Part shown: positions 1-64,000 of the stretch, in pieces | Position numbering within the stretch: position 1 is the first letter of the stretch | Layout of the letters: the number at the start of each line of letters is the position of its first letter | DNA from: a virus | Lineage: Duplodnaviria; Caudoviricetes | Virus record (IMG/VR): IMGVR_UViG_3300036783_000183 | Location: 9,075 to 73,074 of that record | Strand: one strand, 5' to 3' | Length of the DNA: 64,000 bases | Program-made: the position numbers and the translations under genes | The notes under the pieces: generated by a model | The model's input: only the letters and a program-made list of their open reading frames with translations | Databases searched by the model: none | What the model was told of the DNA's origin: nothing

Positions 1-1173
1 GCCCATCAGGAACGTGCGGGACAGGCCGAACACCTGCAGGATCGAGTCCTCGATCCGCTCGAAGTCCGGGGTCAGGTCGGGCATGTTCTCGCGGCCGAGC
101 ACGGGCAGCATCTCGACGGCGAAGTTGTAGATCAGCGCGCGGAAGTCGCCGGCCAGGGCGGCGTCCAGGGCCAGCTCGAAGTTCTCCAGGTCGTCATCGG
201 TCGGGATCCACGGCTGGGAGGTGCCCAGGTCGGTGGCGCTGGCGCCGAGCTTGCAGAGGATCAGCGGGGTGTACAGCCGGTCGGCGATCGAGTCGAGCGC
301 GGTGTTGAGCATCTCCTTCTGCAGCATCGAGCGCATCGCCCGGGTCAGCAGCGGGACGCCGCGCACGTTGAACGTGTCGCCCCGGAACTTCAGCTGCTTC
401 AGCAGGATGTTGGACACCGGCATGAAGGTGTTCTCGGCGGTATAGGCGCTCAGCTCGGGGTACTCCGCGATCAGCCGGTTGTACTCCCAGGCGGGCTGGC
501 GGGTCTGCAGGATCTGCCGGATGGTCCAGGGCAGCCGGATGAAGTAGCGGGGCTCCTTCAGGAACGGGCTGCGCTCGACCTTCACGTCATCGGGGTTGAG
601 CAGCTCCTCGTCGTCCCAGATGCCGAGGTCCTCGTTGAAGGTGGCGAACGGCCAGGCCTCGCCGGAGGTCCAGTACTCCCGGCCGATGTCGACGGTGAAC
701 TCCTCGTAGTCGAGATGCTCCTCGTTGAAGAACAGGTCGCCGTAGAAGTCCTCCAGCCGGGGGTCCTTGCACTCCAGGTGGTCGCCCATGGTCGGGAACT
801 TGCTGAAGATGTCGACGCAGGACCCGATGATCGGGTCGGTCTGGTACAGCAGCCGGCAGAACGCGCGGACCTTGGCCAGCTCCTCGTTCTGGGAGAAGTC
901 GTAGGGCAGGTTGTTCTGCCGCCAGTAGAACAGCGGGTCGCGCGGGCGCCCGGTGGCGAACTGGATGTCGCCGAAGCCGCCGGCCGCGCCGCCCCCGCCG
1001 CCGCCGCCGTAGGCGCCCGTGCGCCGCATGACCGAGCGGTTCTTGCGGGCCTCGGCGACCTCGGGTGTCATCGTCCCGGCCCGCTCGGCGCCCAGCGCCA
1101 GCATCCGGCTCATGCCCTCGCTGACCTTGCGGTCGCGGTCCAGAGCGGCGGCGGCGGAGAACTGGAGCTTCAC
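1..1173 (-). CDS. Phage portal protein (3' end runs off the window)
   Basis: Not in the ORF track. Hand translation from GTG 1173 (GTGA overlap with the upstream stop) gives MKLQFS...GRPRDPLFYWRQNNLPYD...CRLLYQTDPIIGSCVDIFSKFP...RGVPLLTRAMR...DSIADRLYTPLILCKLG, open to base 1. Resembles Bxz1-type portals. Confidence 0.8.
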   Translation of the reverse strand, partial: MKLQFSAAAALDRDRKVSEGMSRMLALGAERAGTMTPEVAEARKNRSVMRRTGAYGGGGGGGAAGGFGDIQFATGRPRDPLFYWRQNNLPYDFSQNEELAKVRAFCRLLYQTDPIIGSCVDIFSKFPTMGDHLECKDPRLEDFYGDLFFNEEHLDYEEFTVDIGREYWTSGEAWPFATFNEDLGIWDDEELLNPDDVKVERSPFLKEPRYFIRLPWTIRQILQTRQPAWEYNRLIAEYPELSAYTAENTFMPVSNILLKQLKFRGDTFNVRGVPLLTRAMRSMLQKEMLNTALDSIADRLYTPLILCKLGASATDLGTSQPWIPTDDDLENFELALDAALAGDFRALIYNFAVEMLPVLGRENMPDLTPDFERIEDSILQVFGLSRTFLMG

Positions 1174-2297
1174 GCGGGAGCCCTCCGGCTGCCCCGGATC
1201 TGGTGCTGGCTCAGCCAGGCCGTGTCGTGCCGGCGGACGTGCATCGGGTCGAAGCGCTCAGGCTGGTCGTACAGCGTGCAGCCGGGCCCGTCGTGATCGT
1301 GGGCCGGGCACTCGATCGCGTGGCCGTAGGGCCGGTCGGTGGCGTGGTCCAGGTAGCCCTGGTACCAGGAGTCCGGCTCGCCGCGCATGTCGGCGTCCTC
1401 CAGCGGGGACGAACCGGGGTTCCGGTAGCCGGAGAAGCCCTCCGAGGCGGAGTAGCCCGCGTCGTACTTCGCGCGGTGATGCGGATCGTCGCCGGTCGTC
1501 AGGTACGCCATCCGGCGCGCCGCCTCGATGCCGTGCTCCTTCAGCCAGCGGTCGTCCTCGGCCGAGCGGCCCGGGTCGATGTCAGCCTGCTCGATGCCCG
1601 GGACGACAGGATAGGTGTTGCGGGCACCGGGCAGACGGGGCTTGTGATAGGGCCACTTGCATTGCGGGCATTCAGTAGCGTTGTCGGGCACCGCTGACCG
1701 GCACCGGGGGCAGTCCCGGCTCTGGGCGGCCTGGCGGACCAGCCGCAGGACCGAGGGCGACATGCCGGAATGCAAGATGGCCAGGTGCCGGATGTAAGCG
1801 TCCTCGCCGAGCAGGTCCCCGGCCAGGGTGCGGTAGCGGCGGGCGGCGGCGCGGGCGGAGGTCTTCTTTTTCGGCGGTGGCGGGCCTTCCGCTTCGTCTT
1901 CCGGACCGCCTTCTTCTTCCGCCTCTTCCCCAGGCTCACCGCCTTCTTCGTCCTCATCACCGAACGGCGGCCCTTCTTCCTCGCCCTCCGCGCCCGGGGG
2001 CATGCCCTCGCCGCCCTCCATGCCGGGCGGCATCCCCTCTTCTCCTTCCATGCCCGGCGGGGGCATGGCGCCCATGTCCGGGCCCACGTCGGTGGGCGCG
2101 CCCATGCCCGGGGCCTGGGGCATGCCCGGGAAGGCGGGCTGGACCCGGACGATGAAGGACTGGCCGCAGAAGGCGCAGTCGATGCCGCCGTCCGAGCGGC
2201 CGGTGATCTGCCCGCTGCCGCAGAACGGGCAGTGGCTGCACAGCACGGGATCCCCCGGGTCGTGCGCGACCTTGACGAACCTGGGATCGAGCTGCAT
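1170..2297 (-). CDS. Zn-ribbon (CPFCGSG, CAFC, CPRC, CPQC) acidic/Pro-rich protein, probably head-associated
   Basis: ORF 1170-2372; likely start is ATG 2297 behind a GGAGG-rich RBS. Lies directly upstream of the portal. Confidence 0.7.
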   Translation of the reverse strand: MQLDPRFVKVAHDPGDPVLCSHCPFCGSGQITGRSDGGIDCAFCGQSFIVRVQPAFPGMPQAPGMGAPTDVGPDMGAMPPPGMEGEEGMPPGMEGGEGMPPGAEGEEEGPPFGDEDEEGGEPGEEAEEEGGPEDEAEGPPPPKKKTSARAAARRYRTLAGDLLGEDAYIRHLAILHSGMSPSVLRLVRQAAQSRDCPRCRSAVPDNATECPQCKWPYHKPRLPGARNTYPVVPGIEQADIDPGRSAEDDRWLKEHGIEAARRMAYLTTGDDPHHRAKYDAGYSASEGFSGYRNPGSSPLEDADMRGEPDSWYQGYLDHATDRPYGHAIECPAHDHDGPGCTLYDQPERFDPMHVRRHDTAWLSQHQIRGSRRAPA

Positions 2298-2330
2298 GCG
2301 GCTGCGCCTCCTCCCTCCTTCCGGGGCCGG

Positions 2331-2360
2331 TTTTGCATTACCAAGGTTTATTGATATTGT
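2331..2360 (+). promoter_or_regulatory. Conserved phage promoter/operator (TTTGCA-N17-TATTGT) with the palindrome TACCAAGGTTTATTGATA in the spacer
   Basis: The motif recurs at 4876, 7088, 15206, 21083 and (minus strand) 58779, always upstream of a gene cassette. Confidence 0.75.
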
Positions 2361-2392
2361 GGGGGTACACACCGACGAGACGGAGCACCGAG

Positions 2393-2953
2393 ATGACCAC
2401 CACCACCAAGGACCAGCTGGACACGGGCCAGCTGAGCGTGCTGAGCGCGGTCAGCCAGCTGAACGGCGAGCGCCGCACCACCAACAACAGCCAGGTCGCG
2501 AACCGCGCCCGGGTGAGCCGCACCTACGCGGGCAAGACTGTCCGGTTCCTGGCCGGGCGCCGGCTGATCACCGACACGGCCACGGGCAGCGCCCCGCACT
2601 GGCGGATGACCGCCGCAGGCAAGGCGCTCCTGGCCGGAGGCCAGGCCAGCGAGCCGACCGGGATCCCCGCCATGCTCATCGCGTACTTCGAGCGCAAGCA
2701 CTTCGAGGGCCCGAGGCAGACCCCGATGATCACCGAGATCTGGGGCAATGGCACCCCGTGGCAGGGCGTGAGCCCGACCGAGGCCACCTACACGAACATC
2801 CGGGCCCTGAAGCGGGCAGGCGCCAAGTCCCTCGGCATCGTCGCCTACGGCAGCCTGCCCGCCGACTTCACGGTGGCCGAGCTGCTGGACGAGGCGGACA
2901 AGCCGCTGCTCGGCGGCGCCATCATCGGATCACGCACCTGGAAGGCACGGTAA
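2393..2953 (+). CDS. Winged-helix DNA-binding domain protein
   Basis: NSQVANRARVSRTYAGKTVRFLAGRRLI...WRMT is a wHTH pattern. ATG 2393 follows the promoter and a GGAG RBS. Confidence 0.6.
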   Translation: MTTTTKDQLDTGQLSVLSAVSQLNGERRTTNNSQVANRARVSRTYAGKTVRFLAGRRLITDTATGSAPHWRMTAAGKALLAGGQASEPTGIPAMLIAYFERKHFEGPRQTPMITEIWGNGTPWQGVSPTEATYTNIRALKRAGAKSLGIVAYGSLPADFTVAELLDEADKPLLGGAIIGSRTWKAR

Positions 2954-3441
2954 TGAACGAAGAGACTGTCGACTGGGCCGGGCGCACGTTCGGCCAGCTG
3001 ACCTCGGACGAGCGGCGCCGCGTCACGCGGGCCGCCGCCGCCCGGATGCAGGACGAGCTGACCGCCGCCGCCTCCGCGATCGGCCGCATCATGGACCAGG
3101 CCGCCGGGCCGGAGCGCACCGCCCCGGACTTCAGGCTGGGCGACCGGGTGCGGTTCCCCCAGGGCGACGAGACTGGCACCATGCTGGACGGCAGCGTCGT
3201 CCGGGAGCCCTGGGGCCGCGAGGGCACGGTCAAGTGCGTCAGCATCCGGACCATCCCGGACGAGCGCATGTTCGCCCGGCAGGTCACGGCCGTCGAGCTA
3301 GTCGAGACCGTCGAGAGCATCTACGAGCGGCTGCGGGCCGGCCAGGTGGCCGCTAAGGACATGACCTGGGACGAGGCCGAGGCGGCCGTGGACCTGGCGC
3401 AGGGCACCCAGACCCGGGTGAGATGGAGGAACTGGACATGA
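2953..3441 (+). CDS. Hypothetical protein (possible SH3/KOW-like segment FRLGDRVRF)
   Basis: TAATG overlap with the upstream stop; phage-like codon usage. Confidence 0.6.
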   Translation: MNEETVDWAGRTFGQLTSDERRRVTRAAAARMQDELTAAASAIGRIMDQAAGPERTAPDFRLGDRVRFPQGDETGTMLDGSVVREPWGREGTVKCVSIRTIPDERMFARQVTAVELVETVESIYERLRAGQVAAKDMTWDEAEAAVDLAQGTQTRVRWRNWT

Positions 3442-3728
3442 GCACCCCCGACCCCGACTTCGCCGCCATCGGCGAGGAAGCCCGGCGCATGTTCGGGCAG
3501 CTGTTCCCCTCCCCGGCCCAGGTCGAGGAGCAGCTGCACGCAACGCTGACCCACGCCCGCGCGATCGGCGGCGGCGCGGGCGCGCTGGCCGCCGGGCTCG
3601 TCGAGGTGATGGAGGTCGTGCACGGGTGGAACCTGCGAGCAGGCGAAGACCCGGCCGCGCAGATCAGCATCGCCGAGGCCCGGAGCGCGATCGTGGAAGC
3701 GATCGCACGCGGCATGGGGGAAGCCTGA
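3438..3728 (+). CDS. Hypothetical protein
   Basis: GGAGG RBS and ATGA overlap. Confidence 0.55.
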   Translation: MSTPDPDFAAIGEEARRMFGQLFPSPAQVEEQLHATLTHARAIGGGAGALAAGLVEVMEVVHGWNLRAGEDPAAQISIAEARSAIVEAIARGMGEA

Positions 3729-4210
3729 TGAGCACCCCGAAGCGGCGCCCGGCCGGGAACCAGGGCCAGCGGCCCTGGCAGCCGATGCAGCGGGCCGTCC
3801 AGGTCGTCCCGGACTCGCTGCAGGCGATGGCCGCCCGGAAGCCGGACATCGCGGCCATGATCGAGAGCGGCAGCGAGGTCTGGCGCAACGACCGGTACGT
3901 CTGCCACGTCCGCCGGAACCCCGAGGGCGAGGTGACGGTGCTGTCCGTCCGGCGGGACGACCGCAAGGCCATCTGGGACTGGCGGCACCTGATGCTGATC
4001 AAGAACGAGATCGCCGGGGAGGAGATCGAGGCGTTCCAGATGCTGCCGGCGAAGAGCCGCACGGTAGACAGCGCCAACCAGTACTGGATATGGTGCCTGC
4101 CGCCAGGGGTGAAGATGCCGATCGGATTCGAGGAGCGGGTCGTGGCCGAGCAGGACCCGGAGTTCCCGCTGTCGAGGCAGCGGCCGTTCGCCGAGGGGGA
4201 AAACCTCTGA
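3728..4210 (+). CDS. Conserved phage protein (DUF7694-like)
   Basis: WRNDRY...DWRHLMLIKNEIAGEEIEAFQMLPAKSRTVDSANQYWIW matches the recalled family pattern; TGATG coupling. Confidence 0.6.
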   Translation: MSTPKRRPAGNQGQRPWQPMQRAVQVVPDSLQAMAARKPDIAAMIESGSEVWRNDRYVCHVRRNPEGEVTVLSVRRDDRKAIWDWRHLMLIKNEIAGEEIEAFQMLPAKSRTVDSANQYWIWCLPPGVKMPIGFEERVVAEQDPEFPLSRQRPFAEGENL

Positions 4211-4545
4211 CCGGAGAGGACCTGGCGGGCTGGGCGGTGGTCATCACCGCCCTGGCGGTGTACGCCGCCGCCTGGCTGTTCTGCGCCGCCTTCGTGCTCG
4301 GCACCCTGGTCACCGGCTGGGGGCCGCACGACTACCTGAAGATCCGCGAGGCGCTCGTGCCGCTGTGGTGCGTGCTGGCCCGGGACCAGGCGACAAGCGG
4401 CCGACTGGCGGGGGTCCTGGAGCGCCGCGCTCAGGAGGCCGGAGCGTACGAGCCCCGGCACGCCGCGCCGCCGGAGAAGCGGCTAGCCGACGACCGCGAC
4501 CTGACCTGGATGCTGTACATGCGGCGCTGGCCGCCGTATCTATAA
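4207..4545 (+). CDS. Small membrane protein (start uncertain)
   Basis: Hydrophobic stretch LAGWAVVITALAVYAAAWLFCAAFVLGTLV. Confidence 0.45.
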   Translation: MTGEDLAGWAVVITALAVYAAAWLFCAAFVLGTLVTGWGPHDYLKIREALVPLWCVLARDQATSGRLAGVLERRAQEAGAYEPRHAAPPEKRLADDRDLTWMLYMRRWPPYL

Positions 4546-4548
4546 ACT

Positions 4549-4860
4549 GTGAGAAATTCCTTCAGCCTGAGCCGGTACCGGACGGTCGGCGTCATCATCG
4601 ACCTGCACCAGGCCGAGCTGCGGCACCGCAAGCGGCACAAGGGGGATCCGAAGTGTCCCTGCGGCGGGGAGCACCCGGTCGAGGTCGAGGTGGACATGGA
4701 GCGGGCGGACCTCGTGCCGGTCCCCGAGATCCCGGTGTTCCTGGGCATCGGCGAGGCCCTCCAGCGGCTGCACGAGCTGGCGCACCCCGAGGGCACGCTG
4801 TACGTCCAGAACTGCCGCGAGCCGGAGTGCCGGGAGATCCAGGACTCCTGGCTCCCGTAG
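4549..4860 (+). CDS. Hypothetical Cys-containing protein
   Basis: ORF fills the gap up to the next promoter; CPCGG and CREPEC motifs. Confidence 0.5.
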   Translation: MRNSFSLSRYRTVGVIIDLHQAELRHRKRHKGDPKCPCGGEHPVEVEVDMERADLVPVPEIPVFLGIGEALQRLHELAHPEGTLYVQNCREPECREIQDSWLP

Positions 4861-4865
4861 CCCCC

Positions 4866-4897
4866 GATTTTGCATTATCAAGGTTTATTGATATCCT
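4866..4897 (+). promoter_or_regulatory. Promoter/operator copy 2 (TTTGCA...TATCAAGGTTTATTGATA, -10 TATCCT)
   Basis: 30 bp identical to 7078-7107. Confidence 0.75.
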
Positions 4898-4930
4898 GGT
4901 GTCATCAGCACGACGCACCGAGGAGAGACT

Positions 4931-5962
4931 GTGAGCACCGAGACCGACACCCGCACCGATGAGCAGCTGGCCGCCGACCCGCACGCGTTCGATGAGAAGC
5001 TGGCCGGCCTGTACGACGCCTGGGCGAAGGCTACCGCCGCCCGCGACCGCGCCTGGGAGCAGATCCACACCGCCGCCGGCGATCACCGGGACTACCGGGG
5101 CCGCAGCTCCCGGGCCTGGGGACGCACCCACACCGAGGTCGAGCAGACCGTCCGGCAGATGGCCGCTCACAGCGTGCCGCTCCCGGCGTCCATGGGCTTC
5201 CGGCAGACCCCGGGCGACCTGCTGGTAGCGCTGCGCGACGCCGACGCCTCACTGGCCCAGGCCGCGCTGGCCGTCCACGAGATGGAGGCCATCTACGCCC
5301 GGCCGGAAAACCGCTGGCAGCGGTTCTTCCCGTGCACCAACAGCGACGGGCACATCCACGACAGCTACCGTGGCTGCCCGAGCGTCCGCTGGGACACCCC
5401 GATGGCCTGGCGCCCGGACCTGTCCGGCCTGACCGTCGAGGAGGCCGTGCAGATGCCGCCGAAGGGCCTGGGCCCGGCGCTGTGCAGCATCTGCTTCCCG
5501 CTGGCCCCGGTCGAGCTGAAGTCGATGACCACCGGCCAGGTCGAGAAGGAGCGCACCCGCGCCGAGCGCGAGGCCGCGAAGGCCGTCCGCGAGCTGGCGA
5601 AGGCCGCCAAGCAGCTGGCCGGGGACGAGCAGTTCCGCACCGAGGGCCGCTTCGGCGAGACCGTCACCACCGTGGCCAGGTGCAAGGAGATCATCCGCCA
5701 GGCCATCGACGAGGAAGTCCAGCTGGAGTACTACAGCCGCCCCGGCGCCGAGCAGGAGTGGCAGGGCGACAGCGAGAGCTTCGCCCGGGTGCGCGGCAAC
5801 GTCGCCGACCGGCTGGCCGAGCTGCAGCGGGACGCCGGGCGCGCCGCCGCCGTCCTGACCGGACGCGAGGCCGCCCACGAGGGGTGGGGCGCGACCCAGG
5901 CCGCCATCACCAAGATGCAGCAGAACAAGTACAAGAGCGCACGCAAGGAATGGGGACTCTGA
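4931..5962 (+). CDS. Hypothetical protein with H/C motif (GHIHDSYRGCPS, LCSICFP)
   Basis: 343-aa ORF with a GAGGAG RBS, behind the promoter. Confidence 0.7.
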   Translation: MSTETDTRTDEQLAADPHAFDEKLAGLYDAWAKATAARDRAWEQIHTAAGDHRDYRGRSSRAWGRTHTEVEQTVRQMAAHSVPLPASMGFRQTPGDLLVALRDADASLAQAALAVHEMEAIYARPENRWQRFFPCTNSDGHIHDSYRGCPSVRWDTPMAWRPDLSGLTVEEAVQMPPKGLGPALCSICFPLAPVELKSMTTGQVEKERTRAEREAAKAVRELAKAAKQLAGDEQFRTEGRFGETVTTVARCKEIIRQAIDEEVQLEYYSRPGAEQEWQGDSESFARVRGNVADRLAELQRDAGRAAAVLTGREAAHEGWGATQAAITKMQQNKYKSARKEWGL

Positions 5963-6237
5963 TGAGCGAGCTGCCCGAGAAGAGCGAACCCGAGATGTCC
6001 GACGACAAGGCGTACAGCATCGTGCACCTGCGCCGGGCCGAGATCGAGGATCCGGCGGTGCGCGCCAGCTGGCAGGCTCGCGGGTACGCCACGCTGGGCC
6101 CGGTCGAGGGCCACGACCCGCATGTCCGGTGCCCGATCTGCTCGACCGACGAGCCGCCGGAGGACTGCGCGCTGTGCGGCCAGGGCCCCTGCGCGTTCAC
6201 CGGGAAGGCCCGGCGCGCGGCGGACGAGCAGCCATGA
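5962..6237 (+). CDS. Small Cys-rich protein
   Basis: TGATG coupling; CPIC and CALC motifs. Confidence 0.5.
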   Translation: MSELPEKSEPEMSDDKAYSIVHLRRAEIEDPAVRASWQARGYATLGPVEGHDPHVRCPICSTDEPPEDCALCGQGPCAFTGKARRAADEQP

Positions 6238-6575
6238 GCCGCACCGGCAAGCGCAGGCGGCGGCACCCGGGGCGGGCCAGCTACCGGGAGCAGGCACGGG
6301 CCCAGACGCTGGACGAGGCCCAGGCGGTCTACCTGGACCACCTGCACCGGGAAGACCCCGGCCAGGCGCGGGACTGGAACAGCGCCCCGCCGCCCGGCCG
6401 CAGGCGCCAGGGGCGGCCGGCGATCCCCCGGACCGCGCAGCGCGGCGGGGACCGCTACGAGCGGGCCAGCGTGTCCGACATCGAGCGCGTCTACACGGGC
6501 GCCCCGGACACGAAGCTCTTCTACGTCACCACCGCCGAGGGCAAGATCGTCATGCTCAAGATCACGAAGGACTGA
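6234..6575 (+). CDS. Hypothetical protein
   Basis: ATGA coupling; MSRTGKRRRRH... Confidence 0.55.
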   Translation: MSRTGKRRRRHPGRASYREQARAQTLDEAQAVYLDHLHREDPGQARDWNSAPPPGRRRQGRPAIPRTAQRGGDRYERASVSDIERVYTGAPDTKLFYVTTAEGKIVMLKITKD

Positions 6576-6576
6576 G

Positions 6577-6876
6577 ATGAAGCGCACCCAGCCCTTCACC
6601 GGGACGGGCCACCCGCCCTGGTGGCAGGTCTCGGAGAGCTACGAGCACCGGGGCACGCCGGTCACGCGGGGCCAGCGGCTGACGCTGACGGGCGGGCGCA
6701 CGGTGTACACGTTCGTGAACCACACCGTGGCGCCGCCCCGGCCGGGCAGCGGCAAGCGCAAGACGGCGGAGTGGATCACCGTCCTGGGGCCCGCCGGGTA
6801 CCGCTCGGTGCGGCCGGACCAGATCGGCCGGGTGCTGCCGCCCAGGAGGGCCCGGCGGAAGCGGGCCCCGGCATGA
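6577..6876 (+). CDS. Hypothetical basic protein (SH3-like beta fold possible)
   Basis: ORF track; tightly packed with neighbours. Confidence 0.6.
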   Translation: MKRTQPFTGTGHPPWWQVSESYEHRGTPVTRGQRLTLTGGRTVYTFVNHTVAPPRPGSGKRKTAEWITVLGPAGYRSVRPDQIGRVLPPRRARRKRAPA

Positions 6877-7079
6877 TCATGACCCAGGTCACGGCGGATG
6901 ACTGGCGGGGCTTCGCGCTGACCATGATCGACGCCGGCTGGTGCCCGCAGACGCTGACGCCACTGCGGGACACCGGCTGGTGCACCGACTGCCAGATCTG
7001 GTGGACCGTCGAGGGCAGCGACCGGGAGGTAGTGCGCACCCGGTACCCGCTCCCCGGCGTCCGGGAGCCCGAGCCCTGA
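6873..7079 (+). CDS. Small Zn-ribbon-like protein
   Basis: ATGA coupling; WCPQT...WCTDCQIWW. Confidence 0.5.
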   Translation: MIMTQVTADDWRGFALTMIDAGWCPQTLTPLRDTGWCTDCQIWWTVEGSDREVVRTRYPLPGVREPEP

Positions 7080-7109
7080 TTTTGCATTATCAAGGTTTAT
7101 TGATATCTT
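7078..7109 (+). promoter_or_regulatory. Promoter/operator copy 3 (-10 TATCTT)
   Basis: 30 bp identical to 4866-4895. Confidence 0.75.
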
Positions 7110-7137
7110 GATGGCTGACACCAACTGAGGAGACACC

Positions 7138-7629
7138 GTGAACGACAACTACGACAACGCGAAGGACGACGCGGCTATGCTGGCCCGGCTACTCGACGAA
7201 GGGCCCGAGGTGAGAATCAACCTCGGCGAGAGCCCGCTGTGCCGGTGGTGCTGGCGGCCGGTCTACCGCACGAATCTCACATCCGTCCGGCGCTGGAGCC
7301 TGGTGCGCCGGGAGTACCCGAGCCGCACCTTCAACTGCGACGCTCGCAGCGACGGCGAGGGGCTAAGCCGGCTGCCGCACGAGCCGGCCGGCGCCGTGTT
7401 CGCGTCCATCACCGTGCTGATCGCCAACGCCGCCCGGATCGCCCTGGCGGCCACGGCGAGCCCGGAGTACAACCAGGAGCGCCTGCACGTGATGGCCCAG
7501 CTGATCTGCCTGACCGCCGGGGTATCCGAGGAGCACGTGCCCTGGGCGATCACCGCGATCATCCGCAAGGCCGCCGAGGCCGACCCCGCGTTCCGCACCG
7601 CCGCCGCTGACTGGCCGGTGACCCCGTGA
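7138..7629 (+). CDS. Hypothetical protein
   Basis: GAGGAG RBS and GTG start after the promoter. Confidence 0.65.
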   Translation: MNDNYDNAKDDAAMLARLLDEGPEVRINLGESPLCRWCWRPVYRTNLTSVRRWSLVRREYPSRTFNCDARSDGEGLSRLPHEPAGAVFASITVLIANAARIALAATASPEYNQERLHVMAQLICLTAGVSEEHVPWAITAIIRKAAEADPAFRTAAADWPVTP

Positions 7630-8048
7630 ACGCCGCCGAGGCCGGCGCCGTCTGGCAGCTGATGCAGGAGGCACTGCACGGCCACGCCGAGCAGCTGCGC
7701 CGCGACGCGGCCGGCCGGAGTAACGCCGGCCCGCACCTGGCCAGCTACCGTGCCCGGCTGCGCGAGGAGCGCAAGCTGGCCCTGGCCGTCGAGGAGATGG
7801 TCAGCGGCATCGACCCGGCCACGCTGACGGCGTTCCTGATCATCAGCCGGACCCGGCCGCAGGACTACCCGGGCGGCCCGGAGCTGTGGGCGGTCGGCGA
7901 CAGCAAGGACGCCGACCGGCGGGCCCTGCTCTGGAGCCGGGCCGGGCACCCGCACCACCGGTTCTCCGGCGGCCAGCACGAGAAGATGTGCCGGGTCTGC
8001 ACGGGCGACCGCGACGGCCCCCAGCACCAGCCGTTCGGCCCGTCATGA
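7626..8048 (+). CDS. Hypothetical protein with C-terminal Zn-binding motif
   Basis: GTGA coupling; HPHH...CRVC...QH. Confidence 0.6.
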   Translation: MNAAEAGAVWQLMQEALHGHAEQLRRDAAGRSNAGPHLASYRARLREERKLALAVEEMVSGIDPATLTAFLIISRTRPQDYPGGPELWAVGDSKDADRRALLWSRAGHPHHRFSGGQHEKMCRVCTGDRDGPQHQPFGPS

Positions 8049-8080
8049 AAGATCTTCGAGCGATACGGAAGGACAGCATC

Positions 8081-8545
8081 ATGAATGACAACTGGGCAGC
8101 CGACCTGGCTGCTGAGATCAAAGACGCCCTGGCGTCTGGCGAGACCCGGGTCATCACCGTACCGAGCGAGCCGCGCAGGCAGCTCGCCGAGCGCGCGATA
8201 GGCCAGATGGCGGACAGTGCCGAGGCCGCTGCCCGCGTCACGGTCGACGTGCAGTCACCGGCCACCGCGCCGAGGCGCTGCTACTGGATCCCGGCCGAGC
8301 CGTGGAAGGACACCGGCAAGTGGGTACCCAGCATCATCGTCGAGGACGAGCCCGGCCACTCCCCGCTCGCCGGGGATCCCGCCAAGCTCCAGACGCCCTG
8401 GTACTGGGGCACGACCTACGCCGAGGCCAAGGCCACGGCCGACCGGATGAACCTGGAGGACTTCGGGATCACCGAGACGGACATGGCGGCGATCCTGCTC
8501 TCCTCGCTGCGGGCCCAGCGGCGTGAGGAGAACCGGGCATCATGA
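8081..8545 (+). CDS. Hypothetical protein
   Basis: ATG 8081 after AAGGA; alternative start at 8045. Confidence 0.55.
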   Translation: MNDNWAADLAAEIKDALASGETRVITVPSEPRRQLAERAIGQMADSAEAAARVTVDVQSPATAPRRCYWIPAEPWKDTGKWVPSIIVEDEPGHSPLAGDPAKLQTPWYWGTTYAEAKATADRMNLEDFGITETDMAAILLSSLRAQRREENRAS

Positions 8546-9279
8546 CGACCAGCCCGCCCAGCGCCCTGCTCAACCGGGTGCGCAAGCTGCTCGCCAAGGC
8601 CGAGGCCGAGGGCGTCACCGTGCCGGAGGCCGAGGCGCTGACCGCCAAGGCGGCCGAGCTGATGGCCCGCTACGGCATCGACAAGGCCCGGCTCGGCGTG
8701 CTGCACCCCGAGACCGACCGGCCAGGCAGCCGGATCATCGACATCGACAATCCCTGGGCCCAGGTCCGCGCGCACCTGCTGGCCGGCATCGCCGGGGCCA
8801 TGCGCTGCCAGTGCGTGCTGCTGAGCACCTCGCGGCCCGGCGCCCGGATCCACGTCTTCGGCTATCAGTCCGACCTGGAGCGCGCCGACATCTTGTACAC
8901 CTCCCTGCTGCTGCAGATGCACGGCGGGCTGGCGCGGACCCCGGTCCCGGCGGGCGTGCGCAGCGTCCGCGCCTGGCGGCGCAGCTGGCTGCTCGGCTTC
9001 GTCACCGCCGTGATCACCCGGATCCGGCTGGCCGAGGACCGGGCCAAGGACGCCGCCAGGACGGAAGACGAGGGCTCCGCCGGGCCGAGCACCGCGCTGG
9101 TGCTCCGCGACCGGGCCGTGACCATCCGGCACAACCTGGAGCAGGCCTACCCGGTCACCCGGAAGACCCGGATCACCTACAGCGGCCGTGGCTACCAGGA
9201 CGGCTACCGTCAGGGTGACCGCGCCGACATCGGCCAGGCCCGGCTGAAGAGCGCCCGCGCGCTGAACAGGGGTGCCTGA
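8542..9279 (+). CDS. DUF2786 domain protein
   Basis: LLNRVRKLLAKAE...EAEALTAKAAELMARYGID and FGYQSDLERADILYTSL are family signatures. Confidence 0.85.
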   Translation: MTTSPPSALLNRVRKLLAKAEAEGVTVPEAEALTAKAAELMARYGIDKARLGVLHPETDRPGSRIIDIDNPWAQVRAHLLAGIAGAMRCQCVLLSTSRPGARIHVFGYQSDLERADILYTSLLLQMHGGLARTPVPAGVRSVRAWRRSWLLGFVTAVITRIRLAEDRAKDAARTEDEGSAGPSTALVLRDRAVTIRHNLEQAYPVTRKTRITYSGRGYQDGYRQGDRADIGQARLKSARALNRGA

Positions 9280-9938
9280 TGGCCAGGGAGTTCTTCACGC
9301 GCGAGCAGGCCATCGAGGCCGCCCGGGACACCGACGCGCTGGCGGAGCTGATCGGCATGCCGTACGCGGAGTGGGCCAACCAGTGCCACGAGGTCTCGCT
9401 CCGGCTGCTGAAGACCGGGCGGTTCGGGCCCGGCCGGGTGGCGCGCGGGATGGCCCACGGCATCGGCAGCCAGCACAGCTGGATCGTGCTCAGCTGGGAC
9501 GTGTACGACGACGAGGCACCGGTCGTCGACCCGACCTACGTCGCGACGCTGCGGTCCCTGGGCGCCGAGGGCGCGGAGACGATGCCGGACATCCTGGTCG
9601 ACGATGCCTGGCGGCTGAGCAACCGGCCGCACGGGAAAGGCTCGATCTGGGCCTACGGGCGGCCGGCCGAGCCGGCGGGCCCGGTCATCGAGCTGACGCC
9701 CTCCTTCGGGCTGTCGAAGGAGACCCGGCGCTTCCTGAAGCTGCTCGGCCCGCTGGACTACCGGGGCTGGTGCCAGCTGTCCAGCGGGCCCCTGCAGGAG
9801 TGGCCGGCCGGGGAGATCCTGCGGGCCATGTGCGACACGCCGGAGCTGAAGGTGGCCGCGCCCATCGATCACGTCGGCATGGTGACCGACCTGAACCCGC
9901 TCGGGCGGTACCTGAACCCGGCCGACCTGGAGGGCTGA
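9279..9938 (+). CDS. Hypothetical protein (NQCHEVS...QHSWIV; papain/transglutaminase-like motif possible)
   Basis: TGATG coupling; last gene of the plus-strand cassette. Confidence 0.6.
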   Translation: MAREFFTREQAIEAARDTDALAELIGMPYAEWANQCHEVSLRLLKTGRFGPGRVARGMAHGIGSQHSWIVLSWDVYDDEAPVVDPTYVATLRSLGAEGAETMPDILVDDAWRLSNRPHGKGSIWAYGRPAEPAGPVIELTPSFGLSKETRRFLKLLGPLDYRGWCQLSSGPLQEWPAGEILRAMCDTPELKVAAPIDHVGMVTDLNPLGRYLNPADLEG

Positions 9939-9940
9939 GC

Positions 9941-11044
9941 CTACAGCGCGGCCAGCTCGGCCGCCTCGGCCAGCCCGGCCATGCCCCCGGCGCCCTCGCC
10001 CGCACCGGGCATCATGCTCTTCAGCCCTCTCCATTCCAGGCCGTGCTGGACCATGCCCCCGGACCCGGAACCGGTCCCGCGTTCCGACCCGGGCCCGGGG
10101 GAGTCCACCGGCTCGTCGCTCAGCACGGACCCGGCCAGGTCGGCCCGGTGCAGGTAGCCGCCCACCACCTTGCGGGCCACCCGGCGGCACTCGCTGGCGG
10201 GCAGCTGCGGGTTGGACGCGGCCACCGACGCGGCCACCGCCTCGACCTGGCGGCGCACCGGGTCACGGCGCGCGGCCGTGATGTCCTGAGCGGGCGTCAG
10301 GTCGAAGCCGGACCCGGCCTGGCCCGCGCGGCCCGCACCGGCCCCTGCGGCCTGCTGGGCGCCCGGCAGCTGGCCTCCGGCGGCCATGCCGTCCGGGGTG
10401 GACGTGGCGCCGCCGGCCCCGGCCGGCATCGTCGCCCCGCCGGCCCCGGTGTTCGGCATCCCGGTCACCGGGGTGCCGCCCGACGTGAGCGCGGTCCGGC
10501 AGCTGCACGCGTCCGGCCGCCGGCGGCAGCTCCGGCACTTGCCCTTCTTGGTCAGCCCGGCCGCGCAGACGCAGCGGCGGGCGGCCGTGGTCCCGGGAGC
10601 AGGCTGCTGCTGGACCTGCGGCTCGGCCACCTGGGTCACGCGCGGGTCCGGGCCGCCCGGCGGGCCCTGGGGGATCTCGGAGTAGCCGTGGCTGAAGTCC
10701 GGGCCCTCGTTGTGCTCGTCGGGCTTCTCCGCGCCGCCAGGGCCGCCCTGGCCGCCCTGCAGCATGGGGGCCACCGGGTCATCACCCTCCAGCAGCGCCT
10801 CGCGCAGCAGCGCGTACCGGCGCCGGGCGGCATCTTCCAGCTCGCCGGGCTCCAGCCCGCAGTCGGCGGCGATCCGCTCGATCCGGTCGCCGGCGTAGGC
10901 CAGCCGGTGCTCCAGCTCACGCGAGCTGGCCGCCTGGAACACGAAGTCGTACACCGCCATCATCTGGGCGTCGGCCTGGGCCAGTGACGCCTGGCGTGCT
11001 TCGAGATCGTGATCGGCGCCGGCCTCGTGCCATAGATCAGACAT
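9941..11044 (-). CDS. Low-complexity putative head/scaffold-associated protein
   Basis: ATG 11044 after GGGAGG; Gly/Ala-rich; HEAG and RQAS motifs shared with other virion-region proteins. Confidence 0.65.
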   Translation of the reverse strand: MSDLWHEAGADHDLEARQASLAQADAQMMAVYDFVFQAASSRELEHRLAYAGDRIERIAADCGLEPGELEDAARRRYALLREALLEGDDPVAPMLQGGQGGPGGAEKPDEHNEGPDFSHGYSEIPQGPPGGPDPRVTQVAEPQVQQQPAPGTTAARRCVCAAGLTKKGKCRSCRRRPDACSCRTALTSGGTPVTGMPNTGAGGATMPAGAGGATSTPDGMAAGGQLPGAQQAAGAGAGRAGQAGSGFDLTPAQDITAARRDPVRRQVEAVAASVAASNPQLPASECRRVARKVVGGYLHRADLAGSVLSDEPVDSPGPGSERGTGSGSGGMVQHGLEWRGLKSMMPGAGEGAGGMAGLAEAAELAAL

Positions 11045-11087
11045 GCCCTGCCTCCCGGAGTTCTCTATCCTTCCGGGGGACAGGGCA

Positions 11088-11189
11088 ATGCCTGCCGGGC
11101 CTCGCCTCGCCGAGCCGCACCTCGACGGCCGCACCACGCCGGGCCCTCCCTCACCGGGCCCTGCCTAGCCTTGACTGCCTTGCTGCCTG
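11088..11189 (-). ncRNA. GGY-NN pentamer mini-array (2 guide-like units)
   Basis: Minus strand: GGCAG TCAA GGCTA GGCAG GGCCC GGTGA GGGAG GGCCC GGCGT GGTGC GGCCG TCGA GGTGC GGCTC GGCGA GGCGA GGCCC GGCAG GCA. Delimiters at 11173 and 11124, 49 nt apart. Confidence 0.65.
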
Positions 11190-12119
11190 CTAGCTGAGAG
11201 GATTCACGACCGGAGTGTCCGGCGGAGGCTCCTCAGTTTCCGCTGACGGCTTCCAGCACCATGCCGGCCCCATGTTGAACAGCCCGATGACCCAGCTGCC
11301 GGGCAGGCCCGATGACGGCGGCCTCGGCTCGTAGCTGGGCAGGTCGTTGCTGACGTAGTACGTCGGCACCGCGAAAGCCCGGACCAGCGCGTCGCCTTCC
11401 TGGAGCCACGTCCAGATGCCACGGTTCATGTCCGGCACGTCGGGATGGCCGGGGAGCTGGTCGGGGTCGATGCTCGGGTAGCCGACCGGCGGATCCGGCC
11501 AGATGACCGGCGGGTAATAGATCGGGTGCTCGGGATGCGCGCCCTCCGGCGGCGTCGGCGGCGGCAGCACGATCGGGTGCGCCGGGTGACCGGGTGACGG
11601 CCAGATACCCGGGGGCGGGCCGCCCGACGCAGGCGGGTAGTAGATCGGCGGCGTCGGCGTCGGCTGCGGCCCCGGAAGACCGATGTCCACGTACGGGGGC
11701 AGGTAGATCGGATGCGTCGGCACCCCTGGAGCAATCGCATCGGGAGGGATCACGATCGGATGCGCCGGCTCGACCGGCGGAAGGACGATCGGGTGTGTCG
11801 GCACCCCTGGAGCGATGGCCCCGGGAGGGATCACGATCGGGTGCGTAGGCTCACCCGGAAGGTAGATCGGGTGCGCCGGGACGCCAGGCGCAATCGCGTC
11901 AGGAGGGATCACGATCGGGTGCGCCGGGACCGGCGGGTAGTAGATCGGCGGGGTGACGCTCGGCGGCGGGCCGCCCGGGGCGATCGGGTGGGCGGGCCAG
12001 CCGGGCACCCCGAAGCCGGGGTCTACCGGCCCGGTGGGCGGGTAGTAGATGGGCGGAGTGGGTGTTCCGCCAGGTCGCTCTGGCACCCACGCTTCGACGA
12101 TGACGTACTGCCGGCCCAT
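11190..12119 (-). CDS. Proline-rich repeat protein (PxHPI[VY][IL]PP repeats)
   Basis: 309-aa ORF with a GGAGAG RBS; ~10 HPI repeats, including three near-identical HPIVIPPxAIAPGVP units. Confidence 0.8.
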   Translation of the reverse strand: MGRQYVIVEAWVPERPGGTPTPPIYYPPTGPVDPGFGVPGWPAHPIAPGGPPPSVTPPIYYPPVPAHPIVIPPDAIAPGVPAHPIYLPGEPTHPIVIPPGAIAPGVPTHPIVLPPVEPAHPIVIPPDAIAPGVPTHPIYLPPYVDIGLPGPQPTPTPPIYYPPASGGPPPGIWPSPGHPAHPIVLPPPTPPEGAHPEHPIYYPPVIWPDPPVGYPSIDPDQLPGHPDVPDMNRGIWTWLQEGDALVRAFAVPTYYVSNDLPSYEPRPPSSGLPGSWVIGLFNMGPAWCWKPSAETEEPPPDTPVVNPLS

Positions 12120-12174
12120 GGCTCTCCTTTTTCTCTATGATTACTGATTCACCGATGATGCTACAGGTACCTTG

Positions 12175-13605
12175 ATTGCTTTACCACGCCGGGCCGAGCC
12201 TCACCAGGACCTGCCTAGACGCAACTGCCTTGCCGCGCGATGCCGAGACGAGCCCCGACGAGACGTACTCACCCTGCCCAGCGCCGACTGCCATGCCCGG
12301 CGTTGCCGGGCCAAGACCCGCCGTTCCCCGGCGAGCGGTACCACGACTGCCTTGCCCGGCCAGGCTGCGATGTGCCCCGCCTTCCCGTACCACGCCCGCC
12401 AGGCGATGACCCACCGCGCCACGCGGTGACCAGCCCTGCCTACCCGCACCCGGCCAAGACGGCCTCGCCGCCCTTGCCTCGCCAAGCGACCCACGCCAGG
12501 CCCAGATCGGCCGCGACTGCCGTGCCAGGCTAGGCCAGGACTGGACGTACCGAGACCCGCCGTGCCATGACTGCCTCGCCCTACGCTCCGTGCCGGACCG
12601 AGCGCCACCGGGCCCAGGCATGCCGAGCCCCGCGTTTGCCTGCCCAGCCTTGCCCTGCCAAGCCGCGCTCTGTCATGCCTAGCCGGAGCCCTGCCTAGCG
12701 CTGACTGCCCTGCCTCGCCAGGCCAAACAGCCCTCGCCGGGGAGTGCCCCGCCTGGACGGCCGAGCCACGCCATGCGCTCCCGCCGTTCCGCGCCGTGCG
12801 CCGCCACGTGGTGCCAGGACACGCCGCGCCTGGCCTTACCTGCCGCGCCAAGCCTTGCACAGCCAGGGCGCGCCGTGCCTTGCGCCTCCGGCCGCGCCAA
12901 GCATCACCTCGCGACGCCACCCCGTGCCTAGCCCGGCCATCCTGCCGGGCCCCGCCATGCCTTGCCGCTCTGCGCCAGGACTCGCACGACCCGGCCAGGC
13001 CTAACCTGCCCTGCCGTGCCATGCCTCTCCTGGCCCGGACATGCCAAGCCTTGACTGCCGTGCCGCACCGTGCCAAGCGATGCCCTGCCCAGCCGACCAG
13101 GACGAGCCTGCCCCGCCAGGCCGGGCCTTGCCGAGCATCGCCCTCCCCGCACTGCCCAGACGGCCTCACCCGTCCGTGCCAGGACGCACCTGGCCAGGCT
13201 TTGCCTCGACGGCCGGGCCAGGCCTTGCCTTGCCTTGCCATGACACGCCAGGACACGCCACCGCCACGCCAAGCCGAGACGGCCATGCCTTACCGCGCCG
13301 TGCCGAGCTATCGGCGACGGGCCTTACCACCCCGGCTGTCCCAGCCTCGCCTGGCCTTGACCGGCCGCGCCACGCCTTGACTGCCATGCCATGCCGTCCA
13401 TGCGCCGCTACCCGGGCGTCCCGGTCCAAGCCACGGCTGCCTCGCCTGGCCTTGCCTGGCCCGTCCAGGCGGTGCCTGGCGATGCCTCTCCTGCCATGCG
13501 AAGCCCAGCCCAGCGTTGCCAGGCCCTGGGCCGCCATGCCATCCGGCCCTGCGCTGCCGCGCACCGCCCAGCCCAGCGGGGCCTCGCCACGTCCAGCCGT
13601 GCCAT
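12175..13605 (-). ncRNA. Large GGY-NN pentamer array (VIPR-like guide RNA array) downstream of the RAMP operon
   Basis: Sustained 5-nt period on the minus strand (GGCAC GGCTG GACGT GGCGA GGCCC...). GGC(A/C)GTC delimiters appear as gactgcc/gacggcc at 12286, 12345, 12458, 12515, 12569, 12703, 12756, 13053, 13159, 13208, 13278 and 13379. No credible ORF. Confidence 0.8.
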
Positions 13606-13614
13606 AAACAAGCC

Positions 13615-13649
13615 GGGGCCAGGACGGGCATGGCTGTCGTCCTGGCCCC
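13615..13649 (-). other. Perfect 12-bp GC-rich hairpin between the RAMP operon and the array (processing, leader or terminator element)
   Basis: GGGGCCAGGACG-N11-CGTCCTGGCCCC, followed on the minus strand by GGCTTGTTTAT and then the first pentamer. Confidence 0.6.
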
Positions 13650-13668
13650 GGGGCCCCGCGAGATCATC

Positions 13669-14157
13669 TCAGGCTTCGAGCACGAGCGGCTCGTCACCGC
13701 CGTTGTCGCCGTCGTCGCCGTCATCTGACGGCGGCGTGTCCCGGCGCACCATCCGGATGAAGTCCTCGAAGTGGTCGTACTTGCGCCGCAGCGCCCGCCA
13801 CTCCATCTCCATCTGGCGCTTCAGCTGCGCGGTCATGACCTCGTTCGCCTTGATCTCGTCCAGGGGAACGTAGGCCCGGCCGCCCGGGGCCGAGGGCACC
13901 GGCATCGAGTGGAACACCCGGATCTGCTCCGGGTGCCCCCGCGCGCCCACGTAGACCTCGCGGATCACGCGGACGAGCTGCCGGGCCTGCTGCACCCGGT
14001 ACTTCGGGCCCGCGACATCATCGCGCCACTCGAAGTGCGAGTGCAGCAGGTGCGCCGGATCCGAGGCGGCCTCGACGATCATCCTGGCGGTCAGGATGCC
14101 GCCGTTGGCCGCCCGGATCGCGAGCAGCTCGGCTTCGATCTCAGCCTTGGTCGCCAC
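13669..14157 (-). CDS. Conserved partner protein of the RAMP-like gene
   Basis: LLAIRAANGGILTARMIVEAASDPAHLLHSHFEWRDDVAGPKYRVQQARQLVR; overlaps the RAMP gene by 17 nt. Confidence 0.8.
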   Translation of the reverse strand: MATKAEIEAELLAIRAANGGILTARMIVEAASDPAHLLHSHFEWRDDVAGPKYRVQQARQLVRVIREVYVGARGHPEQIRVFHSMPVPSAPGGRAYVPLDEIKANEVMTAQLKRQMEMEWRALRRKYDHFEDFIRMVRRDTPPSDDGDDGDNGGDEPLVLEA

Positions 14158-15085
14158 TGCCGGCGTCCTCGGCGAGGCCCTCGCCCTCGACGGAGCCCTC
14201 GATCGCGGCCTTGTCCTTGGCCTTGGCCTTGGGCAGCTCCTCGGGCGGGGTGTCGAGCAGCGCGAAGTCGTCCAGGGTCAGGATCTCCCCGTCATTCTCG
14301 TCGAAGGCGTAGGCGGACAGGTCCGGCGCGTACTCGGCCGGCAGCTCGTCCATGATGCCGATCGCGTCGTCGTGGTCGGCGATCCGGAACGTGCCGAACT
14401 CCCCGTTGCGCTCCGGCCGCCATTCCCCGACGCCCACGCCCATGCCGCCCGCCTCGATGAGCGAGACCAGCGAGTCGCGGTCGATCAGGTTCTTGGTGTA
14501 GGAGACGTACAGGGTCGCCGACCACCTGGGGAAGCAGCCCCGGTAGCGCAGGTCGGCCGGGTGGTTGACGCCGGCCAGCCGCACGTAGTCCTCCCGCATC
14601 ATCGGCCGCCCGTCGAGCACGACCATGCGGCTCGGCTCGGTCGGCACGGAGACGCCGTAGAAGAACATGAACTGGCGAAGCTCGGTCATCTTGACCTGCT
14701 TGCCGTAGTAGCGCCCGGCGCCGATGGTGGCCATCTTGAAGGCCATGGCCGGGATGCCGAACCGGACCTCGCCGGTCTCGCCGTTGACGCCGGCCCGGTA
14801 CAGCGAGGCCAGGAACTCCCGGCGCGGATCGCGCTTCTCGGGCTGGCGCCGCACGCCCTGCTGGGCGGCGAGCATCTGCGTCTTGGCCTTCTCGGAGAAC
14901 CGGCTGACGATCAGCGGCGAGGTGCCCACGATGTCGATCGCGAGCAGCTCGGTCTCGATCGGCTTGATGACCAGCTTGGCCGGGCCGCCGGCCGGGGCGG
15001 CCGAACGGCCGCGAGCGGCGCGGGTAGTGCTGACGGTCTGGCCGTCTGCTGCCGGAGCTTCCGGCGTAGCCTGAGGTGCAGGCAT
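14141..15085 (-). CDS. Stand-alone RAMP/Cas7-like RNA-binding protein (Vipr-like)
   Basis: RAMP-like motifs: first strand IDIVGTSPL, GIPAMAFKMA (cf. Cas7/Csm3 IPGSSLKG) and the Gly-rich loop GGMGVGVGEWRPERNGEFGTF. No cas1, cas2 or CRISPR repeats nearby. Confidence 0.75.
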   Translation of the reverse strand: MPAPQATPEAPAADGQTVSTTRAARGRSAAPAGGPAKLVIKPIETELLAIDIVGTSPLIVSRFSEKAKTQMLAAQQGVRRQPEKRDPRREFLASLYRAGVNGETGEVRFGIPAMAFKMATIGAGRYYGKQVKMTELRQFMFFYGVSVPTEPSRMVVLDGRPMMREDYVRLAGVNHPADLRYRGCFPRWSATLYVSYTKNLIDRDSLVSLIEAGGMGVGVGEWRPERNGEFGTFRIADHDDAIGIMDELPAEYAPDLSAYAFDENDGEILTLDDFALLDTPPEELPKAKAKDKAAIEGSVEGEGLAEDAGSGDQG

Positions 15086-15157
15086 GGTTCATTCCCTCCT
15101 CGGGGGTTTGAATCGTGTCGCCGCCCCCGGCCGTATCCGGGGGTGGCTTATGCAGAG

Positions 15158-15187
15158 ACAATACTGATACGCGAAACGCATTGTCAA
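15158..15187 (-). promoter_or_regulatory. Sigma70/HrdB-type promoter for the RAMP operon (TTGACA-N18-TATTGT)
   Basis: tgtcaa at 15182-15187 and acaata at 15158-15163 on the + strand; ~70 nt upstream of ATG 15085 and its GAGGAGG RBS. Confidence 0.7.
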
Positions 15188-15257
15188 AGAACCTTGGTAC
15201 GGAAATATCAAGGTTTATTGATATTCCCCGGGAAAATTGTCAAAAAATCTTGGTACG
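15181..15257 (+). promoter_or_regulatory. Operator/promoter copy (TATCAAGGTTTATTGATA, 15206-15223) flanked by the direct repeat TTGTCAAA(G/A)AA(C/T)CTTGGTACG
   Basis: Direct repeats at 15181-15201 and 15237-15257 in the divergent intergenic region. Confidence 0.6.
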
Positions 15258-15438
15258 TGGTACGGTTCTGACAGGTCCCGCCCGGACACCCGCCCCCGAG
15301 GCCAGGGGGCGGTTCGCCAGCCTGGTGCACCGAACGGCAAGCGTGGTCCGCAGCCGGACCCGGGGGCGTATAGGCAGTCTGGCCGGCTTCAATCCGGCGC
15401 GTCCGGGCGGGATCCCGGCCCGCGCCCGGGGAGGAACG

Positions 15439-15795
15439 ATGACCGACGACGGCAAGCAGCCATGGGCGCCGCCCCGGCCGGTGATCATCGTCACCAGCAC
15501 CTGCTACAGGGGGTACCTGATGGCCTCCGGGCACTGTGACCAGTGCGGCGGCAAGGGCCGCCATCACCTGGCGGGCTGCCCCCGCAGAGGCAAGCAGGGC
15601 ACGCCGAAGGGCCAGCGAATACATCCCCGGGGTAATCCCCGCGACATCCCGAAGCACACCTGCAAGAAGGAGGCAGTCGGCACCGTCACCAAGCGAGTCG
15701 GCATCCGCAAGGACGAGGTGACCACGCACTACTCGTGCTCGATCTGCGGGAAGGACATGGGCTCGACAACCGAGAAAAAGGACCGGCTCTGGTAG
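15439..15795 (+). CDS. Small basic Zn-finger protein
   Basis: GGAGG RBS; CDQC...HHLAGC and HTC...CSIC motifs. Confidence 0.6.
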   Translation: MTDDGKQPWAPPRPVIIVTSTCYRGYLMASGHCDQCGGKGRHHLAGCPRRGKQGTPKGQRIHPRGNPRDIPKHTCKKEAVGTVTKRVGIRKDEVTTHYSCSICGKDMGSTTEKKDRLW

Positions 15796-16146
15796 CCCGC
15801 CACCACCACCGGGCCCCGGAGGGCCCGGCAGTGATGTGGGGGTGGGCGGGAATGGCTTCCCGCAATCGCCGGCCCAGAGTTGCCTACATAGCGCGGCGAA
15901 CCAGCACAGCGGCGCTACCCGTGACCAGCTCCCGAGCGGCCCCGAGCTGTTGTCTGTGCTTGCGCCACCCCGGCAGGGCCACCGTTGGCCACCCGTACCG
16001 GCAAGACGCTACACAGCCGCTGATCCTGCACTGACCTTAGGGCCCAGCCTGAGCGATAGCCCTTGTTCAGTCACCACCACGGCCGTCCGTCGACAGCCGC
16101 TTGAGAACCGACCCTACTCAATCCTGAATAGGATTGCTAGATATTT

Positions 16147-19100
16147 TCAGCTCCTTGCAGCCAGCGCGGCCTGGACCGTGCGCCGGAAGGCCATCGTGCG
16201 GTGCACCCGCATCGGGTCGCCCTGGTAGGCATCGGTGTTCTCGTAGCCGGTCGCGTCGGCCGTGTTCGGCGCCGCCGGGGCCAGGTCCGCGTTGCCGGGC
16301 TGGCGGCCGGAGAACGTCTGGGTGAACGGGCCGCTCTTCTGCGGCGCCTCCTGCGGGGTGCCGAGCATGTCATCCGGCGCCACCGGGGCCGAGGCGGGCG
16401 GCGGGGCGCCCTGGTACGGGGGCACGCCGCCGGAGCGGGCCGGGTCCTCGCCGCCGCCCATCGGCGGGGGCTGGCCCGGCCCGTTCAGCGGAGTTGAGCC
16501 CATCGGGTCGGGTGAGGTGCCCGGTCCGTCCGTGATCAGGTCGACCGTCGTGCCTGCCGTGACCTGCCGAGCCTTGCCTTGATGCGCCGGTCCTCGCCGG
16601 GCTACCGCAGGCACAAGATACCCGTTCCCCGAGATGTGGTACCGGTCGGCGTGGGCCCTCGCGAACTTGACGGTGAACGAGCTGTGCGCGTCCAGGCGGC
16701 GGCCGAGCACCGGGTGAGCGCGGGACAGCCGGTAGTGCTCGCCTGCCCAGGCCTCCTGGGCGTCCGGCCGGTCGGCGATGGCCGCGTACAGGCCCGCCTC
16801 GAAGGCCGGACTGCCCTGGCTGACCAGGTTCATGCCGGGCGTCCACCGGGCGGCGAACTTGTAGCCCCGGCGGAACTCCGGGTCGGCGGCCACCTCGCGG
16901 GTCAGGAACGCGGCCGAGACGCGGCGCAGGCTGGCCGCCCGCCGGTCGTGCGCGTGCTCGCCGCCGTAGCCGTATTCCTTGTCGAGCCGGTCCAGGTAGG
17001 AGTCGACCGTGCTCTCCGGAATGCCCTTGACCTGGTGCGCCCGGGTGTGCGCGTTCTTCAGGTCCTGCTTGCTGTTGACCGGCAGCTTGTCATCCGGGCC
17101 CAGGGAGTGCGCGGCGTTTTCCCGCTCGGACTCGGTGAAGTCATGCGCCTGGCGCCGCACTGAGGACCGCTGCGAGGGGCGCCCGCCCCTCGGCATGCTG
17201 TAGCCGGGAGCGCCCGGGTCCGGGACGTGACCGATCGTCCGGGCGTGCATGCCCGGCCCGGCGCCCTCCTCGCCCGGGTTGTGCAGGTGCTGGCAGCCCT
17301 CGGCGTTGCACGGCTCAGTCCGGTGCGCCGGGTGCGGGCAGCCGTAGCACTGGGCGGCCGTCCGCTGCAGGCTGGCCCGGCTGACCTGGAAGGCACGCTG
17401 GGCCTCCCCGGCGTTCATCGCCTGGCCGGAGTCGCCGCCCATGGAGCGGGGCACGTCCTGGGCCCCGGTGTCCGGCGGGCGGCCGGAGTAGCCGACCGCG
17501 TAGCCCTTGACGTACGGGGAGACCAGCGAGCTGTTGTCGGCGAACGTGGGGTGCTCGCCGGAGGCCGCGTCCTCCTGGCCGTCCCGGATGCCCTGGGAGT
17601 AGTCGGCGCCGGGCGGCTCCGGGGTGGTCTGGGCGGTGTTGAACGGCGGGCTGCCGTCGTCGGTGCTCTGGTGCGGCTTGGTCATGGTGTCGGCCTGGCG
17701 CCGCAGCCCTTCCTTCTGCCGCAGGTCTTCCTGCCCGGACAGCACGCCGGAGACGCGCTCGCCTGGCGCGGCGTGGTAATCGGGGCGGTCGCCCTGGCGG
17801 CCCTTCATCTCGCTGTACACGCCGAGGTAGTGCTGGTGCAGGTCGGGCCGGCCGGACCACTCGGCATAGTCATCCCTGCCGATCGGATCCCTGCCCAGGG
17901 TGGCGTCCATGACGCCCCGGGTCTCGTTCCAGCCGCGCATGTACTGGCCGTGCGCCTTGGTGCTGAACGCGTAGTTGTCCTTGTGGCGCGGCCTCTTGCC
18001 CTCCATGGCGTCCATCCGGCCGAACATCTTCACCGCAGCGGACGAGGGCGTCATCGAGGACCGGGCCGCCTCCTTGGACTGATCGTCCTGGTCCCCCTCC
18101 TGGCCGGCGAGCGGGAACATGACGGCGGTGTTGAGCTGGTCCGCGCCCGGGTTCGGGTTGTCGTGGGAGTCGACAGTCTCCTGGATCTGGGTCAGCGAGC
18201 TGGCGCCCTGGTGCCGGAAGTACGCCCGGTAGACCTCCGGGTCGTAGTGCTGCTGGACGTGCCGCCGGAACGCCTCCCGGTCGGCGTCGGTGGGGTCGCG
18301 GTGCGACCAGCTGTCCGGGTCGTCACGCCACAGCTCCTGGAAGGACCCGCGCAGGTGATGAGGGACATCCACGTCGGATCCCTCGTAGCCCTCGCTGTAG
18401 TGGCCCTCGTTGCCGCTGTAGCCGCCGGCGTTGCCGCCGTGATTGCCGTAATAGCCACCGGGCTCATTGGACCAGGCACGGTCCTCCGGGTGGACGGCGC
18501 CCTCGACCTGATGCTTGATCTTGCCGCAGTAGGCCTCGGGGTCGTTCTTGTCCTGGTTGGCGGCCACGCACGCGGCGAAGTCCTTGTAGCCGGCGAACGG
18601 GGCGCCCTTGCGCATGCCTTCTGCGGTCAGCCCCGAGGGGGCCTCACGAAAATCCAGGCGGCTCCCGGCCTTGGCCTTGCCCTTCTTCTTCTTGCTCTTG
18701 ACGCCGTTCGCCACGCAGTTCTTGCACAGGCCGCCGTTCTTGCCGGGCTTGCCGCCGCAGCCGGGGCAGGTGCCGGACAGCGCCGGGTTGTCGTCGCTGG
18801 GCACCGCGCCCCGGGCCAGCACCGGGCCGACCCGGGCCAGGTAGCCGTGCAGCCAGGCGATCTCGTCCTCGGTGCGGGCCTGCACCCGGAAGCCGGCCAT
18901 CAGCGCGTCGCGGTGGGCGGCCACCTTGGCCAGGTTCCCCAGCCGCAGGATGGCGTGACCCTCCTGCACGCCGAGGGACTCGAACCGGGCCCGGCGGGCG
19001 AAGTCCTCGGCGTTCATCACGTAGCCGACCGCGAGCGAGGCGGTGTGCTCGGTGCCGCGCCCGCAGTCCTGCTCGGGCCAGTGCCACGAGCTGCAGCGGG

Positions 19101-20031
19101 AATGGAAGGGCCCGTCGAAGGTCATGTCGCCGGCGTCCGCGCCGAACTGCCAGCGGAAGCCCTCGGAGTCGGGGCCGGTCAGCGCGGAGGCGATGACGTT
19201 CGGCCGCCGCTCGGAGCCCTCGTCCATGTTCTGGCCGAGGGCCGGGTTGGGCGTCGAGGGGGCGGACGGCGCCGCGCCGGGCGGCGGCACGGTGGGGATC
19301 TCGCCGGGCATGCCCAGCGGGATCTCGGCGTAGGAGTTCGCGACATCCATCGCCGTGCTGTGCTCGTTCGGGTTCGCCGCACCCGAGCCGAAGCCGGAGC
19401 CCGAGCCGTCCTGCTGCTCCAGCTGCTGCATCATCGGCGCCCGCTCGGAGCTGACCTGGGACTGCCCGGACGGGGACTCGACCTGGGTGTTGTACTCGTT
19501 CTGCTCCGGCGCGAAGTTGTCGAAGGTCTCGGCGGGGTACGGAGTCGGCGCCTGGTTGTCGTGCGAGTCCACCTCCTGGTCGACCTGCGGCAGGCCGGAC
19601 GCTCCCCGCCGGGTCAGGTAGCCGACGTAGGTCATGAACTCGCGCCGGGCGTCCAGGGCCTGGCTGCCGTAGGCGCTGGCGGCGGTATAGGCCTGGCCGA
19701 GGGCCTGCTCGCGGAACTCCTCGGGGTCCGCCTCCACGCCGGGCGGCAGGCTGCGGTACCACCGGGAGGCCTCGGTGATCATCGCGGTGCGGTAGTCCAC
19801 GGGCGCCTCGTACTCGCCCAGCCAGTCGGTCGCGGCCGTGTGCCGCTCGTACAGCGGCACCGGCTCCAGGGTTGCCCGGACGGCGGTCGCGGACAGGTCC
19901 GTCTCGCGCGAGCGCGCGATCGCGGCCGTCCGCGCCTGGTCGTGCTCGTCGAGCGCGGCCACGGCGGTAATCATCTCGTCACCCGTCTGGGCCGCCCGCA
20001 CCGCCCGCAGCAGCTCGTCACGCTCGGCCAT
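16147..20031 (-). CDS. 1294-aa low-complexity head/scaffold-like protein with internal repeats and Zn motifs
   Basis: Long ORF; repeated AS(G/S)L(P/T)Q(V/I)xxxVDSHDN; RRQA, RTAA and RRAAS motifs; CPGC and CxNC motifs. Confidence 0.75.
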   Translation of the reverse strand: MAERDELLRAVRAAQTGDEMITAVAALDEHDQARTAAIARSRETDLSATAVRATLEPVPLYERHTAATDWLGEYEAPVDYRTAMITEASRWYRSLPPGVEADPEEFREQALGQAYTAASAYGSQALDARREFMTYVGYLTRRGASGLPQVDQEVDSHDNQAPTPYPAETFDNFAPEQNEYNTQVESPSGQSQVSSERAPMMQQLEQQDGSGSGFGSGAANPNEHSTAMDVANSYAEIPLGMPGEIPTVPPPGAAPSAPSTPNPALGQNMDEGSERRPNVIASALTGPDSEGFRWQFGADAGDMTFDGPFHSRCSSWHWPEQDCGRGTEHTASLAVGYVMNAEDFARRARFESLGVQEGHAILRLGNLAKVAAHRDALMAGFRVQARTEDEIAWLHGYLARVGPVLARGAVPSDDNPALSGTCPGCGGKPGKNGGLCKNCVANGVKSKKKKGKAKAGSRLDFREAPSGLTAEGMRKGAPFAGYKDFAACVAANQDKNDPEAYCGKIKHQVEGAVHPEDRAWSNEPGGYYGNHGGNAGGYSGNEGHYSEGYEGSDVDVPHHLRGSFQELWRDDPDSWSHRDPTDADREAFRRHVQQHYDPEVYRAYFRHQGASSLTQIQETVDSHDNPNPGADQLNTAVMFPLAGQEGDQDDQSKEAARSSMTPSSAAVKMFGRMDAMEGKRPRHKDNYAFSTKAHGQYMRGWNETRGVMDATLGRDPIGRDDYAEWSGRPDLHQHYLGVYSEMKGRQGDRPDYHAAPGERVSGVLSGQEDLRQKEGLRRQADTMTKPHQSTDDGSPPFNTAQTTPEPPGADYSQGIRDGQEDAASGEHPTFADNSSLVSPYVKGYAVGYSGRPPDTGAQDVPRSMGGDSGQAMNAGEAQRAFQVSRASLQRTAAQCYGCPHPAHRTEPCNAEGCQHLHNPGEEGAGPGMHARTIGHVPDPGAPGYSMPRGGRPSQRSSVRRQAHDFTESERENAAHSLGPDDKLPVNSKQDLKNAHTRAHQVKGIPESTVDSYLDRLDKEYGYGGEHAHDRRAASLRRVSAAFLTREVAADPEFRRGYKFAARWTPGMNLVSQGSPAFEAGLYAAIADRPDAQEAWAGEHYRLSRAHPVLGRRLDAHSSFTVKFARAHADRYHISGNGYLVPAVARRGPAHQGKARQVTAGTTVDLITDGPGTSPDPMGSTPLNGPGQPPPMGGGEDPARSGGVPPYQGAPPPASAPVAPDDMLGTPQEAPQKSGPFTQTFSGRQPGNADLAPAAPNTADATGYENTDAYQGDPMRVHRTMAFRRTVQAALAARS

Positions 20032-20077
20032 GTCGGATCCTCCCGGAAGCAGCGTCTCTGCTACTTCCCGGGCCGGC

Positions 20078-20515
20078 CTAGACGGGCAACAGGCCGTGAT
20101 CGATGATCTCGTACAGCCGGGCGCCGGGCCCGTGCTCGGGATAGAACGGCTTCACGCCCCCGATGTCGAACGCCTCGCACATCTCGTGAGTCTCCACGGA
20201 CTGGATGCAGCGCAGCAGCCACCAGTGCCAGGGCAGGGCGGAGTCATCGGACGGCACGTCGAACCGGTGCCCGAATGAAGCCATCTGGCCCGGCCGGGTG
20301 CTGTCCTCGGCGGTGACGCAGACGACGAGCCTGACCGGCTCGCCCCAGGTGATGGCGACCATCGCGGGCGCCAGCGCCTGGGTCACCGCGTCCAGGGTGA
20401 CCGGCGGGCAGCCGCCCATCGTTCCGGTATGCCCAGCCTCCAGCCAGAACTGCCAGCCGGTCTTGTAACGGAACTGGCTGATCATGTTCGCCAGGGCGGG
20501 GATCCCGTTTGCCAT
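20078..20515 (-). CDS. Conserved phage hypothetical protein
   Basis: MANGIPAL...RYKTGWQF...CIQSVETHEMCEAFDIGGVKPFYPEH. Confidence 0.65.
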   Translation of the reverse strand: MANGIPALANMISQFRYKTGWQFWLEAGHTGTMGGCPPVTLDAVTQALAPAMVAITWGEPVRLVVCVTAEDSTRPGQMASFGHRFDVPSDDSALPWHWWLLRCIQSVETHEMCEAFDIGGVKPFYPEHGPGARLYEIIDHGLLPV

Positions 20516-20575
20516 GCCTGCCGCACCTTGCCTCGCCGATGCACGCACCGCCACGCCAAGCCATGACGGCCTACG
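20510..20575 (-). ncRNA. GGY-NN mini-array (1 unit)
   Basis: Minus strand: GGCCG TCAT GGCTT GGCGT GGCGG TGCGT GCATC GGCGA GGCAA GGTGC GGCAG GCATG. Preceded by the extended -10 TGCTAAGGT at 20599-20591. Confidence 0.55.
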
Positions 20576-20583
20576 CAGGTTCC

Positions 20584-21033
20584 TTAGTCAACCTTAGCAG
20601 TCGACGCCGCATCGATCAGCGCCTGCAGCTGATCGTGGCTGACCGGCGGCGTCCGGCCGTGGTCCAGGCAGTCCAGGAACAGGCCGGCGATCTCGGGCAC
20701 GGTCAGGCCCTCCTGGACCCGCTGCGCCGACCAGCCGCTGATCCGGGCGTACCAGCGGACGCCGTGCAGGCCCCGGTCGGGGCGGCGGACGGGCTCGGCG
20801 CCGGCCTTGCTGCAGGCCTGCAGGGCCAGGGCCCGCAGGGCGGGCTTGGCGATGGCCACCCGGCCGCCGGCGTCCAGCGCGGCCTGGGCGGCCTGCACCG
20901 GGTCCTCCGGCCCGCCGTTGGCCCTGCTGCGGGCGCACGCCAGGTGCCGCCCGTACAGGACCTGGGTGCCGACCGGGATCTCCTGCCCGCAGCTCGGGCA
21001 GGTGATGCCGGGTTCCCAGTTCTGGCTGAGCAC
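20584..21033 (-). CDS. Hypothetical protein with N-terminal Zn motif
   Basis: CPSCG...HLAC; ORF track. Confidence 0.55.
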   Translation of the reverse strand: MLSQNWEPGITCPSCGQEIPVGTQVLYGRHLACARSRANGGPEDPVQAAQAALDAGGRVAIAKPALRALALQACSKAGAEPVRRPDRGLHGVRWYARISGWSAQRVQEGLTVPEIAGLFLDCLDHGRTPPVSHDQLQALIDAASTAKVD

Positions 21034-21082
21034 GCGTTCCTCCTCACAGCTTCCGGGGGGCAGCCGTTAATTGATTCGCGAA

Positions 21083-21104
21083 TACCAAGGTTTATTGATA
21101 TTCT
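21083..21104 (+). promoter_or_regulatory. Promoter/operator copy with -10 TATTCT 6 nt before the ATG (leaderless transcript)
   Basis: TACCAAGGTTTATTGATATTCTGGGACC ATG; no RBS. Confidence 0.7.
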
Positions 21105-21110
21105 GGGACC

Positions 21111-21557
21111 ATGAACAAGGCAGACAGGATCCGCAGCGCCGCTCCCGGCCTCAGCGAGGCCGAGATCACCCGGCTGGCCCGGGGCACGGTGGCCGAGGTC
21201 AACAGCCTTGTCCGCGCGCTGCGGCAGGCCCGGCGCGACGCGATCGATGCCGAGGCCGCGAAGCGGCGGCAGCGCAGGATCGACAACCGCACGCACGGGA
21301 ACTACGACGAGGCCCAGCTGACCGAGCGCAACATCCGGGTGATCGGCAAGCAGGGCGAGCGGGCCGGCGACGGCAACCTGGACGCGCTGGCCGCGCTCGG
21401 CAGCATGCTCCGGCACGTCGATGACTGCATCGGGCTGGCCGTCGAGGGATGCCGCGCCAAGGGGTACTCCGACCCCGAGATCGCCAGCGCCCTGGGCATC
21501 TCCCGGCAGGCGATCGGCCAGCGCTACGGCCGGAAGAAGAACGCCCGCCCGGCGTAA
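21111..21557 (+). CDS. HTH DNA-binding protein
   Basis: C-terminal GYSDPEIASALGISRQAIGQRYG helix-turn-helix. Confidence 0.75.
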   Translation: MNKADRIRSAAPGLSEAEITRLARGTVAEVNSLVRALRQARRDAIDAEAAKRRQRRIDNRTHGNYDEAQLTERNIRVIGKQGERAGDGNLDALAALGSMLRHVDDCIGLAVEGCRAKGYSDPEIASALGISRQAIGQRYGRKKNARPA

Positions 21558-21568
21558 AGGCCCGTTTA

Positions 21569-21597
21569 CAGCCCCGGGCCGGTCAGGCCCGGGGCTG
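21569..21597. terminator. Perfect 12-bp hairpin at a convergent gene junction
   Basis: CAGCCCCGGGCC-GGTCA-GGCCCGGGGCTG between the stops at 21557 (+) and 21583 (-). Confidence 0.6.
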
Positions 21598-21978
21598 GCC
21601 GCGCTTGCGGTCGGTGAACGGCTGCTCGGACGGGATGATGTCCGGGCGGTGCTTGCGCACCTCCTCGGCGATGTGCGCCAGGCCCGCGCTCATCCGCTGC
21701 TGCGGGGTCTGCAGGGTGCCGGGCTCGGGCAGCTCGACGCCGTGCCGGGCCAGCATGATCATGGCCAGCTCGCGCCGCCTGTGCAGCAGCACGGTGCTCA
21801 GGAAGTCGGTGAACACCTGGCAGGCCAGGTCGTCGGCGGCGCCGGTCATCAGCTCGGCGACGTGCAGGATCTTCTCGATGTCGGTGATGATCGCGCGGGC
21901 GTCGGCCGGCCAGGTGGCGACCGGAACCCACTCGACCTCGGGCTCGTCGTCCGGCTCGGGCAGCACGTCCTCGGTCAT
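21583..21978 (-). CDS. Hypothetical protein
   Basis: MTEDVLPEPDDEP...; ATGA coupling to the UDG stop. Confidence 0.6.
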   Translation of the reverse strand: MTEDVLPEPDDEPEVEWVPVATWPADARAIITDIEKILHVAELMTGAADDLACQVFTDFLSTVLLHRRRELAMIMLARHGVELPEPGTLQTPQQRMSAGLAHIAEEVRKHRPDIIPSEQPFTDRKRGQPRA

Positions 21979-22580
21979 GATCCCATCACCATCCGCATGC
22001 CCTGGGTGATCCGGCGCAGCACCGCCAGGTCCTCGGCCATCAGCTCGGCCGTATCGGTGCTGCGCAGCGCGGCGGCCGGGTGGAACGTCGGCAGCCAGGG
22101 CACCTGCAGGCTGTCCGGCCAGTCGGCGATGGCGACCGTGCCGATCCGCCCGTGGATGTCGCTGATCCGGCCGGCCAGCGGGCTGACGGCGCTCTTGGCG
22201 GTCGCGCCGCAGGTGATGACCAGGCCGGGGCGCACCGCCAGGATCTCGGCAGCCAGCCGGGCCCGGGACGCGGCTACCTCGAAGGAGTGCGGGGTCCGGT
22301 TGGACGGCGGCCGGTACAAGACCACGTTGGTGACGTAGCACATCCGCCGCTGCACGCCGACCTCGGCCAGCATCTCGAACAGCTGCCGCCCGGAACGGCC
22401 CACGAACGGCTTGCCCTGCCTGACTTCCTCCTCGCCGGGGGCCTCGCCGACCACCAGGAACGGAGCGTTAGTCGGCCCGCTGCCCGGCACCAGCAGCGAC
22501 TGGGCGGCCAGCGGTTCCAGCACGACCAGGCTCCGGTACTCCTCCTGCGCGCGGGCGATCCGCTCCTCGGCGGGCGTCAT
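21975..22580 (-). CDS. Uracil-DNA glycosylase, family 4 (phage SPO1 DNA polymerase-related type)
   Basis: VVGEAPGEEEVRQGKPFVGRSG, YVTNVVLYRPPSNRTP and PTFHPAAALR motifs. Confidence 0.92.
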   Translation of the reverse strand: MTPAEERIARAQEEYRSLVVLEPLAAQSLLVPGSGPTNAPFLVVGEAPGEEEVRQGKPFVGRSGRQLFEMLAEVGVQRRMCYVTNVVLYRPPSNRTPHSFEVAASRARLAAEILAVRPGLVITCGATAKSAVSPLAGRISDIHGRIGTVAIADWPDSLQVPWLPTFHPAAALRSTDTAELMAEDLAVLRRITQGMRMVMGS

Positions 22581-22801
22581 CAGTGCCGCGCGTGCCGGGC
22601 CGCGCTGACGGTGGGCTGGGCCTGCTTCCAGCCCTTCTGGATGACCTGGTGCGCGGCCACGCCGAAGGCATCCCGCTCCTGCGGCTCCAGGTCAGCCCAG
22701 CGGGGCAGCGCGGCGCCCTGGAACTTCCAGCGGAGCGCGTCGCCGAGCGCCTCGTAGCAGATCCGGCCGGTCTCCGGCGACTCCTCGTACGGGACGGTCA
22801 T
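22580..22801 (-). CDS. Small hypothetical protein
   Basis: Coupled ORF. Confidence 0.55.
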   Translation of the reverse strand: MTVPYEESPETGRICYEALGDALRWKFQGAALPRWADLEPQERDAFGVAAHQVIQKGWKQAQPTVSAARHARH

Positions 22802-23424
22802 GGCCGGTTCAGCGCATCCTCGCGGACGAGCTGATCAGGGTTGACGCCGTAGCTCTTCAGCAGGGCCAGGGTGTCCCCGGCCACCTGGCGGATGAGGCCG
22901 GGTGCTATGTCCCAGCTGCCCGTCCGCTCCGTCAGCTCGCTGGCGATCATGAAGGCCAGCGCGTGCTGGGAGACGTACCGGTAACGCGGCTCGCCGGACG
23001 GCTCCTCGCGGACATCCCGGGGCCCGATCAGGCGGAACGTCTCGACGCGCACCGGGTAGCCGAACTCATCCGGCGGCAGCGGGACATCCGCCATCGGGTA
23101 CGTGTCGTACCGGGTGAAGTCGACCGAGAGAATCCGCTTGGTCATCCGCACGGGATAACGGCGGGTGAACCAGCCCGGCGCCTTGTCCCGCTTGAAGTGC
23201 TGCCACCAGCTGGCCGGGTACTCGAAGCTGAAGTCCTGCCGGTCGGAGAGGATCCGGGCGCCGAGCACCGAGCTGCGCAGCTGCAGCATCATCCCCTCGA
23301 CGGTGTGCTCAATTGCCTTCAGCTCGGTCATGCCCTCGGCGTAGCTGCCCAGCCGGACAGGCGCCACCTTGTTCAGCTTGACCGGCAGCTGGTCCAGCAC
23401 GATTTCCAGCCGGTCGGGCGTCAT
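22798..23424 (-). CDS. Hypothetical protein
   Basis: Coupled 208-aa ORF; YPASWWQHFKR motif common in phage proteins. Confidence 0.65.
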   Translation of the reverse strand: MTPDRLEIVLDQLPVKLNKVAPVRLGSYAEGMTELKAIEHTVEGMMLQLRSSVLGARILSDRQDFSFEYPASWWQHFKRDKAPGWFTRRYPVRMTKRILSVDFTRYDTYPMADVPLPPDEFGYPVRVETFRLIGPRDVREEPSGEPRYRYVSQHALAFMIASELTERTGSWDIAPGLIRQVAGDTLALLKSYGVNPDQLVREDALNRP

Positions 23425-23636
23425 CCCGCCACGTCCCGGAGCGGGTCGCCGAAGGCGGATGTCTTCTCCCAGTCCGGGTGATCAGCCTCCCAGGCGTCCC
23501 GGGCGGTGACGCTGCGGGCGACCCAGAATGTCGCGCACGGGCCGAGGTGGTGCTCGAAGATCTCGCACGGGTAATCCATGTGATCCCCGGGCACCGGGGT
23601 CCGGCAGCTGCGCTGCGGGTACGCGGCCTTCTTCAC
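23421..23636 (-). CDS. Small Cys/His protein
   Basis: CR...CEIFEHHLGPC. Confidence 0.55.
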   Translation of the reverse strand: MKKAAYPQRSCRTPVPGDHMDYPCEIFEHHLGPCATFWVARSVTARDAWEADHPDWEKTSAFGDPLRDVAG

Positions 23637-23668
23637 GCTCCTAGCATTCCATAGGCGGACCGGGCCGC

Positions 23669-23959
23669 CTAGGTCGCGCCGTCCTTAGCTTCGGCCTTCG
23701 CGATCTCATCGTCATGCCACTCGCACAGGCACCCGTCACCAGCGCTCTCGCCCTGGCACTTGACGTGCTCCAGGCGGCGCTGATCGTAGCTCATCGTCGT
23801 CGACTGGACGTGCATCAGGCACCGGCCCGTCAGATGCGCCTGAGCTGCCTCACGGCGGGCCCGCTCCAGGGCCTCATCCAGGATCCGGGCGCGCAGCGCC
23901 TGCCGGTCAGCCAGCGGCATGCCGGCTCGCATCGTGATCGTCTCCTGCTGGTCCGTCAT
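23669..23959 (-). CDS. Small Cys/His protein
   Basis: CLMH...HVKC...CLCEWH; GGAGG RBS. Confidence 0.55.
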   Translation of the reverse strand: MTDQQETITMRAGMPLADRQALRARILDEALERARREAAQAHLTGRCLMHVQSTTMSYDQRRLEHVKCQGESAGDGCLCEWHDDEIAKAEAKDGAT

Positions 23960-23977
23960 GCCGCTGGCCTCCCTGGT

Positions 23978-24283
23978 TCAGAACTGGTCTGGTGAGGATA
24001 CCGGCTCGGCGAAGACGATCTCCGGCTCGGCGGAGGCATTGCCGCCCACCTCGGTGATGAAGTCCTGCAGTTCCTGGCGGCTGAAGAACGCCCGGAAGTT
24101 CTCCGTGCTCAGCCACTCGTCCTGGACCACGATGTAGCCGTCGCCGACGCCGAACCGGTGGTGGATCGCGCCGGCTTCCCTGGCGTCGGCGCCGATCCGG
24201 CGGTAGTCCTCGGCGCGCTCTTCCAGCGAGGTGCGGAACTTCCCGACATCGCCCTCGATCATGAGGGTCACGAGTACGGACAT
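23978..24283 (-). CDS. Dimeric alpha/beta-barrel (ABM-like) protein
   Basis: GAIHHRFGVGDGYIVVQDEWLSTENFRAFF pattern; GGAAGG RBS. Confidence 0.6.
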   Translation of the reverse strand: MSVLVTLMIEGDVGKFRTSLEERAEDYRRIGADAREAGAIHHRFGVGDGYIVVQDEWLSTENFRAFFSRQELQDFITEVGGNASAEPEIVFAEPVSSPDQF

Positions 24284-24311
24284 GCTGATTCCCTTCCACG
24301 GGGTTGTTGTA

Positions 24312-27300
24312 TCAAGGAACCATAGCAGTGTGCCGCGCGGCGCGCTCGGTAACGGTGCCCTGCCGCTCGGCGTGGCCGTAGTAGCGGATCTCCGCCGGGA
24401 CGTGAGTCAGGCCCAGCTCCAGCGCCGCGTCCCGGCGGTGGTTGCCCTCATTCAGCTCCGGGTCCTGCCCGTGGTCGACGGTGATGAACACCGGGTTGCG
24501 GATCCCGTTCTCGGCGATGTCGCGCTTGAAGTCCTCCCACTTCTCGCCCTGCCGGTTGCGGTGCTCGCCGGGTCGCTCGCCGCGTGCGCCGCGCATATTC
24601 GAGATTTCCGAAACAGGAATCATCCCGCGCTCGCTGCGGGTGATGTGGCTCGGGTCGCCCACCGTCCCCTCGTACTCGTGCACCTCCAGCTGCGGATCGG
24701 CCGCGCCGACCTTGCGGACCCGGTGCAGCGGGATCCTGGCGTGGGTCGCGGCGTAGCCCTCGGCCGAGGCGTGCCAGGCGTCGTCCGGGTGGTAGTCGAT
24801 CTGGTAGGTGTCCGCGCGGTCGCCCCCGGGGGTGTGGTGCCGCCAGCGCTCGTCCGGGGCCGCCGAGGCGCGCGTGTAGCCGCTGTGCGCCTGGAAGTAG
24901 CCGCGCTGCCGCGCCAGCTCCATCTCACTGGGATGGGCGACCCGGTACAGGTGCTCCGGGGGCTGGCCGGCCAGCAGCAGCCCGTGCGGGCCCTGCGCGA
25001 TATGGCCGCCGTACAGCTCGCCGGAGGACGGCAGGACGGGCTTGTGCTCAGACGGGGGCGCGGGCTGACTCAGCACCTCGCTGAGCCGCTGCAGCAGCCT
25101 CTCCATCTCGTCATCCGGGTCGGCGGCAGCGGTCTTCACGGGCGACGGCTGGTAGCTGAACTCGTCGGTCCAGTCGCTTTGCGCCAGGCGGGCATGCGCA
25201 GCGGGCACGGTCTTGCTGTAGACCTTCTCACCGGGGCGGAAGTCCTGCGGGTAGTGCGGGGTCAGGCTCACCCAGTCGCCCGGCTGGATCTCCCCGCCGG
25301 CGCGGTACAGCGTGACGGGGTGATCGGGCTTCCCGCGAGCCCTGTCGATGATGCCCCGGAGCTGATCGGCCGGGCCGTAGAAGCCGGACCCGTACCCGTA
25401 CTCGCGGTCGTAGTCCGGGTGGTCAGCCAGTTCGTGCAGGGCGGGCCCGGTCCCCGGGCGCTCAGCCGTCTGGTGCGGGAGCGCTGCCGTCGCCTGCCCG
25501 GGATGCCAGCTGGTGCCATCGGAATAACTCACGCCGTGCTCCGAGCCCGGGTCGTGCGGGCTTATCCGCTCCGGGCCGATGTCCTGGGTGGCCATCCAGG
25601 CGGGCTTCTCGCCGCTCTTCGGGTTGGTGTAGGTCCGGTCCTCGGTCAGCGGCAGGCCGGACACGTCGATCTTGTACATGTGGTGATCGGCCATCTCCCG
25701 GCGCCAGGCGTCGGTGCCGGGGTGCCCGTGCTCGGGCGGCACGTGATAGACGCGATCGGTGGCTGTCAGGTAGACGGCCCTCGGCGGGTCATCGGGCAGC
25801 ATGCCCGCGCTGGGCCGGGCCGGGATGCCGTGCGCCAGTGTCTGCTCGTGGTACTCCGGCATCTGCACCCGGTACATGTGCTCGCCGGGCTGCCCGGTCC
25901 TGGTCTCCGGCGGCTGCTTCCAGTGCGCCCGGCCCCGGCCATAGGTAATGGCATGCCGCCGGATCACCGTCACCGGGTCGTGGGAAGCGTAGCCGCCCAC
26001 TCCCCGGCCCTCCTGGACCTCACCCTGGGGCTCGACCTCGTAGACCCGCACCGGGCCCTCGTGGTAGTCATCGGTGCCCCACAGCCGCGCCTGGTCCGGG
26101 TCGGTGGTGAAGTGCACCCGGCGGTTCTCCAGGTTGCTGCGCAGCGTGGCACCGTCCGGGATCTCGGCGCGGGTGCCATGGTAGTAAGCGGCGGTCTTGC
26201 CCTGAGTGCGGAAGTCCTTGACCAGCACCGGCACCGGCTTGTCGTAGCCCGCCTCGTTCAGCGCGAATGTCCGGTGGTGGCCGTTCCACAGCCAGGAGTT
26301 CTCGTCATCGTGGACCAGGGTGATCGGGTGGCTGGGCGGGTAGCTGTGCGTGTCGCCGCTCATCCCGCCGTGGCGCCGGGGCTGGTAGCCATGCTGGCGG
26401 ATGTCCTCGGCCAGCTCGCTGATGTGGCGAGACCCGCTAGGATCCTGCATGCGCCAGGCCTCACGGCTGGCATACGGCAGAAGGTCGCGCGGGTGGATCC
26501 GCTGGACGTACTGCCGGTACAGGGCCGCCGTCTTCGTGCCGCGCGGCCGGGGCGGCTCGTAGCCCTCGTCGTGCTCGTCGCGGGCCAGCCGGTGCCGCTC
26601 CGCGCCGGGGAAGAACAGGTGCTTGTGATCGATCCAGTCGCCGACCCGGCGGACGTGCTGCAGCAGCGGCTCGCCGTCGTAGCCGACCCCGGCGATCTCG
26701 CCCCGGACCAGGTGGGCGGTCTCGTCAGGCTTGTCCTCGCCGTAGTACCGGTTGCGCTCGGCCTTGACCAGCCGGCCCTGCATCTCCTCGCGCGGGTCGT
26801 TGTCGGGGCCCTCGGTGTCCAGGTCGCAGTCCGGCTCGCACCACTCGTCATGGACGTGACCACGGTCCAGGCCGTGGTCGATATCCGGGTTGCCGTGCTT
26901 GTTCAGGTCGTAGACACTGACGCCGGTCTCGTGGTAGCCACCTGCCGGGCTGAAGGAGCGCTCGCTCTTCGGCCAGTGGCCGAACCGGAGGTAGAGACCC
27001 GTCTTCTCCGAGCCGCTGTAGTCCCAGACGGCCGTGACTGCCAAGCCCTGCCCAGACCCGCCGGGCCTTACCCGTCCAAGCGACGCCTGGCCGAGCGACA
27101 ACTGCCGTGAGCTTGCCTGCTTGTCCACCCGGCTGCGCCTGACTTTATCCCACGAAGCTGCAAAGCCGGGATGCAGTGCGCCCTCGTCCTTCAGGTCCTG
27201 GATCTCATCTTGCTTAAACCAGGCATGGCCCTCGGCCTCGAAGCCGGTCGAGCCGCCGCCCTTGGGCTGGAACTTGTCCCTGGCATCAGCGACGTGGGTA

Positions 27301-29729
27301 TCGGCGAACCAGCCGCCGTGGTCGTCGTGCACGGTGTGGTGGTGCTTGACCCGGGGCAGCGGGCCCATCTCCTCGGCCGCCTCGCGCCGGGCCCCGGCGT
27401 AGGAGTCCTCGCCACGGTGCAGCGCGCCGCCGGGCAGCGCCCAGGTTCCGGGGTGGTCGGTGGCGCCGGTCGAGGTGCGCTTCTGCAGCAGGTAGCGCTT
27501 CGTGCCCTCGTCGTCGGTGTGCCGCAGCAGCAGGAACGCGGCGCCGTGCGGGCCCCAGTGCTCGTGGCCCTGGTCGCAGGTCACGTAGCCATCGCTGTAA
27601 TCCCAGTCGTCGCCACCGGATGAGGCCTGGCGGGCAGCCTCGCGGGGCTCGCGGGGCTCGCGCGGGTACTCGCCGCCGTGGAAGCGGTGGTAGGCCAGCA
27701 CCCGGTCGCGCATCGCGTCGGGCTCGTCGCCGTCACTGGCATCCTCCCAGGTGCGCTCGTGCGGCTGCGGCTGCTCGCGCCACGGGGCGATGTGCTCGAC
27801 GTGCGTCGTCTGGATGTCCTCCGGCTGGGCGATCGCCGAGATGTGCTTCGGGCTGTTCATGGGCCATTCCGTGGTCTTCTGCATGGCCCGCATCGCGGCC
27901 TCGCCGCCACGCCCGAGGTCGGTGTCGTACGGCCCCTCGACATCGTTGCCGTAGGTGATGCCCCGGTGCCCCTGCTCGCGCAGGTGCTGGTTGAAGCCGC
28001 CCAGGATCTCGGGCAGGTGCGGGTGCCACTGCAGGACCTGCTGGGCATGCCCGGCCACCCGCTTGAAGTACCGGGGGTGCGACGGGTCCTCGTTGGTCCA
28101 CTGGCGCTCGGCCAGCTCGTCATCGCTCAGCCCGTGCGGGTTGGGCTCGCCGCCCGGCAGGTGCTCCTCGTGCCAGGCCCGGCGGGTGCCGGCCCGGTCG
28201 GAGTAGCTCCACTGCAGGCTCTGGTTCAGCTTGTCGTCGTGCCAGTGCGGGTAGTGCTTGTCGGCCCACTGGGCGACGGCCAGGTTCAGGTGGTCCTCGG
28301 TGGGATAGTGCGCCGGGTCGCGGAAGTTCAGCCGGGCGTGGACCAGCGCCCCGTGCTGGGAGGAGACGCTGCCGACGAACTTGTGCGCCACCTCGTGCAG
28401 CGGGGAGAGGTGCACGCCCAGGAGCTTGTTGGGCTGCGGCCAGCCCGAGGTCATCTCGCGCTCCCCGGGCTGCTGCTTCATGCGGTCGGCGTCGCCCCGG
28501 CGCTCGCCGAACTCCGGCGTGCCCTTGGTGCCGTGGAACCAGGTGTGATTCCATTCCGGCCGGCCGCCGAACCGGGCGGTGCCGTGATAGGGATTCGGGA
28601 ACGCCTCGCTCTCAGCCACGGCCGTGCGCCAGGTGCTGAAGTGCGCCAGCAGGGATGCGTAATGGCCGGGCGCCTGGTAGGAATCGACCACGCGGAAGGC
28701 CTTCGCGCGGTAATTGCCGTGCGCGAATCTCTCGTCCTCACCCGGCATGCCGTACGGCTCAATATCCCCGACCGGCTCGACCTTATGGACATGGACCGGG
28801 GTATCAGTCAGCGGGCTGAAATCGCGCATCGAGCCGAAGTACCGGGCATTCTCCGGGCTTGTCGTCGCGTGGACATAATCCCCGCCGTGAATGGAGTACC
28901 CGGGATTGCGCCCCTCCGGGGTGAGTACCGTGCCCGGCTCGAATCTGTCCAGGCTGCCGTGATACAGCGGAACGGCCGGATCCCAGGCGGCGAAGTGCGA
29001 CAGCAGGTCAGCAGCCAGGTGATGGCTGGGCTGCCCGAAGTCATGCCGGGTCCACTCGTGCTCGCCGCCGCGCTTCCAGGAGATCCCGGTCAGCCGCACC
29101 GGGGCGCCGTACTTCAGCGGGATCTCGTGCTCCGAGCGCGGGTGGTCGAAGCCGTACATGTGCCGGGCTTCGAGGTTGTCCGGGTCGTGCTCGATCTCGT
29201 GACGCTCCGGGCTCTGCGCGTGCAGCACGATGTGAGTGACCGAGGGCTTGGGCCCGTGCACGCCGACCGGGCCCTCATCCCAGTCCTCGGAGCCCCAGCT
29301 CTTCCCCGCCTCCTCGCTGGGCGTCCAGTGCACGCCCAGGTGGCCCTCGGTGTCCGAGCCCCAGGGGATGTCCTCCTGGGTGCCGCCGTGGAATCCCTCC
29401 CGGTGCAGGTAGCTCCGCAGAGCATGAGCCCGCTCGGCCACCGGGCGGGATTGATCGTGGACAACCTGGTGGACATCACCGGGCAGCTCCCTGGGGAAGC
29501 CACGGTGCATGCCGTGCTGGAACGGCAGGTGCACGCTCCAGTCGGTGTAGGTGTCCCGGTGCTGCTCGGCCTCGATCGGGTCATCGTGGTACCCGTGCAC
29601 CGGGCACTCGCGCATCTGCTCGCATTCCTCGTGCGAGCTGGCCTCGTTCTCGATGTCCTCGTCGTCGAGCGGCTCGCCGCAGTGGATGCAGTCAGGCCGG
29701 GCGCCGAAGTGCGCCATCAGGTCAGGCAT
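24312..29729 (-). CDS. Giant polyvalent protein 1 (1805 aa): several ADP-ribosyltransferase-like domains (one Arr-like), Nudix hydrolase, two ParB/Srx-like domains
   Basis: LYHGSLDRFEPG...YVHATT (Arr-like); WFHGT...GVHLS; YYHGT...VHFTT...VYEV; Nudix box PGGALHRGEDSYAGARREAAEEMG; LWNGHHRTFAL and LNEGNHRRDAA (ParB-like). Confidence 0.85.
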   Translation of the reverse strand: MPDLMAHFGARPDCIHCGEPLDDEDIENEASSHEECEQMRECPVHGYHDDPIEAEQHRDTYTDWSVHLPFQHGMHRGFPRELPGDVHQVVHDQSRPVAERAHALRSYLHREGFHGGTQEDIPWGSDTEGHLGVHWTPSEEAGKSWGSEDWDEGPVGVHGPKPSVTHIVLHAQSPERHEIEHDPDNLEARHMYGFDHPRSEHEIPLKYGAPVRLTGISWKRGGEHEWTRHDFGQPSHHLAADLLSHFAAWDPAVPLYHGSLDRFEPGTVLTPEGRNPGYSIHGGDYVHATTSPENARYFGSMRDFSPLTDTPVHVHKVEPVGDIEPYGMPGEDERFAHGNYRAKAFRVVDSYQAPGHYASLLAHFSTWRTAVAESEAFPNPYHGTARFGGRPEWNHTWFHGTKGTPEFGERRGDADRMKQQPGEREMTSGWPQPNKLLGVHLSPLHEVAHKFVGSVSSQHGALVHARLNFRDPAHYPTEDHLNLAVAQWADKHYPHWHDDKLNQSLQWSYSDRAGTRRAWHEEHLPGGEPNPHGLSDDELAERQWTNEDPSHPRYFKRVAGHAQQVLQWHPHLPEILGGFNQHLREQGHRGITYGNDVEGPYDTDLGRGGEAAMRAMQKTTEWPMNSPKHISAIAQPEDIQTTHVEHIAPWREQPQPHERTWEDASDGDEPDAMRDRVLAYHRFHGGEYPREPREPREAARQASSGGDDWDYSDGYVTCDQGHEHWGPHGAAFLLLRHTDDEGTKRYLLQKRTSTGATDHPGTWALPGGALHRGEDSYAGARREAAEEMGPLPRVKHHHTVHDDHGGWFADTHVADARDKFQPKGGGSTGFEAEGHAWFKQDEIQDLKDEGALHPGFAASWDKVRRSRVDKQASSRQLSLGQASLGRVRPGGSGQGLAVTAVWDYSGSEKTGLYLRFGHWPKSERSFSPAGGYHETGVSVYDLNKHGNPDIDHGLDRGHVHDEWCEPDCDLDTEGPDNDPREEMQGRLVKAERNRYYGEDKPDETAHLVRGEIAGVGYDGEPLLQHVRRVGDWIDHKHLFFPGAERHRLARDEHDEGYEPPRPRGTKTAALYRQYVQRIHPRDLLPYASREAWRMQDPSGSRHISELAEDIRQHGYQPRRHGGMSGDTHSYPPSHPITLVHDDENSWLWNGHHRTFALNEAGYDKPVPVLVKDFRTQGKTAAYYHGTRAEIPDGATLRSNLENRRVHFTTDPDQARLWGTDDYHEGPVRVYEVEPQGEVQEGRGVGGYASHDPVTVIRRHAITYGRGRAHWKQPPETRTGQPGEHMYRVQMPEYHEQTLAHGIPARPSAGMLPDDPPRAVYLTATDRVYHVPPEHGHPGTDAWRREMADHHMYKIDVSGLPLTEDRTYTNPKSGEKPAWMATQDIGPERISPHDPGSEHGVSYSDGTSWHPGQATAALPHQTAERPGTGPALHELADHPDYDREYGYGSGFYGPADQLRGIIDRARGKPDHPVTLYRAGGEIQPGDWVSLTPHYPQDFRPGEKVYSKTVPAAHARLAQSDWTDEFSYQPSPVKTAAADPDDEMERLLQRLSEVLSQPAPPSEHKPVLPSSGELYGGHIAQGPHGLLLAGQPPEHLYRVAHPSEMELARQRGYFQAHSGYTRASAAPDERWRHHTPGGDRADTYQIDYHPDDAWHASAEGYAATHARIPLHRVRKVGAADPQLEVHEYEGTVGDPSHITRSERGMIPVSEISNMRGARGERPGEHRNRQGEKWEDFKRDIAENGIRNPVFITVDHGQDPELNEGNHRRDAALELGLTHVPAEIRYYGHAERQGTVTERAARHTAMVP

Positions 29730-32700
29730 GAGAAGCCCCCGCGTCAGCCGTGGTCATGCCCTGGGCAAGTGCCTGCGGGTGGCCGTCGCCCGGCCCGTAG
29801 ATCACCTGCTTGAGCTTGCCGACCAGGGCGCCGCTGGCCTGGTCGAGGGCCTTCTCCAGGACGTTGCCGGTGCCCTGCCAGCCCATCCCGCCGGGGCCGA
29901 ACGACTCGGCCCGGCCCTCGTGGATGTAGCGCCAGATCCGGCTGGCCTCCTGCCGGCGGAACGGCTCGGGCAGCCGCAGGATGGCGCGCACCTCGGCGAT
30001 CAGCGCGCGGGCCTGCTGCATCAGCGCCGGGCCCTGCGGGAACTGCTCAGCCGACCACTGCGGCAGGTCCGGCGGCTCGACCGTCCAGGTGTCGTCGGAC
30101 AGGTTGTAGGCGGCGTACGGCTTGATGGCGCGGATGTCAGCGGTGTGGATGACGTAGCCGGTCAGGTCGTAAGTGCCGTCCGGGTCGAACGGCGGGTGCC
30201 AGCCGGGGGCGTTGAACCGCTCGCGCAGGACGGTGTTGAGCCGGTGCTCCAGCTCCTCATCCGTCATCTTGTCCAGGCCGGGGTGCGCCAGCCGGGCGTG
30301 ACTGTGCGAGATGCCGACCAGGACATCCAGGTCGCCGTTGCCGGTCAGGTCCGGGCTGGTCCACCGCGAGGCCTGCGAGCCGGCCAGCCAGGCCGTGGTG
30401 ACCAGGTGCCAGTCCGGGCCCAGCGCGTTGCCCAGGACGGTGCCCAGGCGGCTCATCAGCTCGTCCCGGACGGCCGGGCGGAGCTTCTCGTACTCGTCGA
30501 ACAGCCGGTGGTCCAGGCCGTAGGTCGGGCCGAAGATGCGCTCGGTGGGCGTGAAGACGGCCGTGCGGGAGCCCTCCTCCCTGCGCTGGCGGCAGGCGTC
30601 CGCGTCGGCGCACTCCATCGCCAGGCCCATCACGGGGGCGTACGGGCTGGCGCGCGTGAACTCCGATTTACCCGCCCGCACGCCGCACTTCCAGCACTCC
30701 TCCTGATCCGGCTGGAGCGGCTTGCGCCGGGCCCTGGCGCCCGTGCGAGGCGGCTGCTCGGGCTCGTGGTCCTCGCCGGCCAGGTGGTGCTGGGTGATCT
30801 GGATCTGGCCCGGGTCGAACGCGATGGCCGACCGGTTGCCGAGCTTGCCGTACCGGGACTTCTCGTACTCGTTGCCGTAGGTGACGCCATCGTGGCCCTG
30901 GGCCTGCAGCCGCTTCTTGAACCGGTCGGCGATGTCCCACTTGTCCGGGTGGGTGTTCAGCCAGACGGTGCGCATCGGGTGGCCCGCGAACGGGGTATGG
31001 AAATGCCCGTAGGTACTGGCCGGGATCTTGTCGTGGCCGTAGTCCTGCGCGATCCGGTGCGCATGCGGCCACATCTCCTCGACCTCGTACCGCTCGTCGT
31101 CCTCGTCGCCCTCGTCATCGTCGCTATAGTGCTTGCCGAGGCCGGAGATGTGACTGTCAGGGTGGTTCCCGGCCGCGTGCTCGTGCTCGTAGGCCTCGTG
31201 GTCCATGTCGTGCTCGGAGTCGTAGTGCTTGGGGTTCTTCAGCCCCAGCCGGGCGTGCACGACGCCCTCGGGCGGCTCTTCGTCGTCCCAGCCGTGGCGC
31301 TCGCTGGCGCCGGAGGAGTGCTCGCCCCGGGCGAACTCCTCGGCGATGTCGTGGTCGGCGGTGAAGTGCGTGCCGAGCAGCGCGTTCCAGTGGCCGCCCT
31401 CCTCGGACTCGGGCATCTCGTAGGCACCCGGGTGCACGTCGGCCGGATGGTAGAAGCCCTTGCCCAGCTCCTCGTGAGACGCCTGCGTGCCGTGAAACCA
31501 CTCGCTCCCGCCCGTGTGCGGGTTCTGCAGGCCCGGCATCGGCAGGACGGCCTCGTGCTGATTCCACTCGTCCCTGTTGGTCCAATGACCGGGGTCATCG
31601 GGACCTCTGCCGAGGTGGTCAGGGTCGTCCGGGTCCATCCAGCCCTCGTGCTGGCGGGTGGGGACCTCGCTGAGACCCGCCCGCTCGGCCGCCAGCAGCC
31701 GCGTGTGGCCGTTCATGACGCGCGGCGGGCTGGACTCGTAGTCGACCGGGATGGGCCGCTTCACGCCGTTCTGACGTACATCATCGACGAACGCGCGGAC
31801 CGTGGGGTGCTCCCAGACGATGTTGTGACGGACCTCATCCCAGGTACCGAAGTCGGTCGGGGCGTAGTGATCGAGCATGTGCCGGACGGAATCGGTGCGC
31901 TCGGCCGCCGGAATGGCAGTGGCCGTGCGTTCGCGCTCCGCGCGCTCGGCGCGCCGCTTCTCGCGCCGCTCGCGGTTCTGCGCCTCGTACGCCGAGTACA
32001 TCTCCTCCGGCTCATGCTCATGGCACATCGCGTCGGTCCGGCCGCCGCGCGGGCCCTTGCCCCGGTGGTTCTTCCCGCCGCTGAAATGGACCAGGCCGCG
32101 ATTCACCCGGGGGCCCGTGTACGACCACTCGTCCAGGGAGTTGCCCTCGTTGCGCAGGTGCTCGGCGCGGGCCTGGAACTTGACCACCGGGTAATCGTCG
32201 TCGGAGTTGGTGCTCGTGCGCCCCTCGGAGCGGGCATACCGGGCCGAGGTCGATACCCAGTCGCCCGTGTTGATCTCGCGGTGCGGCGAGGGCAGCGCCC
32301 GGTAGGCCCAGACCTTCCGGGAGGGCCAGTCCCGGGACCGGTGCACCTTGTCCATGGACTCCTCGGTGGCGCCCAGCTGGTACTCCCACGGGCGCTCGCG
32401 GAAATCGGTCGGCCAGATCTTGCCCGAGCCGATCTCGTGCAGCCCCTCGCCCTCGCCGGGGTCCGGTCCCTCGTGCTGCATCCGGTACTCGTCCGGGTTG
32501 GTGGCCATCCGGAACCAGGGCACGGAGCCAACGTGGGCCGACCCGATGCGCCGGAACACGGCGGTATGAACCTGGCCGCCGTGCAGCTGCTCGTAGTGGT
32601 GCACCTCCAGGGCGTCCCCGGTGCCGGTGCGCCACTCCCGCATGCCGCCCAGGGGATAGCCCTGGGCCCCGGGCCGGGGCCGGACGTGCAGCAGCGCGAA

Positions 32701-35700
32701 CCTCGACGGGTCCTTGGCCGCGAAGGCCCTGGTGTCGGTGGCGAAGAACATCGGGTCCTCGGCGCCGCCGGCGTGCTCCCGGTGCGCCGCGAAGTGCTTG
32801 TAGAAGTCGGCCGCGTTCTCCCGGCGCTGGTCCGGGTCCATCTCCTTCTCCCACCAGGCGTGCATCTTCTGCGGCGGCTTGTGCCCGCTCATCCAGCCCT
32901 CGTCGTCACGGGCCGGGCGCCAGCCGGGGCCCCGGGCCTTGTCGATCATCTCCTGGCTGGAGCCCATCGTGTTGTCGCGCTGGACGGCGTGGATCGTGTT
33001 GTGCAGCCCCCGGGGCAGCTCGTCGCCGTCCTTCCACTTGCTGTCCCAGTAATGCGCGATGTCCTCGTGGAACGGGCGGCTGGCGCCCTTGCCCGCCTTC
33101 GCGTCCTCCCACATCTGCCTCGGGGTGTACTTGCCGTTGACCACGCCGTGGAACTCGTGCAGGGAGCGCAGGATGCCCCGGCCCAGCTGGTGGTCCGTGG
33201 TGACGGAGATGGTGTCGTCCTCACCGCCGCCCAGGCCGTGCCCGCCGCGTATCTGGCTCAGCTCCTCGCGGGTCTTCAACCCGTGCTCGCGCACCGAGGG
33301 CAGGTCAGTGGTGGCGTGGTACATCTCGCGCGGCAGCGGCTGCCAGGTGGAGTGGCCGTAGTTGTCGGTAGCGTGGCCGCTGGCGTAGTAGCCGTGCGCC
33401 TTGGCCTGCTCCCCGGTCAGGTGGCCGAGGGACAGGCCGCGCTGGATGTGCGCCTTCCACCGCCGGCGCGTCTCGAACATGCGCTCGTTGTGCGCGTCCC
33501 GCTTCTCGTCCGGCCAGTCCCGGGGCGCGAATTTGTACTCGGGCTCAGGGCCGTACTCGGGGTGCTCTGCCAGCACGGCCTGGTGCTGCTGCCCCCATTC
33601 ATGGCCGCAGTTCTCGCAGCCTGTCTCGCCCTTTGAGACAAGGTGCCCGCATTCCGGGCACTCCCTGGTCTCGCTGCACGGCTTGTAGGCGCCGTGGGTG
33701 CTGGTGATGCGGGCCTGGTCCGGGTGGAAGATGATGGCGCACCTGTGGCCGATCGGCTGCTCGTACTCGTTCCCGTAGGTGATCCCGTCGTGGCCCTGCG
33801 ACTGCAGGTGGCGCCGGAAGCCCTCGGCGATCTGCTGGCTCTGCGGGTGCTGCTGCAGGGCGTCGGACTCGCCGTTCTCGTGGTAGCTGATCAGGCCCCT
33901 GTAGCCGTGGCCGCGCGCCCACTGGAAGCCTTCGCGCGCCAGGTCGTGCTCGGAGGCATAGTCCTTCGGGTGCTGCATGCGGACATCGACGTGGTAGACG
34001 TGACCGTCGCCATGGGCGCGGGCCGCCTCGGCCGCCATCGGGTGCTCGCTGGTGAAGTGGGAGCCCAGCCGCGAGTTCCACCAGCGGGTCTCGGGCGATT
34101 CCTCGCCGATGCTGCGGGCGTACTCCTCCTCGTCCTGGTGCTTCAGGCTCCGCTTGCTGAAGTCGAAGCGCTCGAACGGCTCGGGGTTGTCGCTGCCGTG
34201 GTACATGTCCGCAGCGGTGTGCGCGCCGCCAGGCCCCCAGGCGTACATGCGCAGGGTGACAGCCGCCTGCTTCCTGCTGGATTCTTCCGTCAGGCGCCGG
34301 GGAGTCCACGTCCCGGAGCGCACCGCCATCGCGTCCCAGCCCAGCTCGTGGGCGACCAGAACCCGGCGGTGCCCGTCATCCAGACGGCCCCGGTTGACCA
34401 CCAGGTCCCCGGGCTGTATGCCCAGGCCCATCCGGCGGCGCAGCTCATCGCCGCCGTCCTCGTCGTTGTCCAGCTTCTCGCGGATGTCGTCCAGGTGGTC
34501 CCCGACCCGGCCGCCGTAATCACCCGAGCGCAAGTTCAGGATGTCCTCCAGCGGCATGCGGCGGTAGCCGGCAGCCTGCTTCTGGTGGCCGCAGCAGGCC
34601 ACAGGAGGGCCCCAGTAGCCCTGCTCGCGGTAGCCGCCCGACCCGGCGTCCCGGACGTGCCTCGCTGGCACCAGGGCGTGGTGCACCACGTACCGGGCCT
34701 GGGGGTCGTCACTGCCGGACTCGGCGTAGGCGTGCTTGAGCGCGTAGGCCCGGGAGAGAGTCACCCAGTCGCCCGTATTGATCTCGTGCGGGGCCGAATG
34801 ATGGGTGGCCCGGTAGATGCGCACCGGGGTATCCGGCTTGCCCCGCACCTTGCGCATCTGGGCGATTGCCTCGGCATCATCGCGGACGCCTTCGGTCGGC
34901 GAGTCGGTGTAGTACTGCCGGTGCGTCAGGTAGTCCCCGGGCAGGTACGAAGTCTGGTCGAAGTCGGCGTCCGGGGCGTCACCGGCCAGGTCGTGGATCG
35001 GGGCACCATGCTGCATCGGCCGGTGGCCGATGCCGTAGTCCTCGACCCCGGCCTCGTGCTCCATCGGCGGCGGCTTCCACATGTAGCTCTCCGGCAGGAA
35101 CTCCGAGGGCCGCAACGCCGCCGGGATGTGCCTGCTGTGCCGCTCGTAGATCTCCGGGCCCTTCGACGGGCCGGGCAGCTTGTACTTGCGCCGGGCCGGG
35201 ATCCAGCTGTGCCGGTGGCCGGTGACCGGCACCGCCTCGTGCCCGGCCTGCGCCGCCCAGGCCAGGCGGCTGTTGCCCTCGGTGACGTAGGCGTAATTGG
35301 ACTTCGGATCCCAGGTCAGGTGGATCGGCTCGCGGATGCCGTGCGCCGCGACATCGCCGGCCATGTCGTCCCACTCCTGCGGGGTATGCCGGGGAGCCAT
35401 TTCCTGGCCTTCGGGGCTGCGCGACCAGCCGGGGCCGTGATGCCACTCGCGGTGCTTCATCAGCGCGTCGGTGCGCACCCACTCCACCGGGCGCTCCGGG
35501 TCGTGCAGGTGGCTGAGGTCGCCGCCGGGCAGCACGGCCTGGCGCCAGTGGCGGCGCTTCGGCGGGTTCGGCTGATCGTTCTCGCGCCCGGGGCACCACG
35601 GCATAGCCGCGTCGTCGCCCCGGTGCATCGCGCCGGAGCCGTCGCAGCGGTCGCACTCGCTGCGGTCCTCGTGCTCGCCCGTGGCGCGGCAGCAGCTGCA

Positions 35701-35757
35701 GGGCTCCTCGCCCCGGCCCGGCCGGGCAGCGGCGAAGTGCTCCAGGATGTCAGCCAC
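29722..35757 (-). CDS. Giant polyvalent protein 2 (2011 aa): three ParB/Srx-like domains, multiple ART-like domains, C-terminal Pol-beta nucleotidyltransferase
   Basis: VTEGNSRLAWA, LDDGHRRVLVA and VMNGHTRLLAA (ParB-like); MYHGS, MYHAT, WFHGT and IYRA...TGDWV(T/S) (ART-like); WLAGSQAS...NGDLDVLV (NTase). Confidence 0.85.
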   Translation of the reverse strand: MADILEHFAAARPGRGEEPCSCCRATGEHEDRSECDRCDGSGAMHRGDDAAMPWCPGRENDQPNPPKRRHWRQAVLPGGDLSHLHDPERPVEWVRTDALMKHREWHHGPGWSRSPEGQEMAPRHTPQEWDDMAGDVAAHGIREPIHLTWDPKSNYAYVTEGNSRLAWAAQAGHEAVPVTGHRHSWIPARRKYKLPGPSKGPEIYERHSRHIPAALRPSEFLPESYMWKPPPMEHEAGVEDYGIGHRPMQHGAPIHDLAGDAPDADFDQTSYLPGDYLTHRQYYTDSPTEGVRDDAEAIAQMRKVRGKPDTPVRIYRATHHSAPHEINTGDWVTLSRAYALKHAYAESGSDDPQARYVVHHALVPARHVRDAGSGGYREQGYWGPPVACCGHQKQAAGYRRMPLEDILNLRSGDYGGRVGDHLDDIREKLDNDEDGGDELRRRMGLGIQPGDLVVNRGRLDDGHRRVLVAHELGWDAMAVRSGTWTPRRLTEESSRKQAAVTLRMYAWGPGGAHTAADMYHGSDNPEPFERFDFSKRSLKHQDEEEYARSIGEESPETRWWNSRLGSHFTSEHPMAAEAARAHGDGHVYHVDVRMQHPKDYASEHDLAREGFQWARGHGYRGLISYHENGESDALQQHPQSQQIAEGFRRHLQSQGHDGITYGNEYEQPIGHRCAIIFHPDQARITSTHGAYKPCSETRECPECGHLVSKGETGCENCGHEWGQQHQAVLAEHPEYGPEPEYKFAPRDWPDEKRDAHNERMFETRRRWKAHIQRGLSLGHLTGEQAKAHGYYASGHATDNYGHSTWQPLPREMYHATTDLPSVREHGLKTREELSQIRGGHGLGGGEDDTISVTTDHQLGRGILRSLHEFHGVVNGKYTPRQMWEDAKAGKGASRPFHEDIAHYWDSKWKDGDELPRGLHNTIHAVQRDNTMGSSQEMIDKARGPGWRPARDDEGWMSGHKPPQKMHAWWEKEMDPDQRRENAADFYKHFAAHREHAGGAEDPMFFATDTRAFAAKDPSRFALLHVRPRPGAQGYPLGGMREWRTGTGDALEVHHYEQLHGGQVHTAVFRRIGSAHVGSVPWFRMATNPDEYRMQHEGPDPGEGEGLHEIGSGKIWPTDFRERPWEYQLGATEESMDKVHRSRDWPSRKVWAYRALPSPHREINTGDWVSTSARYARSEGRTSTNSDDDYPVVKFQARAEHLRNEGNSLDEWSYTGPRVNRGLVHFSGGKNHRGKGPRGGRTDAMCHEHEPEEMYSAYEAQNRERREKRRAERAERERTATAIPAAERTDSVRHMLDHYAPTDFGTWDEVRHNIVWEHPTVRAFVDDVRQNGVKRPIPVDYESSPPRVMNGHTRLLAAERAGLSEVPTRQHEGWMDPDDPDHLGRGPDDPGHWTNRDEWNQHEAVLPMPGLQNPHTGGSEWFHGTQASHEELGKGFYHPADVHPGAYEMPESEEGGHWNALLGTHFTADHDIAEEFARGEHSSGASERHGWDDEEPPEGVVHARLGLKNPKHYDSEHDMDHEAYEHEHAAGNHPDSHISGLGKHYSDDDEGDEDDERYEVEEMWPHAHRIAQDYGHDKIPASTYGHFHTPFAGHPMRTVWLNTHPDKWDIADRFKKRLQAQGHDGVTYGNEYEKSRYGKLGNRSAIAFDPGQIQITQHHLAGEDHEPEQPPRTGARARRKPLQPDQEECWKCGVRAGKSEFTRASPYAPVMGLAMECADADACRQRREEGSRTAVFTPTERIFGPTYGLDHRLFDEYEKLRPAVRDELMSRLGTVLGNALGPDWHLVTTAWLAGSQASRWTSPDLTGNGDLDVLVGISHSHARLAHPGLDKMTDEELEHRLNTVLRERFNAPGWHPPFDPDGTYDLTGYVIHTADIRAIKPYAAYNLSDDTWTVEPPDLPQWSAEQFPQGPALMQQARALIAEVRAILRLPEPFRRQEASRIWRYIHEGRAESFGPGGMGWQGTGNVLEKALDQASGALVGKLKQVIYGPGDGHPQALAQGMTTADAGASHA

Positions 35758-35802
35758 GGCAGCCTCCTCAAGGCTTCCGGGCGGAGCGCTCAGAGCCTGG
35801 TG

Positions 35803-36015
35803 CTACTGGCCGACAGCGGCAGGCAGCACGTCGGGATCAGCGGACTGGAACCGGGTCATCGGGACCTGGGAGGCAGTGTCGGCCACGAAGCCGGGGCACG
35901 GTGTCTCGTTCGGTCCCGCGTGGCATCCGCGAGCCTTGCAGGAGCTGGTCCCGTTCTTGTGCAGCGGACGCGGATGCCTGCAGTTCACGCAGATGACTCG
36001 GCCTGGCATGGTCAC
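35803..36015 (-). CDS. Small Cys/His Zn-binding protein
   Basis: CVNCRHPRPLH...CKARGCH...CPGF; GAGGAGG RBS. Confidence 0.6.
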   Translation of the reverse strand: MTMPGRVICVNCRHPRPLHKNGTSSCKARGCHAGPNETPCPGFVADTASQVPMTRFQSADPDVLPAAVGQ

Positions 36016-36123
36016 CCTCCTCTCACGGGATAGATCTGTACCGGTCGATTGAATACAATTCATGGATTCCCTATTAATCTTAGCATCAACCCAGCTCGGG
36101 CTATTCCTTACCGGACCGTGATG

Positions 36124-38166
36124 CTACGAGCGCCCCCGGCGCATCGAGCGCCCCCGGGGCATCATCTGTGACTGCTGGCGGCTGCCGGGGAACCGGATCC
36201 GGGCCGCGCCGGGGTGCAGCCCGCGCGACATCGCCTGGCCGCCTAGGGAACCTGCGTAGGGGTTCGGCATCACGTTCATCGGGTCGAACCGGGACATCGG
36301 GTCGGTCTGCGCCGGGTGCATCGAGCCGGCCGGGCGCTGGCTGCCCAGGGCCTGGCCGATGAACACGGCCATCTGCTCGCCGAGCAGCTCGGCGGTGACG
36401 ATCGCGATGCAGTCGGCGATGTCCTTGGTGGTCACCGGGCCCGAGTCCGGCGGCAGCACCTTGGCCTGGCCCTCGGGCTTGCGCACGAACTTCAGCTCGT
36501 CGCTGGCCTCGGGGTGCACCGGGGCGTGCACGAAGCCCATGTTCAGCGCGGCCTTGAACGTCTCGTACGTGGCCCAGTTCAGCGGCCCGGTGGCGGGCCG
36601 CTCGTAGACCTGCACCCGCTTGGGCAGCCGGCCGAGGCGGACCATCTTCTGCAGCCGCTTGACCGTGGCGGGCACGTTGAACTGGTCGAAGGTCAGCTCC
36701 TCGGGGCAGAACGGGTGCACCACCCGGGCGTAGATCCAGTCGATCACCTCGTCGTAGTCGATGAAGTGGTCCTCGTAATCAGCCGGATCCCAGTAGTGGA
36801 TCAGGTCGAAGACCGCGTGCAGCATCCCGTCCGGGCCGGGCTCGGTGTGCGCCATGGCGAAGCCGAACCGGGCGTTGACATCGGACGGGTCGCCGTGCGC
36901 CCGGTAGGCGATCGTCAGCGGGCCGCGCGCCTGCATGGTCAGCTCCGGGCGGCCGAGCGCCTCGGGCCGCTCCAGCCACGGCCGGAACATGTCGTCGACC
37001 TTGCCCGGGTGCAGGTAGGCGTCCATCGCGGTCGCCCAGTAGGACCGGCGCTCGACGGCGAACGTGTCCGGGTTGGCGCGCTCCTCCCGGGCCATCTCGT
37101 CGTCGTAGACCTGGATGGCGCCCTTCAGCGGCTGCAGCCGGGGCGCCGGGACGGCGATGTACTCGCCCAGGTCGCCGGCGAAGCCCTCGGGGAACAGCGG
37201 CAGCTCGGACGCGGCCTCCCAGTCCTTGTACGGATCCCAGCTGGCCAGCTGGATCATCAGCTTGTTCGGGTAGATGCCGAACATCTCGCCGGAGTCGTCG
37301 GCCTCGCGCTCCAGCGCGTTCTCCCACAGCTCGTAGAACTTGCCGGTCATCTCCCAGGTCGAGGACGGGATGCAGATGAAGGCGTCGCGGCCGAACTGGT
37401 CCAGGGCGGGGCCCGCCGCGCCGTACACGTCGCCGAACTGGCGGGTCGTGCCCGCGTTCTTGACGTGCGCGGCCTCGTCGAAGCCGAGGATGCAGGCGGC
37501 CGGGCCCCGGCCGGACAGCAGCGTGGACTCGCGCGGGTAGATGCCGAAGCTGGCCATGTCCCGGGTCGAGCGGATGCCGCGCTCGGCCAGCTTGGCCATC
37601 CGCTGCTCGTCGTAGGGCGCGAACACGGTCAGGTGCTCGGCGCCGGTCTCGGAGATGTACGGGGCGTAGCAGGGCGCGCCGACGATGGCGTTGTGCAGGT
37701 CGCCCCACAGGTTGGCCTTGGCCTGGTCCTTCTTGCCCGCGAAGATCATCACCGCGAGCTGCTTGTCGCGGTCGACGCCGTAGTAGTCCTGCGGGTTGCC
37801 CCGGCACAGGTAGGACCACAGCACGTAGCTCATGGCGAGGCTGCAGACGTAGCCCTTGGAGCCCCGGCGGCCGACCGCCATCAGGACTTCCTTGAACCAC
37901 CGGTAGCCGCGCTCCTTGCACCAGGCGATCCGCTCGTAGATATCGGGCTGGATGCCGTTGGTGTGCGCCTCGAACTTGTTCTCCGGCCCGGCGTTCGGGT
38001 TGGTCGCGTGGAACTCGGCGATCCACTCCGCGATCACGTCGTGGTCGTAGGCGGTGAACAGGTCGTCGCGCAGGAAGATGATCTTCAGCAGGGTGGCCTG
38101 GCGCGGGTACAGGTTGGGCCGGTCCAGCCACTGCTCGCCGATGACGAAGGTGATGGGGTCCGGCAG
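36124..38166 (-). CDS. terL: Terminase large subunit (true start uncertain, upstream of the track's 38037)
   Basis: Walker A-like VGRRGSKG, Walker B ILGFDEAAH, nuclease AHGDPS...LTFDQFN...KDIADC. The in-frame upstream sequence encodes PDPITFV...LYPRQATLLKIIF. Confidence 0.88.
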   Translation of the reverse strand: MPDPITFVIGEQWLDRPNLYPRQATLLKIIFLRDDLFTAYDHDVIAEWIAEFHATNPNAGPENKFEAHTNGIQPDIYERIAWCKERGYRWFKEVLMAVGRRGSKGYVCSLAMSYVLWSYLCRGNPQDYYGVDRDKQLAVMIFAGKKDQAKANLWGDLHNAIVGAPCYAPYISETGAEHLTVFAPYDEQRMAKLAERGIRSTRDMASFGIYPRESTLLSGRGPAACILGFDEAAHVKNAGTTRQFGDVYGAAGPALDQFGRDAFICIPSSTWEMTGKFYELWENALEREADDSGEMFGIYPNKLMIQLASWDPYKDWEAASELPLFPEGFAGDLGEYIAVPAPRLQPLKGAIQVYDDEMAREERANPDTFAVERRSYWATAMDAYLHPGKVDDMFRPWLERPEALGRPELTMQARGPLTIAYRAHGDPSDVNARFGFAMAHTEPGPDGMLHAVFDLIHYWDPADYEDHFIDYDEVIDWIYARVVHPFCPEELTFDQFNVPATVKRLQKMVRLGRLPKRVQVYERPATGPLNWATYETFKAALNMGFVHAPVHPEASDELKFVRKPEGQAKVLPPDSGPVTTKDIADCIAIVTAELLGEQMAVFIGQALGSQRPAGSMHPAQTDPMSRFDPMNVMPNPYAGSLGGQAMSRGLHPGAARIRFPGSRQQSQMMPRGRSMRRGRS

Positions 38167-38224
38167 GACGGGCCCGTCGACCTCCTCGGCGTAGCCCAGG
38201 ATCGCGTCGAAGACGGGGACGAGA

Positions 38225-38626
38225 TCAGTGCTGATGGCCGTGGCCGTTCCCGCCCTCCCGGAACTGCCGGAAGACGCCGCCGTCGTCGGTCCTGATGACG
38301 CCCTCCTGGCCGGGGATGCCCAGGATATTGGCGGTGACCTCGTGCACCTGCCGGTCGTGGTCGAACTCGTGCTTGGGATCGCAGCGGCCCACGACGGTCA
38401 CCTCGGGCATCGCGGCGCCCTCGATCATCACGCCGTCGACCTCGTACCGGTACCAGTTCACGTGCACCACGAAGCCGGCGTCGGCGAACCGGCCGGTGAT
38501 CTCGCGCTCCACGTCGTCGTAGTTGCGGGTGGCCTTCTGGTGCCGGTCCCGCAGCGCATCCCAGACCCGCTGGATCGCGTCAACCTCGTGATCGTACAGC
38601 TCGATCGGCGGCCTCGGGATCGTCAC
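38225..38626 (-). CDS. Conserved hypothetical protein
   Basis: GTG 38626 after GGAGG; MTIPRPPIELYDHEVDAIQRVW... Confidence 0.65.
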   Translation of the reverse strand: MTIPRPPIELYDHEVDAIQRVWDALRDRHQKATRNYDDVEREITGRFADAGFVVHVNWYRYEVDGVMIEGAAMPEVTVVGRCDPKHEFDHDRQVHEVTANILGIPGQEGVIRTDDGGVFRQFREGGNGHGHQH

Positions 38627-39227
38627 CGTCTGCGTCCTCCTCCCGGGCTGGCGAAATGGATCGCAATGCTTCCGAGGTCCGCAGGTCGGCCAGGAACGCC
38701 GCCCAGTTCGGGCCGAGGTGCTTGCGGGCGATCCAGAGCAGCTCGCGGACGGCCGCCTGCCACTGCTCGACGCTCCCGGCCGCCGCCTGGGCCTGCTCGT
38801 CCTTCGCGAGGTCCCGCTGCAGCCGCAGCAGCGCGACCGCATCGCGGACCAGGCTGTTGTCGCCGTCCTGCATCGCCTCCCAGGCCCGCTGCATGGTCAG
38901 CCGGGCCATGTCCGGCAGCGTCACCTGGGTCTCGCCCGTCTCGCCCCGGGCGGCCCGGTCGGCCTCCAGGGAGCGCCGGGCGTCGGCGTGCGGCGGCGCC
39001 AGGTGATCCACGTGGGCGTCCATCGCCTGCCCGGTGAGCGCGGCCAGGCCGGGCAGGTGCATGGCCCGCAGGTGGCCCAGGATCCGCTCGTGGCTCCAGG
39101 CGTAGGACAGCAGCAGGTCCAGCTGGAGCATCATCGGGCTGGTGCAGGCCGGGCAGTCCGGGTCGTACGGCTTGTCGTACTCGCGGTTGCCGACGCGGAC
39201 CCGGACCCGGCGCTGCGGCTCAGTCAT
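38580..39227 (-). CDS. Putative terminase small subunit-like protein (Zn-HTH)
   Basis: YDPDCPAC...H pattern, helical body; lies two genes upstream of terL. Confidence 0.45.
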   Translation of the reverse strand: MTEPQRRVRVRVGNREYDKPYDPDCPACTSPMMLQLDLLLSYAWSHERILGHLRAMHLPGLAALTGQAMDAHVDHLAPPHADARRSLEADRAARGETGETQVTLPDMARLTMQRAWEAMQDGDNSLVRDAVALLRLQRDLAKDEQAQAAAGSVEQWQAAVRELLWIARKHLGPNWAAFLADLRTSEALRSISPAREEDADGDDPEAADRAVRSRG

Positions 39228-39609
39228 CGCCGTAGTCGCCGTCCGCCGAGGCGAAGTCGGGGGAGTCCGGGATCCGCCGCGCGGGGAAGGCGCCGTCGCG
39301 GGAGTTCAGGTGGCTGTGCCGGGAGTTCCAGGCCCGCCGGAACATGCCCTTGCGGACGGCCGGGTCGGCGAAGCCGGTCGAGGTGAGGATCTCGCGCTTG
39401 GCGCGGTCCTCCTCCTTCCACGGGGTCAGGATGTCAGACTTGGCAGAGCGCGAGGTCACGCCCTGCAGCGACAGCCGGATCAGCTCGTCCGCATAGTCCT
39501 CCAGCGGCCGGCAGACCCCGTTCCGCAGCCGCGTCCGCACCTGCGGCAGGGCCATACCCGATGCCAGGCTGTCCTCGGTCATAACGCGCCCCTCCCGCCG
39601 GGCTCTCAA
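39220..39609 (-). CDS. Hypothetical protein (likely start MTEDS ~39582)
   Basis: ORF track; coupled to the downstream gene. Confidence 0.55.
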   Translation of the reverse strand: MRARREGRVMTEDSLASGMALPQVRTRLRNGVCRPLEDYADELIRLSLQGVTSRSAKSDILTPWKEEDRAKREILTSTGFADPAVRKGMFRRAWNSRHSHLNSRDGAFPARRIPDSPDFASADGDYGDD

Positions 39610-39904
39610 AGATGATGCAGAGCCGCTGCAGCCCGTCCAGGGCGTACTCGGAGACCTGCCGCGACCCGTCCGTGCGCATCAGGCGCGCGGCGTCGGCGTC
39701 CGGCATGTCCGCGTAGAGGCAGGCGATCGCGACGGCCTGCAGCGGGTCCAGGTGCCGGCTCAGCTCGTACAGGCGCATCAGGTCGGCCAGGCAGTAGAGG
39801 TCGCCGTCCGGCCCGATCAGGGTGTCGATGCCCTCAGCCTCGTGCAGGGACTGAAATGCCTGCAGGTGCCGTATCAGCTCACCCAGGACCTGCGGTTCGA
39901 GCAA
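39434..39904 (-). CDS. Sigma region-4-like HTH protein
   Basis: LDPLQAVAIACLYADMPDADAARLM...VSEYALDGLQRL; TTG 39904 after GGAGGG. The 3' end overlaps the next gene. Confidence 0.45.
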   Translation of the reverse strand: MLEPQVLGELIRHLQAFQSLHEAEGIDTLIGPDGDLYCLADLMRLYELSRHLDPLQAVAIACLYADMPDADAARLMRTDGSRQVSEYALDGLQRLCIIFESPAGGARYDRGQPGIGYGPAAGADAAAERGLPAAGGLCGRADPAVAAGRDLALCQV

Positions 39905-40002
39905 CGCACTGTTCCCTCCGGCTCTACCAGCATTTATAGGCGTCAGTAAAGCACGCCTCAGAAGGATGGGTACAGCTCCGGCGGGTGCGCCCGGAAGCGC
40001 TC

Positions 40003-40263
40003 CTAAGGTTCCGTAATCTTTTTGGGCCACCGTCTCGTGCAGCCCCGGCACAGGTGCCACGCCTCGCCGTGGCCGGGGGCCAGGGAGCAGGTGTGCTCGC
40101 CGTCCGTGACCGGGCACACACGGCCCATCGCCCGGCGCCGGGCCAGCTCGAACTCGATGTCGCGCAGCGCATGCTCGGACAGGCCGCCGATCCGGTACAG
40201 CGCCGGGTGCTCCCGCAGCTCCAGCAGGCGGCTGTCGCCGTCCTCGGTGACGGTGACATCCAT
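40003..40263 (-). CDS. Small Cys/His protein
   Basis: TGATG coupling; CPV...CSL...HLCRGC. Confidence 0.5.
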   Translation of the reverse strand: MDVTVTEDGDSRLLELREHPALYRIGGLSEHALRDIEFELARRRAMGRVCPVTDGEHTCSLAPGHGEAWHLCRGCTRRWPKKITEP

Positions 40264-40952
40264 CAGCGGTCGTCCTTCATCAGCATCGTCTCCAGCCGCC
40301 GCATGCTGTACAGCAGCGCGTCGCCCCGGCGGGACAAGATGGACTGGAAGATGGCGAAATACCGCTCCTCGATGCTGGCCAGGTGGCCCTGCTGGGTCCG
40401 GTCGTCGATGGTGAGCTTGCCGCGCGGGGTGGTGTAGCCGTAGGCGAAGGCCTCCTCCCAGATCCCCTTGGCGAACATCGCCGAGCCCCACATGGTGGCG
40501 GCCTGCTGCCCCCACTCGACCATGTGGATGACCAGCTCGTGCAGGAAGTCGCTGCGCTCGGCATCACCCAGCCGGGACCAGTCCTCGATGTAGAAGCCCT
40601 CGGCGTTGCGCTTCCACTGGATGTGCCCGGCCAGGTCCTTGATGATCACGCCGTCCGTGGTGGTCCTCGGCTCGCGGACGACCCGGTACAGCCGCTCCAG
40701 CAGCCACCAGGCGTCGGCGAACCGGGCGGCCAGCACCTGATCGGCCAGCCGCGTGATCTCCTGGATCTTGATCTTGTCTTCCTTGGGCCAGTCCGTCCGC
40801 ATCCGCTGGAAGTTGACGTGGCTGAACTGCCGGGTCCGGTCGGGCGGGAGGTCAGGAGCGAGCGGGTCCTCGTCGGGCCCGCCGGGCAGCTGGTCGGCTT
40901 CCTTCCGGATCCGGGTAAGCTGCCTGCCCGCCTTGTCCTGCTGCTCCGTCAT
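40263..40952 (-). CDS. Conserved phage hypothetical protein
   Basis: 229-aa ORF with a GGAGG RBS. Confidence 0.7.
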   Translation of the reverse strand: MTEQQDKAGRQLTRIRKEADQLPGGPDEDPLAPDLPPDRTRQFSHVNFQRMRTDWPKEDKIKIQEITRLADQVLAARFADAWWLLERLYRVVREPRTTTDGVIIKDLAGHIQWKRNAEGFYIEDWSRLGDAERSDFLHELVIHMVEWGQQAATMWGSAMFAKGIWEEAFAYGYTTPRGKLTIDDRTQQGHLASIEERYFAIFQSILSRRGDALLYSMRRLETMLMKDDR

Positions 40953-41313
40953 GACCGTCCTCCTGCGGCGGGGGTACCTCCATGAAGCCGGTCAGGCGGC
41001 CGAGCACGCGGGCCCCGCCGGCCAGCGGGCCGTAGATGTCGTGGAACCAGCGGCACAGCGCATTGCCGTGCTCCGGGTGATCACCGTAGCTCAGCGTTTG
41101 GTGGCAGACCAGGCCGATGCAGTGCGGCCCGGTGTTCTGGGCGATCAGGTCCTTCAGGCGGCCCTCGCGCAGGTGCATCAGGTTGCCGGGACGGCCCACG
41201 CACGTCGAGCACTGCTCCGACAGCAGCCGGACCTTGCCGGTCCCGGGGTCGAGGAGATCGGCGGCGTACGTGCCGCCGTCATCCGGCTCCTCCCCGGTCC
41301 AGCCGTCCCTCAC
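40852..41313 (-). CDS. Hypothetical Cys-containing protein
   Basis: QCSTC...CHQT...CRWF; GTGA coupling. Confidence 0.5.
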   Translation of the reverse strand: MRDGWTGEEPDDGGTYAADLLDPGTGKVRLLSEQCSTCVGRPGNLMHLREGRLKDLIAQNTGPHCIGLVCHQTLSYGDHPEHGNALCRWFHDIYGPLAGGARVLGRLTGFMEVPPPQEDGHDGAAGQGGQAAYPDPEGSRPAARRARRGPARS

Positions 41314-41630
41314 GGCGCCGGCTCCGGGCCGTCCGGGTCGGCCGTGAGCCCGGAGCACTCAGTGCCGCCCAGCGCGGCCCAGTCCATGTCGGCCTCCTCG
41401 GCCAGCCGGCGGATGTACGCGGCGTACTCCGGATCGGTCTCCATCCGCTCGACGCCCGCGTGGAACCGCGCCAGGGCGGCAGCCTCGTCGTAGCCGGGCT
41501 CGCCCTGGTACATGGCGCGCAGCGACCGGATGATCCAGTTCTCGGCCGGCTCCCCGTAGCATTCCGGGCACGGGTCACGGCCATCGACGCCGTGACGGCA
41601 TACCCAGGCACCCCGCGTAGGGCTGCCCAT
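41310..41630 (-). CDS. Hypothetical protein
   Basis: CRHG...CPEC; TGATG coupling. Confidence 0.55.
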   Translation of the reverse strand: MGSPTRGAWVCRHGVDGRDPCPECYGEPAENWIIRSLRAMYQGEPGYDEAAALARFHAGVERMETDPEYAAYIRRLAEEADMDWAALGGTECSGLTADPDGPEPAP

Positions 41631-41932
41631 CAGATCGCCATCTCCCACAGCCCGGGGTTCATCACCTGGTCCGGCTCCGGGGTCGTGTCCGGCAGCCTGG
41701 CAACGGCACGCTTGAACAGGCCCCAGGCCTGCGCGCGGCTCATGCCCAGCGCGGCGGCCACCTCGGGCCAGCTGGCGCCCTGCATGTCGGCGCGCTTGAT
41801 GATCACCTGCCGCTGCAGCGGGGTCGTCTGCGCGAGCAGCTGCGGCATGACCAGGATCAGCAGGGCCAGCTCACGGTCAGCGGCCGAGGCCTTCCGGGCC
41901 CGCCTGTCGTTGAGGGCCTGCGAGAGCGCCAT
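41630..41932 (-). CDS. HTH DNA-binding protein
   Basis: GASWPEVAAALGMSRAQAWGLFKR; GGAGGAG RBS. Confidence 0.7.
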   Translation of the reverse strand: MALSQALNDRRARKASAADRELALLILVMPQLLAQTTPLQRQVIIKRADMQGASWPEVAAALGMSRAQAWGLFKRAVARLPDTTPEPDQVMNPGLWEMAI

Positions 41933-42050
41933 GGTAATCTCCTCCCATCCAGGTGAGATAGTTCTGCGGAGCCCGGCCGGCCAGGCGTGAGCGATCACGC
42001 GGGCCGGCCGGAGTCTTGATCCGGAGTGACTCACCTTCCTTCCTCCGGAC

Positions 42051-42072
42051 ATGATATCAAGGTTCCTAGATA
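42051..42072 (-). promoter_or_regulatory. Variant promoter/operator (TATCTAGGAACCTTGA-TATCAT)
   Basis: Same TTGA-TAnnnT extended -10 and near-palindrome. Confidence 0.5.
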
Positions 42073-42701
42073 GATTCATCCTCTTCGCCATCGATCCAGC
42101 GCTCCGGCGCGTCCAGCGAGACCGTCAGCGCGATGGCCAGCGCGTCCCGCTCGTGCTCGTTCCAGGTCCGGCCCGCCGTCTCCGGCAGGTACCGGGCCAC
42201 CGCCGCCGCGATCTCGCGCTTATCGTGGGCCGGGCTGCCGGTCAGGCGCCAGGACGCGTGGTTGGCGCTGATCGCCGACCCGGCTCCGCCGCACGCCTCG
42301 TACACGCAGAGCCCGGCGATCAGCGAGGACTCCAGCCGGTGGCCGCGCACCGCCGGGGCCTCCCAGGCGATGGCCGCCGGGAACCGGAGATCCTGCTCCC
42401 GCCAGATCACCTCCTGGATCAGCGCCCTCATCCGGGACGCCTTGTCGTACGTGCCCAGGTACCCGGTCAGCTCGGTCCGGACCCGCAGCGTGCCCTTGGC
42501 GGCCACCACGAGCCGGTCGCGCGGGGTCCAGCCGCGCACCCGCAGGAACACCCATCCGGTCGAGGTCAGCGACGGGTCGAAGGCGATTACCCGCAGCGCC
42601 CGGAAGTCGGCCAGCTGCGGCGCCGTCCAGGGTGCCGGGCGGGATGCTAGCTGGCTGGCCGCCAGCTGGCCGCGCAGCTCATCCCACAGCGTCGTCTTCA
42701 A
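42066..42701 (-). CDS. ruvC: RuvC-like Holliday junction resolvase
   Basis: VIAFDPSLTSTGW, IAWEAP and NEHERDALAIAL catalytic motifs. Confidence 0.85.
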   Translation of the reverse strand: MKTTLWDELRGQLAASQLASRPAPWTAPQLADFRALRVIAFDPSLTSTGWVFLRVRGWTPRDRLVVAAKGTLRVRTELTGYLGTYDKASRMRALIQEVIWREQDLRFPAAIAWEAPAVRGHRLESSLIAGLCVYEACGGAGSAISANHASWRLTGSPAHDKREIAAAVARYLPETAGRTWNEHERDALAIALTVSLDAPERWIDGEEDESI

Positions 42702-42837
42702 GCCGCAGCTCCTCGGCGTACAGGAACTCCACGAGAGGCGACCCGAACGAGATGGAGTGCATGACCTCCAGGGCGACCTGCCTCGGGTCCATGCCGGGCG
42801 GCATCGTGAGGCGCACGAGCAGGACAGCCTGTTTCAC
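42679..42837 (-). CDS. Small hypothetical protein
   Basis: GTGA-coupled; MKQAVLLVRLTMPPG... Confidence 0.4.
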   Translation of the reverse strand: MKQAVLLVRLTMPPGMDPRQVALEVMHSISFGSPLVEFLYAEELRLEDDAVG

Positions 42838-43589
42838 GGGACCATCCCCGCCCGGCGCAGCGCGGCGGTGTACTTCGTCTCGATCTCGTACGCCGCCGCC
42901 GGGTCGGCCATCACGTGGTACTCGCGCAGCTCCCACGGGTTGCCCAGGCCGATGAACAGCACGATGAACTTGGCCAGCCCGGTCAGCCGCATGTACTCCT
43001 GCACCTGCCACCAGTAGGCCGGCCAGCGGGTCCGGAAGAACTCCTCGTCCATGTCCGGGGCCTTGTTCAGCAGCACGTTCTTGATCGTCTTGCCCTCGTA
43101 GCCCCAGATCTGGCTGCTCTGCAGGGTGGAAGCGGCCGAGGCCGCGAAGTCGAAGCACACGATGCCGTCCAGGTGGCCGCGCGAGCGGGTCGGCACGTGG
43201 ACGGCGCCGTGCTCGCGGCAGTGCCGGGGCTGCGGGTAGCCGCATGCCGGGCAGGTGCCCTCGCGCACCGGCACCATGATCTGCAGCTGGACCAGCGCCT
43301 GCCGGATCACCTCGCCGTAGATCGTGCCGAACATGGTGCTCATCCGGCCGATGTAGCCCATGTCCTCGGCCTTCTCCGGCGGCGCCATGGTCAGGTAGGT
43401 GACCAGCTGGTTGGTGGTCATCCCCGGGTGGGCGCTGGCGTGGAACCAGTCATCCGGGGGCCGGTCCTGGGGCTTGGCCGTCCGGATCGTGAGCTTGAAG
43501 ATCTCACCGGAGGTGATGAACTGGACCAGCAGCGGCTTGACCAGGCACCCGGCCGCCGCGTACTTCGTGATGTGGTCGAACGTCGGCAT
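42834..43589 (-). CDS. Cas4-like/RecB-family PD-(D/E)xK exonuclease
   Basis: WFHASA, GTIYGE, CPAC...C, GHLDG, YEGKT and YWWQVQEYM motifs. Confidence 0.75.
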   Translation of the reverse strand: MPTFDHITKYAAAGCLVKPLLVQFITSGEIFKLTIRTAKPQDRPPDDWFHASAHPGMTTNQLVTYLTMAPPEKAEDMGYIGRMSTMFGTIYGEVIRQALVQLQIMVPVREGTCPACGYPQPRHCREHGAVHVPTRSRGHLDGIVCFDFAASAASTLQSSQIWGYEGKTIKNVLLNKAPDMDEEFFRTRWPAYWWQVQEYMRLTGLAKFIVLFIGLGNPWELREYHVMADPAAAYEIETKYTAALRRAGMVP

Positions 43590-44281
43590 CAGCGAGGGGC
43601 GCCGACCGTCGTCCGCACCACGCCGTCGATAATCAGCATGCCCCGGCGGACCACCAGGTCGTTGACCATCAGCCGGTCCTGGGCCGCGATGTCCTTCTCG
43701 ATCCGGACCGTGGTAACCGGGAACGTGCCGACCCGGCCGTCACCGTCAATCGAGTAGCCGGTCGTAACCATCCTGACCGGCTCCTCCGTCGAATGCGCCC
43801 CGTTGATCACGAAACACGGCCACATCTCGGGCGGCGGGACCGGCAGGCCCTCCGGGTACCCGCCGTGCAGCAGCGGCGCGGGCGGCGGCCCGGGGACCGG
43901 GGTCGCGACGGTCGGCGCCTCGGCCGCTGCCTGTGCGCGGGCGGCGAGCAGCAGCTCGTCGAAGTCGGCCGCCGGAATGGCGATCCAGTCCTCGGCGACC
44001 TGCTCCAGGTCCTCGGTGGCGTACCAGCGCAGGCCCAGCAGGGGGCGCTCGCCGCCAGCCTGCTCGCGGAGCTTGGCCAGCATGCCCAGGGTCGGAGTGA
44101 TCGAGCCGGTGGTCGTCGACTTGCCCTCGACGGCAAACGCGAACTCGGTAACCAGCCGGTTGTTCCGCCCGTCAGCGGGATCCTGCCAGGTCGATCCCGA
44201 GCCCCGCGATCTCCGGCCGCCGGTCAGCTCCGCCAGGAACTGCTCATGCAGGTCAGCCATCTTGTTCCGGTCTGGTGCCAT
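43589..44281 (-). CDS. PD-(D/E)xK nuclease (Hjc-like N-terminus) with C-terminal extension
   Basis: HEQFLAELTGGRRSRGSGS...ADGR...FAVEGKST. Confidence 0.65.
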   Translation of the reverse strand: MAPDRNKMADLHEQFLAELTGGRRSRGSGSTWQDPADGRNNRLVTEFAFAVEGKSTTTGSITPTLGMLAKLREQAGGERPLLGLRWYATEDLEQVAEDWIAIPAADFDELLLAARAQAAAEAPTVATPVPGPPPAPLLHGGYPEGLPVPPPEMWPCFVINGAHSTEEPVRMVTTGYSIDGDGRVGTFPVTTVRIEKDIAAQDRLMVNDLVVRRGMLIIDGVVRTTVGAPR

Positions 44282-44335
44282 CGTTCCTCCCGACAGGATG
44301 TATCACCAGTATGAAGGCAGCCTCTGACAAAGTAC

Positions 44336-44503
44336 CTAGCGCAGGCGCACATTGAGCTGGGCGACCCGCCGGGCCAGCGCGGTCCTGGCCATCCGGCGGT
44401 GCCTGCTGCGCCAGCAGCCCCGGAAGCTCGCGTTCGTGGCCTTGTCCCGGTAGACCTTGACCAGCACGGCGCTGCCGCAGGTGTCACAGGACTGCAGGAT
44501 CAC
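44336..44503 (-). CDS. Small basic Cys protein
   Basis: GTGA-coupled; CDTCG...GCW. Confidence 0.35.
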   Translation of the reverse strand: MILQSCDTCGSAVLVKVYRDKATNASFRGCWRSRHRRMARTALARRVAQLNVRLR

Positions 44504-45204
44504 GGCAGCTCGTCGGTGCTGTCGGTCACCGCCGGGATGATCGTGGTCATATCGTCCTCCAGGCGCACCAGCCGGAGCACCGAGGTCTCGCTCACCCGGG
44601 AGTCCTCGTCTTCGTCGTCGCCGGGGGCCGGGTCCTGGTCGCCGGCGTCCTCCTGGTCGTCCGGGCCGCCCGCCAGGTGCAGCTCCAGCCGCTCGCCCGG
44701 GGTCAGGCTGCGGATCACCGCGCCGTCCTCGCCGACCGACTCGCAGGTCACGTGGTGCAGCTTGCCGCCCCACCGGATGGCGATCACGTCGCCCTTCTTC
44801 AGGGTGAAGCTGACCGGATGCGGGCCCAGCCGCCGGTAGCTGTTGATCGAGAACGTGGTGTCGGCCACCTTGATCACGTGCGGCAGCTGCCACAGCTTGT
44901 CCAGGTCCTGCAGGTACAGCCACTCCAGGAAGCCCTCGAACGACGCCGAGGCGTGGATCCGGTGCTCCTCCAGCTCGGCGCGGGCGTCGCCCTGCATGGT
45001 GAACCAGGCGCCCTCGCCGGTCAGCAGGTCCATCACCCAGGCGCTGCCCGGCTCGTGCCCGAGCTGCTCGAACAGCGTGAGGATGGACGGGGCGACGTGC
45101 GAGTGCCAGGACAGCTCCTGGCCATCGGGGACGGCGACCATGTACGCGCCCCAGTTGTGCGGCAGCATCGGGTCGGCGACGGACTCGAACAGCGTAGTTC
45201 TCAT
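44500..45204 (-). CDS. Hypothetical protein
   Basis: 234-aa ORF, ATGA-coupled to recA. Confidence 0.6.
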   Translation of the reverse strand: MRTTLFESVADPMLPHNWGAYMVAVPDGQELSWHSHVAPSILTLFEQLGHEPGSAWVMDLLTGEGAWFTMQGDARAELEEHRIHASASFEGFLEWLYLQDLDKLWQLPHVIKVADTTFSINSYRRLGPHPVSFTLKKGDVIAIRWGGKLHHVTCESVGEDGAVIRSLTPGERLELHLAGGPDDQEDAGDQDPAPGDDEDEDSRVSETSVLRLVRLEDDMTTIIPAVTDSTDELP

Positions 45205-46232
45205 GCCGGGTGTTCCTCCAGGTTGAAGATGTTCTCGCGGACGGCTGCGCGCAGCTCTGCGTGACCGCGCAGCAGCTCGATGACCTTGCCCCGGCCCTTG
45301 GCCTTCATCCCGCCGGGCAGCTCGTACATGCCGCCGCCGCCCTGGATGATCACGCCGAGGCGGACACCGACCGAGATGTACTCATCGATCATGTTGATGC
45401 CCGGCGGCCCGTACTCGGGGGTGAGCCTGTTGTTCACCCAGAACTCGCCGATCCGGCCGGGCGCGATGGCCTTGGACCGGGTGACCCTGGCGCGGAACTG
45501 GCGGCTGACGATCTCGGGATCCTCGCCGGGGTAGAACTGCATCTTCACCGGCTCCTGGCGCCCGCCGGTCATCTGCACCCGGGTCGTGGTGGCGTGCTGC
45601 ATCTCCTTCGGCCCGGCGCTGACATCAGCGCCCATCGAGCCGATCTGGGCCCGCAGCTGGTTGACCAGGATCACGGTCGTCCCGGTCTGCCGGGTCAGCG
45701 AGGCCAGGTGCTTGCACATCCGGGTGACCACCTGGGCGTTGCGGCCCGGCAGCGTGTCCACGGCGTCCTTCTCCAGCGCCTTGACCGATTCCATCGCGCC
45801 GATCGAGTCGACCACGACCATCGAGTACAGGCCCGACCGGCACAGCTTGCGGGCCTGGTCGGAGGCCTGCTCGCTGAAGTCGGCGTACAGGTGCTCGACG
45901 TAGGACAGGTCCAGGCCGTTCGCGGCGGCCCAGGCGTCGTCGAACGTGCCCTCCATGTCGATGTAGCCGATGCCCTTGCGGGGGTACTTCGCGATGGCCC
46001 GCGCCATGCCGTTGATCACCAGCGTGGTCTTGGCCGAGTCCGGCGGGCCGACCGCCTCGTGCACCCGGCCCTCGATCCAGCCGCCCAGGCGCAGCGCCCA
46101 GTCCAGGGTCAGGCTGCCGGTGGGGAGCACCCGGTACGGGGCCGGCTCCTCGCGCTTGGGCGCCAGCCGGTCGCCGTAGGTCTTGCCCAGGCCCTCCCGG
46201 AACTTGTCCAGCTCACTCGGCCGGGGCGGCAT
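45201..46232 (-). CDS. recA: RecA-like recombinase
   Basis: LPTGSLTLDWALRLGG, GPPDSAKTT, YIDMEGTFD, VVVDSIGAM, VILVNQLR; ATG 46232 after GAGGAG. Confidence 0.93.
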   Translation of the reverse strand: MPPRPSELDKFREGLGKTYGDRLAPKREEPAPYRVLPTGSLTLDWALRLGGWIEGRVHEAVGPPDSAKTTLVINGMARAIAKYPRKGIGYIDMEGTFDDAWAAANGLDLSYVEHLYADFSEQASDQARKLCRSGLYSMVVVDSIGAMESVKALEKDAVDTLPGRNAQVVTRMCKHLASLTRQTGTTVILVNQLRAQIGSMGADVSAGPKEMQHATTTRVQMTGGRQEPVKMQFYPGEDPEIVSRQFRARVTRSKAIAPGRIGEFWVNNRLTPEYGPPGINMIDEYISVGVRLGVIIQGGGGMYELPGGMKAKGRGKVIELLRGHAELRAAVRENIFNLEEHPA

Positions 46233-46551
46233 CGCTCTCCTCGACCGGGCGATCGACCTTCCACCCATGCTCGGCCAGCAGCTCGGCCATCTTGTCGAGG
46301 CGGCGCTGCCGGATGATCGCGGCCTCGGCCTCAGTGATGAACGTCTCGGTGAAGTTGACATCAGCGAGGTCGATGCCGTCGCGCCAGTCATCGACCACGA
46401 CGTGGCGCTCGATCACCGGCTCGCGGAACGCGCCGGGGGCCACTTCGAGGATCAGCTTGACCGGGATCTCGCCCCGGCTGAGCTGCGGCAGGTTCTTGGT
46501 CATCCGCTCGACCCTCTGGCGGCTGACGACCAGGTAGATGATCTCCCTCAT
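46213..46551 (-). CDS. Conserved phage hypothetical protein
   Basis: MREIIYLVVSRQRVERMTKNLPQL...; ATGA coupling. Confidence 0.6.
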   Translation of the reverse strand: MREIIYLVVSRQRVERMTKNLPQLSRGEIPVKLILEVAPGAFREPVIERHVVVDDWRDGIDLADVNFTETFITEAEAAIIRQRRLDKMAELLAEHGWKVDRPVEESDAAPAE

Positions 46552-46736
46552 GGCTCGCCGCCCACAAGCGTCCCGGTCGCCACCTGATGCCGGATCAGCG
46601 CGTTGGCGGCGCCGTCGAGGGTCACATGCGGCCGGGTCCGGTGCCCGCAGGCGCACTCGGCCCGGACCAGGACCAGCCAGGCGCGGCTGATCTTCTCGAA
46701 CCAGCAGCCCCCGGCAAGCTCGTAGACCGCCATCAC
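46548..46736 (-). CDS. Small Zn-ribbon protein
   Basis: ECACG...H motif. Confidence 0.5.
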   Translation of the reverse strand: MMAVYELAGGCWFEKISRAWLVLVRAECACGHRTRPHVTLDGAANALIRHQVATGTLVGGEP

Positions 46737-46933
46737 CCGGCCTCCTTCCGCTCGGGCAGGTCGCTCACGCCCTTCAGCGGGCCGCGTGCGATGCGCCGCA
46801 GCCGACCCAGGTCGTAGTCGGGCAGCCGGGACAGCGCGCCGGCGATCTGGTCGTCGGAGCAGGCCAGCACGAACCGCAGGTGCGTCCCGCAGAAGTCGCC
46901 GTGGACCGGCGCCTTCTTGTCGTGCGCGCTCAT
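46733..46933 (-). CDS. Small hypothetical protein
   Basis: ATGA/GTGA-coupled on both sides. Confidence 0.5.
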   Translation of the reverse strand: MSAHDKKAPVHGDFCGTHLRFVLACSDDQIAGALSRLPDYDLGRLRRIARGPLKGVSDLPERKEAG

Positions 46934-49900
46934 CCGAGTCTCCTGATCGCCTGCAGCCGGCTCGACATCTTCCAGATCCCGTCCTGCTTGTAGCGGGACC
47001 GGTCGGCGGTCGCCACGACCAGCGTCCCGTCGTGCAGGAACCGCATGGCCGTCAGCAGGTCGGGCTCGTCCTCCCCTCGCGGCGAGAACACAGCGATATC
47101 AATATAGCTTGATTCCGTCGCGAGCGTTAGCCAGATCATCGGGCGGCCCGTCCGGGTGTGCGCGAGCTTGCGCCGGGCGACCACCCCGGGCAGCAGGTAG
47201 GAACCCGGCGGCAGGCTGGCCCAGTTGCCGGCGATCTCCCGGGCCAGCGCCCGGCCGTCCGGAGTCACCTTGTCCAGGATCTGGAACAGGTCCGGCGACA
47301 GCCAGGTGCCGAAGATCTCGTGCTCCTGGTGCCACAGCTCGCCGGGGGAGTAGACCCGCATGCCGTCCATAGGCGACGGGCCCGGCGGGGTGTAGTTCCG
47401 GCAGCCCCGGGTGCACCGGGCCGGGGGCGGCTTGCGCTCGGACTTCAGCTCCTGGCCCCGCTTGCCGATCCGGACGGGCACCGGCTCGGAGTCCCAGTCG
47501 AAATGGCAGGGCAGGTGCCGGGGTCCGTCAAACGCCTCGTCCTTGTGCACGCACCGGGTCAGGTCGCCGCTGCGCTCGGAGTCCAGGTACTCCACCAGGG
47601 CCCGGCGGGAGGGCACCAGGCTGTCCAGGGCGCCCGCGCGGGCCAGCGCGTAGACGATGCCCTGGTTGACTCCCGAGCGCGCCGTGAAGTCCTTCCACGA
47701 CTCGTACGGGTGGCTCATGATCAGGTGGGACATGGCGGCCGGGCCGAGGCCCTTGATGGCGTCCAGGCCGTACCGGATGGAGATCCCCTCGGTGGCGAAC
47801 CCCCGTGAATGCCGGTTTACATCGGGACCGAGCACGGACACGCCGAGCCGCCGTGCCTCGATCACGAAGTCGGCGATCCTGTCCTTGTCATCCAGCGTCG
47901 AGCAGATCGAGGCCAGCGCCTCGACCGGATAATGGACCTTGAGCCAGCCCGTCCAGTAGGCCAGCAGCGAGTAGGAGTAGGCATGGGCCAAGTTGAACGC
48001 GTACTTCCCGAACTCGGCCATCGTGGCCCACAGGGCCGCTGCATCGGCACGACTGAGCCCGTTCGCCTCACACCGGTCCTGGAACTTGGCCCCGGCCGCC
48101 TGTATCTTGTCGGTGAGCTTCTTGCCGAGGACCTTCCGGACGGCATCGGCCTCGGCGTCGTCGTACCCGGCCAGCAGCGTGCAGGCGAGCAGGATGTCCT
48201 CCTGGTAGAGCATGACCCCGAACCGCCTGGCTAGCTGCTCCCGCAGCCGCTCGTGCGGGTAGCTGACCGGCTCCTTGCCCCTGCGCCGCCGCAGGTAGGA
48301 CTCGGCCATGCCGGAGTTGCGCGGGCCAGGGCGGACCAGGGTGGTCAGGTCGGCCAGCTCGGCCATCCCCTTCGGCTTCATCCGGCGGCAGGTCTGCTGC
48401 CCGAGGCTGGTCTCGACCTGGAACATGCCCAGCGTGTGGCCGGTGCCGATCTCCTCCCAGACCTGCGGGTCCTGGTACTCCTCGCGCCAGGTCGTCGGGT
48501 CCGGGCGGACCCCGGTGCGCTCCTCGATCCGGTCCAGCGCGCCCTGGATGGAATCCAGCGTGCGCAGCGTCAGGAAGTCCAGCTTCAGCTGGCCCTGGGC
48601 CTCCATGTCGCGGAAGTCGTACTGGCTGACCAGCGACGGGTCATCGGATGAGGCCGTGCGCATCGGGATCGCGCCCGCCAGCGGGGCCCCGGTCGAGACG
48701 ACCAGGCCGGCCGGGTGCTTGCCGTAGGCGTGCACCCGGTTGACCAGGCGGCCCGCCGTGTCGAAGACCGCGCGGTACCGGGCGATGTAGGGCTCCAGCT
48801 CGGTGCTGGTCTCCAGCAGCTCATCCCACGGCACGCCGAGCCCGGCGGTGTGCGACTCGGCCTCGTCGATGATCGAGGAGACCTCGGCCGCGTCGGCGAA
48901 GCACTCCGGCGGCAGCTCGCTGGCCTTCAGCGTGAAGAGCTTGTTCAGGATGGACCGGCTGCGGTAGCGCATGTTGGTGCCGACCCGGACCACGTTCGGG
49001 GCCCCGTACCGGTGCGTCACGTAGCCGGTGATCTTGTCCCGCTGGGAGCTGGGGAAGTCCAGGTCGAAGTCCGGCAGCATGGTCCGGCCCGGGGTCAGGA
49101 ACCGGCTGAACAGCAGCCCGGTCTCCAGCGGGTCGGCGATGGTGATGCCCAGCAGGTGGCTCATCAGCGACCCGGCGGCACTGCCGCGCCCGGGGCCGAC
49201 CAGGATGGACTGGGAGCGGCACCACTGCACCACGTCGTTGACCACCAGGTAGCAGCCCGCCAGGTTCTTATCTGCCACCAGGCGGTGCTCCCCGTCGAGC
49301 CGGTCCTGGTAGTCCTGCGCGGAGCCGCCCCGGAACGGGAGGCCGGTCAGGGCCGAGCGGCAGAGGTTCAGCAGCACCCGGGAGTCCTCGTCCGAGCTGG
49401 CGCCGAAGACCGGCGGCTCGGTCTGGCCCTCGATCCGGGCTTCGCACTGCTCCGCGATCAGCACCGAGTTGCGCACGGCCTCGTCCACGTCCTGCGGATC
49501 GAGGTAGGCCAGCTTGGCCCGCACCTCGGCCTCGGCCTGCATGTGGATGATCTGCCAGTAGTCCTCGTTGGAGGAGGAGGTACGCAGCGCCATCCAGGTC
49601 TTGTGCAGCCCCTTCTCGGCCCGGGAGGGGTAGTGCGAGTCGGACGCGGCCAGCAGCGGCACCCCCGCCTGCTTCGCCACCATCACCAGCAGCTTATTCA
49701 GCTGCACCTGCTCGGGGATGTCGTTGCCCTGGATCTCCAGGTACAGCCGCCCGGGGAAGATCCCGTGCAGGCGGCGCAGCAGGGCAGCGGCGGCGCCGTA
49801 GTCGCCGTCCAGGAGCGGCCGGGAGACGATGCCGCCCAGGCAGGCCGTGGTGACGATCAGGCCCTCGCCGTACCGCTCCAGCAGCTCCCAGTCGCAGCGC

Positions 49901-50268
49901 GGCCGGTGGTAGTGCCCGGTGACGTACGCCTCGGTGGACAGCGCCCACAGGTTCCTCAGGCCGCGCTGGTCCTGCGCCAGCAGGACGAGGTGCCGGCCGC
50001 CGCGCAGCCGCGCCTGCGCCTCCTTGTCGCCCTTCTCCGGCCGGATGAGGCGGTCGGGCTGCCAGTATGTCTCCATCCCGAACAGCGCCTTGATGCCCGC
50101 CGCGTCGCAGGCCCGCTGGTGGTCCGGGTGCCCGGCGCAGGTGCCGTGGTCGGTGATGGCGGCGGCCGGGTTACCGTCCGCCGCCGCGCGGGCAGCGATC
50201 TCCTCGCAAGTCGATAGGCCGTCCAGGGCTGAATACTCGCTGTGAGTGTGAATATGACAATAAGTCAC
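46930..50268 (-). CDS. dnaE: DNA polymerase III alpha subunit (DnaE-like)
   Basis: PHP motifs HIHTHSEYSALDG and AITDHG; GRGSAAGSL; PDFDLDF; KHPAG; KLDFL; GKYAFNLAHAYSY; C-terminal OB fold. Start probably GTG 50268 (the track gives 50346). Confidence 0.96.
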   Translation of the reverse strand: MTYCHIHTHSEYSALDGLSTCEEIAARAAADGNPAAAITDHGTCAGHPDHQRACDAAGIKALFGMETYWQPDRLIRPEKGDKEAQARLRGGRHLVLLAQDQRGLRNLWALSTEAYVTGHYHRPRCDWELLERYGEGLIVTTACLGGIVSRPLLDGDYGAAAALLRRLHGIFPGRLYLEIQGNDIPEQVQLNKLLVMVAKQAGVPLLAASDSHYPSRAEKGLHKTWMALRTSSSNEDYWQIIHMQAEAEVRAKLAYLDPQDVDEAVRNSVLIAEQCEARIEGQTEPPVFGASSDEDSRVLLNLCRSALTGLPFRGGSAQDYQDRLDGEHRLVADKNLAGCYLVVNDVVQWCRSQSILVGPGRGSAAGSLMSHLLGITIADPLETGLLFSRFLTPGRTMLPDFDLDFPSSQRDKITGYVTHRYGAPNVVRVGTNMRYRSRSILNKLFTLKASELPPECFADAAEVSSIIDEAESHTAGLGVPWDELLETSTELEPYIARYRAVFDTAGRLVNRVHAYGKHPAGLVVSTGAPLAGAIPMRTASSDDPSLVSQYDFRDMEAQGQLKLDFLTLRTLDSIQGALDRIEERTGVRPDPTTWREEYQDPQVWEEIGTGHTLGMFQVETSLGQQTCRRMKPKGMAELADLTTLVRPGPRNSGMAESYLRRRRGKEPVSYPHERLREQLARRFGVMLYQEDILLACTLLAGYDDAEADAVRKVLGKKLTDKIQAAGAKFQDRCEANGLSRADAAALWATMAEFGKYAFNLAHAYSYSLLAYWTGWLKVHYPVEALASICSTLDDKDRIADFVIEARRLGVSVLGPDVNRHSRGFATEGISIRYGLDAIKGLGPAAMSHLIMSHPYESWKDFTARSGVNQGIVYALARAGALDSLVPSRRALVEYLDSERSGDLTRCVHKDEAFDGPRHLPCHFDWDSEPVPVRIGKRGQELKSERKPPPARCTRGCRNYTPPGPSPMDGMRVYSPGELWHQEHEIFGTWLSPDLFQILDKVTPDGRALAREIAGNWASLPPGSYLLPGVVARRKLAHTRTGRPMIWLTLATESSYIDIAVFSPRGEDEPDLLTAMRFLHDGTLVVATADRSRYKQDGIWKMSSRLQAIRRLG

Positions 50269-50538
50269 ACGGCCGCTCCCGCATAACGATGAATCGTAGA
50301 CGGCTCGCTCGCGCCGCTCAGGAATCAGTGTGCTTGCGGCGGGCAACCACGCGCATCACCCGGACATGGTTACTCCGGCGGCGGCGGCTCGGCGACGGGC
50401 CGGGCCAGGCTGATGGCGGTCAGCACTGTCCCGCCCGGCGCGACAAGGAACTTGCGGTACGCCGCTGCCCAGGTTTTTGCCTTTTCCATGGCGCCCTGCC
50501 CTTCTATCCTTCCCGGGGCAGGGCGCCATGGGGCCAGG

Positions 50539-51441
50539 TCAGGTGGGCTGCGTCGAGAAGGCCTCGGCCATCCGGGCCTTCATCGCCTCGGCCTCCTTGT
50601 CGTCGAGCTGGACCTCGCCGGCCTCGGCGGCAGCGGCGGCGCCCTCGGCGTCCTCGCCCTCGGCCTCGTCGTCCTTCCACGCCGGGTCGAAGAACCGGCC
50701 GTAGTACTCGGCGCTGGACTGGTCCAGGATCATCGCCTCGACCGACAGCTCCTTCAGCGCCAGCGCGTCGAGGTACTTCTGCCACGCCGGGGTGCCGGGC
50801 CGCAGGTCCGGGGTCTCCCGGCCGGCCGAGATGATGTAGTCGTTGTCCGTCCGCATGATGGAGAAGTCCCGGTCGCAGATCGTGCCGGTCATGTACCCGG
50901 CGGCCTTCAGCGGGGCCCAGAAGTTGGAGTAGGACTGGCTGGCGATGACGATCTTGGGGATCCGGTGGGTGGTGCCCTCCTTGTCCTTGAACTCCTCGAT
51001 CACATCGCGGAAGGCGGCGAGCTTGCCGCCGTCCATGACCGGCTCGCGCATCACGAACAGGCCCCAGACCTGCGGGTTTGGCACCGCGACGGACTTCTTG
51101 AACTTGCCCATCACGTCCTTCATGTGCTCGTGGATGTAGCAGTGCCCGTAGCCCTCTTCGTACTGCTCGGTCGGCTTCCCGTCTTCCCAGAGCCGGAACG
51201 CGTCGGCGTTCTGGCAGACCGCGCTCATCATCGAGGGCCACTTGTCGGCCTTGACGTTCTTCGGGGCCGGCTTGGTCGGCACGCCCATGTGCACGTCGAT
51301 CGCGATGATGTCGTCCAGGTCGGACAGCGGCCGGACGTACTTGGTGTCCCCGGACTTGATGGACAGCCAGTCGGCGCGCCCGCCGGACGCGGCCTTGGCG
51401 GCGGCCTCAGCGCTCTCGGCGCCCTTGCTCCACTGTGGCAT
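50539..51441 (-). CDS. Single-stranded DNA-binding protein (gp32-like)
   Basis: WLSIKSGDTKYVRPL N-terminus, acidic C-terminal tail; adjacent to dnaE. Confidence 0.65.
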   Translation of the reverse strand: MPQWSKGAESAEAAAKAASGGRADWLSIKSGDTKYVRPLSDLDDIIAIDVHMGVPTKPAPKNVKADKWPSMMSAVCQNADAFRLWEDGKPTEQYEEGYGHCYIHEHMKDVMGKFKKSVAVPNPQVWGLFVMREPVMDGGKLAAFRDVIEEFKDKEGTTHRIPKIVIASQSYSNFWAPLKAAGYMTGTICDRDFSIMRTDNDYIISAGRETPDLRPGTPAWQKYLDALALKELSVEAMILDQSSAEYYGRFFDPAWKDDEAEGEDAEGAAAAAEAGEVQLDDKEAEAMKARMAEAFSTQPT

Positions 51442-52432
51442 GGGGGTCTCCTCGTCTGCGTAGCTCTGTAACGAGCCCCCACATATCTACGGCCGCTGCG
51501 GCCAGCTCAGGCGAGGGCTCGCCCTCTCCGAGCAACACTACTAGCGTTCCTTGATCGGGAGCAGGGGTTACCCGGAACGTCTGCGAATCACACAGCCCGA
51601 CCGCGAACCGGGCCGTCACGCCCTTGTCACTGAACGCCCGGACCAGCAGCAGCTGCCAGGTCTCCAGCTGCTCCGAGCGGATCCCGAACGCGTCGAGCAC
51701 GGCCGGCTCGCGGTACCACGTCCAGCGGTCCAGCCATCCGGCGGTCAGCTCCAGGATCCGGCCCGTTAGGGGAGGGAACAGGGACGGCGGCGTCATCTGC
51801 CCTGTTCGCTCCCCTCCGGGGCCGCCGGGATGGCTGACGGTGAACCCCCAGTCCCCCAGGACGCTCTCCGGGGTGACGTGGGCGAACCCCCGCGACGCCA
51901 TCGCGGACGCTGCCATGTGCGCGGCCTTCTTGATCTGGTCCTGGACATCCTTGTCTTCGAGGAAGACGCCGCCCAGGGGCATCCGGTCGTACCGGGCCCG
52001 CACGCCGTCGTCGAGCAGCTGCTTAGCCGCGTAGACCAGGTGGGACTTCCCGGCGCCGATGGTGGCCTTCCGCTTCATCAGCGCGTCGCGGATCTGCCGC
52101 TTGGTGGCCGTCCAGCGCAGGCCGAGGCGCCGGTAGTAGCCGCAGACATCCCAGACGATCTCGGGGAAGCGGGCCAGCTCCTGGCAGCTGCTGGCGACGG
52201 CAGGGCCCCGGCCGACCGGGAGCAGCAGGCCATCCCGGGTGGGCAGCTCCTGGACCGCCGCGATCGCGGCGTACCGGTAGGAGGCGTTCTGGGTGCCGCT
52301 GGTCACGGTGGTAGCCGTCCACCGCCAGGACTCCTTAGCGTCCGGGTGGACGAAGATGGTGAAGGCGCCCTGGCCCAGGAACCGGCTGTAGTGCTTGATC
52401 TCCTCCGGGGTCAGGAAATCACTCGGCTCCAT
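51407..52432 (-). CDS. Protein with J-domain-like segment
   Basis: WDVCGYYRRLGLRWTATKRQIRDALM resembles J-domain helices I-II; no HPD motif seen. Confidence 0.5.
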   Translation of the reverse strand: MEPSDFLTPEEIKHYSRFLGQGAFTIFVHPDAKESWRWTATTVTSGTQNASYRYAAIAAVQELPTRDGLLLPVGRGPAVASSCQELARFPEIVWDVCGYYRRLGLRWTATKRQIRDALMKRKATIGAGKSHLVYAAKQLLDDGVRARYDRMPLGGVFLEDKDVQDQIKKAAHMAASAMASRGFAHVTPESVLGDWGFTVSHPGGPGGERTGQMTPPSLFPPLTGRILELTAGWLDRWTWYREPAVLDAFGIRSEQLETWQLLLVRAFSDKGVTARFAVGLCDSQTFRVTPAPDQGTLVVLLGEGEPSPELAAAAVDMWGLVTELRRRGDPHATVEQGRRER

Positions 52433-52562
52433 CAGCCTCGGTGGTCTCGTCCAGCAGGTCCTTCTCGTCCTCGGGCTCCCAGCCGGTGGCGGCGGTCTTG
52501 GTGATGCCCTGGTCTCCCTCGGTGCCGAGGACCTGGCCGGAGGCAGTCTTGCGGATGCTCAT
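52419..52562 (-). CDS. 47-aa acidic peptide with KTAS/KTAA motifs
   Basis: ATG 52562 after GGAGA, TGATG/ATGA coupling; MSIRKTASGQVLGTEGDQGITKTAATGWEPEDE... Confidence 0.5.
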   Translation of the reverse strand: MSIRKTASGQVLGTEGDQGITKTAATGWEPEDEKDLLDETTEADGAE

Positions 52563-52819
52563 GGCGGTTCTCCAGGTGTCTGCTCCCCAGCAGCGTACGC
52601 GTCGGCTGTCTCCTCGCACCAGCCGTAGCCGCAGTGCAGGCAGCGCCGGCACAGATGCTCCCGGAGGATCCGGCTGTTGGGATCATCGGTCCAGCAGGGG
52701 GAGCCGACCACAGCGATCATGTGATGCAGCGCATCGATCTGCTCGGCCAAGCATTTCGGACAATTTCGATCGGGAGCATAGTTCAACAGGATCCCGGGCA
52801 TGCCGAACGGCTGCGTCAT
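52559..52819 (-). CDS. Small Zn-binding protein
   Basis: CPKC...HLCRRCLHCGYGW; GAGGG RBS. Confidence 0.6.
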   Translation of the reverse strand: MTQPFGMPGILLNYAPDRNCPKCLAEQIDALHHMIAVVGSPCWTDDPNSRILREHLCRRCLHCGYGWCEETADAYAAGEQTPGEPP

Positions 52820-52823
52820 CCCT

Positions 52824-53075
52824 CACCTGCCAAACCTGACCATGCCGCGCCGAGCACAAACGTGCCGATCTGCGCCGTGCCTTACCCAGACTGCCAGGCC
52901 AAACCTCGCCACGTCCCGCCGCACTCCGCCTCGACTGCCTAGCCCCGCCTGAACGGACCCCGCCCGGACATGCCTCGCTAAGCAAAGCCTCGCCGCGCCA
53001 GGCCTCGACTGCCATGCCTCACCGCGCCCCACAGTGCCAGACCCCGCACTCCGCACCTCGCCGCGCTGCGCCGCG
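52824..53075 (-). ncRNA. GGY-NN mini-array (about 4 units)
   Basis: Delimiters at 53007, 52933 and 52889 (spacings 74 and 44, both 5n+4); 5-nt period throughout; ends in GGCAGG. Confidence 0.7.
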
Positions 53076-53103
53076 CCTTCACGCTATAATCATAGCGTGA
53101 AGG
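53076..53103. other. Perfect 12-bp hairpin at the 5' end of the mini-array
   Basis: CCTTCACGCTAT-AATC-ATAGCGTGAAGG. Confidence 0.6.
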
Positions 53104-53104
53104 T

Positions 53105-53385
53105 CCCCACGGCATCGCCCACGCCAGCCACGGCATTCCCCACGGCATAATTACGGGCTGACCTGCGGACCCACGGCACCACGCCATAATCGGCGATATT
53201 TTCCTGTGGCGCCGTCACTCTTCCCCCCTCAAAGTTGATTTATCAATAAATAATAAAAATTGAAGTCTGCTGTGGCAGCTCACAGAAAAAGGTTGCAGAA
53301 AATGCCGTGGTGCTGTGGGTGCCCAGCTCAGGGGCACTTTATGCCGTGGGGAATGGCGTGATTGCCGTGGGAAATGCCGTGGGGA
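53105..53385. other. Putative replication origin: AT-rich core flanked by inverted iterons (CCACGGCAT / ATGCCGTGG)
   Basis: CCACGGCA at 53107, 53128, 53140 and 53171; TGCCGTGG at 53303, 53342, 53363 and 53375; AT-rich core ~53230-53265; immediately downstream of the primase gene. Confidence 0.7.
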
Positions 53386-53388
53386 CGC

Positions 53389-56133
53389 TCATCCCTCCTC
53401 TTCTTCTGAGGCTACGTCGCGGATGAACGAGGCGGTCACCAGGCGGGCCCTGATCTCGCGGCTGCCGGACGATGCCCAGCCCTTCTCGTACAAGATGCCG
53501 GATACCCCCATCGGCAGGTGCAGCTCGGTCATCTTCCGGCCCAGCCACGAGCTGCTCTTCGGCCACCACGACTCGGCCGTGGCCAGCCCGGCGAACTCGC
53601 TCAGCTGGTTGTAGAACGCCTCGGGCGTCCCGGTGAACTCGCCGCCAGGCTGCGCCTCCAGCCAGCGCCGCAGGAGCACGATCAGCGGGTCATCGGCCGC
53701 CGCGTGCAGCTGGATCTCCGCGCTGTGCTGGAGATACGCCGGATAGAGACCGAGCCCGTAAGCCAGGTCGCAGGCAAACAGGACTCTGCCGAAATCGGCC
53801 ATCTCCGGCAGGTCATCCAGCTGCACGCGCTCAGCGGCCTCCAGCTCGCGCAGCACGCCGGCCAGGAGCAGGAACACAGCACCCAGGACCCTGCTCTTGA
53901 TGAGGTCGTACCGCTGCCACAGCATGGAGGCATCAGGATGCTGATCAGTAGCCGGCAGATCCAGGTGCAGGACCCGGCGCAGCGCATCGGGCTTCAGCCC
54001 GGCCGGGAGCACCAGGCTGGTCGCCAGCCCCATCCGTTTGTATTCAAACGACAGCAACGTGGCGTCTGAATGTAGCTTCCGGACGTTCTCGACTGTACCC
54101 GTGTGCAGTCGGCACCACCAGTCGCTCAGGTCCTGGCTCAGCGTCGTGATGTTGTCCTGGGAGACAACGTACTCGTGCACCGCCCTGGTCCGAGCGTCAC
54201 GCTCGTCCCGCTTGAGGTTCAGCCGCGAACCCAGCTGGGCGGCCGGGTCGACCAGGCCGAGCAGCATCCGTCCTCTTGTCGTCTTTCCCGACCCGGATGG
54301 TCCGGAAATCCACCAGCCCGGCCGGTCCAGATTCGGGAAGTAAGCGCCGACCAAACCGCACAAGAGGACCAGCCACTGCTCCTCGGAGAGGTCCAGGAGG
54401 AACTTCATCTCCCCCAGGGCACCCCGGACATCTCCGGGATCCTCGGGCCGGACCTGAGGCAGCGCGCCGCCGCCGCGCCGGAACCACGGCTGGCCGTCCA
54501 GGGTGCGCGGATCCCGTACCGAGAAGCCGTCCCTGGTGATCAGGACGACCATGCCGGTGTCATCGGCCAGGTCGACGATGATCCGGGTCCTGCTGTCGCT
54601 GCAGCACCGGATGTGCTGGGTGACCGGCTTATTCCCGCTCGCGGAGGCGCGCAGGTGCGACAGGGTGTTCGAGAACGTGCCGTCAGGCGGGAAGATCGCG
54701 ACGAAGGCGTCCTCGTCGTCGTCCTTCTTCGGCGGGGCATCCGGGTCAATCTTGCCGATGCTCTTCGAGACGTTCTCGTTCCAGGCCTCGGCCACGGTTC
54801 GCCACCACCTGCGCAGCGTGAGGCCCAGCTCGTCGCCGATGTCACCGACCAGAGGAGGCTCGGCCAGGTCCGTAGGGCGGCTGATGAACTCCCCGGTCGT
54901 CGACCGCCGCAGGTCGAACAACTGCTCAAAACTGTAGACAGCCGAGGTGATGCTGGGCGGCACCTTGGGCGCGGGGCCCGCTACCTCGAACACAAAATCG
55001 GGCAGCTCGCCGCTGCGCGGCTTGAGCTGGGCCCCCTCGAACGAGCTGCGCAGCGTCCGCATGATCTCGGCACCGCGCAGCTGGCAGGACTCGGCGGCGC
55101 TCTTGAACGCCGTGGCGATCTCGCCCGGGTCGAGCAGGCCGGCCACGCCGAACCGGCTAAAGATGTTGAAACTTTCAGTATTCAGGCTCTTGTTGCGCTC
55201 GCCCATGGGCGTCTCGGCTACCCGCTGGGCGGCGCTCTCCAGGGCCGACCGGATATAGGCACTGGCGCGCCGGGACAGCTCAGCAGGCGCCTGGCGGCTG
55301 TCCTCGCCCTTCGGCAGGGCCTTCAGCCGCTCCTCGCGCTTGCGCTGCTGGTCGGCCAGCCAGTCGGCCAGCCAGGCTGGCGGCGGCGCCGGGGCGGTGT
55401 CGGCGAGCATCACGTACGGGCCCCGGCCCGAGACGGACGGCGGGACGATGCCGTAGCCGCGCACGCCCCTGATATCGAGGTGCGAAGCCAATTCGGACAC
55501 GCTGTTGCGGACCTCGGTCCCCGGCGGGATCTGCAGGATGAATCCGCGCCCGCCGCTGCCGGTGCGGTACATCATCGTGTGCGGCAGGTCCTCGCCATGG
55601 TGGCTGATCAGCGTCGTCAGGCTCTGGTCGCCGTCCTTCTCGTCGCTGATGTCGACATCGAGCAGGAAGACGTTCACGCCCATCAGCACGCCGAGGTTGG
55701 CGTGAGGCCGCCAGTCCTCGCCGGCGTCCTGGGCGGGATCCCTCGGCCGCCACCAGCGGGCGGCGTGCTCGGGGTCAGCACTGGCCGTATCCGGCCACGA
55801 CATGTCGATCGGATGCTTGCCGGGGTTATCGCAGCGGGCCCCGGCCGGGCAGGCGCAGGTGCCGGCGTTCATCCACCAGACCGGAAACAGCTGCAAGCCG
55901 AAATCGCTTGCGTAATGGCACGCTGACTCATAGGCGCGGCGCCGGTAGTCTTCCTCGGCGGCGGTCAGCTCATCGGCGCTGATATCCCCTTTGTAATCAT
56001 CGGCGTACTCAAAAGGAAATGCGCTGGTTACTGACGCGGCATGGCCGTTTCCGCTATCCTGGCCGGCAGGGATAGGTCGATCAGTGCGGGCCCCCGGTTC
56101 CTCAGTGCCGGGGGTCTCGTCTTGCCCGCCCAC
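53389..56133 (-). CDS. Bifunctional primase-polymerase (Prim-Pol) fused to a P-loop ATPase/helicase domain
   Basis: CACP...CDNPGKHP, ANLGVLMG...FLLDVD, TGSGGR, HLDIRG...GIVPPS; GPSGSGKTT; VSQDNI. Confidence 0.88.
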   Translation of the reverse strand: MGGQDETPGTEEPGARTDRPIPAGQDSGNGHAASVTSAFPFEYADDYKGDISADELTAAEEDYRRRAYESACHYASDFGLQLFPVWWMNAGTCACPAGARCDNPGKHPIDMSWPDTASADPEHAARWWRPRDPAQDAGEDWRPHANLGVLMGVNVFLLDVDISDEKDGDQSLTTLISHHGEDLPHTMMYRTGSGGRGFILQIPPGTEVRNSVSELASHLDIRGVRGYGIVPPSVSGRGPYVMLADTAPAPPPAWLADWLADQQRKREERLKALPKGEDSRQAPAELSRRASAYIRSALESAAQRVAETPMGERNKSLNTESFNIFSRFGVAGLLDPGEIATAFKSAAESCQLRGAEIMRTLRSSFEGAQLKPRSGELPDFVFEVAGPAPKVPPSITSAVYSFEQLFDLRRSTTGEFISRPTDLAEPPLVGDIGDELGLTLRRWWRTVAEAWNENVSKSIGKIDPDAPPKKDDDEDAFVAIFPPDGTFSNTLSHLRASASGNKPVTQHIRCCSDSRTRIIVDLADDTGMVVLITRDGFSVRDPRTLDGQPWFRRGGGALPQVRPEDPGDVRGALGEMKFLLDLSEEQWLVLLCGLVGAYFPNLDRPGWWISGPSGSGKTTRGRMLLGLVDPAAQLGSRLNLKRDERDARTRAVHEYVVSQDNITTLSQDLSDWWCRLHTGTVENVRKLHSDATLLSFEYKRMGLATSLVLPAGLKPDALRRVLHLDLPATDQHPDASMLWQRYDLIKSRVLGAVFLLLAGVLRELEAAERVQLDDLPEMADFGRVLFACDLAYGLGLYPAYLQHSAEIQLHAAADDPLIVLLRRWLEAQPGGEFTGTPEAFYNQLSEFAGLATAESWWPKSSSWLGRKMTELHLPMGVSGILYEKGWASSGSREIRARLVTASFIRDVASEEEEG

Positions 56134-56505
56134 CTAGGTCAGGGCGTCGATGATCGGCTGCGTGAAGAACGCGTCATGGCTCGGCAGGAACCGCCGCCAG
56201 GTGACCGGCGCGCCCTGCCACATGCCCCCGTAGACCTCGAAGGCCGCCCGCGCGACGCGAGCGGCCACCGGAACGCTGAAGCGCTGGCAGAAGGCCTCCA
56301 GGACCTGCTGAGCGTCCCGGGCGGGCAGCTGCGGCCCGTGTACCCGGACGATCTCCTCAGTGATGTACGCGGTCACGTCGCCAGCCGACCAGGAACCGGG
56401 CGGGCGGGCCGCGCGGACCGCCTGGGCGGCGCTCACGGGCGTGACGGACACAGTGGCGCTGAGTGACTCAGCCGGGCGCGCGTCAGTAACGACGGGGGCA
56501 GTCAT
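56134..56505 (-). CDS. Conserved phage hypothetical protein
   Basis: WSAGDVTAYITEEI...YGGMWQGAPV...F. Confidence 0.6.
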   Translation of the reverse strand: MTAPVVTDARPAESLSATVSVTPVSAAQAVRAARPPGSWSAGDVTAYITEEIVRVHGPQLPARDAQQVLEAFCQRFSVPVAARVARAAFEVYGGMWQGAPVTWRRFLPSHDAFFTQPIIDALT

Positions 56506-56650
56506 CGATCAGATCCTCCCGCTGGGTAACGCCTTTCCGGATCTCAGGTGAAAAGGCGTGGCCCGATCCACCCTAGGAGGGCCCCAGGAGGCGGTCAAGG
56601 CAACCCGGCGGTAATTCACCCTAACAATAAATATTAGATAGGTTCCTTAT

Positions 56651-57547
56651 TCAGGAATCGCACGGCCACGGAAGATTCCCGGCCGCCAGCCGGGCCCCGA
56701 GCCGGGCCATGCCGTACTTTTCCAGGACCTCGCGCACCTGGCGTCCGTGGTCCTGCGGGTGCCAGCGGGCCAGGACGACCTGGCCGCCCTCCGGGCACTC
56801 GGGCTGCACGGGCGGGTCGCGCAGCTCACTGATCGCGTACCAGGTGACGGCCCGGACCCGGGCGGCATGGCCGAACGGGTACTCCAGCCCGTCGAGGATC
56901 TCCTGCGGGGTCTCCGGCTGGCCGGCGATCAGCACCGCCCGCTGCAGCCCGATGCCGCGCAGCCCCGGGATGCCGTCGCTGGGATCCCCGGCGATCGCCC
57001 GCAGCAGCGGCAGCCGCTCGGGCTCGACGCCCCACACATCCCGCACGTGGTCAGCACCTATCGGGTCGTTGATCGAGGACTGCCAGGTCGTGTCCTCGCC
57101 GGTCAGCTGCATCAGGTCCCGGTCGGCGGAGACGATCCGGATCTGCACCCCGGGCAGCTGCGTGCGCAGCGCCCGCCACCAGGCGGCGATGATGTCGTCG
57201 CCCTCGAACTCGGCGGCCCAGTCCTGGAACAGCCCGGCGGCGGCGCAGAACTCCCGGGCCAGCTCCTCGTCCGTGCTCAGGTCCTCGCGGGTGCTGCCGG
57301 CCAGGCGGCCGGACTTGTACTCCGGGTACCGCTCCAGCCGCCAGTTCATCGACGGGATGCCCTCCCAGGCGACCACCACGTAGTCCCACGGGCCCACGGC
57401 CAGGTGGCCGGACAGGGTGCCGATGAACAGCATCAGCGGCCCGGTCGGGACGCCCTCGTGCGAGAGCTGCTTCATCCGCGCGGCGGCCTTCACCGAGCGG
57501 ACCAGCACGCTCATCCCGTCGACCAGCAGGGCGCGGGGCCCGCTCAC
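56651..57547 (-). CDS. 5'-3' exonuclease (PolA 5' nuclease / T5 exo / T4 RNase H family)
   Basis: LLVDG, YPEYKSGR, FEGDDIIA, IVSADRDLMQL, AIAGDPSDGIPGLRGIG. Confidence 0.92.
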   Translation of the reverse strand: MSGPRALLVDGMSVLVRSVKAAARMKQLSHEGVPTGPLMLFIGTLSGHLAVGPWDYVVVAWEGIPSMNWRLERYPEYKSGRLAGSTREDLSTDEELAREFCAAAGLFQDWAAEFEGDDIIAAWWRALRTQLPGVQIRIVSADRDLMQLTGEDTTWQSSINDPIGADHVRDVWGVEPERLPLLRAIAGDPSDGIPGLRGIGLQRAVLIAGQPETPQEILDGLEYPFGHAARVRAVTWYAISELRDPPVQPECPEGGQVVLARWHPQDHGRQVREVLEKYGMARLGARLAAGNLPWPCDS

Positions 57548-57963
57548 AGCCCCTCGTCGCCGAGCAGGCCGTGCTGGCGGGCCTCCCAGACCACCAGCAT
57601 GATCATGATGACGAACCGCTCGTCGTCGATCGAGCCGTTCTCCCGCAGCGCGTGCGCGGTCTTCTCGATGTCGGCCAGGGAGAACTGCCGGTCCCCGGTC
57701 TGGCTGCGGTGGATGGCCAGCGGCTCGCCGTCCAGCACCAGCTCGGAGTCCGGGAACTGCTCGCTCTGCCGCATCCGCACCCGCAGCCAGGCCGCCGAGC
57801 GGCCAATGAACACGGTAGCCACGGTGTGCGTGGAGAACCAGGGGGAGGGCTCGCCCTTCTTCCCCCTGGCGATCATCTCGTCAGTAATCCAGAAGCGCCG
57901 GTTCGGAGGGTGCCACTGCACGCTCTCGAACCGGCTCCTGGTCCTGGCTGTTCGTCCAGGCAT
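57544..57963 (-). CDS. MerR-like HTH protein
   Basis: FSTHTVATVFIGRSAAWLR...GDRQFSLADIEK. Confidence 0.6.
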   Translation of the reverse strand: MPGRTARTRSRFESVQWHPPNRRFWITDEMIARGKKGEPSPWFSTHTVATVFIGRSAAWLRVRMRQSEQFPDSELVLDGEPLAIHRSQTGDRQFSLADIEKTAHALRENGSIDDERFVIMIMLVVWEARQHGLLGDEGL

Positions 57964-57976
57964 GGGGGCTCCCGTC

Positions 57977-58738
57977 CTAGGTCACCTTGCGGAGGTAGAG
58001 GGACGACTTCGCCGGGCCGGTCACCGCGATCCGGCGCAGCACCTTCAGGCCCTTCTCCGGCGACTTGCGGATGTAGGCACGGGCCCGCTCGGGGTCAAAC
58101 ACGCGGGTCTCGCGGGTGACGGCCAGGTAATCCTCGCGGTCGATGTCGCCGCCCTTGTGGGCGGCCTGCAGCACGCCGTCATTCGGCGTGGGCGGGGACT
58201 GGCTGAACTCCTGCGACCACTTCACCGCCCCGGCCGGGACCTGGTACGGCTCCTTCGGGCCAGCCAGCAGGTAGTGGCCGTGCTGGTCGCGCGGGGTGGC
58301 CGCGACGATGACCTCGCCGTCCGGGCCCAGCTTGTCCTTGGGGACGGCCCGGCCGCTCTCCTCGGCGTCCACGTCCATGTGCACGCGCATCGTCTCGGCG
58401 ATGATCTTGTCCCGGGCGGCCAGCGCCGCGCCGAGCTGGGAGAGCATGACGCGCTCGGCGGTGATCGCGACGATCTCCTTCTCGGTCAGGGCCCGGCGCT
58501 TGTCGATCTCGACCGAGTTGAACACCTTGGTCAGGTTCTTCAGGACGGCCAGCGCCTCGCCGTCCAGGACGGCGTGGCCGGGCAGGTCCGGGAACGGCGC
58601 GGCCTCGGGAGACGGCTTGGCCGGCCCGGGTGCCGCGACCTTCTCGGCCAGGGCGTCCAGGGACAGGTCCGGCTTCTCCTGCAGCAGCTGCAGGACGCCG
58701 GCCAGAACGGGCTCGATATCGGTGGCGGGTGTGGTCAT
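57977..58738 (-). CDS. Conserved phage hypothetical protein
   Basis: 253-aa ORF with a GAGGAG RBS, behind the minus-strand operator copy. Confidence 0.7.
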   Translation of the reverse strand: MTTPATDIEPVLAGVLQLLQEKPDLSLDALAEKVAAPGPAKPSPEAAPFPDLPGHAVLDGEALAVLKNLTKVFNSVEIDKRRALTEKEIVAITAERVMLSQLGAALAARDKIIAETMRVHMDVDAEESGRAVPKDKLGPDGEVIVAATPRDQHGHYLLAGPKEPYQVPAGAVKWSQEFSQSPPTPNDGVLQAAHKGGDIDREDYLAVTRETRVFDPERARAYIRKSPEKGLKVLRRIAVTGPAKSSLYLRKVT

Positions 58739-58774
58739 GGGTCACTCCTCGTGCGATGGGGTTGTCGTCCTCGC

Positions 58775-58805
58775 ACGGTATCAATAAACCTTGGTAGGAA
58801 GCAAA
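58775..58805 (-). promoter_or_regulatory. Promoter/operator copy on the minus strand (TACCAAGGTTTATTGA-TACCGT)
   Basis: Exact 18-mer at 58779-58796 (reverse complement). Confidence 0.7.
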
Positions 58806-58980
58806 CGGCGGTCATCAAGATCAACATCCATAGACAACAGTAGTATCAAGGAACCTGATTCCCCTGGTAACCAGCCCCGTCGCGGAGTTGCGGGTTTGCT
58901 CTAGGTTCTTTGATACACTCAAGGCTCACCGGCCCGGGGATACGGCCCCGGGCCCGTATGGCCAGGCTGCCGAGAGGCAG

Positions 58981-59718
58981 ATGGCCGGAACGGAGGAACG
59001 CGTGAGCGTTCAGTCAGCAGAGATCCCGCAGAAGGCCGACATCGACGCCGGGGTGCGCGATGCCTACGAGGCCGAGGGATACATCCTCCCGGACGGGAAC
59101 AAGGACAACACCAAGGTGCGCGAGCGCATCGTGGCCGTCCTGGCCCCGCACAAGGTCCTGAAGTGGGCCGACCGCGAGGAGAAGGCCATCACCAGGGGCG
59201 CCCTGGTGCAAGCCGTCTTCCCGTCCCTGACCGGGCCGGAAGGCTTCGGCGACGCGGACGACCCGCAGCTGGCCCTGGCCATCTGGACGGCCATCGACGG
59301 GAACCTGTGGAACGAGCTGCGGCCCGGTGCCGCCGGCCCGATCCAGAAGATGGTCGGCCTGAGCATGGGCAACGGCTACGTCCTCATCCGGTGCCAGATC
59401 GGCGTGGACCGCATCGGCGCGGCCTACATCACCGATGACCTCAAGTGCATCGAGCGGGACCTGCTCGGGCCGGACAACACCACGCTCGCGCGGCTGCTGG
59501 ACCGGCTCGTCGCCACCCGGTCGATGCTGATCCTGCGGCAGCCGGACAACGCCGGCCGGTACGCCACGGGGCTGGACCGGCAGATGAAGGCGCTGTCGGC
59601 GTCGTCCCACGAGCAGCTCAAGCTGGCCATCGAGGCTTCCACCTCGGCCGGCGGGGATGACGAGGGCGGCGAGCCCGGCAACGGCGACGAGCCCGGCGAC
59701 GGGCCCGGAGAGAACTAG
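58981..59718 (+). CDS. Hypothetical protein
   Basis: ATG 58981 after GAGAGG; extended -10 TGATACACT at 58911-58919. Confidence 0.65.
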   Translation: MAGTEERVSVQSAEIPQKADIDAGVRDAYEAEGYILPDGNKDNTKVRERIVAVLAPHKVLKWADREEKAITRGALVQAVFPSLTGPEGFGDADDPQLALAIWTAIDGNLWNELRPGAAGPIQKMVGLSMGNGYVLIRCQIGVDRIGAAYITDDLKCIERDLLGPDNTTLARLLDRLVATRSMLILRQPDNAGRYATGLDRQMKALSASSHEQLKLAIEASTSAGGDDEGGEPGNGDEPGDGPGEN

Positions 59719-59769
59719 GGGGAGGTGAAGCGGGGGGCGCCGGCCTGGCCGGTGCCCCTCGCGCCTGCT

Positions 59770-60378
59770 ATGGCACGGAACAAGCGACAGGCCCTCTCCG
59801 ACGAGCAGATCGAGGAGGCCGTCCAGCAGGGCATCTACGGCCGCGAGCAGATCGCGGCCCGCTTCGGCATCAGCGAGTCGGCGGCCCGCCGGGCCGAGCC
59901 GGTCATCCGGGCCATCGCCCGGGAGCGGGAGCGGGCCGGCGGCAAGCGGCCGAAGGGCAGCAGCCTGCCCCGGAACTGGAACGGGACGCCGCCCAAGGCC
60001 CGCGTCCGCGAGCTGAAGAGCTACCGGGCCCGGGGCGGCGACACGTACCCCGGCCTGCTCACCCTGCAGCTGCGGATCAGCGAGCTGAGCGCGGCGCTGG
60101 CCAGCGTCCGGGTCGAGGACTACGGCCTGGACCAGGTGTCGCTGGCGCGGCTCACCGACATGCACGATGACCTGCTGGCCCTGGCCGACTGGATGGACCG
60201 GACGCTCTCCTCGGTCCAGGCGCGGCTGAGCGATACCGAGGTGCGCGCGAAGATCGCGATGCTGCGCAACATCTCCGGCTTCACCGAGCATGAGGCGAAA
60301 ACGAGGCTCGCGCTGGCGGACCGGCTGGAGCGCAAGCTCGGCAACAGGCTGGCTAGTAGCCCAGCTCCAGCCCGGTAA
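59770..60378 (+). CDS. N-terminal HTH, coiled-coil protein
   Basis: GREQIAARFGISESAARRA. Confidence 0.6.
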   Translation: MARNKRQALSDEQIEEAVQQGIYGREQIAARFGISESAARRAEPVIRAIARERERAGGKRPKGSSLPRNWNGTPPKARVRELKSYRARGGDTYPGLLTLQLRISELSAALASVRVEDYGLDQVSLARLTDMHDDLLALADWMDRTLSSVQARLSDTEVRAKIAMLRNISGFTEHEAKTRLALADRLERKLGNRLASSPAPAR

Positions 60379-60505
60379 CCAGCACCTGGCTGGGACCGTC
60401 CGGCGGGGCCTGCACCTGCCAGGCCCCGCTCCGGATGATCTCGAACGGCGCCTCGGCCGCGCCGGGGTCGATCAGGATCAGCTGGGGATCGTCGTCCTCT
60501 GCCAC
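60353..60505 (-). CDS. Small hypothetical protein
   Basis: GTG after GGAAGG; MAEDDDPQLILIDPG... Confidence 0.4.
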   Translation of the reverse strand: MAEDDDPQLILIDPGAAEAPFEIIRSGAWQVQAPPDGPSQVLVTGLELGY

Positions 60506-60549
60506 GTCCCTTCCGGGGGCAGAGGATGTGCTATAAATATTGATATTCA

Positions 60550-62535
60550 TGGCGCAAGGCAAGGCGCGCATCGGCGGGCCTCGGCGTCGGCCTGGCAGTC
60601 ACGGAGGGGCTTGGCGCGGATTGGCAGGTCTTGGCAGTGCTCGGCGAGGCAGTCATCGCGAGGCATGGCACGACATGGATAGGCGTCGTCCGGCAAGGCA
60701 GTCAAGGCGTCGCATGACCGGGCGTGCCTGGGCGAGGCTTGGCAAGGCAGTCTAGGCGCAACGTGGCGCGGTCGACCCTGGCATGGACCGGTACGGCAGT
60801 CACGGCGTGGTGCGGCGAGGATGGCAGCGCGAGGCGTGGCCTGGTGAAGCACGGCAGTCATCGCGAGGCCGGGCGCAGCATACCGAGGCTAGGGACGGCC
60901 TGGCCGTCATCGCTAGCCTGGGCTCGGCACGTCAGGGCCAGGCGTGGCATGGCATGGCCGTCATCGCACGGCAAGGCGTAGCACGGCGGGTCCTTGCATG
61001 GCATCGCAGGTGAGGCGCGGCTGGGCTTAGTGACGCGTAGCGTGGCCGGGCAGTCGAGGACTGGCTAGCGCGGCTTCACCTGGCGGTGTGTCGCCTGGCA
61101 CGGCCGTCATCGCGTGGCGGTGCCTGTCCTGGGCGGCTCGGCGTCGCGGTGCACGGTACGGCATGGCCGGATCGGCTCGGGTGGGCGCGGCTAGTCGAGG
61201 CATGGCAAGGCACGGCTCGGCAGGATCGGCCAGGCGCGGGTTGGCCAGGCAGGGCAAGGCACGGCTCGGCCGGGCTGGGACCGGCAGTCAGGTCAGGGTA
61301 CGGCGTAGCACGATACGGCTCGGCCGGGCTTGGACCGGCAGTCATGGCATGGCTCTCTAAGGCGCGGCTGGTCGAGGCACGGGCTGCTCGGCTCGGCGCG
61401 GCTCGGCCGGAACGGCTTTGTTTGGCGTAGCGGGGCGCAGCTGGGCTTAGCTTGGCAATGCTTGGCCCGGCAAGGCAGGTATAGCTGGGCTGTTCAGTGC
61501 TAGGGCGGTGCGGCGCGGCGAGGCAGTCTAGGCATGGCGGGTCAGGGCATCTCGGTGCGAGGCCCGGTATGGCCAGGCAGTCAAGGCTAGGCGTGGCCTT
61601 GCAGGGCCTGGCGCGGCCCGGTCCGTCTCGGCAGTCACGGCAAGGCAAGGCGAGGACAGCCGGGCGCAGCAGTCAAGGTGAGGCCTGACCAGGCGAGGCG
61701 TGTCAAGGCTGGGCCGTCAAGGCAAGGCCTGGCGCGTCCTGGCAGGTCATGGTGAGGCACGGCTCGGCAGTCAAGGCTAGGCATAACGAGGCGGGGCGTC
61801 GTGAGGACAGCGGGGCCGTCAAGGCACGGCACGTCCCGGCAGGGCACGGCTAGTCTCGGCTTGGCTAGTCTGGGCCTGGCAGTTAAGGCGGGTCGGGGTT
61901 TGGCGCGGCAGGGATAGCCATGCTCGGCAAGGCAGTCACGGATCGGCACACCGGGTCGTGTCTTAGCGTGGCGAGGTCGGCCAGGCAGGCCGGGCACGGA
62001 GAGCTTGGCACGGATTGCGGGGCACGGCCGTCAAGGCGTAGCAAGGCCGGGCCAGGATCGCGTAGCGAGGCGCGGCTGGGCCGTCCAGGCTGATCTTGGC
62101 GGAGCGGTGCTCGGCACAGCTGGGTATCGCATGGCCCGGCACGGCAGTCATGGCATAGCGGGACGGGGCAGGTCAGGGACAGGCCTGGCCCGGCACGGCA
62201 GTCATCGCACGGCGCGGTGTGGCCAGACGCGGAGTGCATGGCACGGCGCGGCCGTCAGCGCAAGGCTGGGCCCGGCCAGGCCCGGACACGCGCGGCGGGG
62301 CTCGGCAGAGCCGTCAAGGCAGAGCGGGGCAGTGCCAGGCTGGTCCTGGCATGGAGAGCGCGGCCGTCCAGGTGCGGTTCGGGACGGCAAGGCGTGGCAG
62401 GTCGGGTCGAGGCGCGGCAGGTCAGGGCCGTCTAGGCGAGGCCTGGCCCGGTGTAGATAGCGCGGTGCGGCAGGGCCGTCATCGCACGGCGGGTCCAGGC
62501 GCGGCTAGTCTCGGTTAGGCAGGGTCGGCAGGCAG
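60550..62535 (+). ncRNA. Large orphan GGY-NN pentamer array (about 31 guide-like units)
   Basis: 31 GGC(A/C)GTC-type delimiters (4 degenerate) from 60594 to 62474; 27 of 30 spacings are 5n+4 or 5n+3, mostly 44-64 nt. AT-rich leader with ATTGATATT at 60539-60547; ends in GGCAGGCA. Confidence 0.8.
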
Positions 62536-62538
62536 CTG

Positions 62539-62772
62539 CTACGTGCCCTGCGCCTGGCCGGTGGTGAAGCGCAGCAGCTGCGCCGTCAGCGGGGAGTACG
62601 TCGTGTCGGTGAAGCCGAAATTCGTGGTGCCGGCGACCGCGTTGCGGCCGGTGCCGAGCACGCACTCGGCCTGGGCGCCCAGGTCGGTGTTGTTCGCCGA
62701 CAGCGATGGGTCCACCGGGCGGTAGTCCAGCACGGTCGGCACCTGGCCGAACACCTGCGGGGGAAGTGCCAT
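62539..62772 (-). CDS. Small hypothetical protein
   Basis: GGAG RBS; convergent with the array. Confidence 0.55.
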   Translation of the reverse strand: MALPPQVFGQVPTVLDYRPVDPSLSANNTDLGAQAECVLGTGRNAVAGTTNFGFTDTTYSPLTAQLLRFTTGQAQGT

Positions 62773-62785
62773 GGCTTAGCTCCTG

Positions 62786-63136
62786 TCAGCCCATCCGGCC
62801 CGGGACGATCAGGCCGCCGTTGGAGAACGACCCGGACGCTGCCTGCCGCTCGCGCAGCCCGGCCAGCATCTCCTGGGCGTTCGTGGTCAGCAGCGTGTCA
62901 CTGGCGTACGGGTCCTTGATCAGGCCGCTGACCATGACGTGATCGCCGACCGAGAGGGCCGGCATGGCCAGCGACACGCTCATCCCCATCGCCAGGCCCA
63001 TCGTCATGTCGGTCTCGTGCGTCGGGTAGATGGTCGGGAACAGCTCGTAGTCGATCTCGTCCTGCTCAGCCTCGCTGAGCATGCCCTTGAGGATGGTGAC
63101 GAAGCGCTCCTCGAAGGCGTCGCTGATCCGCTGCAT
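62786..63136 (-). CDS. Hypothetical protein
   Basis: GGGAG RBS; ORF track. Confidence 0.6.
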   Translation of the reverse strand: MQRISDAFEERFVTILKGMLSEAEQDEIDYELFPTIYPTHETDMTMGLAMGMSVSLAMPALSVGDHVMVSGLIKDPYASDTLLTTNAQEMLAGLRERQAASGSFSNGGLIVPGRMG

Positions 63137-63181
63137 GATCTCCCCTGGGACGTAGGGCCTCTACAGCTTCCCGGGGGAGAC

Positions 63182-63649
63182 CTACGAGCACGGGTGATGG
63201 CCCCGCGAGAGGAACCACTTGTTGGCCTTGGTGAACTTGCCTAGCTGCCAGAACCCCCACGGCCGAAGGATAGGGCCGGTCAGCAGCACGGTCCACGCGC
63301 CACCGGGGTCAGGAATCACGGTGTGCTGATGGAGGGCGGGCCGGAACCTCACGCTCGGGGCTGTCAGGTGCTCGCCGCCGTGCGGGCTCAGCGGGGTCTC
63401 GCCAGGCTGCCTATCCACGTACCCGCCCCGGACCACGAAGGTCAGGAACCACCAGGGGTGGTCGTGGAACGCGCGGTCGTCATCCGGGCCGAGCCAGTGG
63501 TGGACGCGGAACGAGATCCAGGGCGTCTCCGCGATCCAGCGGATGACGTACGGGCACTCGGCCCAGCCGAGCAGCTCGCCCCAGGCGAACCGCCACTTGC
63601 CCTTGCCCGATCCTTTGGTACGGGAGGGCGCTGCACGGAACATACGCAC
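63182..63649 (-). CDS. Cupin-fold phage protein
   Basis: VHHWLGPDDDRAFHDHPWWFLTFVVRGGY...FRPALHQHTV. Confidence 0.75.
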   Translation of the reverse strand: MRMFRAAPSRTKGSGKGKWRFAWGELLGWAECPYVIRWIAETPWISFRVHHWLGPDDDRAFHDHPWWFLTFVVRGGYVDRQPGETPLSPHGGEHLTAPSVRFRPALHQHTVIPDPGGAWTVLLTGPILRPWGFWQLGKFTKANKWFLSRGHHPCS

Positions 63650-63707
63650 CTGCCTCCGGTCAATCAGCCCGGCGCTCTTAACCGCTATGAGCTACTCCCG
63701 TACCGCC

Positions 63708-63736
63708 ACGATATCAAGGAACCCGCGTCAGGCAAA
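63708..63736 (-). promoter_or_regulatory. Variant promoter (TTTGCC-N17-TATCGT with GGTTCCTTGA spacer end)
   Basis: Same -35 and extended -10 architecture as the cassette promoters. Confidence 0.55.
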
Positions 63737-64000
63737 CCGCCGCTTCCGGGCCATGGCGTACAGCATCCGCCGGTCCCCGGCGGTCACGTAGCCGTCCGCG
63801 TAGGCCTCGTCGCTGTCATCGCCCAGCAGGATGTCCTGCTGCTCGTTGCGCTCCAGGACCTGCCGGGCCAGGGGCACCTCGGCCGTGCCCTCCAGGACGA
63901 ACGTGACGCACGTCAGCGGCACGCCCCCGCGACCGAGCCGGTGGGCCCGGTCAAAGCGCTGCTGGCGGGTCGCGCTGGTCAGGGCGGACTCGTACTCGAT
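63728..64000 (-). CDS. SF2 (SNF2-like) helicase C-terminus (5' end off the window)
   Basis: Hand translation IEYESALTSATRQQRFDRAHRLGRGGVPLTCVTFVLEGT contains motif VI (QRxDRAHRLG). Confidence 0.75.
   Translation of the reverse strand: MEYESALTSATRQQRFDRAHRLGRGGVPLTCVTFVLEGTAEVPLARQVLERNEQQDILLGDDSDEAYADGYVTAGDRRMLYAMARKRRFA

Follow-up and report, generated by a model that had tools for sequence, protein, structure and literature searches.

The short run of GGY/NN pentamers at 11088-11189 (minus strand) of the 64,000-nt stretch of phage DNA analysed here (the window) is probably the 3′-terminal ~100 nt of the staggered guide array that lies next to the gene for the Cas7-like protein Vipr, from which it would have been split off by the insertion of a ~1-kb Pro-rich gene. 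This mini-array belongs to the phage's VIPR system, which is itself of a published kind; new here are the split-array history and the conserved hairpin in which the array terminates. VIPR has been described as a phage system composed of the Cas7-like Vipr, a partner gene (vap) and vrRNAs made of GGY/NN pentamers, the NN bases of which read double-stranded DNA with one base skipped per repeat (bioRxiv 10.64898/2026.04.26.720920). The same work presented 'staggered arrays', in which units overlap by 1 nt and which its authors did not confirm by RNA sequencing (bioRxiv 10.64898/2026.04.26.720920, fig. S18). According to the VIPR papers, a guide contains 9-16 repeats, or 10-12 in the later paper.

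The intergenic gap that harbours the mini-array measures 145 nt, from the TAG of a 309-aa Pro-rich ORF (12119 to 11190) to the ATG at 11044 of a 367-aa ORF, and contains the following features:

11088-11189, minus strand: mini-array (hereafter, the stump) in the intergenic gap, a chain of NN-GGY pentamers
11176-11189, minus strand: 5′ remnant, about two irregular pentamers between the Pro-rich TAG and the first register break
11126-11175, minus strand: unit 1 (50 nt), complete and of the staggered vrRNA type, with delimiters 49 nt apart
11092-11126, minus strand: unit 2 (35 nt), terminal and short
11089-11096, minus strand: array terminus GGCAGGCA, one base off the commonest delimiter, GGCAGTCA

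Read in its own direction, from 11189 to 11088, the stump is a succession of NN-GGY pentamers that sets in 1-7 nt past the TAG (11190-11192) and terminates with GGCAGGCA (11096 to 11089). Its two delimiters, GGCAGTC (11179 to 11173) and GGCCGTC (11130 to 11124), have the same form as the delimiters of the large arrays and are exactly 49 nt apart, which matches the 5n-1 (or 5n+9) type of spacing that is commonest in the large arrays of this genome, while the closing GGCAGGCA follows the second delimiter by 34 nt (34 = 5 × 5 + 9), a distance that is rare in arrays. The 5n-1 spacing, seen in the gap (49 and 34) as well as in the large arrays, thus matches the published 1-nt stagger. In these respects the preliminary description was accurate: the delimiter distance, the start right after the stop at 11190 and the GGCAGGCA end were all confirmed in the sequence. 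Its 'two complete units', on the other hand, are one complete and one shortened unit. Unit 1 is complete by array grammar, consisting of one GTC-headed pentamer and nine GGY/NN pentamers, that is, ten pentamers with nine variable NN, the last G being common to unit 2; the sixth pentamer (the fifth past the GTC head) reads GGG instead of GGY. Of the 30 units in the genome with strict delimiters, it is the cleanest, all nine of its GG (9/9) being in register. Unit 2 comprises only seven pentamers with six variable NN and is closed by the delimiter-like GGCAGGCA without a true delimiter. Measured against the published 9-16 repeats per vrRNA, unit 1 falls inside the range and unit 2 below it.

The pentamer periodicity of the gap is real. 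With a chain score that counts GGY following one another at distances of 5, 9 or 10 nt, a value of 13.0 (15 linked GGY units) was obtained for the gap, while the maximum was 5.5 both in the background (113,806 bases, or 114 kb, of the 70% GC window, taken on both strands with the arrays excluded) and among 5000 dinucleotide-preserving shuffles of the gap. These values exclude the possibility, envisaged at the outset, that the period is no better than in random GC-rich intergenic DNA. Furthermore, the GC3 signal that marks both neighbouring minus-strand genes ends at ~11250 and is back at ~11040, with none in between, and the gap is non-coding by this profile.

The protein component of the system is encoded on the same strand, with vipr located 3 kb upstream of the mini-array:

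14141-15085, minus strand: vipr, a Cas7-like RAMP gene of 314 aa (sequence, profile and fold matches)
13669-14157, minus strand: vap-like partner gene of 162 aa, phrog_15946, kept next to vipr in relatives
15158-15187, minus strand: candidate sigma-70-like promoter (TTGACA, 18-nt spacer, TATTGT), a consensus match only
12183-13620, minus strand: main Vipr-proximal array, array B, of GGY/NN repeats

Its best sequence match in the PDB (phmmer) is the Vipr chain of phage SUSP1 (E 0.0018), and a profile built from 33 homologues matches the same chain, 36pp_D, with an E value of 2.1e-7 across the G-loop motif GVGxWRP. An AF2 model built with an alignment attained a pLDDT of 80 (34 from the single sequence), and all of its listed Foldseek matches were Cas7-family backbone subunits of CRISPR effector complexes (Csm, Cmr, type VII, Cascade and Cas7-11), each with a probability of 1.00. 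Taken together, the profile and the predicted fold confirm this ORF as the Vipr (RAMP) gene. The Vipr profile match and the Cas7-family fold also bear out the initial proposal that the gap holds guide-array sequence of an RNA-guided RAMP system within a co-directional string of genes. The vap-like gene overlaps the vipr stop and accompanies vipr in all VIPR-bearing relatives, with phrog_15946 being a family of unknown function. The promoter-like motif upstream of vipr is the only sigma-70-like match in 10800-15400, which makes it a candidate start of a transcript reading through the arrays.

The GGY/NN vocabulary of the stump recurs at several places in this genome. It is found at 12.2-13.6 kb (minus strand) and 60.5-62.5 kb (plus strand), in each case over ~1.5-2 kb, as well as in a small locus at 52.8 kb and in a 2.4-kb array just before the window. 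In a position matrix over 74 delimiters, GGC is conserved (1.2-2 bits) and NN carries 0-0.25 bits. Delimiters of the large arrays are most commonly spaced by 44, 49, 54, 59 or 64 nt, and off-register spacings of 53, 58 and 48 nt also occur. The ends and starts of these arrays bear directly on the origin of the stump. A GGCAGGC(A/G) end is common to arrays A and D, the stump, a single unit at 20.5 kb (GGCAGGC) and the arrays of two relatives (L010 and L023). Array B has no such terminus and stops abruptly at an AT-rich leader, so that the array lacking this end lies upstream of the stump that possesses it, which supports the origin of the stump from array B. In the same vein, a promoter-like motif or a strong hairpin marks the start of each of the arrays A-D but not that of the stump, as would be expected of a split-off piece.

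At their starts, arrays A (genome positions 8040-8070, 1 kb before the window) and D (window positions 60540-60575, plus strand) directly follow a shared motif, GGATGTGCTATAAA, which resembles an extended -10 promoter, and perfect hairpins of 12-13 bp precede arrays B (13615-13649) and C (53076-53103). The 20.5-kb unit is a tiny intergenic GGY/NN locus (20510-20599, minus strand) with a single GGCCGTC delimiter; two of its approximately nine pentamers are broken, and its terminal GGCAGGC runs straight into the ATG at 20515.

The DNA that now separates array B from the stump has the appearance of an insert flanked by a repeat:

11184-12182, minus strand: inserted cassette of ~1 kb, supported by GC3, synteny and GGY count
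11133-11183, minus strand: direct repeat, right copy, 51 nt, 42/51 identical to the left copy
12183-12233, minus strand: direct repeat, left copy, which is the last unit of array B, 42/51 identical to the right copy

The cassette is made up of a 63-nt AT-rich leader with an RBS (12182 to 12120), the 309-aa Pro-rich ORF (12119 to 11190) and a few bases thereafter. GC3 supports coding of the ORF, and the counts of in-register GGY fall to zero across the cassette. The two repeat copies sit at its edges exactly 1050 nt apart. Aligned from 11183 to 11133 and from 12233 to 12183, they agree in 42/51 positions; no other match on either strand of the 73-kb genome exceeds 37/51, and the same pair is also the top BLAST match. 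The left copy is the more decayed of the two, with GTC and AGC replacing two GGY. A direct repeat placed exactly at the cassette edges supports the split origin, and from its extent the right-hand insertion junction can be put at about 11184. No RNA run was found to contain this DNA, and contigs from four soil DNA runs, short and of low depth, were uninformative: they break at 11094/11096 and 11194, the edges of the stump, which fits repeats or strain variation, and a single X4 contig in which 11183 is followed by 28 different letters and then by 12559 is too weak to be relied on. Strains of ~90% identity in other soil samples carry the 3′ end of the Pro-rich gene, which weighs against the proposed split.

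The Pro-rich protein is a member of a family for which we collected 328 homologues and which features repeated HPI-type proline motifs. A locus scan with a four-sequence alignment detected no array, vipr or vap within 3 kb of the homologue in any of 21 other viral loci. That these homologues live elsewhere without an array or vipr nearby supports the view that the gene was added to an existing array. It is a large, unannotated family of soil viruses. The ORF combines repeated H-P-I proline motifs (PxHPIVIPP...GVPTHPIY) with a conserved Trp-rich C-terminal domain, its DNA includes 2.8-3.1 copies of a 78-81-nt tandem repeat (11701-11948), and it has no match in Pfam or PHROG.

Comparison with relatives provides the order of events. 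An alignment of homologues of the 367-aa gene yielded 34 loci from IMG/VR and JGI metagenomes. Those in which the homologue is at least 50% identical fall into five lineages (L009-type, L010, L022/25, L023/24 and L042), with L038 as the exception, and in all five, array sequence leads up to the start of the 367-aa homologue. Wherever a VIPR-bearing locus is long enough, the gene order is 1294-aa gene, vipr, vap, array and 367-aa gene. The array is unbroken from vap in L010, L022 and L023; in L009, the periodicity is poor over the ~900 nt that follow vap, and the L042 locus does not extend as far as vap. No Pro-rich homologue occurs in any VIPR-bearing relative locus of the five lineages and, among the loci fetched, the Pro-rich ORF is present only in this phage. 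In loci with less than 50% identity, as well as in L038, VIPR is missing and the 1294-aa gene directly abuts the 367-aa gene. The last ~70 nt before the start codon can be aligned between the gap and the array ends of the relatives, the GGCAGGCA terminus being kept in L010 and L023 and a related form in L009, L022 and L042, and this alignable 3′ junction likewise supports the split origin.

Because the 1294-aa and 367-aa genes are adjacent in the VIPR-less relatives, the vipr-vap-array cassette appears, from this synteny, as an insert between two old neighbours. In turn, since the array is ancestral at this position in all VIPR-bearing relatives and the Pro-rich ORF is confined to the present lineage, the latter would be a second, younger insert, an insertion dated only against relatives at 50-60% identity, although closer ones exist (P0122, 74% protein identity; P0181, 85%). 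This reverses the initial suggestion that guides had been inserted into a polycistronic mRNA: the array is the ancestral element and the Pro-rich ORF the insert. As to the check proposed at the outset, whether close relatives lack the mini-array, array sequence reaches the 367-aa homologue in five lineages at this level of identity, all of them devoid of the Pro-rich ORF. As a side observation, the whole vipr-vap-array cassette amounts to ~5 kb, including a small ORF at 15208-15729, when 9941-20031 of the window is set against L011-L017 and L027-L038.

The preferred course of events would thus begin with a single array that extended from vap to the start of the 367-aa gene and ended in GGCAGGCA and an RBS-bearing hairpin. 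A moron-type cassette of ~1 kb, consisting of the AT-rich leader and the Pro-rich ORF with its HPI repeats, would have landed in this array one and a half units before its end, leaving a duplicated guide unit on either side. The stump would retain an intact 50-nt unit, the short 35-nt terminal unit and the original terminus. Having neither a promoter nor a leader hairpin of its own, it would be transcribed by read-through from the vipr/array/Pro-rich transcript. Unit 1, presumably released by processing, would then probably still take up Vipr, with one protomer on each GGY/NN pentamer, and, as in published VIPR, would guide the binding of double-stranded DNA via its nine NN, with one target base skipped per repeat. 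The downstream mRNA would begin with the terminal hairpin, which would also control its translation.

Whether the stump still supplies a guide deserves separate consideration. It might be a dead relic that is transcribed but furnishes no working guide, and that is retained only for its last 60 nt, which the next gene requires as a 5′ UTR, an outcome we hold to be unlikely. Such a fate would accord with the missing leader, with a unit 2 that is too short, with the visible decay of the sister repeat copy (12183-12233) and with the single GGG pentamer of unit 1. In the structure of SUSP1 Vipr, a pocket excludes purines at the third GGY position (bioRxiv 10.64898/2026.04.26.720927), and a purine at exactly this place counts against the loading of unit 1. 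It would also accord with the lack of a target found for unit 1 under the published criterion (1-nt skip rule and an NN match of at least 80%; VIPR papers). An exact target was absent from IMG/VR, the four matches in unrelated bacteria compare with ~10-20 expected by chance on a rough estimate, and the window contained no target even when up to 3 mismatches were allowed. The best match in 550 kb of sequence from relatives (14/18, or 78%) equalled that of order-shuffled controls, although with 18 specified bases such a search has low power. Set against this, both delimiters of unit 1 are intact and its register is the cleanest in the genome (9/9), whereas a relic as old as the decayed sister copy should look worse. 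Judged by its standing as the best-preserved of the 30 delimited units, unit 1 is likely still usable.

The second novel element is the structure into which the array terminus is built:

11038-11094, minus strand: conserved hairpin, supported by folding and covariation
9941-11044, minus strand: conserved 367-aa gene of unknown function, kept in relatives

The 5′ arm of the hairpin is the terminus GGCAGGCA, and the 3′ arm holds the SD GGGAGG (11056 to 11051), the AUG (11044 to 11042) and the next codon, with GGCAGGCA pairing with the AUG and that codon. The array does end in GGCAGGCA, as first described, but this end is not simply placed just before the RBS: the two lie on opposite arms of one stem. 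The predicted folding energy is -36.9 kcal/mol (z = -5.35), and none of 200 shuffles folds as well. The same fold is found in L010 and L023, and compensatory changes affect 4 of the 17 consensus pairs (five distinct relatives' sequences). The proportion of paired cells is 92.5%, compared to 85% in shuffles, none of which (0/500) attains this figure, and to 28-52% after sliding of the partners. The hairpin is missing from VIPR-less relatives, in which the 367-aa gene abuts the upstream gene translationally. The ATG at 11044 and its SD are kept in relatives. As for the 367-aa protein and the products of its neighbours, Pfam, PHROGs, PDB and the Atlas gave no clue to their function, so the 'head-protein' label given earlier to the 367-aa gene has no library support, and a tblastn search with this gene against phages returned nothing.

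Since the hairpin hides the SD and AUG of the 367-aa gene, a regulatory link is conceivable. In its strongest form, either the polymerisation of Vipr on the last pentamers as far as GGCAGGCA or a cut at the terminus would unfold the hairpin and free the SD and AUG, coupling translation of the 367-aa protein to the assembly of the VIPR RNP or to array processing. We consider such a Vipr-responsive leader improbable as the main explanation of the gap, yet several observations speak in its favour: the start site is buried at -36.9 kcal/mol, the hairpin is kept with compensatory changes in VIPR-bearing relatives and missing from VIPR-less ones, its 5′ arm is the array terminus itself, and the design in which GGCAGGC leads into a start codon is seen again at array A and the single unit at 20.5 kb. 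However, a role as a 5′ stabiliser, or as a barrier against the spread of Vipr filaments onto the mRNA, would fit the hairpin equally well, and the covariation derives from five distinct sequences only. Moreover, the end of array A, which has a similar GGCAGGC, stem and start codon, folds non-significantly over its 71-nt stretch (z = -1.08). If such a switch did operate, the assembly of guide RNPs would license the expression of a conserved virion-module gene.

It is very unlikely that the mini-array arose independently, as one or two guides inserted on their own into the intergenic gap of a polycistronic operon. Precedents of a kind can be named, namely the other very short GGY/NN loci of this genome (at 52.8 kb and the single unit at 20.5 kb) and the published solo and orphan vrRNAs (bioRxiv 10.64898/2026.10.15.759431). 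The latter, known from VIPR-null phages and satellites, are likewise very short loci away from a main array and use Vipr made elsewhere, but the stump is located 3 kb from vipr on the same strand, as a split-off piece rather than an independent locus. Against a separate acquisition also stand the relatives, in which the array is ancestral and the Pro-rich ORF the novelty, the orthology of the 3′ junction to the end of the relatives' long arrays, the lack of a leader or promoter, and the flanking direct repeat that ties the stump to array B. Finally, chance periodicity of GC-rich DNA, or a coding extension of a 398-aa ORF starting at 11137, is refuted by the chain scores (13 versus at most 5.5 in background and shuffles) and the GC3 profile of the gap, as well as by the ATG at 11044 with its SD being kept in relatives, even though an open frame does run from 11137 and G-rich DNA has few stop codons.

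A CRISPR array was considered and rejected. Repeat scans revealed no CRISPR direct repeats (24-40 nt with unique spacers), the Rfam scan was empty, with no CRISPR family match, as was the tRNA scan, and there is only one RAMP gene.

Among known systems, the closest are the VIPR staggered arrays (bioRxiv 10.64898/2026.04.26.720920, fig. S18; structures in 10.64898/2026.04.26.720927), with which the present locus shares the alternation of GGY with hypervariable NN, the position just downstream of a gene for a Cas7-like Vipr and a small partner gene, the residence in a phage, and units that abut with a 1-nt overlap and 5n-1 spacing. It differs from them in that the last one and a half units are parted from the array body by a protein-coding insert, and in that the array end is fused to a hairpin with the RBS of a conserved downstream gene. 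The type II VIPR of Escherichia phage SUSP1 (Vipr, vap1 and four vrRNAs; PDB 36pp) uses the same pentamer code, and the Vipr of the present phage has its profile match to 36pp_D. The SUSP1 vrRNAs, however, are separate RNAs, ~100 nt in length, that comprise 9-16 repeats and carry a conserved pseudoknot tail at the 3′ end, whereas the units described here are 44-64 nt long, tail-less and arranged head-to-tail; the array of this phage has no pseudoknot tail, unlike type II VIPR, and its Vipr is 314 aa long, compared to 202 aa in SUSP1. A further parallel is offered by CRISPR arrays interrupted by insertion elements or genes, where foreign DNA also cuts the array and the distal part keeps the original end. 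In contrast to these, the stump has neither CRISPR repeats and spacers nor a leader-proximal logic of acquisition nor an Rfam match, and what interrupts the array is not an IS element but a moron-like ORF flanked by a 51-nt repeat.

For the evolution of VIPR arrays in phage genomes, the split would mean that an array can take up a foreign gene without losing its end. The conserved hairpin ties the 3′ end of the array to the translation of the next gene, a connection for which we found no description in the consulted parts of the published VIPR papers, which are centred on tailed type II guides. For annotation, the present case serves as a warning that short 'orphan' guide loci in the vicinity of vipr may be fragments of one array and not independent loci.

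Two further stretches of the window resemble array sequence inside genes. At 27020-27125 (minus strand), a stretch of ~100 nt that contains a GGCAGTC delimiter and has an in-register GGY density of 9 per 100 nt lies in frame within an 1805-aa polyvalent ORF (24312-29729), where GC3 dips locally and resumes in the same phase; this stretch is either an array-derived linker or a product of chance. At 16550-16590 (minus strand), within the 1294-aa ORF, a short pentamer-like stretch ends in GGCAGGCA and is accompanied by a 10-nt tandem repeat at 16549-16574, which is probably due to chance or coding.

At the nucleotide level, megablast of positions 9000-14500 of the window against phages gave no match, and pattern scans of IMG/VR for Vipr and the 367-aa gene retrieved no relatives. 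Homologues of Vipr do occur in actinophages, as proteins of ~190-200 aa that are annotated as hypothetical and are 41-52% identical over residues 38-237. Their carriers are the Gordonia phages UmaThurman, Pipp, Ecliptus and ODay and the Mycobacterium phages Saal, Donkeykong and others; in UmaThurman, the gene adjoins an integrase/repressor/excise module (L008). The phage described here has a high-GC soil organism as its host, which, going by the homologues, is probably an actinobacterium, and the Gordonia and Mycobacterium phages with Vipr homologues could become laboratory models for actinobacterial VIPR.

What the first reader, a model, noticed from the sequence alone, without database searches (positions are those of the whole stretch)
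12175..15187. Stand-alone RAMP/Cas7-like protein, partner gene and GGY-NN pentamer RNA array: a non-CRISPR RNA-guided system (VIPR-like)
Seen: a TTGACA-N18-TATTGT promoter drives a two-gene operon. The first gene has RAMP hallmarks (IVGTSPL strand, GIPAMAFK, C-terminal Gly loop GMGVGVGEWRPE). After a perfect hairpin comes 1.4 kb of non-coding DNA with a strict 5-nt period on the same strand: a near-constant GG(C/T) triplet plus a variable NN, cut into ~50-60-nt units by GGC(A/C)G-TCNN. The many overlapping 'ARQG/PCLA' ORFs here are artefacts of that period. Established: Cas7-family RAMPs polymerise along guide RNA with a fixed nucleotide period. Inference: each subunit grips a GGY and exposes NN, so the concatenated NNs specify a gapped target, probably in competing phages or the host. 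This matches my recollection of recently reported VIPR systems (Vipr RAMP plus GGY/NN RNAs); I cannot verify that here, so the class may be known even if this locus is not.
Basis: partly seen in the sequence, partly recalled or inferred. Interest (0 to 1): 0.96.

Follow-up and report, generated by a model that had tools for sequence, protein, structure and literature searches.

The report
Phage VIPR system with staggered guide arrays
This is a genuine member of the recently described VIPR class: a large high-GC phage fragment that carries one Cas7-like Vipr gene, its usual partner gene and roughly a hundred GGY/NN guide units spread over five arrays.

Summary

**Locus.** A TTGACA-18-TATTGT promoter drives two minus-strand genes, at 14141-15085 and 13669-14157. 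A strong hairpin follows, then 1.43 kb of non-coding NNGGY pentamers. Lag-5 autocorrelation is 0.495, z = 15.6 against shuffles, and there is no 3-nt periodicity.

**Proteins.** A profile of the 314-aa protein's family hits the solved "SUSP1 Vipr protein" (PDB 36pp) at E = 3.8e-13. Its AlphaFold model matches Csm3/Cmr4/Cas7. The 162-aa partner lies next to vipr in about 134 of 150 related loci, and 140 of those 150 carry same-strand GGY arrays.

**Array grammar.** Guides of about 44-64 nt (5n+4) are separated by a 4-nt step, GGC-[A/C]-GTC. This fits the tail-less "staggered" architecture named in the 2026 VIPR preprint.

**New here.** The record is an IMG/VR phage fragment of 73 kb, about 46% complete. 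It holds one vipr but five arrays totalling about 6.5 kb, roughly 94 or more guide segments. The NN positions are nearly uniform in composition (46-49% GC in a 70% GC genome).

**Targets.** None were found. Self-targeting is absent, and the external scans gave only chance-level hits.

**Verdict.** A new member of a known kind, with moderate interest.

The parts
15158..15187 (-). Sigma-70-like promoter of the vipr-vap operon (TTGACA, 18 nt, TATTGT)
   Evidence: Consensus scan found this as the only site in 12000-15400, matching 10 of 12 positions. The -35 box lies inside one copy of a 22-nt direct repeat.
15180..15257 (.). Two copies of a 22-nt direct repeat, ATTGTCAAA[G/A]AA[C/T]CTTGGTACG (15180-15201 and 15236-15257). 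Each contains a TTGACA on the minus strand, so they may be tandem promoters or an operator.
   Evidence: the repeat finder family D2, 91% identity, 56-nt spacing. No function was tested.
14141..15085 (-). vipr: a 314-aa Vipr (RAMP/Cas7-like) protein. The core is about residues 38-237. It also has a low-complexity N-terminal 37 aa and an acidic C-terminal tail of about 75 aa.
   Evidence: The family profile hits PDB 36pp_D 'SUSP1 Vipr protein' at E = 3.8e-13, nearly full length. The AF2 model has pLDDT 85.9. Foldseek gives Csm3/Cmr4/Cas7 at probability 1.0. 3094 representative clusters have E <= 1e-3. PHROG phrog_4652 also matches.
13669..14157 (-). vap: a 162-aa Vipr-accessory protein of unknown fold, mostly helical, with a weak HTH/winged-helix-like N-terminal 70 aa
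   Evidence: tblastn finds a homologue adjacent to vipr in about 134 of 150 related loci. It matches phrog_15946 at E = 5e-23. It co-occurs with vipr in Gordonia and Mycobacterium phages. There is no significant PDB match, and the best structural scores are Z <= 5 to HTH/WH domains.
13613..13654 (-). GC-rich hairpin followed by a U-tract, between vap and the array. It looks like a terminator or attenuator, or an RNA 5' boundary.
   Evidence: RNA fold gives -42.6 kcal/mol, z = -3.3 against shuffles. The related locus L002 has no such hairpin, and its array starts right after the vap stop.
12175..13606 (-). Array B, the finding: about 27 staggered vrRNA units of NNGGY pentamers. Units are 8-12 pentamers long and separated by a 4-nt step, [A/C]GTC.
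   Evidence: Autocorrelation, register segmentation and absence of a coding signature. The related loci L002-L004 have a syntenic array.
11088..11190 (-). Mini-array of two units. It ends in the same conserved sequence that closes the array in relative L002. It is separated from array B by an inserted Pro-rich gene (11190-12119).
Evidence: Sequence read. Its end matches the L002 array end.
52826..53081 (-). Array C: about 4-5 units with the same grammar, 38 kb from vipr
   Evidence: Period-5 scan, strand and segmentation.
60524..60537 (+). GGATGTGCTATAAA box immediately upstream of array D. The same 14-mer precedes array A outside the window. It may be an extended -10 promoter element for the arrays.
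   Evidence: Identical 14-mers lie upstream of arrays A and D. There is a single exact copy in the window. Promoter function is inferred.
60551..62526 (+). Array D: about 38 units on the opposite strand, 46 kb from vipr
   Evidence: Period-5 scan. The GGY strand count is 270 against 67. 47 of 56 junctions shift the register by -1.

Best explanation
The locus is a VIPR (Viral Interference Programmable Repeat) system carried by a large, probably lytic, high-GC actinobacteriophage.

**Shown here**
- The 314-aa protein is a Vipr, a minimal RAMP homologous to the solved SUSP1 Vipr.
- It sits with the accessory gene (vap) that accompanies this Vipr clade almost everywhere.
- It sits next to a same-strand array of NNGGY pentamers.

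**Taken from the SUSP1 work**
- One Vipr protomer binds each pentamer.
- Adjacent protomers sequester the GGY.
- The exposed NN dinucleotides pair with double-stranded DNA while skipping every third target base (the xNN code).
- The bound filament represses transcription of the target.

**Inferred for this locus**
- The array is transcribed, either by read-through of the hairpin after vap or from promoters of its own.
- The 4-nt step (GGC-N-GTC) every 8-12 pentamers breaks the filament register. It therefore defines individual tail-less guides of about 44-64 nt.
- The single Vipr serves all five arrays in trans, about 94 or more guide segments in about 6.5 kb.
- The targets are competing mobile elements or host or prophage DNA, not the phage itself.
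For: **Protein**
- The family profile hits the SUSP1 Vipr (PDB 36pp) at E = 3.8e-13 over 188 of 218 profile positions.
- SUSP1 GGY-contact residues are kept: R138 to R182 (invariant), W178 to W222, R179 to R223 (invariant), D177 to E221.
- The AF2 model has pLDDT 85.9 and matches Csm3/Cmr4/Cas7 at Foldseek probability 1.0.

**Array**
- Lag-5 z = 15.6 with no codon periodicity.
- GG[C/T] is at 83-87% per position, and NN is close to uniform.

**Association**
- 140 of 150 loci fetched by Vipr homology have a same-strand period-5 GGY array beside vipr.
- About 134 of 150 have the vap homologue.
- The -1 register step is the rule across the clade.
- The relatives L002-L004 are syntenic, with vipr, vap and a 1.39-kb array.

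**Phage context**
- The record encodes a terminase, UvsX-like recombinase, DnaE, Prim-Pol and resolvase.
- It is an IMG/VR virus record, 46% complete.

**Self-targeting**
- There is none, as the preprint reports for native guides.
Against: - No RNA data exist for this locus. The preprint confirmed ribozyme-interspersed and single-vrRNA architectures by sRNA-seq but not staggered arrays.
- A strong terminator-like hairpin lies between vap and array B, so co-transcription is uncertain.
- About a third of pentamers depart from GGY (587 of 885 are canonical).
- The SUSP1 H17 position is Ser in this subclade.
- No natural target was found for any guide. Real and shuffled guides scored the same on 2 Mb of related loci. 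Exact scans of IMG/VR and the metagenome collection gave nothing, or hits at the rate expected by chance.
Confidence: 0.92

Rival explanations
1. It is a VIPR-derived locus, but the arrays, especially the remote ones, are not offensive guides. They would act as decoys or sponges that titrate Vipr proteins of competing elements, or as regulators of the phage's own expression programme.
For: The October 2026 preprint reports satellite-encoded solo vrRNAs that redirect a phage's VIPR. Four of the five arrays lie 1-46 kb from vipr, and at least two seem to have their own promoter box. No external targets were found.
Against: A cognate vipr sits on the same record. No guide matches the phage's own 73 kb above the shuffled null, 0.730 against 0.729, which argues against self-regulation. 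NN content is high-entropy and differs between relatives, as expected of targeting guides.
Confidence: 0.05
2. The 5-bp periodic tracts work at the DNA level, for example as binding arrays for a DNA-binding protein or as structural or packaging DNA. The Vipr homologue would be only a neighbour.
For: The tracts are long, up to 2.4 kb, and one adjoins an AT-rich region with iteron-like repeats.
Against: The strand asymmetry is strong: GGY is always on the strand of the adjacent vipr in relatives, for example 179 against 54 and 707 against 72. Co-occurrence with vipr in 140 of 150 loci from many phyla, together with the exact published vrRNA grammar, makes coincidence untenable.
Confidence: 0.02
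3. The region encodes low-complexity repeat proteins (the ARQG/PCLA open frames).
For: Several ORFs of 70-360 codons overlap it in different frames.
Against: The period is 5, not 3. Lag-3 identity is 0.24 against 0.33-0.34 in true genes. No frame shows the GC1 > GC2 << GC3 pattern of this record's genes. A register shift every 50 nt or so would break any frame.
Confidence: 0.01

Closest known systems
Type II VIPR of Escherichia phage SUSP1 (Vipr plus vap1 plus four vrRNAs; PDB 36pp, 36PK; bioRxiv 10.64898/2026.04.26.720920 and .720927)
   Same: The Vipr proteins are homologous (E = 3.8e-13), with the same G-loop GVG[D/E]WRP and thumb Arg. Both use GGY/NN pentamer guides of 9-16 repeats, have a two-gene operon, are phage-encoded, and have no cas genes or CRISPR array.
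   Different: SUSP1 vrRNAs are about 100 nt, few in number, and each ends in an invariant 3' tail with a pseudoknot. Here units abut without tails and are separated only by a 4-nt step. There are roughly 100 of them in five arrays. This Vipr has extra N- and C-terminal extensions, and its vap gave no tblastn match in the three Pseudomonas phage records that carry a Vipr homologue. Homology of this vap to SUSP1 vap1 was not tested.
'Staggered vrRNA arrays' described bioinformatically in the VIPR preprint (fig. S18 legend)
   Same: The legend describes adjacent vrRNAs derived from positions overlapping by 1 nt, where the end of one marks the start of the next. That corresponds to the -1 register step seen here and across this Vipr-vap clade.
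   Different: The figure and the type assignment are not available to me, so identity with that class is inferred from the legend. Most relatives use GGC-A-GGC at the step, whereas this subclade uses GGC-[A/C]-GTC. The preprint did not report sRNA-seq for this architecture.
Cas7-family backbone subunits of class 1 CRISPR effectors (Csm3, Cmr4, type VII Cas7)
   Same: The RRM core, G-loop and thumb fold are shared (Foldseek probability 1.0). Both polymerise along a guide RNA with a fixed nucleotide period and periodic base flipping.
   Different: Sequence identity is only 8-14%. There is no CRISPR repeat-spacer array, no other cas genes and no acquisition module. The period is 5 nt with 2 paired bases, instead of 6 nt with 5 paired.
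Unannotated homologous loci in cultured actinophages (Gordonia phages UmaThurman, Pipp, Ecliptus and ODay; Mycobacterium phages Saal, Donkeykong and others)
   Same: The Vipr is 41-51% identical and the vap 28-40% identical. UmaThurman has a GGY array beside vipr.
   Different: These are 50-60 kb phages, and UmaThurman at least is temperate (it encodes an integrase and an immunity repressor). UmaThurman's array is about 0.5 kb; the others were not examined. The genes are all annotated as hypothetical proteins, and the UmaThurman array is annotated as a CDS (gp40).

Membership tests
VIPR system | Vipr protein homologous to characterised Vipr proteins | tested here: met
   A profile of 73 family members hits PDB 36pp_D 'SUSP1 Vipr protein' at E = 3.8e-13, covering residues 2-191 of 202.
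VIPR system | Minimal RAMP fold with RRM core, glycine-rich loop and thumb | tested here: met
   The AF2 model has pLDDT 85.9. The top Foldseek PDB matches are Csm3, Cmr4 and Cas7 at probability 1.0, E about 1e-5. G214, G218 and G220 in the G-loop are invariant or nearly so.
VIPR system | Residues that hold the GGY bases in SUSP1 (H17, R138, D177, W178, R179) | tested here: met
   Mapping through the HMMER alignment against the residues named gives R182, E221 (conservative), W222 and R223. The H17 position is Ser61 in this subclade but His in the wider family consensus. Four of five are kept.
VIPR system | Tandem YNNGG (GGY/NN) repeats of at least 4 units near vipr on the same strand | tested here: met
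   Array B starts 63 nt after the vap stop. Register segmentation gives 21 in-phase segments of at least 6 pentamers in B and 94 in the record.
VIPR system | GGY conserved while NN is hypervariable | tested here: met
   Positions 3-5 are 83-87% G, G and C. NN uses all 16 dinucleotides, and a uniform model fits better than coding or genomic composition. Array content is not alignable with relatives apart from one unit.
VIPR system | Accessory vap gene in the operon | tested here: met
   The 162-aa gene overlaps the vipr stop. Homologues lie adjacent to vipr in about 134 of 150 loci. Which of vap1-6 it corresponds to could not be determined.
VIPR system | No CRISPR array or other cas genes; viral context | tested here: met
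   There is a single Vipr match on the 73-kb record. No Rfam family, including CRISPR repeats and hammerheads, was found. The record is a virus record with phage replication and packaging genes. Not every ORF was screened for cas genes.
VIPR system | vrRNAs are expressed and form an RNP with Vipr | not testable with these tools
   This needs sRNA-seq or a pull-down.
VIPR system | Guides have natural targets under the 1-nt-skip (xNN) rule | tested here: inconclusive
   There are no self-targets and no excess over shuffled guides in 2 Mb of related loci. Exact scans of IMG/VR and the metagenome collection gave nothing or chance-level hits. The host is unknown and only exact matching was possible.
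VIPR type II (SUSP1-like) | Each vrRNA ends in an invariant structured 3' tail or pseudoknot | tested here: not met
   Units abut directly, with only a 4-nt junction between pentamer runs. The locus is therefore not filed under type II.
Class 1 CRISPR-Cas | Repeat-spacer CRISPR array and a multi-gene cas operon | tested here: not met
   No Rfam CRISPR repeat match and a single RAMP gene. The only periodic arrays have a 5-nt period.

The most novel reading that the evidence does not exclude
This is a large, probably lytic actinophage with an estimated full genome of about 160 kb. It spends at least 6.5 kb, about 9% of the recovered 73 kb, on roughly 100 tail-less guides in five separately placed arrays served by a single Vipr. 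The reading rests on three further observations:

- At least two arrays have their own conserved promoter box.
- The 4-nt 'staggered' junction would then be a punctuation mark that phases Vipr filaments and defines guides without a structured handle or a dedicated processing enzyme.
- The near-uniform NN composition (46-49% GC in a 70% GC genome) hints at many targets that are more AT-rich than coding DNA, such as promoters of host or prophage genes.

Together this would be a genome-scale silencing programme rather than defence against one satellite.
Probability: 0.3. Interest if true: 0.7.

Novelty: new member of a known kind. Interest (0 to 1): 0.45.

Why it matters
VIPR was reported only in 2026, and experiments cover mainly the type II systems of E. 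coli and Pseudomonas phages. This locus matters for three reasons.

- **A natural example of the tail-less staggered architecture.** It comes from a high-GC actinophage and has a very large, dispersed guide repertoire. That bears on how guides are delimited without a 3' handle, how one effector is shared among many arrays, and how the arrays change. Evidence for change includes a 62-nt indel between near-identical relatives, adjacent-unit duplications, and a gene inserted into an array.
- **An annotation gap.** Homologous vipr-vap pairs sit unannotated in cultured Gordonia and Mycobacterium phages. In Gordonia phage UmaThurman a GGY array lies beside vipr and is annotated as a protein-coding gene. 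These phages grow on laboratory strains and would make tractable models.
- **No new principle.** It does not establish a new mechanism of guided recognition.

Tried and rejected
**Target searches**
- Self-targeting under the xNN rule: the mean best match of 94 guides on the array-masked contig was 0.730, against 0.729 for shuffled guides.
- Cross-targeting within 2 Mb of fetched VIPR loci: our guides at skip 0, 1, 2 and 3, and 507 guides from all loci at skip 1, gave real and shuffled distributions that could not be told apart.
- Exact scans of IMG/VR with three 10-NN guides and one conserved 10-NN pattern gave 0 hits.
- The conserved 8-NN core gave 11 hits. These were in unrelated contexts, at 46-65% GC, with non-matching flanks, so I read them as chance.
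- Metagenome scans gave 0 hits for one pattern. The other gave one hit in a 39% GC contig, which is about the number expected by chance and not a plausible target.

**Protein annotation**
- Pfam and NCBIfam gave nothing for either protein.
- For vap, no PDB sequence hit, no significant Foldseek hit, and VIA-align Z <= 5. A DNA-binding fold is suggested but not shown.

**Other dead ends**
- The search for related loci with the single protein found nothing, and alignment A1 was too diverse to use. The narrower alignment A3 worked.
- 'Relatives' are not available for a virus record, so the host could not be inferred that way.
- The VIPR type (I-VII) could not be assigned because the preprint's figures and supplements are not held.
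- No hammerhead or other Rfam family and no tRNAs were found.
Full report
**What is in the sequence**

The window is bases 9075-73074 of a single 73,074-bp, 70% GC record. The tools treat it as an IMG/VR virus record: linear, with a CheckV completeness of 46%.

The locus reads on the minus strand.
- A TTGACA-18-TATTGT promoter lies at 15187..15158.
- A 314-aa gene follows at 14141-15085, then an overlapping 162-aa gene at 13669-14157.
- A GC-rich hairpin with a U-tract comes next (-42.6 kcal/mol, z = -3.3).
- After that, 1.43 kb (12175-13606) has no frame with the coding signature of this genome.

In that stretch, identity at lag 5 is 0.495. Dinucleotide shuffles give 0.318 +/- 0.011, so z = 15.6. 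Lag 3 is 0.24, compared with 0.33-0.34 in the two genes.

**Grammar of the array**

I segmented the sequence by register. Runs of 8-12 NNGGY pentamers are separated by a 4-nt step, most often [A/C]GTC, which moves the register back by one base.
- The shift is -1 at 53 of 68 junctions in one array and 47 of 56 in another.
- Junction spacings are 5n+4 in 80 of 134 cases, with modes at 44, 49, 54, 59 and 64 nt.
- Over 885 pentamers, positions 3, 4 and 5 are G 83%, G 85% and C 87%. 587 pentamers are canonical GG[C/T], and the commonest variants are GTC, CGC, AGC and TGC.
- The NN positions use all 16 dinucleotides and are 46% and 49% GC in a 70% GC genome. A uniform model fits them better than codon positions 1-2 of the phage's own genes, the antisense of those, or the genomic dinucleotide composition.

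The two variable bases therefore escape the compositional bias of the genome, as expected of positions that carry information.

**The proteins**

The 314-aa protein has no Pfam or NCBIfam match, but it belongs to a very large family. 3094 representative clusters score E <= 1e-3, and they share a core of about 200 residues (38-237 here).

A profile of 73 members hits one solved structure convincingly: PDB 36pp chain D, "SUSP1 Vipr protein". The E-value is 3.8e-13 and the match covers residues 2-191 of 202.

I mapped the contacts described for SUSP1 through that alignment:

| SUSP1 residue | Role | Residue here |
|---|---|---|
| R138 | thumb Arg | R182 (invariant) |
| D177 | G-loop | E221 |
| W178 | G-loop | W222 |
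| R179 | G-loop | R223 (invariant) |
| H17 | RRM sheet | S61 in this subclade (His in the wider family) |

An AlphaFold model built with the alignment has mean pLDDT 85.9. Its best Foldseek matches in the PDB are Csm3, Cmr4 and Cas7 subunits of type III, VII and I-B complexes, at probability 1.0 and E about 1e-5. Compared with most relatives, this protein has a low-complexity N-terminal 37 residues and an acidic C-terminal tail of about 75 residues. Its closest homologues share both.

The 162-aa partner matches only a PHROG of unknown function (phrog_15946). It has no PDB sequence match and no significant fold match. The N-terminal 70 residues resemble HTH or winged-helix domains only at Z <= 5, which is within noise.

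**Association across genomes**

Using a narrower alignment I fetched 66 loci from prokaryotic genomes and 80 from IMG/VR that encode relatives of the protein. Four more had been fetched earlier.
- 140 of the 150 loci have a period-5, GGY-rich tract. In nearly all it lies on the same strand as vipr and directly adjacent.
- About 134 of 150 have a homologue of the 162-aa gene next to vipr.
- The -1 register step is the rule in all of them. The junction is GGC-A-GGC in most, and GGC-[A/C]-GTC in the subclade containing this phage.
- The closest relatives show the same synteny. These are a 158.8-kb ENA vOTU and two shorter contigs with Vipr 68% identical. Each has a ~1230-aa gene, vipr, vap, a 1.39-kb array and a ~400-aa gene.
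- Their arrays are 98% identical to one another but differ by a 62-nt indel.
- Between those relatives and this phage the arrays do not align, apart from the GGC backbone and one unit. That unit is the first of array B, whose last eight NN are conserved in L002 and L072.

This pattern of conserved proteins and fast-changing array content is what a guide array should show.

- Array A: record 5680-8010, minus strand, about 2.3 kb, just upstream of the window.
- Array B: the finding.
- Array C: window 52826-53081, minus strand.
- Array D: window 60551-62526, plus strand.

The mini-array ends in the same sequence that closes the array in L002. So the Pro-rich gene at 11190-12119 appears to have been inserted into a once-continuous array.

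Only one vipr is present on the record. Arrays A and D are each preceded by the identical 14-mer GGATGTGCTATAAA, which reads like an extended -10 element. Together the arrays cover about 6.5 kb and give 94 in-phase guide segments of six or more pentamers.

Relatives in IMG/VR also have multi-kilobase arrays, up to 4.25 kb within the fetched flanks. The size here is therefore at the upper end but not unique.

**Context**

The record encodes several phage functions:
- a terminase large subunit
- a UvsX-like recombinase
- a DnaE-type polymerase
- a primase-polymerase
- a Holliday-junction resolvase
- an exonuclease
- two giant polyvalent proteins

The terminase is about 32% identical to those of 135-160-kb actinophages such as Rhodococcus phage E3 and cluster-C-like mycobacteriophages. 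With 46% completeness and relatives of 158-167 kb, the full genome is probably about 160 kb.

**Comparison with what is known**

VIPR systems were described in 2026 preprints.
- They consist of a Vipr RAMP, a vap gene and vrRNAs made of 9-16 YNNGG repeats.
- The NN dinucleotides recognise double-stranded DNA while skipping one base in three.
- Binding silences transcription.
- The natural targets are competing phages and satellites.
- There are seven types and several array architectures, including "staggered arrays with overlapping vrRNAs".

The cryo-EM paper shows one protomer per repeat and two adjacent protomers holding each GGY.

This locus meets every defining feature that I could test. 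It lacks the 3' tail and pseudoknot of type II. Its grammar fits the legend for staggered arrays, an architecture the preprint did not confirm by RNA sequencing. I could not assign a type number, because the figures and supplements are not held.

**Targets**

Using the published xNN rule I found:
- no self-targeting
- no excess over shuffled guides in 2 Mb of related loci at any skip length
- no exact match in IMG/VR for four guides
- only chance-level hits for a 16-base core and for one guide in the metagenome collection

The host is unknown and only exact matching was available against the large collections. This is therefore a weak negative, not evidence against targeting.

**Verdict**

The class is already published, so this is a new member of a known kind. 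It remains an informative example for four reasons:
- it has a tail-less staggered architecture
- one effector serves five dispersed arrays with roughly a hundred guides
- the variable positions are close to maximal entropy
- there are visible traces of array turnover

Expression, processing, the role of the hairpin and of vap, and the targets remain inferred.

Noticed in passing
L001 (Gordonia phage UmaThurman NC_031249) 4551-5051: The CDS annotated as gp40 (L001 4619-4942), between the Vipr homologue gp39 and the vap homologue gp41, coincides with a period-5 GGY tract (66 GGY against 6 on the other strand). It is probably a vrRNA array misannotated as a protein. Here the array lies between vipr and vap rather than after vap.
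   Followed up: partly
window 11190-12119 (-): A 309-aa Pro/Gly-rich gene with internal repeats of about 78-81 nt sits between array B and the two-unit mini-array. Relatives such as L002 have no gene there, so it looks like an insertion into the array. It has no Pfam or PHROG match.
   Followed up: partly
window 53080-53350 (-), upstream of array C: An AT-rich stretch (TTCAATTTTTATTATTTATTGATAAATC) is followed by four copies of a TGCCGTGGG-like motif and a CACGCTATGATTATAGCGTG palindrome. It resembles an origin or iteron region and directly adjoins array C.
   Followed up: no
window 15180-15257: Two 22-nt direct repeats, ATTGTCAAA[G/A]AA[C/T]CTTGGTACG, lie 56 nt apart. Each carries a minus-strand TTGACA. 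They may be tandem promoters or operator sites controlling vipr.
   Followed up: partly
window 24312-35757 (-): Two adjacent giant ORFs (1805 and 2011 aa) carry NUDIX, Arr-like ADP-ribosyltransferase and ParB-like domains. They look like the polyvalent proteins of phages and conjugative elements.
   Followed up: partly
L003 versus L004, array columns about 1062-1123 of alignment A2: Two contigs encode the identical Vipr but differ by a 62-nt indel inside the array, roughly one guide unit. Within this record, adjacent units in arrays A and D are 96% identical over 28-30 nt at a 54-nt offset. This suggests arrays change by unit loss and duplication.
   Followed up: partly
window 13546-13605 (-), first unit of array B: The last eight NN of this unit (GA CC TG TG GG GC AG AG) are conserved in relatives L002 and L072, whose other units differ. 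It may be a guide against a conserved target, or a leader element. No match was found in IMG/VR or the metagenome collection.
   Followed up: yes
loci L005-L070: Vipr-vap-array loci of this clade occur in genomes or MAGs assigned to many phyla, including Actinomycetota, Bacillota, Bacteroidota, Pseudomonadota, Chloroflexota, Spirochaetota and Saccharibacteria. Whether these are prophages was not examined.
   Followed up: no

Follow-up and report, generated by a model that had tools for sequence, protein, structure and literature searches.

The non-coding stretch of ~2 kb at positions 60550-62536 (+ strand) of the window, by which we mean the whole 64,000-nucleotide stretch of DNA analysed here, is in all likelihood a staggered VIPR guide-RNA (vrRNA) array that works in trans. 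The window corresponds to bases 9075-73074 of a 73,074-bp contig from a high-GC actinophage, and this array, hereafter array A, is a large and remote example of a known VIPR kind, with ~30-40 short guide RNAs. What an earlier note on this DNA had taken for a potentially novel system has been public since 2026 under the name VIPR, staggered arrays and orphan vrRNAs included. According to the describing preprint (bioRxiv 10.64898/2026.04.26.720920), VIPR consists of a minimal RAMP protein, Vipr, and vrRNAs of 9-16 YNNGG repeats in which GGY is conserved and NN is hypervariable, the NN reading double-stranded DNA with one base skipped per repeat. The preprint also reports staggered arrays, where each vrRNA shares 1 nt with its neighbour (fig. 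S18), functional vrRNAs that are often internally degenerate, an absence of self-targets, a skip that often falls on codon wobble positions, and a discovery survey that covered 20-kb windows. Vipr protomers are reported to polymerise on the vrRNA, sequestering GGY and presenting NN (bioRxiv 10.64898/2026.04.26.720927). Solo or orphan vrRNAs occur in satellites and in vipr-null SUSP1-like phages as one or two tailed vrRNAs acting on another element's Vipr, and those of satellites redirect the VIPR of the helper to decoy sites (10.64898/2026.10.15.759431).

Array A was parsed with a five-state Viterbi model that allows both insertions and deletions. The parse contains ~356 phased GGYNN pentamers and has a log-odds score of +375; coding controls of the same length score about -410. 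It includes 51 phase shifts, each of them -1 (one base lost), with no +1 shift and no insertion, and this exclusive -1 shift is what the 1-nt overlap of staggered vrRNAs, as given in the VIPR description, looks like in sequence. Canonical junctions of the form GGC[A/C]|GT[C/T]NN (GGCM|GTYNN) make up 29 of the 51 shifts, the remainder being GGCA|GGNNN or GGAN|NGCNN-like. GGC triplets number 222 in 1,986 nt and follow one another at distances of 5 (95 times), 10 (43 times) and 15 (19 times), with a further series one base shorter at 9 (22 times), 14 (17 times) and 19 (7 times); control regions of the window hold 2-4 GGC pairs at distance 5, against the 95 in array A. The strand is G-rich, with a GC skew of +0.2. 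The delimiter motif GGC[AC]GT[CT], for which the background is ~0.6 per kb per strand, occurs 28 times (60594, 60648, 60697 ... 62474). Its spacings are quantised, as the earlier note had seen: 14 of 27 equal 5n+4, which corresponds to one phase shift, 8 of 27 equal 5n+3, which corresponds to two, and the other 5 are multi-unit blocks with extra -1 shifts inside. A re-scan together with the parse also returned the delimiter coordinates and both NN strings quoted in that note, as well as the strand, which is opposite to that of vipr. The ~31 units counted there fit the 29 canonical junctions, while counting all terminal tokens of GGVN type yields 41 blocks, with at least 8 NN in 32 of them. The commonest unit size is 9-12 repeats; ~9 blocks have fewer than 6. 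Since some blocks hold only 0-5 repeats and ~20 of the 51 shifts are non-canonical, part of array A may be degenerate or may follow another grammar.

The array is bounded at its 3' end by a convergent gene whose stop codon abuts it:

62539-62772, - strand: 77-aa gene, convergent with array A

Within 60550-62536 no ORF was found that carries the GC3 signature typical of this genome's genes, and GenBank phages returned no megablast match to the array region. Scans of the window returned no Rfam family at gathering score and no tRNA, which indicates that hammerhead-interspersed units are absent.

Fixed and variable positions are sharply divided within the pentamer. Entropy in array A is ~0.9, 0.97 and 0.87 bits at the three triplet positions, and 1.95 and 1.99 bits at the two NN positions. 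Taken as a dinucleotide, NN reaches 3.9 of 4 bits, which is near random, so the comparison of NN diversity with GGY conservation proposed in the earlier note came out as that note had expected. Among the triplets GGC accounts for ~51% and GTC for 15%, with smaller shares of GGT/GGA and of [ACT]GC (AGC, CGC, TGC). The A+T content of NN is ~50% in a genome of 70% G+C. Near-identical tandem duplicates, which the earlier note had set against its own reading, are absent: duplications in array A involve sub-units of 3-5 pentamers only, around 61204-61345, and among units of at least 8 repeats no pair, whether both from array A or from two of arrays A, B and C, has 75% or more of the NN string in common (shuffling gave a maximum of 0.69).

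Both ends of the contig cut one giant minus-strand ORF, and the contig is thus circular or permuted. The 46 kb that the earlier note had placed between array A and the RAMP gene is 45.5 kb inside the window; on a circular contig the opposite route would measure ~25 kb. The vipr locus and the other arrays are as follows:

14141-15085, - strand: vipr, 314 aa, the sole RAMP gene of the genome, with the G-loop GMGVGVGEWRP
13669-14157, - strand: candidate vap, 162 aa, phrog_15946, in relatives always directly downstream of vipr
12090-13610, - strand: array B, operon-linked, directly downstream of vipr-vap, 31 blocks
11088-11189, - strand: mini-array of ~2 units, from the grammar parse
52824-53103, - strand: mini-array of ~4-6 units, from the grammar parse
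genome positions 5736-8050, - strand: array C, 2.3 kb, just before the window, the largest array

The five arrays together occupy ~6.2 kb, or 8.5% of the genome, and comprise ~125 blocks, of which 91 are of guide length (8-14 NN). Arrays A and B share their grammar, as had been claimed for the operon-linked array, with GGYNN pentamers and -1 shifts in both. In a core parse the ratio of -1 to +1 shifts is 41:1 in array B and 61:0 in array C, and the -1 rule is also found in 7 arrays of relatives. The rank given to array A as the largest needed correction in view of array C.

There is exactly one vipr/RAMP gene in the genome, as the earlier note had assumed for the window, and several lines of comparison bear on its identity. 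Searched against the PDB as a single sequence, the product has one notable match, 36pp_D ('SUSP1 Vipr protein', E=0.0018); a 30-sequence profile of the family returns 36pp_D only, at E=3.8e-7, across the G-loop GVG[DE]WRP. The product also matches phrog_4652 (E 4e-31). Its AlphaFold model (pLDDT 78.8, pTM 0.72) retrieves chains of Csm3, Cas7, type VII Cas7 and Cmr4 by Foldseek with probability 1.0, and the product, as modelled, has a Cas7/RAMP fold. For the candidate vap product, no relative was found among solved structures. In the Gordonia phages UmaThurman and Ecliptus a GGYNN array comes immediately after the vipr homolog, and the gene order in five metagenomic relatives is vipr, a 158-aa gene and an array of 1.3-2.1 kb. 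The array of UmaThurman is annotated as protein-coding 'gene 40'.

Array A has a leader of its own:

60520-60549, + strand: leader of array A, with an extended -10-like TGCTATAAA at 60529-60537, then ATTGATATT at 60539-60547

One copy of the 9-mer TGCTATAAA lies directly 5' of array A and one directly 5' of array C, each co-oriented with its array, and the 73-kb genome contains no others. Three other + strand copies of ATTGATATT sit inside a repeated promoter/operator-like motif, CAAGGTTTATTGATATY, which lies upstream of genes and contains the inverted repeat ATCAA-N6-TTGAT, so the remark in the earlier note that the leader holds an operator half-site, namely ATTGATATT at 60539, holds. From this arrangement we infer that array A would form its own transcription unit with its own promoter at the leader, and that the remote arrays A and C would each have a promoter-like leader of their own. 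A scan for sigma-70 promoters of the two-hexamer type returned none at array A. Intrinsic terminators were likewise not found at the ends of array A, the terminator-like sites being only internal or in the next gene.

A course of action can be proposed on this basis. Transcription of the + strand of array A would start from the extended -10-type promoter at ~60529-60547, and, following the staggered-array model, the transcript would be cut at or near GGCM|GTYNN into units of ~45-65 nt carrying 8-13 GGYNN. By homology to SUSP1 Vipr, Vipr protomers would then polymerise along each unit, hold GGY and present NN. The NN string would read double-stranded DNA by the NN-x-NN rule with its one-base skip, and transcription of competing mobile elements or of host genes would be silenced.

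Two genes precede array A and were used to find the same locus in other phages:

58888-60375, + strand: two genes upstream of and co-oriented with array A, coding for 276 aa and for 217 aa with a weak HTH

Both are syntenic with array A in relatives. As a candidate for a second RAMP protein the 276-aa product was ruled out (hhalign probability 0.02), and its 217-aa neighbour is also non-RAMP. Homologs of the 217-aa gene are present at 88% identity in L008 (a JGI contig) and at 66% in L009 (ENA contig_57652), both from metagenomic phages, and each precedes a co-oriented array, 2.1 kb long in L008 and 2.6 kb long in L009; a search of the viral contig collection with the 217-aa protein gave no relative. 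The comparison covered ±10 kb around the matched genes. DNA flanking the array A locus is 79%-89% identical among the three phages and the array A leader is conserved in L008 and L009. Conservation extends into the start of the array:

60550-60651, + strand: leader-proximal ~100 nt of array A, near-identical in the three phages and conserved above the flanking genes

The interior is mostly non-collinear between the three. Array A and L008 have 10 unit pairs with at least 80% of NN in common, 6 of them at 100%, and these shared units keep their order while their index positions differ; 4 unit pairs are common to array A and L009. Among related phages the site of the array and its leader persist and most of the units are exchanged, which is the gain and loss of units that the earlier note had proposed looking for.

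The units that are retained allow scaffold and variable positions to be compared. Retained orthologous units have 100% NN identity and differ in their triplets. An example is winA_34 (a guide of array A): between this unit and the orthologs in the other two phages, one triplet varies among ATC, GTC and TGC and a second between AGC and GGC, with NN unchanged. In a split-half test, triplet changes numbered 38 of 282 and NN changes 9 of 188 (odds ratio 3.1, Fisher p=0.0025), counts that are not fully independent as the three genomes are related. Pairs were chosen on alternate pentamers (exact NN, at least 5) and changes were counted in the other pentamers, which avoids ascertainment bias. With a looser selection rule no difference between triplets and NN was seen, a null result that we attribute to contamination of the selection by chance pairs. 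On these comparisons the NN of orthologous units are constrained more than the scaffold and appear to be under purifying selection. That NN is retained while GGY drifts supports the published NN code from an independent, evolutionary side. The trans-acting guide reservoir put forward in the earlier note is, as far as comparison at the sequence level reaches, supported by the VIPR grammar, the diverse NN, the constraint on NN, the leader and the single vipr.

Other explanations for array A should be taken into account. It could be a vrRNA-like decoy or hijacker that loads the Vipr of competitors or sequesters the phage's own, and not a store of guides. Solo and orphan vrRNAs with such roles have been published (10.64898/2026.10.15.759431), array A lies far from vipr and has its own promoter-like leader, and the NN at its junctions favour A-N, which those of arrays B and C do not, so it could be a distinct class. 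We nevertheless consider a decoy improbable, given that the grammar and the junction motif are the same as in arrays B and C, that the leader is like that of array C, that the vipr genes and arrays of relatives contain no match to any guide, and that vipr-positive relatives have the array in the same place, contig_57652 having both a vipr homolog and this array. It could also be argued that array A is a largely decayed relic of former vrRNA arrays, kept by chance, in view of its many degenerate triplets (the GTC, AGC, CGC and TGC beside the ~51% GGC), its short blocks and the local partial duplications at 61204-61345. However, 2 kb of junk is unlikely to stay at one locus with a conserved leader in three diverged phages, the apparent purifying selection on NN does not suit a relic, and random decay would be expected to leave +1 shifts and other indels, of which there are none. 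Internal degeneracy is, moreover, frequent in published functional vrRNAs (10.64898/2026.04.26.720920), and we regard decay as very improbable.

A further explanation places the function in the DNA itself, either as a lattice for a protein (e.g. ParB-domain polyvalent proteins) or as (G2N3)n two-tetrad quadruplexes, serving replication, packaging or partition. The strong G-rich asymmetry would fit such an element, and GG runs spaced 3 nt apart could in principle give weak quadruplexes. An element of this type leaves unexplained why NN is invariant in orthologous units whose triplets drift, why shifts are -1 only, and why a Cas7-like vipr is the constant companion of such arrays in unrelated actinophages; in addition, the 5-nt period and the GGY/NN rule are those of the vrRNA as experimentally defined. 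We consider a DNA-level element highly implausible.

The likeness to described VIPR systems extends to a lone Cas7-like vipr with a small downstream accessory gene, to carriage by a phage and to the lack of self-targeting, all of which are seen here too. As regards the array itself, units of ~9-13 GGYNN repeats with a 1-nt overlap of neighbours agree with the published description. Array A differs from it in lying 25-46 kb from vipr, beyond the 20-kb windows of the discovery survey, in having its own promoter-like leader and in being one of five arrays (~6.2 kb, ~125 units). The structured 3' tail or pseudoknot (~40 nt) of type II SUSP1 vrRNAs was not found in array A, where units are split only by GGCM|GTYNN; this tail is a feature of type II and not of VIPR as a whole, and staggered arrays are described as being without it. 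With solo and orphan vrRNAs array A shares the location of vrRNA genes away from (in their case, also without) vipr and, in all likelihood, the action in trans on Vipr, and it differs from them in its ~30-40 units, in the presence of its own vipr in the genome and in belonging to a high-GC actinophage. There are also likenesses to CRISPR and its Class 1 Cas7 proteins, namely a RAMP-fold protein, a multi-unit array that would be processed into guides, and related strains that have some units in common and differ in others. In array A, however, a constant and a variable part alternate with a period of 5 nt, as opposed to repeats between contiguous spacers, and Tandem Repeats Finder output contained no direct repeats of CRISPR type (23-50 nt) for it. 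Target reading in VIPR is non-contiguous (NN-x), and neither cas1/cas2 nor other cas genes were found among the ORFs examined (a handful of 65, scanned against family libraries).

The description of VIPR dates from as late as 2026 and draws largely on proteobacterial phages that carry only a few guides beside vipr. It is of interest that a vipr-positive genome can keep most of its guides in large remote arrays, tens of kb from vipr. As a consequence of this distance, surveys centred on vipr undercount guides. What is particular to the present case is the large scale, the dispersal of arrays in a vipr-positive actinophage and the clear evolutionary signature of NN against scaffold.

As a possible host the guides suggest Streptomyces, and this genus is put forward as a candidate for the host genus, with two sites in it as candidate targets on suggestive evidence. 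It is conceivable, though rather doubtful, that this lineage runs VIPR at an undescribed scale (~125 units in five separately promoted arrays, some of which a survey of 20-kb windows would have overlooked), directed in part against Streptomyces-like chromosomal regulators and low-GC islands, for example a divergent ECF-type sigma gene. If so, VIPR would be a means of broad, many-target silencing of host and rival-element transcription and not a few-guide weapon against satellites. Targets were sought in the phage's own genome and in relatives under skip rules of 0-3 nt with a permutation control. No self-targets by the NN-x rule rose above permutation level, and no guide matched the fetched loci of relatives, including their vipr genes and arrays. 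Exact scans with winA_34 gave nothing in the viral, genome and metagenome collections, those with winA_35 nothing in metagenomes, and those with winA_23 and winA_14 nothing in viral contigs. The two guides with candidate sites are:

61580-61633, + strand: guide winA_23, 10 NN, shared with L008
62083-62146, + strand: guide winA_34, 12 NN, identical in NN in the three phages

In 596 Gb of species genomes winA_23 has one exact match (20/20 NN bases), at 30170-30198 of NZ_JBEZCG010000034.1 (Streptomyces sp. NPDC041068), and a single exact 20-base match in that volume is about the chance expectation. The L008 ortholog of this guide is one NN longer and matches the same site at 22/22, and the bases that the guide skips coincide with wobble positions of the codons for the motif DGGASLSTYF. 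The gene at the site is a candidate for a divergent member of the ECF-type sigma-70 family, with family matches that are weak and sub-threshold. Allowing up to 3 mismatches, 20 of 401 Streptomyces genomes have this site, against 3 for the reversed control, a count that adds no independent support since only two or three of the matches, L021 and L023 included, lie outside this one gene family. Neither Streptomyces contig showed convergence of other guides, no genes were found to be common to the phage and the target contig, and no matches to phage or defence families were found around the two sites, which leaves low GC as the one indication that the sites belong to mobile elements. For winA_34, 22 of 24 NN bases match in 1 of 151 Streptomyces genomes, aligned to wobble positions, where ~0.02 would be expected by chance on a uniform-base estimate. 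This site lies in a 737-aa ORF (730 aa from the first start codon) within a 12-kb island of 55%-64% G+C.

About one-third of the -1 shifts (one-base losses of pentamer phase) in arrays A (window 60550-62536), B and C are non-canonical, that is, they do not occur at the junction GGCM|GTYNN. These shifts come after a GGA-type pentamer (GGANN GCNN, equivalently GGAN NGCNN), often lie 1-3 repeats ahead of a canonical junction, and account for the 5n+3 class of units. Within array A, adjacent units in window 61204-61345 have runs of 3-5 identical pentamers in common (e.g., GGCAA GGCAC GGCTC and GGCTC GGCCG GGCTK GGACC), which suggests that units originate by local duplication followed by divergence.

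The largest array of the genome, array C, lies outside the window, between the portal gene on one side and a giant ORF on the other:

Genome 5736-8050, - strand: array C, ~2.3 kb with 50 blocks, ~1.0-3.3 kb before the window start.

Its phase shifts comprise 61-63 of -1 and none of +1, and the leader TGCTATAAA is common to arrays A and C.

Among metagenomic relatives, two loci from different samples (L005 and L006) encode an identical Vipr protein; their downstream arrays measure 1388 and 1326 nt, a difference of 62 nt, with 31 and 29 blocks, respectively. Nearly identical phages have thus gained or lost units. The vipr homologs of cultured Gordonia phages are also followed by a GGYNN array, which is labelled as a protein-coding gene or left as an unannotated gap:

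L001, 4619-4942: Gordonia phage UmaThurman (NC_031249.1), annotated as protein-coding gene 40.
L002, 4603-4865: Gordonia phage Ecliptus.

Each of these regions is probably a vrRNA array, and both phages are isolates with growable hosts.

The candidate target of winA_34, an array A guide, sits within an island of a Streptomyces genome whose G+C content is lower than the ~70% of the remaining contig:

G003:C36:17000-29000: 12-kb island, 55-64% G+C, loci L027-L029.

No family matches were found for the genes of this island.

Upstream of genes in the window, including the divergent region upstream of vipr (copy at 15205-15225), an AT-rich motif is repeated:

Window 2350, 4889, 7101, 15217 and 21094, + strand: TTGCATTAYCAAGGTTTATTGATATY.

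The motif contains the inverted repeat ATCAA-N6-TTGAT, and the set looks like a phage promoter/operator family.

The window also carries long coding sequences and further repeats:

Window 24312-35802, - strand: two giant ORFs, 1814 and 2027 aa.
Window 53100-53390: cluster of ATGCCGTGGGA-like short direct repeats with periods of 12 and 21, adjoining a mini-array.
Window 11701-11948: tandem repeat, 78-81 nt period, ~3 copies, 73-80% identity (Tandem Repeats Finder).

A giant-ORF homolog in a relative has Pfam matches to Arr-ms, ParB_N and NUDIX, a domain content consistent with polyvalent proteins. The ATGCCGTGGGA-like cluster may represent a replication origin. Its repeats are iteron-like in character.
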